A DNA stretch of 64,000 bases, from contig NC_092670.1 of NCBI RefSeq assembly GCF_964355755.1, positions 2,594,201-2,658,200 on the forward strand, written 5' to 3'. Below, one piece after another: positions 1 to 64,000 of this stretch. Under the pieces are notes generated by a model, which saw nothing but the letters and a program-made list of their open reading frames with translations, made no database searches and had not been told where the DNA came from. Source of the DNA: Antedon mediterranea (lineage: Eukaryota; Animalia; Echinodermata). Numbering within the stretch: the first letter of the stretch is position 1; every line of letters begins with the position of its first letter. Made by a program: the position numbers and the translations under genes.

Positions 1-1078
1 CTAGAAAACCGCGACGTTTCATTGACCGTGAGAGAGTACGTCAGAGTGATATTATGCACTTTATATGCACTCATTATTGCCAGCGATCTAACTTACTACT
101 AAACAATAGCTAGGTTCGCACTTGTCTGGCGGTATCCCTTTGTACGAATCGTTCAACGTTGGGTCGAGACGCGTGATATCATGTTCCATCCAGGGACCAA
201 AATGTGTACTGTAGTTATTTTCCAGGCGAAGTTTACTGACGGTTACGTCGTGTACTGCGTCGACGTACGCTACACTACAGCAAAATTTTTTTAATTTACA
301 AGTAACATTCTGTACCGTAGGGCACCTAAAATAAATTTTTCATCCATTACTAAACAAAAAAACATGCCATTTTCGCTTAGCCAACATCTTATTATAGCTA
401 AGTTATTACATTTTCAATGTCCTGTATGTCATGAATTTCTCACCACTCGGAAGTCCAGATGGTACGCACGCATACACTTGGGAGGAATAAACTTATTTCC
501 CCCGACTGAAAAAGGTCTACGCTTGCGTTTTTTAAGCATCTATGCCTGATGTTTCGGAAGTATGAAATGCAATTTTTTGAAGACCTGCAGCTCTAGTTTT
601 AAACAGTTTCTTAGCTCAGCCCCAACAATAAAGCTGGTCATATTTCGAAGTACAAGAAGTGCATTTTCCGGGACCTAACATCTCTATTTTTCAAACATTT
701 CTTAACTCAGTCACAACCTTGATAGGGACTTATATATTTTGTTTCATGTTTTTGAAGTATAATTTCTAAATTTTCTTTGAACTTTTATTTTTTAAATTGA
801 AAAATATGGATTGAAACAGTCATCGCGCATCGTTTTTTTGCACGCAGTATTTTATTTATGCATTATAAAAAATGGAAAAAATGGCTACCCTAAATCTGAT
901 TAAAATGACCTCAAATGACGCTAGAACGCGTTGCTTCCGGGGGCCTCGCCCCCTGGACCCCCACCGGGGGCCCTTGGCGGCCCCCTGGCCCCCAGCCTAG
1001 TGATGCTCGCTTCGCTCGCATAGCCCCCTCGTCGGGGAATGTAGCCCCCGTGTCGGGAAGATCCTGGCGCCACCCCTG
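1..1078 (-). mobile_element. Non-autonomous hAT-like DNA transposon, copy 1 (cut by window start), intronic
   Basis: Reverse complement of 5010-~6087 with only isolated substitutions seen; ends in TIR ...CTGGCGCCACCCCTG at 1078. Confidence 0.9.
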
Positions 1079-1183
1079 CCCAGAACCCTGAATTTAAAAA
1101 GTCTGATCTTCAGCCCAAAGTATTCAAGGTGATGTTTGTTCATTTTTTACATTTTTGGCTCATAAATTAAAATACTTTTTTAG

Positions 1184-4100
1184 GTTGAAGCATGGTTGAA
1201 CAAACTTCAAGACGCGATGCGTCAGACGGTTCGTTTAACATTCAATGAGGCCGTTGTAGCGTATGAAGAGAAGCCAAGAGAGTACTGGCTGTATGATTAT
1301 GCAGCGCAGGTTGCACTGGCTACCACACAGATCTGGTGGACAACAGAAGTTGGAATTGCATTTGGCAGGCTGGAAGAAGGTCATGAAAATGCTCTTAAGG
1401 AATACAATAAGAAACAGGTAATGTAGCAATGTAATTATAGTATATGAATACTTATAACATGCCGTAAATAAGAGTCCTTGTTGTGTGTTTTTGTTGGTTT
1501 TATTTTGTATTTACAATAACCATTGAGAGAACATACCAGGATACGCATACTGCTGAAACAGCTTTTTCCAATGGAGTCCTATTAACAAGCAAAATAACTA
1601 TTGCAAGAACAACATTGAAATTTACACAAAAAAATGTGCAAATGTGTCTTTTATGCATACATAACCGACAGCGTAATGTCCTATCTGAAGGATGAAGCAA
1701 TAAATGTGAAGTATTTCAGCTGATGACATAGATGAGAGGAAGGTGTCTAACTTACACACATACCTGATCATTGTCATTGTGTCTTGTAATTATGAGAGGT
1801 GTTTACCAATCAAATTATTAATGTTATATATTGTATGACTTTTTAGGTTACACAACTCAACACTTTGATCACGATGTTAATCGGGAATCTGACACCAGGT
1901 GACCGCCAAAAGATCATGACCATCTGTACCATCGACGTGCACGCACGTGATGTGGTTGCAAAACTGATTGCAATGAAGATCGATAGCGCTCAAGCGTTCC
2001 AGTGGCTCAGTCAGTTGCGTCATCGATGGGATGATGAACGTAAGCAGTGTTATGCTAACATCTGTGACGCTCAATTTAGGTACTCGTATGAGTATCTCGG
2101 GAACACCGCTAGGCTTGTTATCACTCCACTAACTGATAGGTACGTTTCATAGTTTGTTATTCAACACAAAGAGAGTATTGCATATGATTGTGTAGTCTTT
2201 GGAGGAATCACTGCATGTTTAAAAATGAGAATTATTTTATTCCAGGTGCTATATTACCCTCACACAATCGCTGCATTTAACAATGAGTGGTGCTCCAGCT
2301 GGTCCTGCTGGAACCGGTAAAACAGAAACAACCAAAGATTTAGGTCGGGCACTTGGAATCATGGTCTACGTATTCAACTGCTCTGAACAAATGGACTATA
2401 AGGTAAAGTCTACACTATCAAACTTCACTATCAAAATGTGATGTGCCCATATATGGACATAATGATGTCATATCACTACCGTATTTAAGCATATCACTAC
2501 CATAATTGTGCACATCACACTTTTTTGTCAAACTAGTTTGATAGTGTAGACAGAGCTTTGATAATATCCTCAATGTTTAATGATGGTATAATTTTTTATG
2601 AAATTAATTTTGTTTTATCATGCAATATATATATATATATACATATATTAATGAAATCACGATTTTTAAAATAAAACTTTGATTTGTTTTCTAGTCTTGT
2701 GGTAACATCTATAAAGGTTTGTCTCAAACTGGTGCTTGGGGTTGCTTTGATGAGTTCAACAGAATCTCTGTAGAAGTATTGTCTGTTGTGGCTGTACAGG
2801 TAAGACTATGGAATGACCTTAGTAGAATTTTGAGTTTGAGTTTCTGTATTAAGCAATCATGGTCAATTAAAATACTTTACATAAATATAAACAAGCTCAA
2901 ATAGAAAAATCATGACAAAAATAAATTGTGTATTGGAATAGACCTTGATCAAGAAAAATTATTTCCACTTTGGTCCTGAAATGGTTTTCTGAAGTAAGTT
3001 CAGATTTGTACAATTAAGATCTCTGCAAAACTTTTTCAGTATCACCTGTTCAATTATGCTAATTTCATGTTAATTTGATCTTTTTCAGGTCAAGTGTGTC
3101 CAGGATGCAATTCGGGATAAAAAGAAACGTTTTAACTTCATGGGAGAAGAGATCAACTTGGTTCCCACTGTTGGAATATTTATCACTATGAATCCAGGTT
3201 ATGCCGGCAGGACTGAACTGCCAGAGAATCTGAAAGCACTCTTTAGGTAGTTGAATAAAGCTTATTATTCAGTAATCAAGAGTTTTAAACAATAATATTG
3301 TAAAACAGAAAAGAACAGGCCTTGATTACATAGGAAGTCCAAGAAAATTTAACCACTTATTTTCCTTGGATCCTTAGATACAAAGAACTAAAACATTGCA
3401 CACAAACCAGAAAAATAGAATTGGTGTATATGTTAATCAGCAACATATCAGAAGCTATAAATTATACTAGTTTGGATCACCTTAATAATGGTTTGTTTTG
3501 TTTTTTAGGCCATGTGCTATGGTGGTTCCAGATTTTGAACTGATTTGTGAGATCCTGTTGGTGGCTGAAGGTTTCCTTGATGCTAGGCTACTGGCGAGGA
3601 AATTCATTACACTCTACACCCTCTGTAAAGAGTTGTTATCAAAACAGGTTAGAAATTAGCTAAACTTTGTATGAATGTGAACCCGAGTCTACTCAGCTGT
3701 AAAGAAGGTGGCATGGAAAGGAACTGGCCACCCTACCAAATAATGCTAAGGTTTAGAATAATGAGCTCTTAACTGCTCATTACCCTGTGTTCTGTAAATG
3801 AATACAAGACTTACCTTTACTATTAATAACTTAATGACACATGATTTCAGGATCATTATGATTGGGGGTTACGTGCAATTAAATCTGTATTGGTCGTTGC
3901 CGGTTCACTGAAGAGAAGCGACAAGCAGCGTCCAGAAGACCAGGTGCTAATGAGGGCGCTTCGTGATTTCAACATCCCCAAGATCGTTACCGATGACATG
4001 CCAGTATTTATGGGATTGATTGGCGATCTTTTCCCATCGTTGGATGTGCCACGTAAGAGAGACTTGAACTTTGAGAAGGTCGTAAAACAGTCTACCATCG

Positions 4101-7100
4101 ATCTGAAACTACAAGCAGAAGATAACTTTGTGTTGAAAGTTGTACAGTTGGAAGAATTACTTGCAGTCAGGCATTCTGTATTTGTCATTGGTAATGCAGG
4201 AACCGGTAAAACACAGGTAAAAGCATTCATACTTTAACTCCGGTATAAAGGGTCCGGCGAATCGAACCGTGCCGGAACAGGTGTGAAAGACACTTAAGAC
4301 TGTATCACACAGTGTTCAACTAAAATTCTAATTTTGAGGTAGTTTTTAAGACGAAAATTCTTACAACTTTTTTTTTCCTGGTTCACAGGTATTGAAAGTA
4401 TTAAATAAAACATATGCAAATCTGAAACGCAAACCGGTGTTCATCGATCTTAACCCGAAAGCTGTTACAAACGATGAACTGTTTGGTATCATCAACCCAG
4501 CAACACGAGAATGGAAAGATGGTCTGTTTTCCACCATCATGCGAGACATGAGTAACATCTCACATGATGGACCCAAATGGATCGTGTTAGATGGTGACAT
4601 TGATCCTATGTGGATTGAGTCACTTAACACCGTCATGGATGACAACAAGGTGAGGTCTTATTCACTTGTTTATTGAATGTTTACCACAATTAAGCAGTAA
4701 ATGCTTATTAAAGCTTACAGATTGATACTTGATCAATTACCATACACATTGTTCTAATAAAATGTTAAGATGCTTTCAAAAATAATTCTTGTCCTATGAC
4801 TGGAACAGTATTGTTAAACAAGTAGTAGTGTTAAAATAACACCGCAGAGCTATACCATTTTGTGTGATGATTTTTTTTAACATAATTCAAATAATTAAAC
4901 TGTTTTTCTTTGTATAGGTGCTAACATTGGCCAGTAATGAACGTATTCCATTAACACCCAGTATGCGTCTACTGTTTGAAATTAGTCATCTGAAAACTGC
5001 TACCCCAGCCAGGGGTGGCGCCAGGATCTTCCCGACACGGGGGCTACATTCCCCGACGAGGGGGCTATGCGAGCGAAGCGAGCATCACTAGGCTGGGGGC
5101 CAGGGGGCCGCCAAGGGCCCCCGGTGGGGGTCCAGGGGGCGAGGCCCCCGGAAGCAACGCGTTCTAGCGTCATTTGAGGTCATTTTAATCAGATTTAGGG
5201 TAGCCATTTTTTCCTTTTTTTATAATGCATAAATAAAATACTGCGTGCAAAAAAACGATGCGCGATGACTGTTTCAATCCATATTTTTCAATTTAAAAAA
5301 TAAAAGTTCAAAGAAAATTTAGAAATTATACTTCAAAAACATGAAACAAAATATATAAGTCCCTATCAAGGTTGTGACTGAGTTAAGAAATGTTTGAAAA
5401 ATAGAGATGTTAGGTCCCGGAAAATGCACTTCTTGTACTTCGAAATATGACCAGCTTTATTGTTGGGGCTGAGCTAAGAAACTGTTTAAAACTAGAGCTG
5501 CAGGTCTTCAAAAAATTGCATTTCATACTTCCGAAACATCAGGCATAGATGCTTAAAAAACGCAAGCGTAGACCTTTTTCAGTCGGGGGAAATAAGTTTA
5601 TTCCTCCCAAGTGTATGCGTGCGTACCATCTGGACTTCCGAGTGGTGAGAAATTCATGACATACAGGACATTGAAAATGTAATAACTTAGCTATAATAAG
5701 ATGTTGGCTAAGCGAAAATGGCATGTTTTTTTGTTTAGTAATGGATGAAAAATTTATTTTAGGTGCCCCACGGTACAGAATGTTACTTGTAAATTAAAAA
5801 AATTTTGCTGTAGTGTAGCGTACGTCGACGCAGTACACGACGTAACCGTCAGTAAACTTCGCCTGGAAAATAACTACAGTACACATTTTGGTCCCTGGAT
5901 GGAACATGATATCACGCGTCTCGACCCAACGTTGAACGATTCGTACAAAGGGATACCGCCAGACAAGTGCGAACCTAGCTATTGTTTAGTAGTAAGTTAG
6001 ATCGCTGGCAATAATGAGTGCATATAAAGTGCATAATATCACTCTGACGTACTCTCTCACGGTCAATGAAACGTCGCGGTTTTCTAGGCGCTGAAGCTAG
6101 CTACGAAGTGAACGCGAACGCTTTTTACTGTATATTATATTCCCCGACAAAAAGTACCCGTGTTTCCTTCGGTAACCGTCGGTAAACTTCGCCTGGAAAA
6201 TAACTACATTACACATTTTGGTCCCTGGATGGAACTTGATATCACGCGTCTCGACCCAACGTTGAACGATTCGTACAAAGGGATACCGCCAGACAAGTGC
6301 GTACCTAGCTAATGTTTAGTAGTAAGTTAGATCGCTGGCAATAAATGAATGCATAAAAGTGCATAATAGCCCTCTGACGTACTCTCACGGTCAATGGAAC
6401 GTCGTGGTTTTCTAGGCGCTGAAGCTATATGAAGTGAACGCGAACGTTTTTTACTGTATATTATATTCCCCGACAAAAAGTACCCCTGTTCCCCGACGGG
6501 GGGGCTAGGCTCCCCGACGAGGGGGCTGGAGCCCCCGTAGCCCCCCCGCTGGCGCCACCACTGACCCCAGCCACTGTATCTCGAGCTGGTATTCTCTACA
6601 TCAATGCCTCTGATCTCGGCTGGAATCCGTAAGACTTGTTGCATATACATCTTTGATAGCTAGTGCTTTGAAGTGTACAAAAATAATAGTATATATTGAA
6701 GTAGCTATTGTAAAAAAATTCACACTTCTTTTTTTCTTCAGCGTTGTTACAAGCTGGATAGACACAAGAGAAGTGCAGTCAGAGAGAGCAAACCTTACCA
6801 TTTTGTTTGACAAGTACTTACCTGCAATGCTAGAAACCATGCGTGTGCGATTTAAGAAGATTATTCCTATTCCAGGTAACCACACAGATTACTCGCTCTC
6901 ATTAGTGATTTTATTTTCAAATACAATTTTGCATTTTGAGAAAGAGCTGAATAATATTAATTGCGTTCTTCACTGACCCACAGCACCCATAAATATTATT
7001 GATCATGTCAAGATTGTTCTACTGCAGTTATTGAACTACTTCTTGTGTTCATGAAAAGAGATACATTGTCAGTCTTATTTTTTTATCACACTATTTTTAT

Positions 7101-10100
7101 CCTTTCAGAACAAAGTATGGTACAAATGTTATGCTACCTTCTAGAATGCCTGCTAACACCTGAAAACACACCTCCAGACTGTCCAAAAGAACTTTACGAA
7201 CTTTACTTTGTGTTTGCTTCCATCTGGGCGTTTGGTGGTGCCATGTTCCAAGATCAGCTGGTAGACTATCGGGTAGAGTTCAGCAAGTGGTGGGTCACTG
7301 AGTTCAAGACCATTAAATTCCCCAGCCAGGGAACTGTCTTTGATTATTACATCGATCGGGATTCCAAAAAGTTCTTGCACTGGTCTGAAAGAGTTCCAGT
7401 CTTTGAGCTTGATCAGGAGATGCCCCTACAGGTAACGGTCCGCTTTTCTCATACAGCATACTATTCATTTCATGTTAGACCATCGTCTAAAAATATTTGG
7501 AAAGTCGGCTTTGTTTAGTAATAATAAATGTGTTATGTATGTATCAATACTTCTGCTCATGTACCATTGCCTACATGATTTGCGTACATGATTAGTACAA
7601 ACTTAATAGAAAGTTTAGGCAGGAAAAAATAAATGCGTTACCATTGCCTCATTTGGCTCTATTTGCCACACTAAAAACTTCAAACTCTACATTAAACTTA
7701 TCTCATTTCAAATTGTTAGGCTGTCCTTGTGCACACAGCAGAAACAACACGTGTACGGTTCTTCGTTGATCTGTTAATGGCCAATGGCCGTCCAGTCATG
7801 CTAGTTGGTAATGCCGGTCTTGGTAAGAGCGTACTTGTTGGCGATAAACTAAACTCACTGTCTGAAGACTACATGGTTGCTAATGTACCATTCAATTACT
7901 ACACAACCTCTGAAATGTTGCAACGTAATTAAGTTTCATTTAACATTTCATTCCTTCTTTATTCTGCAGGCACTTTCAGTACTAGTGCACTGATTTTTAA
8001 AGTGGTTCAGTAATTGGAAATATTATAACAAACATGATAAAGTAAAGACAAAATCAAAATTATAAATAGAGAAAATATACACTAAAAATGGAAATCAATT
8101 TTAGAAAAGAAAACTTAAATTTCTCTACGAATGTTTGTGAGATGAGAATAAAATCATTATTTTTATTCTAGTCAACATTAAACATTGTTACTTGATGAAG
8201 AGAAAAGTCGATTACAATGTATGTTGTCCATGGTTTTGTATTCATTATGTCACACAATGCAAGCACGAAAGACTTAACTTAATTGTCATTTATAATTAGG
8301 TGTTTTGGAGAAACCATTGGAGAAGAAAGCTGGACGTAACTATGGTCCTCCAGGAACTAAGAAGCTTGTCTACTTCATTGATGACATGAACATGCCAGAG
8401 GTAACTTTTTATTTTATTTAACGTTTAAAATCCTAATTATTGGCTAATCACCAAAATATAATATTTTATGTTTATTCTCTAATATAACTATCTGCAGTTA
8501 TTGTTAATGTTATTATATATTCAGGCAAAAGATTTTACAAAATATAATACAAATTAATCAAACACGATACAAGGAGAAAATATAAAATCAATCGCTATAA
8601 ATGAAATACAAAATCTTAATAAACAGGTTGATACGTATGGCACAGTACAACCCCATACTTTGATACGTCAGCACATGGATTACAGACATTGGTATGACAG
8701 AGTAAAGCTAAGTCTGAAAGAGATCCACAACTGTCAATACATCTCTTGCATGAACCCAACATCTGGAAGCTTCACCATCAATTCCAGACTTCAGCGACAC
8801 TTCTGTGTGTTTGCTCTTAGCTTCCCTGGTCACGATGCTCTCACCACTATATACAACAGTATCTTCAGCCAACATCTGAGCCTGACAGGGTGTACCACTA
8901 ACATTCAGAAGATGAGTCTTACAGTCGTGACGGCAGCTCTTGATCTGCACAAGAAGATCACCAGTGCCTTCCTACCAACAGCCGTCAAGTTTCATTACAT
9001 CTTTAATCTTAGAGATCTCTCAAACATCTTTCAGGTATTCAATTTGTTCTTTTACGTTCATTTTTTTTTTGTCAATAGTTTTGTATGCTGTAAACAGCCT
9101 TAAAAACACTGTATAGTGACTATGTTTTTTCTCTTTTGGAATATTGCTATATTATTTCAGCATTTATTAGGCTCAGTCTACACTATCAAACTTGTTTGAC
9201 TAAAAAAGTGTGATGTGCCCAAATTTGGTAGTGATATGCTTAAATATGGTAGTGATACAACATCATCATGTCCATCTTTTTGTCACATAAAGTTTGATAG
9301 TGTAGACAGAGCTTTATATTTGTTTTTTAAGTCATATAAGATCAGAATAATTAACATGACCATTATTATATTTTGTTATTTGTTTCATTTTGCATATATT
9401 TAGGGTTTGTTATTCTCTAGTCCTGAGTGCCTGAAGACGCCAAGTGATCTTATTCGTCTTTGGATGCATGAGTCAGATCGTGTGTATGGCGACAAAATGA
9501 TTGATGAGAAAGACATTGAAACATTCCAGAAAACATTAGTAGATTTTGGCAAAAAGTACTTTGAGGTTAGTATTCAAATTAAATAAATACCAAGAATTTT
9601 TAATTTTAGAAACAATAATTATTTAAAGACATTTTAAACAATTATTTTAAACATATAGGAACTACATTTCGTTTTTGATTTCAATGTTTTTTATGTTTTT
9701 TTCTGGTGAGACACCTAAATCAGCAACAGAAGCTTATGTGGGGTTTTTGTCACCCCTTGGCACATTAAGCTATTTTTTGTTGTGTGATTGACATTGGCTT
9801 AATTACTATCTTACTACACAATTCAAGCTCGTAGCCAGGATTTTTATAGGGGATTCATTTTTTAACAAAATGGGAAAAATTTTCACAATTTAGGCTTGTT
9901 AGGCCTATTTACTATTATTTCTGCTGCTGATCTCTAATTGAAAAGGGCACTTCAGGCAAAAAGTGGGTTCGTTCGTTATTATTGGTAATACAGTATGTTA
10001 TATAATTTATGTTTTCTTATCATTTTAATATTTTTCTTTTAGGATGTTGATGAAGAAACTTTTACAAAAAAGCCAAACATCTTCTGCCATTTTGCGTCAG

Positions 10101-13100
10101 GAATTGGGGATCCAAAATACCTTGGTGTTGCTGGCTGGGAAGAGCTTAGCAAGATCCTTATGGAAGCACTGGATAGCTACAATGAAATCAATGCTGTCAT
10201 GAACCTTGTGCTGTTTGAAGATGCCATGCAGCATGTGTAATGTGTATTTTAAATAATGTATCTCTGTTGAGTAGAAGGCCTGTGTTTTAATAGTCAAATA
10301 CAACAAATAAAATATTCTTTTAGATAAAATTCAGTACATATTGTAGTAAAAAAATTAAAATAGAGTGACTCTGAAAGAAATGTTGGTATATGGCATAATT
10401 CTTCTTTTGGAAACACATGGTGTACCGCAAACATAACTACATCCATGGCGTAATTGCTGAATTTTTATTTTTTAGCTGTCGTATCAATCGTATACTGGAG
10501 TCTCCTCGTGGCAACGCTCTGCTGGTTGGTGTTGGTGGCAGTGGTAAGCAGAGTTTGGCTCGTCTTGCAGCGTACATCAGTAGTTTAGATGTTTTCCAGA
10601 TTACACTGAAGAAAGGTTATGGAATACCTGATCTTAAGGTAAATTTTACTAATTTTTAATTATTAATTATTAATTAACACTGGGGTACAATTCTGCTCTA
10701 ATTTAATGGTGACACACATAAACGCGACTACCAATTAAAGTGACCACCAAACAAAAACAGGATAAAAACAAAAGCACATCATTTTTTGAAACAAAAAGAT
10801 TATTATTTATTTTGATCATTTCCAGGTAAATCAAACCTTACAATTAACACCTGTAGTGGTGTAGTTATGTGAATTATAATTATAACATATTATGTTGATC
10901 GTTTCAGGTTGACTTGGCTGCCCAATGTCTGAAAGCTGGTATGAAAGGAGTTGGCACCATGTTCTTGATGACAGATGCACAGGTAGCAGATGAGATCTTC
11001 TTGGTCTTGATCAACGATCTCTTGGCATCTGGTGAGATTCCAGACCTGTTTCCAGATGATGAAGTTGAGAATATCATTGGTGGTGTAAGGAATGAAGTGA
11101 AGTCTACTGGTTTGCAAGACACAAGAGAAAACTGCTGGAAGTTCTTCATTGAGAGGCTCAGAAAGCAATTGAAAGTAAGATGAGAGAAGATAGATTACAC
11201 ATGTCTGGTTCTTTTACATCAACTAATTATGGCCAAGTTATTACGATAATAAGGATAATATGAATATGTCAGAATGTGTAATATCATTTATTTTTCTTTT
11301 TGTAGGTTGTGTTGTGCTTTTCACCCGTTGGTAACACTCTTCGTGTTAGAAGCCGTAAGTTCCCTGCAGTTGTCAACTCCACATGTATCGATTGGTTCCA
11401 TGAGTGGCCAGAAGAGGCTCTGGTATCTGTCAGTCAGAGATTCCTTGAAGAAATTGAGTTACTACCGGTAAGTAAGAAAGTCTCTTTCCTCAATAAAACA
11501 TGTTTGTGACACAAAAAAACTGTAGAGTGTCCCAACATCAGTGATTAGCATCAAAGTTTTTTAATTTAGACCTAAAATGAATTAATAAATATATATAAAA
11601 CGTATGAAACCGTACTGAGTATGATCAACTAGACGCGAACTAGCCACCCATTCATAGAAGTAGTCTTTCTGTATGGTGACTGTAGACTGGACCTGACTTA
11701 AACTTTTAGCTGATCATTATATTAAAATAATAAATATAATGTTGTTGTTTTTGATGTGATATATGATGTCATTTATTGATATGTTTTCTTCAGAGAGATA
11801 TCAAATTATCAGTGGCACAGTTCATGTCGTATGTACACACGAGCGTAAACGAGACAAGCAAAATGTACCTGCAGAATGAGAGACGGTATAACTACACAAC
11901 ACCTAAGAGTTTCCTTGAACAGATAAAGTTGTACCAGAGTTTACTGACGGTCAAGAGTCTTGAACTGACTGCCAAGATGGAACGTCTGGAAAATGGCTTA
12001 ACCAAACTACAGAGTACAGCACAGCAGGTATTTTACTTGTTTAATTTGGCTTGCAAGCTTCTTTCTCTTAAGATGAAGAACATGCCATTTCCCATCTGTG
12101 ATTCCAGTTTTTTTAGTATTTGAGCTCTTTTTTTAAAATGAGAGATAAAAGGGAATATTGTATTTTCGTAATTTATACTAGTTCTTTAATTAATTGTCAA
12201 TTAGGTGGATGACCTGAAAGCCAAGTTAGCCTCTCAAGAAGTTGAACTTACTCAGAAGAATGAGGATGCTGACAAACTAATCCAGGTAGTTGGTATTGAG
12301 ACAGAGAAGGTGAGCAAAGAAAAGGTGATGGCAGCTGAGGAAGAGAAGAAGGTAGCAGTGATTGCGGAGGAAGTCGGCAAGAAAGCTAAAGAATGTGAAA
12401 CTGATCTTGCCAAAGCGGAACCTGCCCTCATTGCAGCACAAGAGGCTCTTAACACCCTCAATAAGGTACATTGACTGAATCTTGTTTCTGTGTTAGAAAG
12501 AGCTTTTATATTTGATTTATTCAATTTTGGCACAACAAATATTACAGAAAAATACAAAAATATATCCAATGTAAGCAAAACACATAGGATTGCCAAAAGT
12601 GAACTTAATCGTGTTAGAAGACAGAAATACAAATACATATAAAATATATTAGAATGGCAGTATCCATCAATAATCATCCTTTGTCTATTTTTAGAACAAC
12701 CTCACTGAGCTGAAGTCTTTTGCTACACCCCCATCAGCTGTACTTATGGTCACAGCAGCTGTTATGTGTCTCCTCGCTCCAAATGGCAAAGTACCAAAAG
12801 ACCGTGGCTGGAAAGCCGCTAAATCCATGATGCAAAAGGTAAAATATTTTTTTCACTAAAAAACATGATAATTATATTGTGAGGGGTTTGTGGTTGTAGA
12901 TTTGAAAATAATATATAAACAGTTTTCCTTCAATAATAAATCTAACTTCTTTAATTATTATTTTCTCTCTTGGATTCTTAAGTATGGAGAAGTATGTTCT
13001 TACATTCTTTAAAAGCTTTTTTCTTCATTCATTTCTTTCTACAATTTTATTGCACATTTTTTGCTACTGTACTTTTCAGTAAAGTTACACATTTCACTAT

Positions 13101-16100
13101 GTGGTTTGATTGATTTATATTTTTAATATATATTTACAATTCTGAACCGATTGAAGCTCCAGTGCGTTTGCGTGTGGCATTTCAATTAAACAATTCATAC
13201 AATTGTCTTGACTTGTTTTGAACAAATAAACTTTCCTTTTAAAGCATTTAATAATTCAGATCTGTGTATTTTTCACATGTTGGGTTGTATTAGGTATCCC
13301 AATGAAAAAATTCAGATTAATTTTTTTACCTTTTCTTTCAGTTAACCATAAAGAACTTAATGTAATTAGCATTTTGCAATTTAAATGATTGAAATCCGAT
13401 TACCCGTTCTAAAGTTATGGTTATTTAAAGTGTTAAAAAATATACGATTTTTTGCCTAAAAATTGTGTTTTTTGCAGTTAAAATTGGAAGCATTTTTAAA
13501 AGGTTATATAACTTTTACAATAATTAGTTAAAAGTTTTGAATTTTGTTAAACCTATAGATATCACAGAGTTGTACAACTCTATTTTTTTTGGAGCCTCAA
13601 CGAAACCTATTTTTAAAATTATTGGTCCGCGAAGTGGTAGGAAAGCATTTAGCGCCCATTTTTGCTGGAATTCCCTAAAAAAATGAAAAAACTGCAATTT
13701 TTCAATGATCTGTAACTTTTGAACTACTGTGCTAATTCATTTAATTTTTTTTGTACTCGTTAGAATGTAGTGTATTTGTATATATCCAAAGATGTTAAAT
13801 TTTACTGGCTTTTTATGTAAAATTTTGAATCCAATAAAAATTATTCAGTTGATTTGGTTACTTAATATTTTTTCACGATATTTTTTTACTGTATAATTGT
13901 ATCACTATTATTATTATCATCACCATATGTTTTTCGCTTTTCGCTTATTCCAGATCCTGTTTGAATTGTCTGCCTTCAACTGTATAGTAGTTTAGAAATT
14001 AAAAACACTTTTATATACATTTAGGTTGATGGTTTCTTGGATTCTCTATTAAACTATGATAAAGAAAACATTCCTGATGGCTCATTAAAAGCTGTACAAG
14101 AGTATCTCAACAACCCTGAGTTTAAGCCTGACCTCATCAAGTCTAAATCTGCTGCTGCAGCTGGTCTCTGCTCATGGGCAGTAAACATTGTTACGTTCTA
14201 CAATGTGTTCTGCGATGTGGAACCAAAAAGGAATGCATTGAACAAGGCTAATGCTGAGTTAACTGCTGCGCAAGACAAACTGGCTATTATCACGGCTAAG
14301 ATTGCTGTAAGTTTGATATATTCTTTATTCCCACAACCAACAGTGCAAAGCAACAATGACAGGCTAAACAAAATATACACACTTAAAAACACAATTAAGG
14401 TAAAACTTATATAATAATCATCACGAACGCTGAACATCATGCGACATAGCGCACTTAACAACAATCAGAGCGATTATTAACCAAAGTGTACATAGACTTA
14501 TTTATTTTTTATTTTCGTATCATTTTCTATAATATCATTCAACATACAATATCATCATTTTGTTATAAAAGTCTTTAAAATTGCTGTAACATTTGATCAG
14601 AAATATTATACTATAATATCAAAGTTTGTAAATCCACTATTTTTATCCAACACCCAACAAGTATCAATATTAAGTTTTTAAATGTTAGATGATTCAGTAC
14701 ATCTTAATAATAACAAGCATTGTAATTATCATTTAATGTTAGGAATTGGATGCTAACTTGGCTAAATTAACAGCTGATTTTGAGGAAGCAACATCCGCCA
14801 AGTTGAAGTGCCAGCAAGAAGCAGAGTCCACTGCTAGAACCATCACGTTAGCTAACAGGCTTGTTGGTGGCCTAGCCTCTGAAAATGTCCGTTGGGCTGA
14901 GGCTGTAGCAGGATTTAAAGAGCAGGAAAAAACTCTTCGTAAGTAATTAAATTAACTTTCCCCATTTTTGTTTAACCCTCTCACTCTCCCTTTTGTAATT
15001 GGTTTATCTTGTTGGAGCTTGTCTTGTTATATTATATTTCCAGTCTTTGCTTACATTTCACGTTTCTTTTCAATTTTAATAAAAATATTCATTTATGAGT
15101 AAAACATCATTCTTTCATCTAACTTGTTAATCTTGTTTCTTTTTCCAGCTGGTGATGTGCTGTTGACAACCGGCTTTGTGTCGTACATGGGATGTTTCAG
15201 TAAATCTTACCGTATTGATCTCATTGAGAAGATGTGGTTGCCATTCCTAAAGAGCCAAAAGGTATGTGCTATGTACAAAAGATATTGACAGTATAGTTTA
15301 TAATATGTGCATGAAGGGGCACCATTTTAAAAAGTGAGCACCTGTGACCTAAGGTCTACAAAAAATTCATATTTGCTATCTTTCAGTAACATTTAACTAA
15401 ATGTCTGTCTTTCAAAAAATAAAAATGTATTAAATATAATATTACTAATACTACTAACTAACAATTATATATATTATTTATTCTAGGTTCCTATTCCAAT
15501 AACTGAAGGGATAGATCCATTGTCACTTCTTACAGACGATGCTGCTGTTGCTCTTTGGAACAACGAAGGTCTGCCAAGTGATCGCATGTCAACAGAAAAC
15601 GCAACCATTTTGACCAACTGTGAACGCTGGCCTTTAATGGTTGACCCACAGCTACAGGGTATCAAATGGATAAAGAGCAAGTACGGAGACGGTCTACGAG
15701 TCGTGCGACTTGGTCAGCGTGGTTATCTGGACACGATTGAGCAAGGAATATCGAATGGAGATACGGTGCTGATTGAGAATATGATGGAGAGTGTGGATCC
15801 TGTACTGGATCCTCTATTGGGAAGAAATACTATCAAGAAAGGAAGGTAAGAGATTTATCAAGAAATCAATATAAAATGTTTTTAGATTAACGTTATTCCT
15901 GTCAAACCAATTACTTTATTATATAAATAAACGTGTTAGTCTCATCAGAAATAGATAATACATCATCACCTTGCAGCATCTTCATTCCAGTTTGGATAAT
16001 ACCAACAGCTAAAAAAGGAGAATCTTGTAGAAGGAAAGAGTTGCACTGAAATATAAAAAAATACTTTATTTGTTTATAAATTATAGATACATCAAGATTG

Positions 16101-19100
16101 GTGACAAAGAGGTTGAGTACAACCCAGAGTTCCGTCTAATCTTACAGACTAAGCTAGCTAATCCTCATTACAAACCAGAGATGCAAGCCCAAACAACACT
16201 GATCAACTTCACTGTCACCAGAGACGGTCTTGAAGACCAGTTGTTGGCACAGGTTGTTGCGCAAGAAAGACCAGATCTTGAAGCTCTTAAGGTATAAGAA
16301 CACTGGTTGAAAATAATTCAGCTTACTTGTAGTACTCAAACCAACTGACACAATCTCAAATACTTTGTTAGAGATAGTCTAGAAAATTTGCTATTGTCAT
16401 TCTATAAAGAATTTGAGAAGAATAATATTATAAATATTGATGCTTTCTACTGCATAGTAAACCTTGAATGAACCTGTTAGAGCCAGTCTAGTATCAAACC
16501 AAACCTTACAGTTAAATATGTCTCAAGGTGCAAGGTATATGGTTTCACCCATCACATCTAATGACACAGGACAAACACACACAGTTGATTGATGTATTTT
16601 TTCTCCAAATTGTTAGTTGGATTTGACGAAGCAACAGAACGACTTCAAGATTGTCCTCAAAGAGCTTGAAGACAATCTCCTCTCCCGACTGTCATCTGCA
16701 GAAGGCAACTTCCTTGGTGATACAGCTCTAGTGGAGAATCTGGAAACAACCAAACGAACTGCAGCGGAGATTGAGGTGAAGGTGACGGAAGCGAAAACAA
16801 CAGAAGTGCAAATCAACGAAGCAAGAGAACACTACAGACCTGCTGCTGCAAGAGCATCTCTCCTCTACTTCATTCTGAACGATCTTAACAGGATCAATCC
16901 AATGTATCAATTCTCTCTTAAGGTAATAGAATTTTGTAGTTGTTTTGTTCTATATAAGTTGGAAATTATTTACACAAAGCAAGTATCTCAAACAAGGATG
17001 TAGTGTCATATAGAAAGAATTGAATCTGTAAACCTCATAATTTGATAAGATTTATATTTTATACAGTTGAAATGTTTAAAAAAGTGTATTGAAACGTAGC
17101 ATTTTGAGGATTATTGTGTTTGTGATTATTTAGCTCATTGCTTCAATGCCAGGGTCATGAGTTCAAATCATACCAGAATCTGTCTTATCAAAGCAGCACT
17201 ACTATCCAAGACTCCTGACAACACTTACATTTTATAGTGAACTAATATCTCTGTGCATGCTTTAAGTAAAGGTCTAATTCTTTAATGTGTTCTTTCTTTC
17301 AGGCTTTTAATGTTGTGTTCGCACAATGCTGCATTACTATCTAAGGCTCCTGATCTCATTATTTAATTGTCTTTTTTGCAGGCTTTCAGTGTTGTGTTCG
17401 CACATGCCATCAGCAAAGCTGAGCCTGCTGAGGAAGTAAAGCAACGTGTTGGAAACCTGATTGATTTCATCACATACTCTGTGTTCATGTACACATCTCG
17501 TGGTCTCTTTGAACAAGACAAACTTATTTTCACTGCTCAAGTCGCCTTCCAGGTGTGTAGATTATGTTTTGTTTTCATCCAATTTCCCATTTATGTTTAA
17601 TCTCATGGTACCAAACCTTACTATTTCAAAGAAAAATACAAATAGTGTTTTTTTAAAACTCAATAAGGTGTTTTTTAAATGAAAGTACAGCTGTGGGCTA
17701 ATAAAACTATCTGTTGTGCCAGTTCTCGTGTTATTATGTTCTGTATCAGAAAAAATTCTGACAAAAATCCACATTTTTAATGTTCCTTGTAGCCATCACT
17801 TGTTCAACTTTTTCATATTAAAAGTAATAATGTCTTTGTAACTATAATATTATTATTTAATATAGGTGTTATTGATGAAGAAAGAGATCAACCCATTGGA
17901 GCTGGAGTTCCTGCTAAGATTCCCATCACAAATGAATGTCACCAGTCCAGTTGACTTCCTTTCAAACAACTCTTGGGGTGCAATCAAGGTATGCCACTAT
18001 ATTCTCTATTTATTTTTTGCTAATACTAATCATTTTAAGTTTATGGTGATAAAGTAGTGTTGATGGTGTAGTGTAGTATGTTACTGCCCTAATTATAATA
18101 CACAAAGAGATATTCTACTTGTAAGCGCTAACTCAATTATTGAGGATATCTTAGCCCAGGATTTTTCTTTAACATTTAATTTTACATTTTTAAGTGAAAT
18201 TTTTATTTTTGGTTCCGATCTTCTTTCGAATTGTGAAAATGCTTTATTATTTTATTATGTACAACAATTTCTTGTTAATTCTGGAAGATTCAATTGATGT
18301 TTCTGTTAGTCGTTTTAAAATGTTGTATTTGTTAATCTGAGGCGCCTTGAAGCTAAGATGGTTCCATCTTGTAAGGCGCCTCTGTGTAATATACTGAATA
18401 AAAAAAAAAAAAAAAAAAAAAAAGTAGTGTTGATGAATTTTAGGAAATCTCTTTGTAATTTTATTCACGTATTTAGTAGCAAGTTAAGATCTCTTTTTTT
18501 TCTCTCTTTTTTGTATTCATTGTATAATTGTATGTAAATCAAAATGTAAACCAAGCAATCAAATCTCATTTGCACCTCATTGTTAAAATGAATAAATAGT
18601 ATCGTATTGTACATATTTAGTTGCCTGATTTGACTTTAATCCTAATTCTCTTCAGTCCCTGTCTGGTATGGAAGAATTCCGAAACTTGGATCGTGACATT
18701 GAAGGTTCTGCAAAACGTTGGAAGAAATTTGTAGAGAGTGAATGCCCAGAGAAGGAGAAGTTCCCACAAGAATGGAAGAACAAGTCATCGCTACAGAAGC
18801 TATGTATGATGAGGGCGCTCCGACCAGACAGGATGACATACGCTGTCAGGTATGGTGTTAAGTTTTTTTAATGAAATATATCATATCTTAATTCAATTAT
18901 AAATTTACATTGTTTTATAAATTTTAATTTTTTAAAGTAATAAGTTGATATTTGATTCATTTTAGTAACTTCATTGAAGAGAAACTTGGTGCTCAGTACA
19001 CAGAAAATCGTGCTGTTGAGTTTTCCAAATCATTTGAAGAAACCGGTCCAGAAACACCTGTCTTCTTTATTCTATCCCCTGGTGTTGACCCGTTGAAGGA

Positions 19101-22100
19101 CGTGGAAGCGTTGGGTAAGAAGATTGGCTGGACATTTGACCAGGGTAACTTTCACAATGTGTCTTTGGGTCAAGGTCAGGAAATCGTGGCTGAACAGTGT
19201 ATGGATTTGGCAGCTAAAGAAGGCCATTGGGTCATTTTACAGGTAAGGTATCTTTATATTTGTTTCAATGCAGTTATATATTTTTTTACAGTATCTTTGA
19301 CACTGATCTGAATTTTTGGTGACAATCAGGATGTGACTGTCACATACTTATTTTGACATATTTTTACATCACTGTTATTATACACAGAACATCCATTTGG
19401 TTGCCAAATGGCTTTCGACATTAGAAAAGAAGCTGGAAGCATACAGCTATGGTAGTCATAAAGATTACAGAGTGTTCATGAGTGCTGAGCCCTCAGGCAC
19501 ACCAGAGTCGCACATCATACCTCAAGGTATATTGGAGTCTTCCATCAAGATCACAAACGAACCGCCAACTGGCATGCACGCAAATCTACATAAGGCTCTT
19601 GACAACTTTAATCAGGTAATTTTTTTTTCTCATATCTCAACATCATTATGTTTGTATAATTAAACACCCCTTGCGATTAATAAAATTGTCCAAACCAGAA
19701 TCTGCTTTACTGTACAAGCAACTTTATTTTTGTGTGTAAAAATATTATCTATAAAACAAAATAGAGAATTAAACACTTACCTGAATAAACTGACAAACAA
19801 ACTGACTAAAAAATTAGTACACCCCTTTAGGATTAATGGTTTATGCCACATTTTTATCATAAAATTATCAATTGCAGGATACACTTGAGATGTGCTCCCG
19901 TGAGGCAGAGTTCAAGAGCATTCTCTTTGCCCTCTGTTACTTCCATGCAGTCGTCGCAGAGCGTCGTAAGTTTGGACCACAGGGCTGGAACAGAGTCTAT
20001 CCATACAACACTGGAGACTTGACAATCTCTGTCAATGTACTCTATAATTATCTTGAAGCAAATGCTAAGGTTTGTAAAAATCTTTTATTGAACCTATTGT
20101 AACTGTCATATCTTTATCTAAATAAACTGATCTTTAATTGTTGTAATTCTAATTCATGATTTAATGGGTGCATTTGCTTAAAGCACTAAAAGGCAAAACA
20201 TATTTATCCTATTTTTTTTATATTTGTTTAAAGTTATTATTCAGCAATAAAGAGTAAATATGTAAGAAACTACAGTATTATTTATATTACTAAGAAACTA
20301 TATATTACTAAGAAACTTACTTCTATGCATCCTAATTGACAGATTGGTTTAATTTTTTGTGTGCTTGTTACAGGTCCCATGGGAAGATCTACGTTATCTC
20401 TTTGGTGAAATCATGTACGGAGGTCACATCACAGATGACTGGGACAGGAGACTCTGCCAAACTTATCTTGAAGTGTATATGCATGTTGATATGGTAAGAT
20501 TCCGTCAAAATATATCTTATTACTCTTCCAGTCAACTTTTGGAATGCTCTTATGTGATGTCTATTTTTTCTGTCATCAATGCCATAGCCTTGTCAAGTCA
20601 AAATTTACAAATACAGAAAATATATCTTTTTTAATAGTACAGCATCATGATCACTCTATGTATTTCATGTTTTGTATTACATCCCTGAATCATAACAACT
20701 AATTATTACATCTATTCAATATCTTTGCAGCTTGACGGTGAATTGTACCTCGCCCCTGGTTTCCCAGTGCCTGGTAACTCAGACTACAAAGCATATCACA
20801 CTTACATTGACGAGATGCTCCCAGCGGAAAGTCCATATCTGTACGGACTTCATCCTAACGCAGAAATTGGATTCCTTACGACTACATCAGATAACTTGTT
20901 CAAGACAGTACTGGAGATGCAGCCGAGAGACAGTAGCGGAGGCGGTGGGGGCGCTAGTAGCAGAGAGGAAAAGGTGATTGTTTTATTATAACTTAAATTC
21001 AACATTATTTGTAAACTAAGGATTAACCCTAGTGTTGTAACAAAATGGATTAAAACCTAGGAACCTGATATTGGAAAGCAAACACTTCAGTGTCATTTTT
21101 CAATCTTAGAAAAGTCATTTATTTATTTTCTGCTGAATACTGTAATCAAGTTAAATTGCTTTGCTTATTTATGGCATGCATATATTTTCTTCTGGTTTTC
21201 TTTTAAATGACTTTTTATTCTCTCCAGATAAAATCTTTACTAGATGAAATCATTGAGAAGTTACCAGAAGAGTTCAACATCATGGAACTGGCAGCAAAGG
21301 TTGAGGAAAGATCACCATATGTTGTGGTTGCCTTCCAAGAATGTGAACGTATGAATACGTTGACCAATGAGATTAGACGCACACTTAAGGAACTTGATCT
21401 TGGACTTAAGGTAAATATTATTATTGTCTTATAATTACCTTGGTTGGGACAGTTTTGAATGGGAATTCTTAATTTAAAAGCTTGTGCCCTAAACCTTGTA
21501 ATGCTTAATGTTTTCCTTGATGGCTACTGCCAATACCAGTTTTAATTCCAAGATGAAAAATACACCCAACAATTGTAAAACTTTATAATTTTAAAAAGGT
21601 ACTGCATCATTTTTAGCACAGTAACTGGTTTTGTATTGGTTTATTCAAAATAACCTTTGCCTTATATTTATGTTGTAGTTTTCTTCTTCATCCAGGAGGA
21701 GCTAAAGTTGTTTTAATTGTTATTTTAATTTGTGTTATAGGGTGAACTGACAATCACTGCAGATATGGAAGATCTCAGCAATGCTCTGTACCTTGATCAG
21801 GTACCAGCCTCATGGATGAAACGTGCCTACCCTAGCTTATTTGGCCTAGGCCAATGGTATACTGATCTACTACTACGTATCAAAGAGCTTGAAAGCTGGA
21901 CGTCAGACTTTGCATTACCAAATGTAGTCTGGCTTGCAGGCTTCTTCAACCCTCAGTCGTTCCTGACAGCCATTATGCAGTTGATGGCACGTAAGAATGA
22001 ATGGCCACTAGACAAGATGTGTTTACAGTGCGACGTGACAAAGAAAAATAAGGAAGATTTCAGCAGCGCACCTCGTGAGGGCGCTTACGTACATGGCTTG

Positions 22101-22358
22101 TTCATGGAAGGTGCACGATGGGATATTCAAACAGGTATGATAGCTGATGCACGTTTGAAGGAACTCACCCCTGCGATGCCAGTAATCTTTATCCGGGCTA
22201 TCCCTGTTGATAAGCAAGAGACGCGAAACATTTACGAGTGTCCAGTGTACAAGACTAAGATACGAGGACCGACGTTTGTTTGGACTTTCAACTTGAAGTC
22301 CAAAGAGAAGGCTTCAAAATGGGTTCTTGCTGGTGTTGCTCTTCTACTGTCTTCGTAG
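1184..22358 (+). CDS. DNAH9/11/17: Axonemal outer-arm dynein beta heavy chain (DNAH9/DNAH11/DNAH17 group), 3' portion, ~38 GT-AG exons; one exon interrupted by a transposon at 5010-6563
   Basis: Collinear exons encode AAA1 ([10 protein letters not shown]; [10 protein letters not shown]), AAA2 (GNAGTGKT; [24 protein letters not shown]), AAA3 (GNAGLGKS), AAA4 ([10 protein letters not shown]), stalk and MTBD (12205-14938), AAA5 ([11 protein letters not shown]), AAA6 and C-terminus ...[12 protein letters not shown] (TAG ends 22358). First visible exon 1184-1417, last 21741-22358. The 5' half is outside the window; the specific paralogue cannot be resolved by eye. Confidence 0.95.
2407..2557. mobile_element. 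PIF/Harbinger(Tourist)-like MITE, left TIR truncated
   Basis: GTCTACACTATCAAAC...GTTTGATAGTGTAGACAGAGCT; same family as 9170, 23050 and 23683. Confidence 0.75.
3680..3822 (+). mobile_element. SINE 3' fragment (Nin/Meta-domain-like), intronic
   Basis: CCCGAGTCTACTCAGCTGTAAA...GGAACTGGCCACCCTACC...TTACCTTTAC tail resembles remembered invertebrate SINE domains; recognition from memory only. Confidence 0.4.
5010..6563 (+). mobile_element. Non-autonomous hAT-like DNA transposon, copy 2 (1,554 bp), inside a dynein coding exon
   Basis: TIRs CAGGGGTGGCGCCAG / CTGGCGCCACCACTG (14/15 match); 8-bp TSD ACCCCAGC at 5002-5009 and 6564-6571; GC-rich subterminal CCCCGAC motifs; internal ~330-bp tandem duplication; no transposase ORF. 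Confidence 0.93.
9170..9313. mobile_element. PIF/Harbinger-like MITE
   Basis: TIR (G/A)GCTC(A/T)GTCTACACTATCAAACT; TTA on both sides. Confidence 0.8.
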
Positions 22359-23049
22359 GTTTTCATTCCTTTACAAAAATGTTTTAAAACTTTTGTGACT
22401 AAAGTTACCTAATTCATAAAACTCTGTGTAATGTTCATATACTACCAGGCCTTGTTATGGGAAACATTTGGAAACAAGTCCAGGTAAACACAACATCATC
22501 TAGTATATTATCTAGTATATTTATTATTATATATTTGATTGTTTATTGAAAATTTAATTTAAATTAAACATCATCTTTTTGCAAAATTGAGTGCAACTTA
22601 ACGATTGGAAAGTTTATAAAGTTTATAATCCAAATGTTTTCAACTATACCTATTGTATTATACTAATTCAATGATTATATAGAGCTAAAGCCACCACTCA
22701 AAGACATTGGTTTTCAAAGCATTCACTAAATATGTTTATATTTTTATTTTAAAAGTTAAATTCTATACTATACATTGTTGTAAAAAAATAAACAATACAT
22801 CCATTTATCAGTGCTTTCCCTCCATACATCCATTTATCAGTGCTTTCCGTCCATATTTGTCATCTATTTTTAACAACCTTTTTTGTATTTGTGCCAATAG
22901 ATAAATGTAATAACTATATATAATATATATAAAATAAAATATTATTTTTAGGTATTTTACCAAAATGGCAAAACAAACTACTAATTTTACTTGCATTGGA
23001 ATTAATATGCAATCTTCTTGCATAAAAACTTTAGAATTGCATTGTGTTA

Positions 23050-23189
23050 AGCTCTGTCTACACTATCAAACTTTATGTGACAAAAAAATGTGATGTGCCC
23101 ATATATGGACACGATGATGTCATATCACCACCATATTTAAGCACATCACATTTTTTTTGTCAAACTAGTTTGATAGTGTAGACAGAGCT
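23050..23189. mobile_element. PIF/Harbinger-like MITE
   Basis: Perfect TIR AGCTCTGTCTACACTATCAAACT; TTA TSD at 23047-49 and 23190-92. Confidence 0.85.
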
Positions 23190-23682
23190 TTAGCAAAGGA
23201 TTAGTCTTGGATTAAGAATAGCAGGGCCTCTTTTTGTCATCAAATCAATTTATGGATTCCATTTGATTCTGTTTGTGGGTGTCAACTATTCTGTCCATTT
23301 TATAATTTGTTTGTGGTATAAATACCAAAAAAAGTGTTCCGTCCATTATTATAAATACAATTTCTAAATTTAAGAGATTATAAAATGAAAAATATATTGA
23401 CATGTTCAAAACAATGTAATTTTCTATGAAGTGAAGATAATAAAATGATTTTGACAAAGTCTCTTTGGATAGTTTCCATCATTTATTTTGTTCTCATGTT
23501 GGATAATGACTATATAGAAGTAATTAATAATTACAACAAAGTACTTATTTGAATGGGTGACACATGGAATAATACTAATATGGATATGTTTTACTATTGC
23601 ATATCAAAGCCTACTTTTAGCACAATACCAATTAAAATAGTTCCTCTGTGTGACTTCACAAATAAGTACGAATGTCTACTTA

Positions 23683-23828
23683 AGATCTGTCTACACTATC
23701 AAATTTTATGTGAAAAAAAATGTGATGTGCCCATATATGGACATCATCACTACCATATTTGGGCAAATCACTACCATATTTGGGCACAACACACTGTTTT
23801 TGTCAAACCTGATGGGGTAGACAGAGCT
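23683..23828. mobile_element. PIF/Harbinger-like MITE (diverged)
   Basis: Same family TIR with mismatches; TTA flanks. Confidence 0.75.
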
Positions 23829-26112
23829 TTAAAATTACTGTCCAAATAGAATACAAGCTAGCACCAAATGCCTTGTTTGTGGGGGGAGTGTTCTGGAGAC
23901 CAGAGCCTCATCTCAATAGCCTACTTATAAATTATTCGGATAGAACAGATTTTTATTTTTTTAAATGTCATTAACAGAAAAAAAACATGTTATCAAAGAA
24001 AATCACAAATTATTTGGGGAAGAAGAAAAATTGCGGTACATGTTTTTAATCAAACAACCAATCAGAACAAAGATATGCAGCCACCATACAATGAGCTGAG
24101 CATGGTCATCATATTGTTCTGGTTCTGGTTGTGGGGACTGACTGAGTGTAGTGTGGTGGAAGAGAGTTAAGAATTGGCACAATTCAGCATCGTGAGCAAC
24201 TGAAAAACTGAAAAGGTAAGCCCTCTTGATATTAATAATGTTATTGTAACGTAAATTAAAAAACAGATTTTAAAGAGTCTAGCCCTGCTTACTTTGGTTT
24301 GCCACACATGATTACTAGCTGACCGTCATGAGTGCATGATGGATGGGTGCCAATGACCTACAGGGACCTACAGGGCTGGGCGTAGGAAACTACCATTTTC
24401 AACTCAGAGAATTTGTTTGATAAACGTAATTATTTTTGTTTACATTGTTCAGTATATTTGCTTATTTCAACATTGTTTTGTTTCTGGATGATCCCATTTT
24501 GTGAGTGTCAAGGATTCAAAGGTGTGATAAAATGTTGTCAACAAATAGATAAATCATTCTGATATTTAGATTAAGACTGCTTTCCCAAAAGGAAACGAGA
24601 ATTGTGTTAGCAAGTGTGGGAAATGACTGAGATTACTTTCTGTCCTGTGTCAAAACGTTAATGAATTAGGTCAAAGAACTTATAACACAAGAATCTCCTG
24701 TTCGTCCGAAGCGTGTAACATTTTCGAAATGCATTGTAGCAGTCGGAGAGCCGCGTTGGGAAATATGACCGTTATCGCGAAATTTTCAACTTCGCATGAC
24801 GTCATTAATTTTTTAAGCCCTCTCTCGGCACAGAGGCATCAACGTTTCGCCCGAAAACATTAGCATAAAGTATACGTCATTTTATAGCTGTTTAATAAAC
24901 ATTAATAGGCGAAAAATTAACCATATATGGTAAAGATCAGTTCCTTATATGTTTAAGAGGTCGCAGGTCACCTAATTTTCTGAATAATTTGTTGGATTTG
25001 TTGTCAGTGACAGTTTCTTTCCAAAGTTCGTGTGCAGCCGTCAAAGCTGAAGTTTTCTAACTTGTGTTTGTTTACAAATTTTCCATTAGTGGGATTTGCA
25101 TCCCATACAGTGAATTACCAAAAAATCGGCGTATATGGATAGAGTAAGTATCAATAGTCTGTTTTACGTTAAAATTGGCTTGAAACCCTATCCTCATTTC
25201 ACATAATTGTTACGTCTCGCGGCACTAGTTCCGTCGTGTGGTGCATGGTGTGTTGATTGTGGTTGTTGCAGGTGTGGGTGTACAGTGTGCACGACCTGGT
25301 GAATCGTTGTCGTAATATCGGCCTAGGCTTAGTAACTAATATGTTGATAATTAAAATACTTTAGTTACAATTTAGTATTATTAAAGTTTGGTTACAATCC
25401 TACTCTAGCGCCAATATCCTCATTATTGGCAACTGATGGATACAATTTATTTACTGTATTAATAATTATACAATAAATATACAGACACAAGGAAGTTTTG
25501 TGTTTAGTGCTTTTTTATGGTAGGCCTACAGTACAGTCATATTTTATGTTTTCAGGTTGTGGAATAATTATATAACTATACAGTATTTAAGAAAATGTTT
25601 TGGTCATAAGTGACAATTATTTAAATAGTTCTTTATATTTCAGCTATTCATTTTCATTTCAGGTTTTTTGTTGGTATCAGGACTCAACGATTTTCTATCT
25701 CGTTCTTCAATATGAGGTTGGACGGTGGAAGCTGTAAAGTGGTTTTCTCGATTTCAATATCATTGCTGATAGTTTTTCATTTTATTCGCTAATATAACAT
25801 ATAAATTTATATTCATTTAAGTTGCAGAAGTGTTTCAGATCAGTAAATTTTTATAAAGATATAAATTAAGTTGCAATTGATTGATTGATTTACTTTATTA
25901 ACCAGAGTCGCACAGATGCATACAATATAAACATAACACAATCATAAATCAGTACAACAGTAAGACTCAAGTAAAAATGATATCTCAAAAAGTACATATG
26001 GTGGCATATTTTATATTTACAGTATTAGGCCTAGCTAGTTTGTTATGTCTGATGAACAAGGTGCTATTAGAAGCAAGTTTTTATATACAGTAGTTGTATT
26101 TACTATTTGTAT

Positions 26113-27227
26113 CAGTGTTATGCGCGATTTGAACGATTTGCGCAATTTGAAATTGCGCAAAAAATTTCTTGCGCAATTTCAAATTGCGCAAGGAATTTTT
26201 TGCGCAATATCAAATTGCGCAAGAAAATCCTTGCGCAATTTCAAATTGCGCTGCACAATTTGTAAAATTTTCAAATTGCGCAGCAGAATTCTACCAGAAT
26301 GCGTGCTAACGTCGACGATCGGTTAACAATAATAATTTATTCGAAACTAATAACTCAAAATGAAACATAATAAATGCGAAGATAACATATGTATAATACA
26401 CAACATAAATGGCATACACAATTAAATAATATTATCACTCATTGTAACTTAAAATAAATCAAAATAAATGTAAAAATAACAAAAATTAATGTAGTACTGT
26501 AATACACAACATAGTCTACCGCCACCAACGTTTAGACTTGCTATCAAAACATAGCCAGTAGTAGCAAAGAACTTTTTCTTTGGTAGTAGGCTAGAGTAGT
26601 ATTAGCCGCCCGCCATGCACGTGCCCGCCGGGAACACCACCTTTGTGGTCCTTTGTCGGTTCTTCGACGGTATGCTAACAATAACAATATTTTCACTACT
26701 ACAAAAAATAAGGAAATGCGATATTATCTTTAATTTTGAATTCTTCTTAGTAATTACTATAAAAATATGAGTGTGCATGATTTCACAATCTGTCGAAAAA
26801 AACCTTGCGCAATTTGTAGATTACTTGCACAATTTAATACGTTGCTACGAAAGCCCATTAATGCCATTTTAAGTATATGTTTTTCGAACGTAATCCGTTC
26901 TAATTCGTTTGAACGGATTAATAATCTGTTCAAACGAATTAGTAATCCGTTCAAACGAATTGCAACATATACTTTAAATGGCACTTGTTGTATATGTTGC
27001 AATTCGTTTGAACGGATTACTAATTCGTTTGAACAGATTATTAATCCGTTCAAACGAATTACTAATTCGTTAGAACGGATTACGTTCGAAAAACATATAC
27101 TTAAAATGGCATTAATGGGCTTTCGTACATTGCTTGCGCAATTTGAAACAGATGTTTCAATTCAAATTGCGCAAGGAATTCTTTGTGCAATTTTAAATTG
27201 CGCAAATCGTTCAAATCGCGCATAACA
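26113..27227. mobile_element. hAT-like non-autonomous element with TTGCGCAA subterminal repeats
   Basis: Long TIR (CAG)TGTTATGCGCGATTTGAACGATTTGCGCAATTT; right terminus lacks CTG; no clear TSD. Confidence 0.65.
26846..27127. mobile_element. Near-perfect palindromic (foldback) MITE, TAC...GTA termini
   Basis: TACGAAAGCCCATTAATGCCATTTTAAGTATATG... is mirrored at the right end over almost the whole length; flanks CGTTGC/CATTGC. Confidence 0.8.
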
Positions 27228-29511
27228 TCAGTATTGTTTGAAAGGTTGTATTTTTTTACATTCTGTATATGTATACATAATAGGAAAAAATTGATTGCTT
27301 GTGTGAAATGTAAGTTGTATCTAATAAAGTAATAGAATATTTCTGTATACAAGTGTGACATTTACTGCCAGATATTGATATACTGATAAGTACCAACCAA
27401 TTAACAATACTCAAGTAAATGATGGGCTAATAATTATCTTTTTTAAAATCATGACCATATAAAAATACATGGTTGAGTCTCTCAAACAAAAGATGCCATG
27501 ATTTTATAAATAACATTCTCCACCATATTTATATATAAATTGAAATTGGTTATTTTTTGGCGCTTTGTTTTTCAATTTATTGTTTTTTAACAGTTTTTGT
27601 AATTTTTTCTGGGCCTAGGTTCTTCTTCAGGCTTCTTCTTGCTTGGTATATGAGCTGGGATACCTACTACCAGCCTAGATTATGGAATACCCAGACCCAT
27701 TATATCTACTTCTACTCCAGCTACTATAACACAAACTACTATCAGAATTACTAGCCTAACGAGGCCTAGAAAATACTATTTTTAGGCCTAGCTAGGCTAG
27801 AAGTTAAGTAAGTAATTATAGTAGCTAGTCTAAGTAGGCCTTTTCTAGCTCAGAAACCAAATAGAACAATAATCGGCCAGTAGATTGAAACCTTAGGCCT
27901 GTGACGCAGTACGCCTGCATGAACAACCGGATTAAACAGGGACACGATTCGGTCCGGGACGATTCATACCAGCTTCGTAAAACATAAACAAAGTTTAAAA
28001 TGGCGATTTTTCGATCGTAACTGAACAGAAATGTAGTAGGTTTGGTTTGATTAGTGGGAGTTGCATCCCAAGAAAGCTTAAAATTAGATTTTTATTTTAA
28101 TAGATAGCTTAATAGTTTATCTTGAAAGGATTTTAAATTCGCTTTGAAACCTTATCTAGAAAATATGAAATTTAATGATTTTTTAGCATCATTTCAAAAA
28201 AATATAAATAAAAAAGTTTATACACAAAATAATGATATTTCTCGAAACAAAAAAACTGTGGAATTTAGATCACAGTTTTTATCATTATTTACGCTTGTAG
28301 TTCAACTATTGAAATACGTTTATTGATTTCATCTAAAAAATATCAAAATTATACAATTTTCAAAGTGTAGGCCTACTAAAATAGCAAAAATTCAAACATT
28401 TTCCACGAAGCGCGCCCTCACAATGAATGAAATCAGTGATACGTTACCACCGCGGCTTTCCGACTGGTAGGATAGAACAGAGCTACTGGATGGCGCCATT
28501 GTGAGCCATGGAGTAGTACGCCCTCATCAAATTAGAAAGTCAAAATCTTTGCTATACTGTAGAGGATAATTGACATGACAGGACATAAAAAAGCTCTAAA
28601 GAAACAGGAATGCTAATCTAAATTTACAATTTTCTTTTATGCTAAGGATACAAATATGTAGTTTGTGGATTTTATACCATATTTTGTTCCAATATTTTCT
28701 TTAAGTTTTTTTAAATTAATATTGTAATTGTTATTATGCCCTTTATTAAGCCTATATTTGATTGAATTAAGTGTTTTTAAATAAAAAAGTTATGCAAAAC
28801 TACTTTGATTAACTAGTTTATTTTTGTAGTTGATCATCATAGAGAAATTGTATATTTTTAGTCTTGAAAAGACTGAGTTTTACTATATTTTGTATTAATA
28901 ATGTAATATTCATGTACAGAGACCTGAGCCCTCTATAGTAATTAATAGTTCTGACTTCCTAGTTTGTATAGGGTGCGGCTCCATGCTGTGAAATGGAGTA
29001 GCCCAGTTTTGACCTTTTAACCCTGTACTTCCGATACCATGTTTTGAATGGGCATCGGACGAACAGGAGATTCTTGTGTTATAAGTTCTTGATCAGGTGT
29101 GAAATGGAAATTTATCCGGACACGACACATGTCGGGTGTAGCTAAGCCTCCTTTGTAATAGTTAGGCGTTGCATTCACCTTAACTTGCGAAGAATAATAT
29201 ACAGATAATTACTAATTAATTATTTCTTGGCAATAATATATTCACTTAGGCCTAGGTCTTTTAAATTAACAGAATTTACTCTGTATATTTCCGAGGATCA
29301 TCCATAGTGTGGGAAATGACTGTGTAAAATTAGTAGTTTCTGTCCCATAGTCAGGTTCCTCATGTATGAAAATAGGGGTTCCGTAGGATTTTAATGCCCA
29401 AAGTGAGATTTCACTTGATTTTACTTTATTATGGTGCTAGGATACCAAAAATGCTAGGTAACAAATTTTCACGATCCCGTAACCATGGGATTTATCACAC
29501 AATTTATCACA

Positions 29512-29632
29512 GAATACGGCCATACTGCGTTGAAACACCGGTTCTCGTCAGATCACCGAAGTTAAGCAACGTTGGGCCCGGTTGCGTTCTGGATGGGAGA
29601 CCGTCTAGAAATCGTGGCGGGTGCTGTATATA
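29512..29632 (+). pseudogene. 5S rRNA-derived sequence (pseudogene or SINE3 head)
   Basis: TACGGCCATAC...TCTCGTCAGATCACCGAAGTTAAGCA...GGATGGGAGACCG...GGGTGCTGTA follows metazoan 5S; indels in the 3' part, no oligo-T terminator, single copy. Confidence 0.85.
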
Positions 29633-29634
29633 CT

Positions 29635-29846
29635 GGAGAGTGATAGTGTAATGGTAATATCGGACTAGCATGTGATAGGCATGGGTTCGAGGTTATCTGT
29701 ACCATACTAATTGCATCCTTAGGCAAGATGCTTTACTCTCATTGCCTAATCTGGTAGGCGCTGCACTGCTGGCTGCCGTGGGTCCGTGGAGGGCCTAATC
29801 CTAATTTCCTCACTGAGGACAAATATTAATACAAAAAAAAATACAA
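29635..29846 (+). mobile_element. tRNA-derived SINE body directly after the 5S segment
   Basis: A-box-like TAGTGTAATGG, B-box-like GGTTCGAG, CORE-like GCATCCTTAGGCAAGATGCTTTACTCTC, A-rich tail. Confidence 0.6.
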
Positions 29847-30169
29847 TTAATTTTAGCAGAGATTGTTTAGTTATATGAATATCCAATTTCCACTAGTCAT
29901 CAAATCTTCACCAATTTTTTGGCAGATATCACTAATTGAAATCCTATCTTCATTTTTAAATCTCTATAGACAAATTTTCCTTCTACGAGTCCATGCACCA
30001 TGCCATTATTAAATGAAACCATAAGCTACCAGCAATTGCAGTATTTGCTCTATCAACTTTCCTAAAAACTTCCCAGTCTGTCATCATAGAGCTGCTGCAC
30101 CCGTTGGTTTATGTACTGTAGTTGTCTTCTGTAAATCCATACTAAGTTTTTAGTACCCCTGTTTCATCA

Positions 30170-32050
30170 ATATTTTCAATGGCCCTGCGCGTGTTCACGC
30201 ACATCGTTAGAGCGCTCAGTGCGGCATTTGCATATTCATGTATCTAGACGACTGGTTAATCGTGGCTCAGTAAAAGGAACGTCTGGTGAGCAGTCCCAAT
30301 TTCGTCCTTCTCGTATCGGAACGCGTAGGGTTCTTAGTGAACCGGATGAAGTCGTGCCTGGTGCCAACTCAACATCCCATCTCGGAGCGCAGATAGATCT
30401 TGTGTCAGGAAGAGTGTTCCCCTCACAGAAACGGGTAACCAAAGCCCTTGCTGCTATACAAGGCCTGATTACTGCTTCCGCTCTGACAGCATACGACTGG
30501 CTGAGAACACTAGGTTTCCTAGCTAGCTTTGTAGATCTAGTTCCGTTTTGTCGGCTACGGATGCGGCCGCTGCAACTTCATCTGTTAGCCTTCTACCGGC
30601 CAGGTTCAGACTCATTAGACAAAGTGGTCCCGATGTCGGTGTTCATTATAACGCACTTCCAATGGTGGCTAACGGACGGCCGATTGTTAGTGGGCAAATC
30701 AATTCAGAGATCAATTCCGGACCCCGAATAGAAACAGACGCGTCCGAAGCAGGTTGGGGCGCTTGCTCCAGCCAAAGTCACGTCTACGGCGTTTGGAATG
30801 CAGAGGAGGCGTTAGCCCACATCAATCTCTTAGAACTTTGGGCAATAGACTGAACGCTGAAGGCACTACTTCCAAACATAACAAATTCACACATCCATAT
30901 TTGCTCGGACAACACAACCGTGGTCGCGTACATCAACCGACAAGGAGGCAAGAAGTCTCCGACTCTCTGCTATCACACATTGACGCTCATACACTGGTGC
31001 ATCGCGCACATAATGACGCTGACTGCATCGCATATTCCTGGCTGCCAAAATTTAGTTGCGGAATATTCGACCACTTCGGGCAGCTGCACATAGACCTGTT
31101 TGCGACGTCAGAGAACACGCTCCTGACATTCTGCAGTCGATACCGGGATGCGTGGTTGGTGGATGCCCTGTCCATGTCATGGGTCTATGGGCATACGCGT
31201 TCCCACCAATATCAATCATACCAATAGTACTCGACTCACATTCAGCACTTCCGATGTAGAGTTCTGTTGATCGCACCGTTCTGGCCTCGTCAAGCGTGGT
31301 ATCCGCTTCTTGCCAGTCTTCTTTACGATCACCCGCTGCGTCTTCCGGTCTGCGCGGATCTACTGACGCAAAATCGTGCGAGGTTCTCGACGATCAACCT
31401 ACAATCCCTGAACCTGACTGTTTGGCCATTGTCAGGGATCAGCTCAGAGACTCGGGCATTCCGGACAGCCCAGCTGCTCTGGCAGCCAAATCTAGAAGAG
31501 AGTCGACTCTCATCCTCTACAACAGCCGTCTACGACACTTCTTTCGCTGGTGCAGAAAAGAAAACATAGACCCTAAGGCGATATCCTGGGTCAGATCTGC
31601 GCTTTTTTGCATTACCTGTACGAATCAGGCTTGCAAGTACGCACTGTGTCAGGCTACCTCTCCGCGGTTGCCGCCATTACTCCGCCAAGGATGGCTCGAC
31701 GGTTTCAACTTCCGCAGTAATCATTTCATTTGTTACACGGTATGTTCAGAGAGCGACCTCCGTCTAAGGTCTTAGTTCAATGTAAACGTTGTTCTATCCG
31801 CACTTACGCGCCCGCCATTCGAGCCAATGAGCAAGGCTTCGTTATACAATCTATCGCTTAAGACAGAGTTTCTGGTGGCGTTGTCTTCATGTAAACGCCA
31901 AGGCGAGCTGCATGCGCTTACGCTAGAGCCAGGCCATATACGATTTGAGCGGGGTGGAGTCCGGAAAGGACTTTCTGGCCAAGTCCCAGACGTTAAAGGA
32001 CGTCGTCGAAGTTGAAAATCGAGCTGAAGAAACCGATTGCACAAGATCGG
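30170..32050 (+). mobile_element. Decayed DIRS1-like tyrosine-recombinase retrotransposon (RT/RNase H, methyltransferase-like domain, YR fragments)
   Basis: Frameshifted motifs in order: RLRMRPLQLHL, ETDASEAGWGA, HINLLELWAI, IDLFATSEN, AYAFPP, IAPFWPRQAWYP, RRESTLILYNSRLRHFFRWC, LSSCKRQGELHAL. Confidence 0.88.
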
Positions 32051-32439
32051 ATTTAGAAAATCGATGACTATATTAGTTGAACCCAGAAGCTAACAAAACA
32101 AGGATTACAGAGAAGAAGAATTCAACAGCACTTAATTGGTACTGCAGTATGTTTTTGTCTTACTCTAGTTTCTGTAGTCTTTTTCTTTAATGAAGTTGTA
32201 GCGTTATATTGTAAATGATTGATTTGTATCTGCTAGTGTTTTGATTTATATTATGCAGATATTGGCTGTTTAGAGATCAAATCTCAGGGAAAGTTCTGAA
32301 GACCTGTTATTTTCAATTAGTATATTTTTCATTACCTATTTCAGTGGTCGGTTGATGTATGTTGTGTACCAAAACTTTGGAAGTCTGCTATTATCACACC
32401 GATTCCAAAAAATGATAAATGTACTGTTTGCAATGACTA

Positions 32440-32890
32440 TATGCCAGTGCCTAACAGCCATCCCCATGAAATGTTTTGAGAAAATTATAAAAAATATATT
32501 AAATAATGAGACAAAGGGTATGATTGATAGCAACCAATTTGCTTATAGGGAAAAAAGGGGCGTAGTTGACGCAGTTATGACGCTCACGCAAAAGGTGTAT
32601 GATCATCTTGAATATCCAAATAACTATGCTAGAATATTATTTTTAGATTTTTCTGCAGCGTTCAATACAATTCAGCCTCATTTACTTACAGATAAATTAT
32701 TAAAGTTAGGAATAAATCCACGATTAAATCTCTGGATTTCTGATTTCTTAAATGAAAGAACACAGATTGTTAAGTTTAGAGGTAACGTATCAAAGCAGTT
32801 AACTTGTAATACAGGTGCACCACAGGGATGCAAATCTCTCACCCTTACTTTTTTCATTATATTCTGATTTTTATAGTGATATTGATCCAA
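32440..32890 (+). mobile_element. Rex1/Babar-like LINE RT fragment, part 1
   Basis: MKCFEKII...QFAYREKRGVVDA...RILFLDFSAAFNTI...TGAPQG. Confidence 0.85.
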
Positions 32891-33039
32891 CCCAGTGGGC
32901 ACAGAACATAATTTCAACGTTGAATCAACGTTGAAATATAGTTGATTTGTTGAAATAATGTTGTCAGCGTATTTCAAACGTTGAATCAACGTTGAAATAA
33001 CATTTTTTCCCTAACTATTTTTTTTACGTTTAGTAATAA

Positions 33040-34610
33040 ACATTGAATCAACGTTGAAATAACATTTTCTTTTTAACTAGTAATTTATGTTAATTAATAA
33101 ATGTTGATTTAACGTTGAAATAACATTGTCTTTCTAACAAATGTTTTACGTTAATTTATCAATGTTGATCCAACGTTGAAATAACATTGTTTTTCAAACA
33201 AATGTTTTACGTTAATTTATAAATGTTGATTCAACATTGAGATAACATTGTATTTTTAACTAGAAATTTACGTTAATTTATCAATGTTGATCCAACGTTA
33301 AAATAACATTGTCCTTCTAACTAGTAATTTACGTTAATTTATCAATGTTGATTTAACGTTGAAATAACATTGTCTTTCTAACTAGTATTTTACGTTAATT
33401 TGTCAATGTTGATCCAACGTTGAAATAACATTGTATTTTTAACTAGAAATTTACGTTAATTTATCAATGTTGATCCAACGTTGAAATAACATTGTATTTC
33501 TAACTAGAAATTTACGTTTTATTATCAATGTTGATCCAACGTTGAAATAACATTGTCTTTCTAACTAGTAATTTACGTTAATTTATCAATGTTGATTTAA
33601 CGTTGAAATAACATTGTCTTTCTAACTAGAAATTTACGTTAATTTATCAATGTTGATCCAACGTTGAAATAACATTGTATTTCTAACTAGAAATTTTCGT
33701 TTTATTATCAATGTTGATCCAACGTTGAAATAACATTGTCTTTCTAACTAGTAATTTAAGTTAATTTATCAATGTTGATCCAACTTTGAAATAACATTGT
33801 ATTTTTAACTAGTAATTTACGTTAATTTATCAATGTTGATCCAACGTTGAAATAACATTGTATTTTTAACTAGTAATTTACGTTAATTTATCAATGTTGA
33901 TCCAACGTTGAAATAACAATGTATTTTTAACTAGAAATTTACGTTAATTTATCAATGTTGATCCAACGTTGAAATAACATTGTATTTTTAACCAGTAATT
34001 TACGTTAATTTATCAATGTTGATCCAACGTTGAAATAACCTTGTATTTTTAACTAGTAATTTACGTTAATTTATCAATGTTGATCCAACGTTGAAATAAC
34101 AATGTATTTTTAACTAGAAATTTACGTTAATTTATCAATGTTGATCCAACGTTGAAATAACATTGTATTTTTAACTAGAAATTTACGTTAATTTATTAAT
34201 GTTAATCCAACGTTGAAATAACATTGTCTTTTTAACTAGAAATTTACGTGAATTTATAAATGTTGATCCAACGTTGAAATAACATTGTATTTTTAACTAG
34301 AAATTTACGTTAATTTATCAATGTTGATCCAACGTTAAAATAACATTGTCCTTCTAACTAGTAATTTACGTTAATTTATCAATGTTGATTTAACGTTGAA
34401 ATAACATTGTCTTTCTAACTAGTAATTTACGTTAATTTGTCAATGTTGATCCAACGTTGAAATAACATTGTATTTTTAACTAGAAATTTACGTTAATTTA
34501 TCAATGTTGATCCAACGTTGAAATAACATTGTCTTTCTAACTAGTAATTTACGTTAATTTATCAATGTTGATCCAAAACGTTGAAATAACATTGTATTTC
34601 TAACTAGTAT
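33040..34610. repeat. 61-bp tandem array, roughly 25 copies
   Basis: Unit AATGTTGATCCAACGTTGAAATAACATTGTATTTTTAACTAGTAATTTACGTTAATTTATC. Confidence 0.95.
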
Positions 34611-35945
34611 TTTTTTTCAAACAGAATTATTATTTTTGTTTTTCAATGTTATTCCAACGTTATTTTAACGTTGAAATCCAGTTGTCATTTTCAAATGACA
34701 TGTTTTCAACGTTGAAAAACTCTTGAAATTATGTTGTTTTTTCAAACAATTATTATTTTTGTTTTTCAATGTTAATTAAACGTTAAATTAAAGATAAATT
34801 CTATTTAATACTTTGGTTAAAATGACATGTTTTTAACGTTTAATATTAAATAATATGTGTTTAAGTGCGTTGCCATTGATGTTTCAACGTTAAATTAACA
34901 TTAGATTTCAGTTGGCGGTTTATTTTATCATCCTTTATTGTAAAACAAATGATTATTGGTTATTTAGGAATTTTAGATTGGCAAATATTATTGTCTCTGT
35001 ATAATACAAAAAATGTTCTAGAAGTTGTGTTGAAAATTGAATGATCCTTTCATGCAAGATCAAATTTCATAAGATTCGAGCTTGTCATTGGTTAGTTTCG
35101 TTTTGATAAAATTTTGAAACTGGTGTCAGTAATTTCAGTTACTTCGACGTAGGCTAGGCCTACAGTAGTAGTGGTGTGTAGAAAAAAAAGGCTCATCATT
35201 GAAATTGTCAAATAAGTATGTTTTGAGGTAGGAAAACAATCTTTTTTATTTGTAATCTACTAATTTATAAGCTTTGAGCTTGACTATTTTAGCCTTATCA
35301 ATAGCTAGCCTCTAGTCTAGTAGGCCACACATGCATAGCTAGGCCTAGCCTCTAGGCTATTAGCCTGGTAGGCTAGGGCTAGAGGCTAGGCTAGTAGGCT
35401 AGGCAGGCTGCCAAACTGATGAACTGAATTCACTCACTAGGCCTAGTGGAAGCATTTAGTATTATGCATGTCAAGGGCAAACATTTGCCTTGCCAAGGAT
35501 AACTACAGTACTGTACTTATTATGGTTATAAAATGGTATGTATTAGGCCTTTTATTTAGTTCAATACTTTCTTTATTTATCCAAAAGTATACATAAATAT
35601 AATATATAATTAGTTGGCCTAGCGAGCTTTCTGCTGCTAGGCTGTAGCTACAGTAGCTGCTAATGCTATTATTAGTGTTAATAGTATACAAACACATGCT
35701 GCTAGCCTAGGAGTCAGGACGGCTATTTGTTAAACTTACTCGCTTTCTTTATTTCAGATTGTAGGCCTAGCTAATAAGGCCCTTAGGCCTATGCCTAGCT
35801 AGAGTACAAAATAATGAAGTACATGTAGGCCTATAATCTTTTCTATGTGAATCAAACGAGAAAAATCTAATGGATGATCAATATTTTTATATACAAAAGG
35901 TTGGTATTTATAGTTCTTAACTTTAATATTGAATTGAATAAATAT

Positions 35946-37216
35946 TACGCCGTGGTTAGGTTTCCGGCACCGGAACTCAACTGCTCACCGTTAGGGAATC
36001 CGACACGCTATTGCGCATGCCCAGAGCTCTGGGAAATGAATTATAGCAATACAGTAGTGCCACACACCACACCAAGAGTCGGAGTGTTATAGGGATTTAC
36101 TGTAGCTTCAATAGTCGTTGCTCGAGCGAGAGATGGATGAAACTTGGCCTATGCCATGCATGAATTAATAATTAGAATACCGACTACGCCACGCGTTAAA
36201 ATAATTATAATGATATTAATAAGAATCAGTATCTATCTTAAGAATCGTAATGCTGTTTTTAGCGTTGCGACCCCGAATTTCCGAACAGTTTTTTCACATC
36301 CACGCGGTGGCTGCCGTCAACAAATCAACTTATGATTGCATGTTATGTACAGTATAATGCGTTATGAAAAATCATAAAACTAGTCATGTAATTACTGTAT
36401 ATAATTCATAATGATATGAAGTTTATATATGAATGAAGCAACCACTTTTTAATTACAAAATAAATAGGCCCACTGATCACGTCTAACTGGTAGCCCTAGC
36501 CTAGATTAGTGGATCCCGTATTAGTACTCATGTAGGCTAGTTCGCCGTGTGGCGCAGCTATGAAATGATCCATCGCTGTTATTATAGAGGAGAGAGTCGC
36601 CGATTACCTCGCTCTGGGCATGCGCAATAGCGTGTCGGATTCCCTAACGCTGGGCAGTTGAGTTATGTTATGTACAGTATAAATGCGTTATATGAAATCT
36701 TTTATTTTGTACTTGAAAAATCATAAAAATTAAAACTAGTCATGCAATTATAATTCATAAATATATAAAGTTTATATATCAATGAAGCAGCAAATTTAAT
36801 TACGAAATAAATAGGCCCAATGGTCACATCTAGCTGGTAGGCCTACTAGTATTAGTAGGCATGTAGGCCGGCTAGTTCGCCGTGGCGCAGCTATTAAAAT
36901 GATCCATCGCTGTAAAGCTTGGTTCCCACTAGAACGTAACGCAAGGACGTAAACGCAACGCAAGCGTTTTAACCAATGACAAGCGAAGTTATAGACAGTT
37001 AGCAATCCCAAGCGAATAAGCCATCGCTTGTGATTGGTCAATTTACTTGCGTTGCGTTACGTCCTTGTGTTGCGTCGCTAGTGGGAACCACGCTTTGGTC
37101 TGTTGTAGACAAAAATAGAGTCGCCGATTACCTTGCTCTGGGCATGCGCAATAGCGTGTCGGATTCCCTAACGCTGGGCAGTTGAGTTTCGGTGCCGGAA
37201 TCCTAACCACGGCGTA
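35946..37216. mobile_element. Unclassified TIR element, TAC...GTA termini, 5-bp TSD
   Basis: ~80-bp TIR TACGCCGTGGTTAGG...GCGCATGCCCAGAGC; AATAT on both sides; internal direct duplication ~36340-36660 vs ~36665-37190. Confidence 0.75.
36916..37094. mobile_element. Harbinger-like MITE
   Basis: AGCTTGGTTCCCACTAG...CTAGTGGGAACCACGCT; absent from the duplicated sister segment; diverged relative at ~43840-43980. Confidence 0.7.
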
Positions 37217-38329
37217 AATATTAATACAGTGTTGCAATATTATTTACATAAATTGAATTGATTGCATATTTTACGTGTAAGTGTGAAATGATGTTCTGAA
37301 TTGAATTTTTGTTTATGTACAGTATGATTTTTGAACAATGTGTTAAAGATATAATTGAACTGAACAATTTTTTTTTAAATGTTTTGTTGAATATGCCGTC
37401 ACTATAGAGTTGTTCACTTTGACCAAAAATTAGATTTTAAAAAATGCATTTGTACCTTAAAAGGGGGACAATTTAAACAAACAATTGGTTTTTGGTTAAA
37501 TGTACTGTTTATTTTGTATTTTTGTTTATTTTCTACGGCAAGTGAATATCTAAATTGTTAAAATTGCAAAATGGCAAGGTATTCAAAGTATGATTGTATT
37601 AATCTTCATTGTTCATGTTTTTTGGGGACAATAAATGTTTCAACAATTAATTTTTTACTGTATTATTTTTGTTTAAAACTACAGTAACTTGATTGAATTT
37701 GTTTCAGGTTTGGAAAAATAATATTGCCACACTTTTGGAAAGCATAGGACAATGTCAACACAGGAATCGAGGCAACTGTTTATTGACTAATCGGAACAAT
37801 GCAATTACAGTATTGTGTTATTGCCATCATTTGGACTTCTGCAACATTAGCACAAGGCACCTGTGACGTGTGTTGTATTTATTGTGTTTTACTGTAATCA
37901 GCCAATATTTATAGTTATTCAATCATGTTAGTTGGCAAACATATTACAAACTGGTTATTAGTATATTTTTTATACTTAACATTGGTACCTGAGAAATTTT
38001 AAGTGAGGATGTACATTATTTGATTGTTGCTTGGATTTTGCCTGATGATTTGATAACACCTGATTAAATGTTATTTTATGTTTTTATAGAAATTAAAGAT
38101 TAGTAAGATATACAGTATTTATAAAATGTCTCTATTGATGGATTCTACGACGTAACAGTAACTTTACTACTAACTACTTTAAAACCGTTGATTCAAATTG
38201 GATATAGTAATTCAACAAATCAAATTTCAACGTTAAATCTATGTTTAAATTTACGTTGATGCAAATTTTCATTTCAACTTAATTATTACGTTGTTTCAAC
38301 GTTAATAATTTCAACATTGAATCAACATT

Positions 38330-38975
38330 GATAATTTCAACGTTGATAATCTATGTTGAATCAACGTTGACATTTTTGTTGAGGCAAACTTTCATTTTCA
38401 ACCATTTTTTCAACGTTATTTCAACGTTACTTATTTTAACGTTGTTTCAACGTTGATAATTTCTATGTTGATTCAACGTTGACATTTACGTTGAGGCAAA
38501 CTTTCATTTTCAACCATTTTTTCAACGTTACCTATTTTAACGTTGTTTCAACGTTGATAATTTCTATGTTGATTCAACGTTGACATTTACGTTGAGGCAA
38601 ACTTTCATTTTCAACCATTTTTTCAACGTTATTTCAACGTTACCTATTTTAACGTTGTTTCAACGTTGATAATTTCTATGTTGATTCAACGTTGACATTT
38701 AAGTTGAGGCAAACTTTCATTTTCAACCATTTTTTCAACGTTATTTCAACGTTACTTATTTTAACGTTGTTTCAACGTTGATAATTTCTGTTGATTCAAC
38801 GTTGACATTTACGTTGAGGCAAACTTTCATTTTCAACCATTTTTTCAACGTCATTTCAACGTTACTTATTTTAACGTTGTTTCAACGTTGATAATTTCTA
38901 TGTTGATTCAACGTTGACATTTACGTTGAGGCAAACTTTCATTTTCAACCACTTTTTCAACGTTATTTCAACGTT
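38330..38975. repeat. ~110-bp tandem array, about 6 copies
   Basis: GAGGCAAACTTTCATTTTCAACC recurs at ~38381, 38493, 38594, 38706, 38816 and 38928. Confidence 0.9.
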
Positions 38976-39025
38976 TGCAGATAACGTTGAATTAACGTTA
39001 ATTCAACCAATTTTTGCCCACTGGG

Positions 39026-39387
39026 AAGTAAATCATTTAATGTTAAGTTTGCAGATGATACTTGCCTAGTTGGTTTAATTTCAAATAATAATACATCCCT
39101 GTTTATGTTGAACAATTTGTAGTCTGGTGTAAACAAAATTTTCTTGAACTAAATGCCAAAAAAACTAAATAGGTTATTGTCGATTTTAGAAGGAAAAATA
39201 AAACTAATCATGTAAATATTGAAATTGATAATGAAATTGTTGAAATAGTAGAAAGTCATAAGTACTTGGGATTAATAATTGATAATAAACTAAATTGGGA
39301 GAGCAACATTAAAGAACTCCGTACCAAGGCTAATAAGAGAATGTACTTTATATACAAAATGAAACGGTTTAATGTTAGTTCTCATCT
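39026..39387 (+). mobile_element. Rex1/Babar-like LINE RT fragment, part 2
   Basis: VKFADDTCLVGLI...KYLGLIIDNKLNW...KANKRMYF, with stops and frameshifts. Confidence 0.85.
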
Positions 39388-41497
39388 CAGTGGGACAGCC
39401 AGTCGACAAATCGTGTCAAATTTCGACTCGGAGAGGGCGCCCTACTTTTCTAATTTAGTTCAAAATTGCTAAATTTTAGGGTGTTGGAAAAACACAATAT
39501 TTGTAAATTTAGCTGATTATCGGAAAAATATTGTTAGTGAAATAAATTCATAAATGGTTTTAATATATTGTCATGTAAAATTAAATGTATTTGAACAAAA
39601 CGATAATCTGTAATTTAACGGCAAAATCAACCAATGTCTTTTTTCCGAAATTGTACCCTAGAAAATCGTTAAAATAAAATATTTAGAAAAATTGAACAGT
39701 CCTGAATTTAAAATCCCTGTTAGAAGAATTAATAATCTACAGAATACGATATTAAGATACAAAATTCGGTGGTTGGGATGCAGCTCCGACTATTCAAACT
39801 AAAGGTACCACTATTTGTTCCATCGAAAACTAGCGAAACCGCCATTTTGTAAACACATCATCATCGTGTTTATGAATTTATTTATAGCGAACGATATACG
39901 CGATGTTTATACTTGTCCGCGTATAAGAATTCATATAAATAAATACATTCCAATACAACGTACATTATTACTTGTTTATTTATCACAGTATACATTTTAG
40001 TTGAGGAATATTTATCATAACTATTATAATAGCTTTTATACGAGTTCGAGGCCTAGCCCTATTAGCGAGCGATTGTTCCAGGGGCGGAAAGTCACTTAGT
40101 GACGTTGTGATCGGGCGCGTCGGGCCTAGCTAATATTAATAATATGACCTGAAATAACCGGCTAACAAGAACTGTTATATACTTGCTTACAATTGTTTTG
40201 TTATTGATGAACAAACAAGCAATTAGATTGAATAACAAATTATTTATTCATTTTTTTTGGATAAAAACATGTACAAACTAGTACTCTATATAAATTAATA
40301 GTAATATTAAACTAATAGTATACAGTATTAATAAAATATAAAATAGGCCTAACATACAATAAATATTCAATTTTTAAGGTCTACCACATGACAATAACAT
40401 AATTTACAGAGTATAGTGTAGTAGGTTTGCATTCAACATAAATATTTGTATTGTAATTCATCTAAATACTCTGCAACATACATATATTTGTAATTCAACA
40501 TTTTGTTTTAAATAATTAAATTAATTATAGTTTGGGTATGACAATGTCGGTAGGTACCGGTGTCATCTTTTTATCCACTTCACTCTCAGTTTGAAGTCAC
40601 AAAGACAAAGAACTCTGCATCATCAACGATTCCTGAAAGTGTCAGAAAAAATAATAAATATTATTAAAAAAAAATTTTAATGTCAAATGGAAGCTGTATT
40701 TTATTAATTAATATTACAGTATTTGCTATTATTATTTATAATAATCTAGGCCTACTAGTAGCCTAGCTAGGCATCTATTGAGCCTAATAAATCAAATAAT
40801 AAATGAAAAATAAAATAATAATATTAATACTGATTGAAAAAAAGGATTTTTTGGGGATGGATCAGATCACCAGGCTAGGCCGGCCAGGACCAATGATACT
40901 CGTAATCAGTACAACTTAACGACTATCGGATCAGCATCAACACAGTACAACACACGTCTCGCTATCGCCTATACTGACACACGTGTCTCGCGTTGCCGAA
41001 ACCACGCTCACAGCTAGAACATGTACCTACCTTTCGAGGCCTGAGAATACACCAACAAATTTTGAACAGGATAGAAATATATCATACTCGATTAAACTAA
41101 TATTATTCTTGATAAAACAATTGATTATAATTTTTTTAATTTGTTGGGATGCACCTATTCAGAAAATGGACAACAAAACAGTAGTCAAATCGTACCACAT
41201 TTATAAATTTCACGAGTCCCGACTTCAGTCGCCGAATGTATTGTATTACTATTAGCTTCGGTTTCTTTGAAGGAAACCGATTGGTTATTCAATTATACTT
41301 ATTAGGAAATGCTTTTACCATAATAGGTAATGTTGGGCGGTTCTTAAATATTCATGAGAGCTTAAAATAAAACAGCACTTATTTGCTAGGCGACGAAAAA
41401 TCGTGGTTTCAGTTTTCAACGATAGGTGGCGCTTCAAAATCGTCAATGCGGAAGTAAGTCGATTTAACGGTCAAAACGCGAAGTGGCTTTCCCACTG
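39388..41497. mobile_element. Non-autonomous TIR element related to 24740-28466
   Basis: CAGTGGGACAGCCA...TGGCTTTCCCACTG; no TSD visible (probable flanking deletion); LINE sequence (IMQDPSHPLH) resumes after it. Confidence 0.65.
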
Positions 41498-41854
41498 TTG
41501 TTTGGTTTTCTGATATCAATGTAAACAGTAAAAGTCAAATGTTTAATAACATTCATACTTCAGAAATTTGACACAATTATGCAAGACCCATCACATCCAT
41601 TACATTCAGACATCATTATAAGTAGATCAGGAAGGGTTAGACTGACACAGGAAAAAATATCCACAAACCGTTTCAGATTTTCACCAATGTAATATCATAC
41701 AATTTATTTAACAAAAACTTTTCAAGATAGTCACTTGTATCATTTGTATTTATTTATATAGTTATCACATCGTATTATTTATTCTACTCAGGTACAAAAC
41801 ATTTCTCGAAATTGTTAACAATTTTGACAATAAAGTTATCTTGTATCTTGTAAA

Positions 41855-41986
41855 TATAAGATTTGACATCCCCGAGGGAATGATATTTTGTTCGATGGAA
41901 TATATTTTCCGAAGCGCTAATCGCAAAGTGAAATATACTCCATCGAACAAAATATCATTCCCAAGGGGTTGTAAAATCTTATATTT
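41855..41986. repeat. Imperfect hairpin inside a probable non-autonomous element
   Basis: AATATAAGATTT...GGGAATGATATTTTGTTCGATGGA vs TCCATCGAACAAAATATCATTCCC...AAATCTTATATT. Confidence 0.7.
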
Positions 41987-44536
41987 TTTACCGATATAAA
42001 AGGCGATATCTGTTATACATAGCCAACAACAAGTAGAACGATTTACGATCCTCAAAGCGGTAGTCATGTGATGCAGTTTCAACCAATCACGTTCACGTAT
42101 TTACATAAGCTATGTAATATATTATATGTATAATAATAATTTATGTATCCAAGAGCAATCATAGAGTTGCAACCTCCGCCAGGTGATAATGATCCTTTTT
42201 TATTTTTATAATTTCTTTTTACATATGGACTAAAATTGTTCAAATAATTTAATAAAAAGTGGTCCAAAATTGGGATCTTGGTCCTGATTGCCTCCAAATT
42301 GTGATGGAGTCTTCCTCACCACATCTATCTGTGCTTAAAATGTGGCAAAACTCGTCTTGTAGTTTTGATGTACGGCTTAACAATAAAAAGGGATCCTGGT
42401 CCGAATTAAATGGAGTCTTCCGTGACCACATATGTATTTGTGATTTAAATTCGCTAAAGATCCGTCTGATGTTGATGTTATCCTGTGGACAAACATAGCC
42501 ACACACACACGCATACCTCTCAGAGACAAATATAACCTCCTAGGTGGAAGTAATAATAAATATTACGTTTTGAATCATCTAGTAGATCACTCAATTTTGT
42601 TTGTTAACAACTGTTTGTTTATATAATATAAGGTTGATAAATATAGGAGAAATGAAATTAAATGGATTAGTTATTAACAAAAGTATAAAAACAAAATTCA
42701 GACTTTTTTCTATTTTCCTAAACAATTTATTAAAGCTGTGTATCATTAAATGTTTCAAGTACATATTCAATATTATTATTCATTTTTTCTTATACTCATT
42801 TAATACATGAAAAATGATATAGTGTTGGATTTTACAAACTACAAAATAAAATTATCCCTCTAACTCTCCCAAAACCATTCTCTGTCCTTTCCTCCCGGGA
42901 TCAGAACTACTGTATCTGGTTTTTGACTCCAAATATAAAAAATAATATTATACATTTAATATTATACATAAGACTCAGACTGACATTTATTTGATCATAA
43001 TTTACTTCCAATTAAGAAACTCACTTCACTTTATTATGTTTGTTATGATATTTTCAATTACTGTACCACTTTGTAAATCAGTGCACTAGTAATGAAAGTG
43101 CCTGCAGAATAAAGAAGGAATAAACTAGATTTAATTCGTCACTATGATGAATTATAGGTTATATGCATTGATTGAAATAAAGATAATTGATTTTTAAAAG
43201 ATATATTGATTGATTGATTTTTGTTAGAATCTTTAATTATTTATAAGCAAAAACATCCTCCAGTTACTAAATTTTACCCACCCCAATAAGGCAATATCAT
43301 TGTCATCGTAATACGCAAGAAAAAATTCTGAAATAATAAATTTTTCTACGATTTTGACCCAAAACTTTGATTTATGTGTAATTTTTTATAAAACAAATAA
43401 TAAAAATAATTAAAATTTTTTAAAATATTTTTATTTATTATACATATCTTCACCAATATCCAGAGGGAAATCCATATTATTCTTAGAGAAAAATTAGTTT
43501 TTTTCATTGAATTAAACATGACAAAAAAATTAACAAACAAATTCCGAAATGGCTATAATGACGTCACATGATGTCATTAATATGCAAATAAAGCTCTTTT
43601 TTTACTCCCAACCGTAGACCAACCTTTTTTCTCCCCTTCCCTCCCACACAAAAATAATTTCAAAATTATCTCATTTAGTTTTTTTTGTGCAATTTATTAT
43701 AATCACAGTTTTTTCTTAAATGAATATTGCGCATAGGTGGGACTAATGCTGCGCAGTGAAAGGGTTAAAGCTATCAAGTTCATAGCCTGCATTTGGCCTT
43801 GTGGACATTTTGTTTAACAAACGTATGGATGGAATCTAATGCTTGGTTCCACTAGAGACGCACCACAAGGAAATTTGACCAATCAAAAGCGATGGAAAAT
43901 TTGAACTGTCGCTTGTCATTGGTCAACTGGCTGGTTTTGCATCTACGTTCTTTATTACGTATCTAGTCGGAATCAAGTTTAAGCAATATGGTATAGCAAA
44001 ACTGTATGACATAACTTCAGAACTATTTACAAAAAAATATCTTTAATAAAAATTATTTTTTCAGGTGGGCAATATATCTTTAAAATGTACTTGTAAGGCA
44101 TGGTATAATTCTTCATTGATTGTTGTACATGCAGAATAAAAAGTAAGTAAATAAATAAATGTGTTTTACAGTGTACCGTATGCTTCATTTGTAATATTAC
44201 TCCCACGTTACTCATCGTTTCTCTACCATGTTGTTTATATTTTACATACATGACTTCCTGTTCAGCGGTGGTGAGTTTTAAACTAAAAGTTGACCAAGAA
44301 CGTTAATTTATTACCGCGACTGTGTACACTATTCGAAGCGCCGGCCCGAGGCCTGCAATTGCCGGCCCGAGCCCTACTCTAGAATAGAATTTTAAAAATT
44401 GCACCGACTTGAGGCTGGCTCGGTTATTCCCAGAGTGTTTACACTTGTATACTGTTGGAGCCGGCCTCTGGCTCGCTAATACCTAAAGTGTAAATGTGGT
44501 CTTAGGCATGGTGGGTACTAGCAACTTACTAACACA

Positions 44537-47500
44537 CTAGTTCAACTCAGGAATTCTAAGAACGTATCGGTTTCTATTCTATTCAGTCTTTTTCTAGCCT
44601 AGAATAACGGCTTGAAACGTATCTCTTAATTTCTATTATAGGGAACACCCTAAAATATCGATTTTCAACGAATCCTTGATAGCAAAGCCTGTACTAATTC
44701 ACATATTTCACTAGCGTGATAACAGAGTGCAACACTTATAGCTTTATTATCTTTGTTTCTTAGTAGTTCAACTGAGGAATTCTAAGAACGTATCGGTTTT
44801 TATTCTAGTTAGTCTTTTTGTAGCCTAGAATAACGGCTTGAAACGTATCTCTTAATTTCTATTTTATGGAACACCCTAAAATATCGATTTTCAACGAATC
44901 ACCGATAGCAAAGCCTATCCTAATTCACTAGCGTGATAACAGAGTACGACACTTAGCTTTTTTATCATTGTTTTCTTAGTAGTTCAACTCAACTAAGAAC
45001 GTATCGGTTTCTATTCTAGTTATTTATTTATTTGTTCTTTCTTTAAACTGAAATACACTTTCAATACAAATGTATTTCCAAAGTGGTTCAGTAAACATAT
45101 TTACAACAATAATAAAATATAAAAAAAAAAAAAAAAAAAAACTATTTACAATTGTGAAGGCAAAAAGGTTAATACATATGTTTTCTATAGTGAAGATTTA
45201 AAAGTTGCCAAAGACATAATATGGAGTTCTGATTTTATGTTATTTGGTAGAGAATTCCATAGTTTAGTTGATCTATAAACAAAAGTTCTTTTACCCTGAG
45301 AGTTAGTTAGTCTTTTTCTAGCCTAGAATAACGGCTTGAAATGTATCTCTTAATTTCTATTTTAAGGAACACCCTCAAATATCGATTTTCAACGAATCAC
45401 TGATAGCAAAGCCTGTCATATTTACAACAAAAATAAAATATAAAAGAAAACAAAAAGAAAGAAAACAGATATAAAACTATTTACAATTTTGAAGGCAAAA
45501 AGGTTAATACATATGTTTTCTATAATGAAGATTTAAAAGTTGCCAAAGACATATTATGGAGTTCTGATTTTATGTTATTTGGTAGAGAATTCCATAGTTT
45601 AGTTGATCTATAAACAAAAGTTCTTTTACCCTGAGAGTTAGTTAGTCTTTTTCTAGCCTAGAATAACGGCTTGAAGCGTATCTCTTACTTTTTACTTTAG
45701 GGAACATCCTAAAATATCGATTTTCAACGAATCACTGATAGCAAAGCCTGTACTAATTCACGTATTTCACTAGCGTGATAACAGAGTGCAACACTTAGCT
45801 TTGTTATCTTAATTTTCTTAGTAGTTCAACTCAGGAATTCTAGGAACGCATCAGTTTCTATTCTATTCAGTCTTTTTCTAGCCTAGAATAACGGCTTCAA
45901 ACGTCTTAATTTTTACTTTAGGGAACATCCTAAAATATCGATTTTCAACGAATCACTGATAGCAAAGCCTGTACTAATTCATGTATTTCACTAGCGTGAT
46001 AACAGAGTACAACACTTAGCTTTGTTATCTTTATTTTTTTAGTAGTTCAACTGAGGAATTCTAGGAACGCATCAGTTTCTATTCTAGTCAGTCTTTTTCT
46101 AACCTAGAATAACGGCTTCAAACGTCTTAATTTTTACTTTAGGGAACATCCTAAAATATCGATTTTCAACGAATCACTGATAGCAAAGCCTGTACTAATT
46201 CACATATTTCACTAGCGTGATAACAGAGTACGACACTTAGCTTTGTTATCTTAATTTTCTTAGTAGTTCAACTCAGGAATTCTAGGAACGCATCAGTTTC
46301 TATTCTATTCAGTCTTTTTCTAGCCTAGAATAACGGCTTGAAACGTATCTCCTAATTTCTATTGTAGGGAACACCCTCAAATATCGATTTTCAACGAATC
46401 ACTGATAGCAAAGCCTGTACTAATTCACATATTTCACTAGCGTGATAACAGAGTACGACACTTAACTTTGTTATCTTTGTTTTTTTAGTAGTTCCACTGA
46501 GGAATTCTAGGAACGTATCGGTTTCTATTCTATTCAGTCTTTTTCTAGCCTAGAATAACGGCTTGAAACGTATCTCTTAATTTTTACTTTAAGGAACACT
46601 CTAAAATATCGATTTTCAACGAATCACTGATAGCAAAGCCTGTACTAATTCACGTATTTCTCTGGCGTGATAACAGAGTACGACACTTAGCTTTGTTATC
46701 TTTGTTTTCTTAGTAGTTCCACAGAGGAATTCTAGGAACTTATCGGTTTCTATTCTATTCAGTCTTTTTCTAGCCTAGAATAACGGCTTGATTTGATTTG
46801 ATTTGATTTATTTCGGCATCAGTACATAAAAAATCACAGACATACAATTAAAATTGGCAAATATAAAAAAACCAATATAATAACAAGGATGCCAAGGATA
46901 ACTCATAAAAGTCCTCTACGGACTTGTTTCCAATGAGGTCCTTTGAAAAAACAGCAAAAAAGACAAACAAAGCAACATAATAAAAATTACAAAAAACAGC
47001 AAAAAGGACAATCGAAAAAAGAAGAAGCGCTAATTAAATAGTTTCTAGAGCTAGTGAACGTTCCTGTAGATACTTTTTAACTTTACTTTTAAAACAACAA
47101 ACAGTTTGTGATTCCTTAATGTTAATTGGTAAATTATTCCATTCTTTAATAGCATTGTAAAAAAAGGTCACATGTGCCATTGGCTTGATAGTTGGGATTC
47201 TAAAATTAAAATTGCATCCCCTAGTATTGTAATTATGACTGTCTGAAATTCTAATAAAACGATTGCATAAATAAGGTGGACAACAATGATTAAATATTTT
47301 AAAAACATGACAGACTCTAAGAAATTCGACACGGTCTTGGACTTTTAACATACCAACGTCGTTTAGCTGAGATTGACCAACATCAGATCGGGGACCTAAC
47401 TTTTTTATAAAACGAACCATTTTGTTTTGAGTCGTTTGTAATTTTGATTTTAAATTTTTATTTACCGTAGAAGACCATGAGCAAACCGAATAATCGAACA

Positions 47501-48960
47501 TCGGTTGGATTAAAGCAAAACTAAGAATTTTGCGACAATGCGAATTAAGAAATGATGATTGTCGGTACAGAAATTTCAGTCTGCCGTTTGCTTTGTTTAT
47601 AACAGAGCGGGCAATGACGTCACCTGATACATTTTGGTCAATCTCAATACCTAGATATTTGATAGATTTTGATCCATTTATAGTCGTTCCAAAGCAATCA
47701 ATATAGAATTCGTTTACTTTGCTTAATCTACGTTTAGAACCAAACAGGATGCATTCGGTCTTACCCATATGAAGCGAAAGTTGATTGTCGATCAGCCAAT
47801 TATTGCATGATACGAGATTGTTTTGGAGTTTAGATTGGATTGCGATTGGATCTTTATGGGAGTAAAAAATTGCACAATCGTCAGCGTACAAAACAACTTT
47901 ACAATCACTTTCGATACTAGATGGTAGGTCATTCACGTCAATAAGAAACAAGAGAGGCTTGAAACGTATCTCTTAATTTCTATTTTAGGGAACACCCTAA
48001 AATATCGATTTTCAACGAATCACCGATAGCAAAGCCTATCCTAATTCACTAGCGTGATAACAGAGTACGACACTTAGCTTTTTTATCATTGTTTTCTTAG
48101 TAGTTCAACTCAACTAAGAACGTATCGGTTTCTATTCTAGTTATTTATTTATTTGTTCTTTCTTTAAACTGAAATACACTTTCAATACAAATGTATTTCC
48201 AAAGTGGTTCAGTAAACATATTTACAACAATAATAAAATATAAAAGAAAAAAAAAAAAAAACTATTTACAATTGTGAAGGCAAAAAGGTTAATACATATA
48301 TGTTTTCTATAGTGAAGATTTAAAAGATGCAAAAGGCATATTATGGAGTTCTGATTTTATGTTATTTGGTAGAGAATTCCATAGTTTAGTTGATCTATAC
48401 ACAAAAGTTCTTTTACCCTGAGAGTTAGTTAGTCTTTTTCTAGCCTAGAATAACAGCTTGAAATGTACAGTATCTCTTAATTTCTATTTTAAGGAACACC
48501 CTAAAATATCGATTTTCAACGAATCACTGATAGCAAAGCCTGTCATATTTACAACAAAAATAAAATATAAAAGAAAAACAAAAAGAAAGAAAACAGATAT
48601 AAAACTATTTACAATTGTGAAGGCAAAAAGGTTAATACATATGTTTTCTATAGTGAAGATTTAAAAGTTGCCAAAGACATATTATGGAGTTCTGATTTTA
48701 TGTTATTTGGTAGAGAATTCCATAGTTTAGTTGATCTATAAACAAAAGTTCTTTTACCCTGAGAGTTAGTTAGTCTTTTTCTAGCCTAGAATAACGGCTT
48801 GAAACGTATCTTCTAATTTCTATTGTAGGGAACACCCTCAAATATCGATTTTCAACGAATCACTGATAGCAAAGCCTGTACTAATTCACATATTTCACTA
48901 GCGTGATACAGAGTACGACACTTAGCTTTGTTATCTTATTTTTTTTCCACTCAGGAATTC
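44537..48960. repeat. ~225-bp satellite-like tandem array interrupted by LINE fragments
   Basis: GAATAACGGCTT anchor at ~44601, 44828, 45326, 45661, 45886, 46107, 46328, 46553, 46778; array resumes at 47956. Confidence 0.92.
46792..47955 (-). mobile_element. 5'-truncated CR1/L2-clade LINE (RT C-terminal half, ORF 47034-47951)
   Basis: LYADD, KYLGIEID and WNNLP motifs in an open 305-aa frame; (CAAAT)n tail; TSD GGCTTGA. Confidence 0.9.
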
Positions 48961-49155
48961 TTCAGTTTGTTTCTAGTTGTTGACGTACACACACAGCAGT
49001 GTTAAAAGAAATGATGACAATCTGAGGTAGGTGTGTCTCATTAGAGTGCAATGTTGAATGAACTATACCCTAATATTGGGGTTGATATGGTTATTTATGT
49101 TAAAATTCTTGTAATATTTTCCGTTCTTCGGGGAGAGAGGGGCTATCCAGGTAAG

Positions 49156-49348
49156 CAGTGGCATAATGCAGAGGGCTGAGGCCCCTGGTTTAGGAAACCT
49201 AAGTGGTCCTCGGCCAAGTTCCAATGCTGGAGGCCTTGGACGTTTTAAGCCTTTTTGGAATATTTTAATGCCCATTTTTCCTCTGGGCCCCATAAGCTCC
49301 AGGGACCCTGGGTTTACCCAGTGAGCACTCATAGCCATTACGCCACTG
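49156..49348. mobile_element. hAT-like MITE
   Basis: TIR CAGTGGCATAATG/CATTACGCCACTG; 8-bp TSD CAGGTAAG. Confidence 0.85.
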
Positions 49349-49398
49349 CAGGTAAGTTGCACTCAACACCACAGTTGATTTGTGTAGTCTAACTAGGG

Positions 49399-52300
49399 TC
49401 ATTGAGGGAATAGAAATAAATTATCTAAACTCGTCAATGCATTAACTTCATTAATCATTTTCTTTTCATCAAGTTTCTTAAATTCTGAATTCTTGAATTC
49501 ATTCATCTTGTCTCCTACTCTTGAACTTGAGCTCGCTGATAGCCATTTTCTAAGATTTCCTTGGGCATGTTCGTTACACCATTCAGATACTGTTAACAAT
49601 CCATGTTGATATTTCTACAAGAAAGTAAATACAAATTGCTATGTTTTTGGTTTTATATATATAAATTTATATAAATTTGAAAAATATAAGAAATAGAAAA
49701 AAGTTTTTATTAAAATACCATAATAATAATTCAATTTTTTAATTCAATAATTCAATTTTTTAATTCAATAATTTAATTTCGCCATGATATTCATTGCTGG
49801 CCTAGGTACTTTCACTGCCTGGAGGAGGCGTAGAATCTAAGACCACAGCGTTGATAGTCTTAGGCTTAGAATTAAACGCAACTGATTCGCAACAAGTTTA
49901 TTGTTAAATTTTTACTCATGTTTTATGGCGTTCTCTTTCTGTTTTATAATTTGTTACCTTTTGTATTGTTACATATTTTTATATAAACGAGCAATGAATT
50001 TCCGAAAGGATTAGTAAAAGATTTGAATTTTTATTAAGCCAGTGGTTTCATCTTGGGCTTAAGTCTAGGCTTACGACCTTTATTACAATCTGCCTCTCGT
50101 ATTTTCACCCATGAGTTAGATGTATATATACCATACTGTAAATAGAAAATGCCTCAATACAATCGAATAAGAACTGTAACTCACAATTAATAATATTAAT
50201 GTGAACTAGGAATTACAATTCTGCAATATTAGGACCCCCAACTCTATTGAAATAAAACATACTTTCTGCATTGCTTAATGGTCCAGCTTCACTTTTTGAT
50301 CGTTTACCTAAAAAGAAAGTATTTTAGGACAGTAATTACAATATCCATGTTGATGAATACTATTACTATATAACATTTTATTTAAACTTCCAAGAGACAT
50401 TTTGAATTAATCAACAACATAAAATATTAAGCTTTAACTTGTTATTTTGTGTTACTTTTTGGCAACTTTATACAACCAAACTACAATACAAGTTGCAAAA
50501 TGACATTGAAATCATTCACTAAAGTACCACGTCAGAACATAAGTCAAACTGCACCTGATTAAACTTTAGTTATATAGCAGTTTAATAAGTTAAATTTGAC
50601 TACTATACAGTAATATTTATTTAGGTAGCCATGCTTTAAAATAAAAAATAACAATGACAGAAAATTTGTTCAAATAGAATCATCATGGCACTAAAGAAAA
50701 GAAAAAAAAGACATACCTTTTGGAGAACTTGATGGTTCAGCTTTTCTTTTTGATCGTTTACCTGTAAAGAAAGTAGTTTTAAACAGTAGTTCTCAAATTA
50801 ATATAATTAAAAATTGTTTTTTCCTATAGACCTATCTCAAGTGTGATATACTGTAAAACTTTTTTTTTTCTTCTTTCTAATCTGTGGAAATACTATATTT
50901 ATTTTTCTAATGTACATGATCCCAAAGATGTTTGTGCACTATAATTATTGATCAGTAAGAAGCAAATGTCATAAAATATTAAAGACATTTTTTTCTTTAA
51001 TTTTGGACGTTTTGTTAGAATAATGCGTAATGTATTACTTCAAAAATATTAAACCAGATCATTTCTTGTCTTAAATGTATGTGATTCGGTTAATTATGAT
51101 GAAAAGAAAAAAAACAATGCACTTAAGCTAAGTAGCTAGGGGGAACAGACGATCGGGACCACGGACGATTGGGCCCAAGACAATCGTGCCCACATTTTGC
51201 GGTCCCGAACGTCTTATGCGTTGGGCCCGATAGTCTTACCGGTTGGTCCCGATCGTCTTAGCGTTGGGCCCGATAGTCTTACCAGTTGGTCCCGATCGTC
51301 TTAGCATTAGGCCCGATAGTCTTTTGTGTTATATAAAATAATGTGCCACATTTCACTCCTAGTGCTTTTCTTGCGTAAATTAGATTTTAATTAAAAAGGT
51401 TAATTAGATTTTTCTGATTTTATCATAATTTTCCCCTAATTAACACTACTGGTTTTAAGAATTTCTTACCAAATATTTATGATAAATGTGATTGATTGTG
51501 ATAATATTATTGTGTTGTATGTAGGCCTAGGCTAGGCCTATTCCCGTATTTAATTTTTGCTCTATACAGTGTGATATAACTTGACTTCACTCTCGCGACA
51601 AAATTAATAGAACATGTGTGAAACCTAATTTGATAATGTACATATTTTCATATTTTTCTGACTTTAAATCAAATAATTATTTTTTTCTAATTTTTGAGAA
51701 TGTTTTGGGCCTGATCGTCTTATTCATTGGGCCCGATCGTCTGGGCCCGATCGTCTCTGGTCCCGATCGTCTTTCACCCTTGATGGGCCCGATCGTCTTC
51801 CACCCTTGATGGGCCCGATCGTCTTTCACCCTTGATGGGGCCGATCGTTTCACGATTTGGGCCCGATCGTCTTGATGTGGGCCTGATCGTCTGGGCCCAA
51901 TCGTCTGATAACCGTAGCTAGCGTCAAGTGCCCTCTCTTGGGCTAGTCTATTTAGATTCAAGAAGATTCAAGAAATTTTATTTGTCCATAAAAATGGAAA
52001 TTCACTTTGCTAGGTAGATTATTTAAAAACGTGCAGTATTATAACAGATTAAAAATACAAGATAAAAAGTAAAAAATACTGTTAAAAATGTAAAACTATT
52101 AAAATTGCATTAACGTCTTACATTAGAATTAAAAATATGAATGCTATTTACAACGAAGGATTTTCTAGTTCTACAAAGATTTGCTCTTGGAGGTCGTAGC
52201 CTAATGCCTGATCTATTTAAGTTATAACAGTAATGTAACGGATGAGTGGGGTCTTTCATAATATTGTTTACTTTTTTTAGAATACTCTTTTCATAGATAA

Positions 52301-52818
52301 ATGAACAAGGCGTTAGATCAGCTTTTAGGCATGGTTTTGTAGGCCTAGCTGGTAAACAGCGGTATGAACATTGTACGCTAGCTATAGGCCTATGCTGGCC
52401 TTGTCTCCTTGCTGAATTAATTGTCTTCCGTTTGGAAATTGGAAAAAACCCTGTATTTTCGCTGAAAAGCTACAGTTCTTTGGTGCACCAAAGAACGAAA
52501 ATGTCAATCCGTGCACGATGCATGCTAGTATTTATAGCACGCTGCTTAAATTATTAGAATCGACTTTTATTTCACATTTTTACCATTTAAAGGTGAAAAT
52601 ATTGTCACAATAGGCCTATAGTATTTATTTTTACATAAAATGCAGTTTGTGACTTTCAATTAGATCGAAATAACATATACCAATGCCATTATATTAAATA
52701 CAATATAATAAAAGTGAATTTGTGATTGCAATAACAGAATATTCACTTTTTGCAAAAAAAGAAACAAACATACTTTCTGTATTGCTTGATGATCCAGCTT
52801 CACTTCTTGATCGTTTAC
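49399..52818 (-). CDS. Gene or pseudogene fragment: three paralogous 45-nt microexons plus an exon with a death-effector-domain-like pattern
   Basis: Minus-strand AG/GT-bounded exons 52774-52818, 50717-50761, 50263-50307, and acceptor-led ORF 49399-49614 (KYQHGLLTVSEWC...FKKLDEKKMINEVNALTSLDNLF). Phases are not fully consistent; DED call is by eye. Confidence 0.5.
51140..51913. mobile_element. MULE-like non-autonomous element with subterminal GGGCCCGATCGTCT repeats
   Basis: GG termini; TIR core CAGACGAT(C/T)GGG; 8-bp TSD GTAGCTAG. Confidence 0.75.
51960..52320 (-). mobile_element. Rex1/Babar-like LINE 3' end
   Basis: Minus strand reads MKDPTHPLHYCYNLNRSGIRLRPPRA...RTRKSF; (TTGAATC)-type tail. 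Confidence 0.65.
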
Positions 52819-52959
52819 CTAAAAAGAAAGTATTTTAGGACAGTAATTACGATATCCATGTTGGTGAATACTATTAATTAATATAATTTTTCCCTGCAGA
52901 CCAAATTACTACCGAATCACTGAAATTATATGGATGACCAACAAAAAGATATTTCTAGT

Positions 52960-53331
52960 AGAGAGTCATAGACTTTTGAAAGTTCTCGGCCCCCGTCTCT
53001 GTTTAAGGTTGGACTGGATTCTCTCTTAAAGTATAAATAGCCTCCCATATTTTCCTGGGAATTAATTTGTCCTCTCGGAATAAAACCTTGACGTTAGATT
53101 TATCAAGTTCGTGGCCTGTGATTTTAAAGTGTTCAGCAATGGCAGACTGATTGGAGGGGGTTATTGCAATATGTTCTTCGATGCGTTCCCTCAAAGTCCT
53201 CTTTGTTTCACCTACGTAAACTTTGTCACTGCCTTTACAAGGAAGACGATAAACTACTCCTGATTTGTCCTCAATGGATACTTTGTCCTTGGGAGCGACA
53301 AGAATTTGACAAAGTGTCTGATGTGGTTTAA
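52960..53331 (-). mobile_element. Penelope-like element, GIY-YIG endonuclease part
   Basis: FKPHQTLCQILVAPKDK...GVVYRLPCKG...YVGETKRTLRERIEEH...SAIAEH. Confidence 0.9.
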
Positions 53332-54595
53332 AGCTCAGATACAGGCATGAATTTTAAATATAATATTTGGTTAATTGTACATAAATCAAATATTTGTAAC
53401 AGAAATCAAGACGAAAAAACATAAATTTCCCTTAATATGGTCAAATACAAAAATTTTACACAATTCCTTCCATAAAAACCAGGAAGACTTTTTTTCAGTA
53501 GTTAGGTAGTTAACCTAATGTAGTAACATGTCTTGTGACTCCCTAGAAGGTGAAAAAAGATGGTGGATACACGGTGGATAATTTTTGCTATAGCATGAAA
53601 ATAAAAATCTGAAGTTGAATAAAAATTCCAGAAATGTAATATTCAAGTTATATTACCTATACTTAGTCATCTGATAAAATTTTTTACCACACTGTTATGT
53701 TTGTTTTCAATATGTTATAGATACTGAGACTAGAGACAAATGTAAATACAAGTAAACACTGTTATTTTATTCAGCTCAAGAAGCCGTGTCTCCATAACAA
53801 CTTCGTGTCTCTCCTGCGCCCTCTATCTTGTCTAGAAGATCATATTAATTATTTAGTACAATAATGTAACATCCCTCTTCTTAAGGAAAAGTTGCGGTTA
53901 TGCATAAGTGGATATTATAATAATAAAGAGTTTAATATTATTATGTTGTCTGTGGTCATTATTGTTATTCTCTTGTTATAGTTAACATTAATATTCATAA
54001 AAACAATCACTGCTCAAATTACATAAGTGTTCATTATGATTATTGTCCAACATAACTGTATGTCCATGTAGAGTATGGTTATCAACACTAAAGTCTCAAA
54101 ACGATAATAACTCACGAACAGTCATTGTTCATTAAAAGTTTTCAAACAGTTCCCTATAAAAATTAACTTTCTCTCTAAACAGTTCTGTAACACAACTATT
54201 TACAAACGTGAAGTATCATGGGTGCTTATCTTGTAGTTTATTCCATGATGTGGTCCTTGAATTTCTCTGGCATAGTGTGGGTTCGTTTAGGTCTCGTTTG
54301 CTGGGCTGGTATGATGTTTGTCTTTTGTTTCCCAGTTATTTGTGGTGTGATCGATTGTTTTTCACTAGGTTGTTTGCTCAGGGTGCTAGTTGGTGTAGGT
54401 CGTATGTTTATTCGATCTCGCTGGTATTGTACACCTTCTGGTGTTATTACTGTGTAGTTGCGGTCGGAGGTGCATTGAACAACTTTGGCTGGTTGCCAGG
54501 GAAGTTTATGCTTGGTACAGAGTTCTTGACTTTCCTGTTGAACATTAATGTATATGGTGATGGAATGTCTGATGATATGGGGGTATCTCTCAATG

Positions 54596-56740
54596 CACAT
54601 TCATTTAGACTAGACAAAAAGTAGTGAGCCCTCTAGCGGTCATTTGTGATTTCTGAGATTCATCGAAGCGCGACAACATCACCCGGAAATGATGTGAATT
54701 TAAAATTTTAATAGGGTTAAACTCTTTTAACCAATTGAAAGCCTTAAATTATAGTTTCTTATGAATAATTCATGAGAATAATTAAAGCAAGGGTTGAAGA
54801 AGCATGTGACTTGGTTTGTGGAACAGGATAGCAGTTATGATCGTGTCAGGTAATCATTGAATTTGCTCTTCTTTTTGTTAGATTTTATACGGTTTTTATC
54901 AATAATAATATTGTACATTTTTACGAGACCATAAAAAAATTCCTCAATTTTTGAGTAAACGAGTGACTAAATAAAAAGTTACTATGTAATGTAAATATTC
55001 GTTTGACAAAAAATGGGCATGTTGATATTTTCAGGTATTTTTTAAATGGCGATTGAAATAGGTAAACAAATCACATGTATAACGGTGGTTTGTGCGAAGC
55101 TGGGCCTAGCCTTGATGGTCCAACGCGTACTGCGTGTTAATCAATGCGTATAAGATACACACGTAGTCGTTTAGGCCAATTTTTTTACATGTTTATTTAT
55201 TAATATTAGGCCCCATTCTCATTTATTTTAATTAATGTACTGAATGTACCACACTTTACAACTCTATATAAATTAGATTTTGTACTTGTATTAAATTCAA
55301 ACGTTTTATGGGATTTAAAACAACAAGCTAGGCCTTGTAGTAGGCCTAGGACCACATGCTAGGTTTTTCAGCCTAATTTATCATGCAGTAGGCCTATACC
55401 TCTAGCCCATCTTTCAAATACATATTTAAATTAACATACTTTTTATATTTCTATATTTTTTATAGGATCTGACTCCAGAAAACATTTGCATCACTTGAAA
55501 GCGGCTATTTATGGACAGCATGTTGACATTAAAAAAAATTTGACCAGCTCTTATTAATTAAATGTCTTTTAAATTAAAGGTTTTCATTATAATGAAATGT
55601 ACGGTGACAGAAATTTAAATGATTCTCATAATTGAGGTTTCTCATAGATTTAATATTGAAGGTAAATAAATAAAGCTGTGTGTTATTCTTGCCTTTAGAA
55701 ATAAACATGTTGTTAGTACTATATTATTAGGCCTAGGCCATTATACAAATTAAAACTAAAAAAATACAGTAATCATATTTAAGGCCTACACAGCAGTACC
55801 TTACTTGATTTGATTTTTTTCAAATATTTAATTGATGAAATAAATGAGTTTGACTTTTCAATTAGTTGCCATTTTATTAGTTTCTGTGTGTTTTTATTTT
55901 TATAATTTTATACAACAACTTTAAAGTATTGCGCAGAAGTGATCAAATTATAGTAGGCCTATTTGTATATTATTGTCGCTTAAAATTATGCAGTTAAAGC
56001 ATTTGATTTTAGGGTGACAGAAACGGTTAGGCAAGAAAAGAAATAAATTTGGGAATTTTGTTATGCGGTAAAAATAATTAAACATAATTTACCCCTAATG
56101 CATGTAAATGTAGAAAACATTGCTTATGTTAGCGCGACCGAAACTCGCTACTGGGAATAGAGCCTGCAAAAGCGACGCGTACACACCTACTCGGGCACCG
56201 GCGGAGCGCGATCGATAGTAAATATACCCGATTTCAAATGATCATAAAATTCTTTTAAAAAATATCAACATTTTGATTTTTTGAGGATTAAAAGTAAAGA
56301 TATTGAAATTTAACATAATATTTACAAATATGTATTTAAAAATTCGGAAACAATTTTAGCGTGATATTAAAACAAAGTTTTTAGAGTTCCGCGATTTCCT
56401 ACGCAGGATTTGTTTGTTTTCATTGTTAATGGGCGAATGTTACCTAAACTAGAATCGTTATAAATCTTTTAAATTTGTATTATAAGTAATTTCTTTAGTA
56501 TTCTTAGTAACATCGAATGTCTCTAATTAACTAGCAGATATTTATACTAACTATTGTTCAATAATAAGCGTGTATGAAGTGAAAATCTATAGTAATAATG
56601 TTCTTAGTCAGTTCGCCTCGCTCGCGTGAAGTCTTCGGGTTTCTCAATACAATTCTCAGCGGTAAAGATAGGCTCGCGCTAATGTTTAAATCAAAAGCGC
56701 TCTCAAAACACTTTTTGTCCAAAATTCGCAATATGACGTG
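54596..56740. mobile_element. Chapaev-like non-autonomous element in the Gypsy integrase
   Basis: CAC...GTG termini; GACAAAAAGT near both ends in inverted orientation; 4-bp flanks AATG/AGTG. Confidence 0.6.
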
Positions 56741-57138
56741 AGTGTGAATGCGACAAGAATTTCATTTAAACTCTTTTCCCCTTTCTCTGATTTCTTTAGC
56801 ATGCTTTTGAGTGTTTGTATGCTTCATTCAGCTCTCCCATTTGCTTGTTGGTGGTGTGGAACGCTTGTTCTGTGGATGATTTCGTGGTTGTTGCAGAATG
56901 CTTGCAGTGTTTCACTTGTAAGCTGCGATCCATTGTCTGAAATGATTGTAGTGGGATTTCCAAACAGTGAGAATATGGTTTCGAGCTTTTTGATGACTGT
57001 ATTGCTTGTCGTGTTTATCATTTGGTTTGCCCATATGTATCCTGTGAAGTAGTCAACTGTTAATAGGTATTGCTTTCCTTCAAATTCAAACAGGTCGATT
57101 GCAATGATTTCCATAGCTTCAGATGTATGAATGGGTTT

Positions 57139-58885
57139 CTAAGCTCGCGCTAAGGTCAAATTTTCAGATTTTGAAAAACATTAGCCAAATTGAAAATCCT
57201 TTAGCCAAATTTAAAAAACCATAAAAATTCCAAAAAATGTTTATTAAATAAATAATGCATGTATTTTTTTTTTTTTTTATTTCTTTTACATTTATATTAT
57301 TATTAGGTATCCCAATGAACCTGATTTTCGTTACTGCGATTTTAACACGTTCGTGAAATTTCTAAAAGTGACTTGTCTTTGAAGTTAAAAATATACTATT
57401 TCTTATGTACCCATGAGAATAAAAATTATATGCCTGGAATGATCTTGTTTAATTTAAGGGATTATTTTTATATATTTATAATCTATGTTTATTAAATATT
57501 TTAATAGAAAACGCGAGTTAAAAATGAGGTACAAAAGCCGGCGAGCCGAAATCCGCGCGCTAAAAATAACTTTGGAAAACACCTACCCATTTTCGCACCC
57601 GATCGCACGAGGTCCATAATAGGTGGTAGAGCAATTTTTGTTGCATGTTATCAGGCTTTAAATACTCTTTATTTTGATATGTAAATCGGTTATTATTATT
57701 ATGTACATCCGCCCCAAATGTCAATTTTAACGATAAAAATTGAATTTTTGAGTCTTTCTCATTATCAAAATCTGGCTAATTTAGTATTGAATTGAAGCTA
57801 ATTTATATTTCTGTTTGATAAAACACATCGTTTTATTTGACTTTGCGTGGACCTCGTGCGAAGAGGCCAACAAGACCAACCCCTGAAAAAAATAATCCCT
57901 ACCATAAATATCAGTGTTTACCATTTTCCTTACAGTTCTCCGCTTATTACTAAATTACCGTCGCCCAGGCAATGTGCATGGTATGCATGTATTAGCGCGT
58001 TAATTAATGATTGGATAACCCCCGCAGTGGACTGTTCCATTTTCTGAACTAGTCTTCGCCGCACACGAGGCATGTCGAAAAATGTCGCCTCTCATCATGG
58101 AATATTTGCTTCTAAACGTCAATTTTACCGGTTTATTAAATTATTTAATAAGTGGAATATTTATCAATCTATTATATAAAACAAGAAATGTACCGCAGAA
58201 ATTTAAGAAGCTTTGAATTTGCTATGCAGCTGCCGTAACCCATTCTATGTAGGCGGCCGAAACGCGCTTTGGCCAGGGTTGCCGTTGCAGTATACGCTGT
58301 TTCTTAGCTATTCAATTTAAAGCGCAATTTTCGGTTAGAATAATTAATCGAAAGGGAAATAAAATTAAACATGTTAACATTATACTATTGAGGTAATTAC
58401 TTTGTTAAATTTAAAATTCCCCTTTTTAAATAACAGAACAGCCTCGTTTACGGAAATATTTGTCCACATGTTTCTGTTTACATTTTCTTCTCGAAGTTCA
58501 TTTTCTACGTCGAAGAATAGGGACTTCCCCTTTTATTCGCTCATCATATTACGTCGACAATGGCCGGCCATGAACCAATCACATTAACTGTGTGTCATTA
58601 AAACGTCATCGAGGCACGCTCTGCGCATGTTTAAACAGAACTAAAAAAATTAACACGGCGATCGTGACGTCGTCACATAAAATGCTGTGGTGGTAAAAAG
58701 TGTACCCGAGTCAGAAAGTACCGAAGTGTGGCGAATTCTCGCTCCCATAAGAAGTCACGCCGACCAGGCTAGGCCTAGGCTTGGAAATGTATTTTCGCCA
58801 ATTTGGCGAACGAGGCAATAATTTTTTTCGCCAAATGGAGACTCCAGTCGCCATTGGCGAATTGGCGAGCGGTTAGCGCGGTTTT
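57139..58885. mobile_element. hAT-like non-autonomous insertion in the Gypsy integrase (ends approximate)
   Basis: CGCGCTAA/TTAGCGCG inverted near the ends; (T/C)GCCAA subterminal repeats; integrase coding on both sides. Confidence 0.55.
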
Positions 58886-59168
58886 ACTGGTAGTTTTGAT
58901 TGGCTTTTCTTTGGTGGGTTTGACGTGCATCACAATTGTTTATGATACGTTCTATGTCTGCGTTAATTCCTGGCCAGTATACTGATTGTCTGGCTCTCAG
59001 TCTGGTCTTCTCAGTTCCTTGGTGTTGTTTGTGGAGTATGTTTAGGATTCTTGGTCTCATCTCTTTTGGTATGATGATTCTGGAACCTTTGAGAATTATA
59101 CCATCGTGTATCGCTAGTTCGTATCTATTGAATTGAATTGAAATTTATATTTATACTGGGTAACCTCT

Positions 59169-61907
59169 TCAGTCAAAGACTGGATGTTGCCAATACGCAT
59201 GGGTAGTTTTGTTACACTGGTTTTTTTCGTTTGGCCATCCATTCAGTATAATTTTGCTGAGTTCTTGTAGCATGTTGTCTGCTGCGGTTGCTTTTATTTT
59301 ATCTATGACGAATAATTTCGTATCAGTCAGTTCGTTAATCTGGACATCAAGATCAGGAATTTGAAATGTTCTCTGATTAGTGTCTATGCAGCGCGAGAGG
59401 CAGTCTGCTATCGGGACTTCTTTGCCTGGTACATATTTGATTGTGCCTTTGTAATCCTGCATTTGCAGCATCAGTCGTTGGAGTCTGCTTGGCATTTTTG
59501 AGATGTCCTTCTTGGCAATGTCTTCTAATGGTTTGTGATCAGAGCAGATTGTGAATTCGCGTCCAAACACATAATATCTGAAGTGTTTTATGGCCCATAC
59601 GACAGCTAGTGCTTCTCTCTCAATGTTACTGTAATTTTTCTCTGCAGGAGTTAGCGATTTTGATGCGTAATGTATTGGTTTATCTTGTTGCATGAGCACT
59701 GCTCCAAGGCCTTTCATGCTTGCATCACATTGGATTGTGATCTCTTTCCTGGCATCAAAATAAGCGAGGACTGGAGTGTTTATGATGGCGTCTTTTATGT
59801 TGTCGAGCGCTTTGTCATGGCTCGGTGTCCATTCATATACTGCATCCTTCTGTAGGAGCTTCCTTATAGGCTCTGTTAGATGGCTCAGCTTCGCAAACTT
59901 GGACAGATATTGTACTAGTCCCAAGAGCGATTGCAATTCCTGTTTGTTGGTAGGTGCTTTTAGGTTCTTTATAGCTGTTACCTTTGCTGGATCGAGTGCA
60001 ATTCCTTCTTTGCTGAGTACATGTCCGAAGAGCTTGACGTTTCGCTTGTTTTGGCACTTATCAGGTTTTAGTTTGATGTTTTCCTTTCTACATGCTTTCA
60101 TGACATCTTGTATGGCCTTCTCATGTTCATTACTGGTTTTGGCTGCTATTAAGATATCATCTTTGATGCAGAAGACATTAGGAATATTGCCAAATATGCC
60201 ATCTAGGTCCACTTGGAAAACGTCTTGTGCAGATATCAGTCCGACCGGTAGTCTTGTGAAACAAAATCTCCCGTAAATTGTACTGAATGTTGTCAATAGT
60301 TGTGATCTGTTGGTAAGTGGTATATTCCAATACCCGCTTCGGAGGTCTAGCGTTGAAAAGTATTTCGCCTCGCGCAGATCTGGGAGTATGTCATCTAAGG
60401 TTTTCGCGTAGTAGTGTGGTCTTTTCACAGCCTTATTGAGGTCATGAGGATCCAAACAAATACGGAGTGTTCCATTCGGTTTTGTTACCCAGTCCGTTGG
60501 TTCACGCACTTCCTTTATGATTCCTAGGTCAGTTAATCTGTTTAGCTCATTGCGTAGCGGTATCTTCAGTGCCTCTGGCGTTCTTCGGGCTGGCTTTATG
60601 GTTGGTTCCGCATCTTGTGTTAGTTCGATATCGTATTCATTCTGGATTTTTCCTACTCCTTTGAATGTCTCGTGATTTTCTTTAATGAGTTGCTCTTTTG
60701 TTGTGATGTTTTCACACTCTTCAATATCAAAGTTTGTGCAACAGTTTTGCTCTTTCTCACATGGGTATTGGACAATGTTTAGCTTGCAGCATAGATCATG
60801 GCTGATCAAGTTGTTACCTTTCTCGGTTATGATAAACTCCACATTGTTCAATTTCATCCGATTGTGTTCAACACTACGTGCTGAAACTTTGCCAAGGTTT
60901 TTGATTGGTATGTTTCCATAGCCTGTGAGGTTTACTGACGATTTCTCAGTTTGATGACGGGGACCAAATAGAGCTCTGTATGTGCTGTGATTTAGTATAT
61001 TTTTAGCGGCACATGTGTCAACTTTCGCTTTAAGGCGCATGCTCTGTTGGTGGTCGGTTCTAACTATTATGACAGCGTATTTTACACCTCTGGTTGATCT
61101 GCTTTCGCATGTATCAATGTTAATCACGTCAAGGTCAAACCCGTAGTTTGCTAGGTCAAACCCGTAGTTTGCTGGGTCATCGAGGTCATCTGCGGTCGTC
61201 TGTATTTCATGCGCATGTCTGGGGTTCTTTTGCCCAGACAAGCATTTCTTGGCCCAGTGGTTTCGTTTTCCGCATTTTCTGCATGACTGGCCATACGCTG
61301 GACACTGTCTCGGTTTGTGTACCGTTCCACAATTTTGGCACTCTCGGCTCCCAGATGCGTTAGTGTTTTTGTTTTGCTTTTTGTGTTTGTTGTAGTTAGG
61401 CTTGTTGTAGTTTACTCCCTCTTCTTTGCTGTTAGTCTCGTAATCCAACGCTTTTAATTGCTTGTCTGCTGCCTCGCTGATTCTCAAACTTTCTAGTGTT
61501 GTTTTCAGATCAGTGTTTTTGTCTTTTAGACGAAAGATTCTGGCTTTCGCAGCCGCGTCAGAGCATCCTATTAGTTTGTCTCTTAGCATCTCGTCTTCTT
61601 TCGTATCAAACTTACATTCTTCTGCCAATTGTCTTAGACGGACAGAATATTGGTCGATGGTCTCGCCAGTTTCTTGTTTTGCCGTGTAAAATCTGTGCCG
61701 TTCGTATAGAACTTTCCTTGTGGGCTTAAAATGTTCCTGTAACTTTGCTAATATTGTGTCATGGTCTGTCATTTCTGCGTCTGTGAGCCCTAATGTTTTT
61801 AGTCTCTTACGGCAGTCATCTCCCATGATTGATTTTAGGTCATTGCCTTTGGCGGTGTGATTGCGTAAGCCATGATATGGTGTACGTCGTTGTACAACGC
61901 TACTCAC
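59169..61907 (-). CDS. Gypsy Gag-Pol (zinc knuckles, protease, RT, RNase H), defective
   Basis: CxxC knuckles, VDTCA, LRICLDP, LDLRSGYW, IKDDIL, QCDAS, YSNIEREALA, SDHKPL; small deletions; integrase pieces at ~58885-59130, 56741-57138 and 54238-54595. Confidence 0.9.
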   Translation of the reverse strand: MSSVVQRRTPYHGLRNHTAKGNDLKSIMGDDCRKRLKTLGLTDAEMTDHDTILAKLQEHFKPTRKVLYERHRFYTAKQETGETIDQYSVRLRQLAEECKFDTKEDEMLRDKLIGCSDAAAKARIFRLKDKNTDLKTTLESLRISEAADKQLKALDYETNSKEEGVNYNKPNYNKHKKQNKNTNASGSRECQNCGTVHKPRQCPAYGQSCRKCGKRNHWAKKCLSGQKNPRHAHEIQTTADDLDDPANYGFDLANYGFDLDVINIDTCESRSTRGVKYAVIIVRTDHQQSMRLKAKVDTCAAKNILNHSTYRALFGPRHQTEKSSVNLTGYGNIPIKNLGKVSARSVEHNRMKLNNVEFIITEKGNNLISHDLCCKLNIVQYPCEKEQNCCTNFDIEECENITTKEQLIKENHETFKGVGKIQNEYDIELTQDAEPTIKPARRTPEALKIPLRNELNRLTDLGIIKEVREPTDWVTKPNGTLRICLDPHDLNKAVKRPHYYAKTLDDILPDLREAKYFSTLDLRSGYWNIPLTNRSQLLTTFSTIYGRFCFTRLPVGLISAQDVFQVDLDGIFGNIPNVFCIKDDILIAAKTSNEHEKAIQDVMKACRKENIKLKPDKCQNKRNVKLFGHVLSKEGIALDPAKVTAIKNLKAPTNKQELQSLLGLVQYLSKFAKLSHLTEPIRKLLQKDAVYEWTPSHDKALDNIKDAIINTPVLAYFDARKEITIQCDASMKGLGAVLMQQDKPIHYASKSLTPAEKNYSNIEREALAVVWAIKHFRYYVFGREFTICSDHKPLEDIAKKDISKMPSRLQRLMLQMQDYKGTIKYVPGKEVPIADCLSRCIDTNQRTFQIPDLDVQINELTDTKLFVIDKIKATAADNMLQELSKIILNGWPNEKNQCNKTTHAYWQHPVFD

Positions 61908-62477
61908 GGTTTCACGTTTTTTTACTTGTTGGACGCCTCACTGCAACGTTCTCTCGGCGCTCTGTCGGCGGTGCAGGGGTTAGCTAGCCTAGCTGACTTT
62001 CTCGTTATTTTACGCAAAGGAATCTTGATTAATTCTCCTGTCCTTTGGTCGGGGTCACCATGTTATGTTTGTTTTCAATATGTTATAGATACTGAGACTA
62101 GAGACAGATGTAAATACAAGTAAAGACTGTTATTTTATTCAGCTCAAGAAGCCGTGTCTCCATAACAACTTTGTGTCTCTCCTGCGCGCTCTATCTTGTC
62201 TAGAAGATCATATTAATTATTTAGTACAATAATGTAACACTGTTTATTTTTCGTAGCTTTTTAAAATTCCTCTCTATTTACAAAATTTGTGTACAAAAGA
62301 ATAGAGATTTTACTGTGTAATTTGAACTACTACTACTGATAAGAAAGTGCTTATTTTCAACAAGCTCCTATAACACAAATAAAATCCCAAAAATTATGAA
62401 ACATAGGGGAAACTATAGATTGATAATTATTGGAATGTATGATCAATAGAAATTTTTTGCCCGCACCTGGCCTTTAA

Positions 62478-63470
62478 AGGCGGTGGGGGTGCCATATTGT
62501 CCATAAACCTGTTTAAGTTGCTCGGATATACCGTTAACAAAAGGAACACCATCGGGATTTTTCTAGTACTAGATGTAGGAAGAACTGGATTCGATTTGCA
62601 AGGTGTCTGGTGTTTCTTTACCGTGGCACGCTTAAAACTCCAATCTGCGTATCCACAGCGTTTTAATGCCAATTTAACATGTTTAACTTCATTGTCTTTA
62701 TCAACTTGTTGTGTGACAATAGTATCAGCTCGATGAAAAAGTGTCCTAATCACACAAAGTTTCTGCTCTAGTGGGTGATGGGAGTCAAAAGCCAGATATT
62801 GGTCAGTCTGGGTTGGTTTTTTATACACACTGACCTAACCTCCCATCGGATTGTCTTTTCACAAGCATATCCAGAAAGGGCAGCTGTCCGTCTTTTTTAG
62901 GATCATTGGTAAACTTTATGTGTCAATTCTGGCTGTTAATATGATCAGTAAATTCTTAAACTTTGGATTTGTTGATAATCACCTAAGTATCATCCACGTA
63001 TCGAAACCACACTTTCGAACCACATTTCGCAGATTTTAGAGCTTTAAGTTCAAAATCTTCCATATACATGTTCGCGATGATTGGACTAACAGGAGATCCC
63101 ATAGCGCAACCATGATCTTGTTGGTATAATTGATCTCTAAATTTAAAATATGTGGTGATTAATCAAAATTCAAGTAATCTCACAACTTCTTCCGCGTTTA
63201 AATATGTCCTCTTCTTCCAGGTGGTATCCTTTGACAAAAGATCTTTAACTACTGCTATCGCCCCGTCTACAGGTACACTTGTAAACAAGGCGGTAACGTC
63301 GTATGATGTTTGTACGTCAGTTTCCGATAATCGAATGTCTTTCAACTTGAAGTCCTGCGAGTTTAAAATATGGTGGGTGGATTTGCCGACAAGAGTTGAT
63401 AAAATGTCCGTAACAAACCGAGCTAAGTTGTAAGAAACAGAACCAATACTCGACATTATGGGTCTAAGGC
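62478..63470 (-). mobile_element. Penelope-like element, RT part (decayed)
   Basis: LRPIMSSIGS, SYDVTALFTSVP, GCAMGSPVSP, YVDD, YKKPTQTDQYLAFDSHHP. Confidence 0.9.
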
Positions 63471-64000
63471 GCCTTCGGTAAATTATTTCAAACGACAAGA
63501 ACGCGTTTCGATTTTGACCGTCGTTGAAACGTGTTTGACAATCAACCGTTCTAATTAGTGCATCTAATTGAATATTCATGAGTAGGACCACGTTCCCGAC
63601 ACGCCTTTCCAAACGGAGCCGGAGCGTTGTAGCGCGTTTGTGTCACGCAAACGGCTTCCCTTTGTCTCGCCAGTTCAAACAAAACATCGACGTTCGAACA
63701 CGTTTTTGTCACAGAGTCGCGTTTTCTATTATCTCGGACTCTTGCAAACTAATCGGGGAACCCCCTTTCGCGGCAAACATCACGGTATAATTGGACAGGC
63801 CGTATACGGTGAAGCTAAAACAACGTCTAATAATAATATGGTGAAGCATAAACAAACGGTTTTCGTAGATTTTAAAGTGAAATAAAATGTACAATGTATT
63901 TGTAGCGCAATGATTATATAACCGATCGGCAGTTCACAAATTGTAAAAATAACCGCAATTTAGCTAGGCGCAGTTGATCGCGAGCGAGTGACAGCAAATC

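What the first reader, a model, noticed from the sequence alone, without database searches (positions are those of the whole stretch)
5002..6571. Transposon in a dynein coding exon that could be spliced out in frame (candidate introner-type intron birth)
Seen: the 1,554-bp hAT-like element splits ...[14 protein letters not shown]..., adding 1,562 bp including the TSD, in a gene whose other exons look intact. A GT in the left TIR (5015-16) and the AG in the second TSD copy (6569-70, CTGACCCCAG) define a 1,556-nt GT-AG intron. The spliced product ACC CCA GCC AGG G|CC ACT GTA TCT CGA is in frame (TPA-RA-TVSR, +2 aa). Established: introner DNA transposons can supply one splice site and co-opt the other from the TSD, and the SR arginine in ATVSR(C/A)G is the AAA2 arginine finger. 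Inference: this is either a nascent intron or a null allele. Caveats: the donor G|GTGGCG is weak, the acceptor lacks a U-rich tract, and +2 aa beside the arginine finger may be harmful.
Basis: partly seen in the sequence, partly recalled or inferred. Interest (0 to 1): 0.88.

Follow-up and report, generated by a model that had tools for sequence, protein, structure and literature searches.

The report
Heterozygous transposon insertion in dynein exon
A young, multi-copy cut-and-paste transposon interrupts a coding exon on one of the two copies of a ciliary dynein gene in this animal, while the other copy is intact, so it is likely an ordinary broken allele rather than a newly born intron.

Summary
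In detail: a 1,554-bp element with 15-bp inverted ends and an 8-bp duplication splits a dynein beta-type heavy chain exon, and a GT-AG pair could formally remove it, leaving two extra residues. The intron-birth reading is not supported. In DNA of the matching sample the filled and empty alleles have depth 25 and 25.5, so the insertion is heterozygous. Three other samples, two of them spliced RNA, show no insertion at this site. Against 33 native introns of the gene, the proposed acceptor scores -11.3 bits (native 2.4 to 14.7) and the donor -1.3 (32 of 33 native donors are stronger). 14% of exonic sites would give such an in-frame AG by chance. The donor also lies in a 1,078-bp inverted repeat with a second copy upstream. 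The motif has no indel in 81 of 81 homologs, and read-through meets a stop after 26 codons. Splicing itself is untested, because no RNA from a carrier was found. The scan noted a similar case on other DNA (e1-7683199). Verdict: ordinary polymorphic, likely null allele.

The parts
1184..22358 (+). Part of an axonemal dynein heavy chain gene of the DNAH9/DNAH17 (outer-arm beta) type, 38 exons in the window, 5' part outside it; open for 2,809 aa without the element
4918..5009 (+). 5' half of the interrupted 149-nt exon (AAA2 region); native acceptor used in RNA
   Evidence: (joint 4647>4916, GT..AG, X5 and X9)
5002..5009 (+). 8-bp target site duplication, first copy
5010..6563 (+). 1,554-bp non-coding hAT-like DNA transposon; longest stop-free frame 83/84 aa; present on one of the two chromosomes
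5010..5024 (+). Left terminal inverted repeat; holds the GT (5015-16) proposed as donor, -1.3 bits
5089..5091 (+). First in-frame stop (TAG) on read-through into the element
5842..6493 (+). Internal tandem duplication of about 327 bp (93.9% identical)
6468..6548 (+). GC-rich subterminal repeats (CCCCGAC at 6468, 6491, 6512; also 5051 and 6142) where an acceptor's U-rich tract would have to lie
6549..6563 (-). Right terminal inverted repeat (14 of 15 match)
6564..6571 (+). Second copy of the duplication; holds the AG (6569-70) proposed as acceptor, -11.3 bits
6572..6628 (+). 3' half of the exon, with the TVSRAG motif (Arg codon 6582-6584, likely the AAA2 arginine finger)
1..1078 (-). Second copy of the same element (cut by the window start) in an upstream intron of the same gene, opposite orientation, 2 differences in 1,078 bp

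Best explanation
A young, non-autonomous, likely hAT-type DNA transposon sits in a dynein heavy chain exon on one chromosome of this individual and likely makes that copy a null allele, which the intact second copy would cover. Shown: the ends, the 8-bp duplication, the 50:50 filled and empty alleles, and the empty allele in other samples. Inferred: a transposase from elsewhere in the genome pasted the element in recently, perhaps by a local hop from or to the near-identical copy 3.9 kb upstream. Inferred: the spliceosome uses the strong native acceptor at 4918 and does not see the GC-rich element ends as an intron. Transcripts would then read into the stop at 5089 (or splice from cryptic donors behind it, end at internal AATAAA sites, or skip the 149-nt exon and shift frame) and be removed by nonsense-mediated decay. 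Selection would keep the allele rare.
For: Zygosity: X4 filled-junction contig depth 25 and empty-allele joint depth 25.5. X3 empty joint 299 against flanking contigs of 444-568. The empty joint (skip of 1,562, no footprint) is in 4 of 4 runs. Other samples: the X5 5,513-nt spliced contig and the X9 spliced contig run from 5011 into the empty-allele sequence. The X6 DNA contig leaves the stretch at 5011 at the summed depth of both haplotypes (153.9 vs 79.3+79.2). In X5, X6 and X9 depth stays flat over 4968-4999, where X4 rises to 85, so they hold no extra junction contig. Splice signals (33 native introns, leave-one-out): acceptor -11.3 vs 2.4-14.7, rank 77 of 94 AGs in the region; 1 T in positions -20..-4 vs 5-13; donor -1.3 vs -2.2-12.1, rank 66 of 103 GTs; GC of the first and last 60 nt 0.68 and 0.78 vs at most 0.48 and 0.35. 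The stop at 5089 lies before the best element donors (5123, 5178 and later). None of 31 frame-keeping single splices has an acceptor in the native range. The donor is inside a 1,078-bp 99.8% inverted repeat with the upstream copy (local duplex -69.2 kcal/mol). Youth: 2 differences between the two copies. All 15 exonic differences tested between this haplotype and the others are synonymous (only the rows shown, 39 rows hidden). Depth over the element is several hundred to about 2,000 times that of the flanks (not a copy number).
Against: No RNA from a carrier was found, so decay and absence of splicing are inferred. The splice model rests on 33 introns of one gene, and one native donor scores lower than the proposed one (-2.2). 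Known hAT elements (maize Ds) are spliced from exons (review passage). X1's empty-allele contig runs through the right junction without a break, so the filled right junction is seen only as a contig break in X4, not as a contig. Linkage of the upstream copy to this haplotype rests on the assembly alone. Contigs drop rare variants.
Confidence: 0.87

Rival explanations
1. Leaky nascent intron, Ds-style: a measurable share of transcripts from the insertion allele is spliced from the GT in the left end to the AG in the duplication, giving a dynein with two extra residues.
For: The geometry is real and in frame. One site from the element and one from the duplication is the known introner pattern, and some families add codons. 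Maize Ds, a hAT element, is spliced from exons. Pairing of the inverted ends could bring the two sites close (duplex -32.7 kcal/mol).
Against: Acceptor 13.7 bits below the weakest native acceptor, with no U tract; weak donor; 14.3% chance geometry. The GT is part of an end sequence shared with related elements in unrelated metagenome contigs, so it need not reflect splicing. 1,554 bp exceeds the 30-654 nt family medians of introners. The extra residues would fall in a motif with no indel in 81 of 81 homologs and with equal spans in 34 of 34 solved dynein hits, at the AAA1-AAA2 nucleotide site (numbering recalled). No such joint among the 15 rows shown (43 hidden), and no extra contig in the RNA runs, though those samples appear not to carry the insertion.
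Confidence: 0.08
2. The allele is rescued in part by some other cryptic splice or by precise somatic excision of the element.
For: 31 frame-keeping GT-AG pairs exist inside 4918-6628. The family looks recently active.
Against: The best of these use an acceptor at 6481 (-2.7 bits, below the native range) and replace or add 5-32 residues in the AAA2 core. The 50:50 depth leaves no sign of frequent excision.
Confidence: 0.03
3. Assembly artefact or a rare somatic insertion.
For: The element is a high-copy repeat, and the filled right junction was not seen as its own contig.
Against: Exact left-junction contig at the same depth as the empty allele; contigs of X1, X3 and X4 all end at 5011 and one of X4 starts at 6564, the breaks expected for two alleles; perfect 8-bp duplication.
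Confidence: 0.02

Closest known systems
Non-autonomous hAT-superfamily DNA transposons (Ds-type and Tol2-type derivatives)
   Same: 8-bp duplication, short imperfect inverted ends and subterminal repeats, as described for Tol2 (PMC8151067, passages); no coding capacity; many copies; insertion polymorphism.
   Different: No partner transposase could be identified (no genome held), so the superfamily call rests on the ends alone. Related ends with 8-bp duplications occur in metagenome contigs (L035, 959 bp, 7 of 8; L049, 153 bp, 8 of 8).
Maize Ds insertions spliced from exons (Wessler 1987, 1991; seen only as a review passage and reference titles in PMC2836002)
   Same: hAT-type element in an exon, donor near the element end, acceptor from flanking host sequence (detail of site use recalled).
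   Different: Ds splicing was shown in RNA. Here none is shown, and the acceptor context is GC-rich and far from this gene's norm.
Introners (Micromonas IE1, Aureococcus, Chrysochromulina families; PMC9860276, PMC11282704, PMC12130899)
   Same: Non-autonomous element with inverted ends and duplication; one site could come from the element and one from the duplication; addition of codons is known.
   Different: Introner families are defined by many copies that are introns, with family medians of 30-654 nt. Here there is one exonic copy of 1,554 bp with no splicing evidence, and the other copy in the window lies inside an old intron.

Membership tests
Non-autonomous hAT element | 8-bp target site duplication | tested here: met
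   related ends in L035 and L049 also have 8-bp duplications
Non-autonomous hAT element | Short terminal inverted repeats with subterminal repeats | tested here: met
   15 bp, 14 of 15; CCCCGAC repeats near both ends
Non-autonomous hAT element | No transposase of its own | tested here: met
   longest stop-free frames 83 and 84 aa
Non-autonomous hAT element | An autonomous partner with the same ends that encodes a hAT transposase | not testable with these tools
   no genome held; no transposase-length frame beside the 14 metagenome hits examined (longest 188 aa)
Introner | The insertion is removed from mRNA by splicing | not testable with these tools
   no RNA from a carrier; both RNA runs laid show the empty allele only
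Introner | Element and duplication supply usable splice sites | tested here: not met
   GT and AG exist, but the acceptor scores -11.3 vs native 2.4-14.7 and the donor -1.3; a prediction from 33 introns, not an assay
Introner | Many copies of the family sit in genes as introns with boundaries at the element ends | tested here: inconclusive
Introner | Splicing leaves the protein essentially unchanged | tested here: inconclusive
   frame kept (+6 nt), but in a motif without indels in 81 of 81 homologs; effect on the protein not tested
Axonemal dynein heavy chain, DNAH9/DNAH17 type | Best matches and continuous coverage of the motor domain | tested here: met

The most novel reading that the evidence does not exclude
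A recently active, high-copy hAT-like family in an animal carries a donor GT in its end and, where the target duplication supplies an AG in frame, is spliced out well enough to give working protein; this heterozygous dynein allele would then be an intron caught at birth, before fixation.
Probability: 0.04. Interest if true: 0.7.

Novelty: new member of a known kind. Interest (0 to 1): 0.12.

Why it matters
As it stands it is a routine loss-of-function polymorphism from an active transposon family, and a useful caution: about one exonic insertion in seven of this element would look 'spliceable in frame' by chance. If carrier RNA showed the junction, it would be a rare segregating example of intron birth in an animal and would allow direct measurement of splicing efficiency and fitness of a newborn intron.

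Tried and rejected
Whole-genome survey of copies: no genome held. Contigs starting at 5014/5015 in the RNA run X5 look like a splice boundary but occur in the DNA run X6 too and fit the other element end, which differs at its fourth base, so they were rejected as splicing evidence. X1's joint depth (69.6) is the mean of a 479-letter contig and was not used for allele ratio. The CTGAC formed by the right end plus the duplication was considered as a branch point, but its A is only about 6 nt from the AG, too close for an animal intron (general knowledge). Metagenome scan with a 27-base end pattern: 0 hits; with 16 bases: 120 loci, of which 7 resemble the element end by blastn and 2 have paired ends with a duplication; 1 of 8 related ends has AG at duplication positions 6-7, too few and from other organisms to test a bias. 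Rfam: 0 matches in 4900-6700. Searches did not list cytoplasmic dynein, so residue numbers could not be mapped directly. PMC2921059 (passages) concerns Ac transcript splicing and was not used. The 1991 Ds1 paper is not held. Four automatically placed junctions (3, 34, 35, 36) were dropped before building the splice model. No earlier notes on this place.

Full report
Observation. The sequence is as described. ACCCCAGC stands at 5002-5009 and 6564-6571 around a 1,554-bp element (5010-6563) whose ends are inverted repeats matching at 14 of 15 bases. GT lies at 5015-16 and AG at 6569-70; cutting between them removes 1,556 nt, keeps the frame and adds Arg and Ala between TPA and TVSR. The host is an axonemal dynein heavy chain of the DNAH9/DNAH17 type. 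Without the element and one duplication copy its frame is open for 2,809 residues over 38 exons to a stop at 22356 (four junctions placed by hand).

The element. It has no coding frame above 84 residues, GC-rich subterminal repeats and an internal duplication of about 327 bp. A second copy lies on the minus strand at 1-1078, in an upstream intron of the same gene, with 2 differences in 1,078 bases. Both copies share bases at 5524, 5532, 5545 and 5550 where nearly all other depth shows another letter, so they belong to one young sub-lineage; a local hop is possible but not shown. Depth over the element is several hundred to about 2,000 times that of the flanks in the matching sample and about 200 times in a related organism (the tool warns that this is no copy number). 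Similar ends with 8-bp duplications occur on short elements in metagenome contigs (L035, L049). These traits match hAT elements as described for Tol2 (PMC8151067, passages), but no partner transposase could be sought.

Zygosity and other individuals. Eighteen runs hold the stretch; six were laid. The empty allele, an exact skip of 1,562 bases, appears in 4 of 4 runs, including three DNA runs of the best-matching sample. In X4 the filled left junction is a 54-letter contig without differences at depth 25 and the empty joint has depth 25.5. In X3 the empty joint has 299 against flanks of 444-568. The individual is therefore heterozygous; this sample may be the source of the window and is not independent support for the insertion. 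X5 (same organism label, other sample) and X9 (another organism label) are spliced RNA, with the native intron cut out, and both continue from 5011 into the empty sequence. X6 (DNA, other organism label) leaves the stretch at 5011 at full two-haplotype depth, its letters not shown. None of these three has an extra contig at the exon end. The empty state is thus ancestral and common. These runs cannot test splicing of the insertion, since they seem not to carry it, and contigs drop rare variants. No 5014-to-6571 joint is among the 15 rows shown; 43 rows were hidden.

Splice signals. A position weight model from 33 of the gene's 37 introns in the window gives leave-one-out scores of -2.2 to 12.1 bits for donors and 2.4 to 14.7 for acceptors. 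The proposed donor scores -1.3 (66th of 103 GTs between the native sites) and the acceptor -11.3 (77th of 94 AGs). The acceptor has 1 T where native ones have 5-13, and the proposed intron's ends are 68% and 78% GC against at most 48% and 35%. The donor also sits inside the 1,078-bp inverted repeat formed with the upstream copy, which would be transcribed first (same-haplotype linkage from the assembly only). The in-frame geometry needs no selection to explain it: 14.3% of 6,427 exonic sites in this gene would give it, and the GT is part of an end sequence shared with relatives elsewhere.

Likely outcome. Read-through meets TAG at 5089, upstream of the better donors in the element and of many later junctions, so decay is expected (nonsense-mediated decay from general knowledge). 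Skipping the 149-nt exon shifts the frame. All 31 frame-keeping single splices use acceptors below the native range. Even the proposed product would lengthen a motif with no indel in 81 of 81 homologs that cover it (of 120 fetched) and with equal spans in 34 of 34 solved-structure hits (both sets favour close matches). A preprint names R2358 as the arginine finger and A2354 as a further contact to the phosphate mimic in human cytoplasmic dynein (10.1101/2022.11.08.515461, two passages); that these are the A and R of ATVSR is recalled and fits the spacing. Fifteen of 15 exonic differences tested between haplotypes are synonymous, so the insertion haplotype has not decayed, as expected for a young allele.

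Comparison. Introners can take one site from the element and one from the duplication, and some add codons (PMC11282704, parts 1-2 of 5; PMC9860276, passages; PMC12130899, passages). They are defined as families whose copies are introns, with median lengths of 30-654 nt (the supplementary table behind that range was not read). Maize Ds is known to be spliced from exons (PMC2836002, passage and reference titles), so even leaky splicing here would be a new case of a known effect. I did not search for a report of this element or allele by name, so I make no claim that it is unpublished.

Verdict. A real, heterozygous, recent insertion of a non-autonomous hAT-like element, most likely a null allele (0.87). 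Measurable splicing at the proposed sites remains possible (0.08), and functional intron birth is unlikely (0.04). Interest is low.

Noticed in passing
window 1-1078 (-): Second copy of the element in an intron of the same gene, 99.8% identical and inverted relative to the exonic copy; the pair could form a duplex of over 1 kb in the pre-mRNA around eight exons. Its zygosity was not tested.
   Followed up: partly
window about 4250-4300: Short high-copy repeat inside a 172-bp intron (very high depth and many loose ends at 4264 and 4295-4297).
   Followed up: no
window 2408-2559, 9158-9316, 23039-23193, 23679-23840: A family of about 150-bp repeats with internal inverted symmetry (MITE-like), two of them in dynein introns.
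   Followed up: no
window 3800-7600: The matching sample is highly heterozygous: many single-base differences between its two haplotypes, all 15 exonic ones tested being synonymous.
   Followed up: partly
window 30135-31775 (+): Broken frames that look like a DIRS-type retroelement (reverse transcriptase, RNase H and tyrosine recombinase-like text; likeness recalled).
   Followed up: no
window 32274-32867 (+), 47034-47972 (-), 62427-63642: Fragments that look like non-LTR and Penelope-type reverse transcriptases (likeness recalled).
   Followed up: no
window 59169-61937 (-): 922-residue open frame that looks like a Ty3/Gypsy gag-pol (zinc knuckle, protease, reverse transcriptase, RNase H; likeness recalled).
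   Followed up: no
window 32909-34843, 38223-38975, 44538-48961: Tandem arrays with periods of about 61, 110-120 and 220 bases.
   Followed up: no
L035:632-1590, L049, L106, L023, L029, L050, L114, L116: Metagenome contigs with the same 16-base end; most also share the subterminal CCCCGAC-type repeat, and L035 and L049 are complete short elements with 8-bp duplications, so the end type is widespread.
   Followed up: partly
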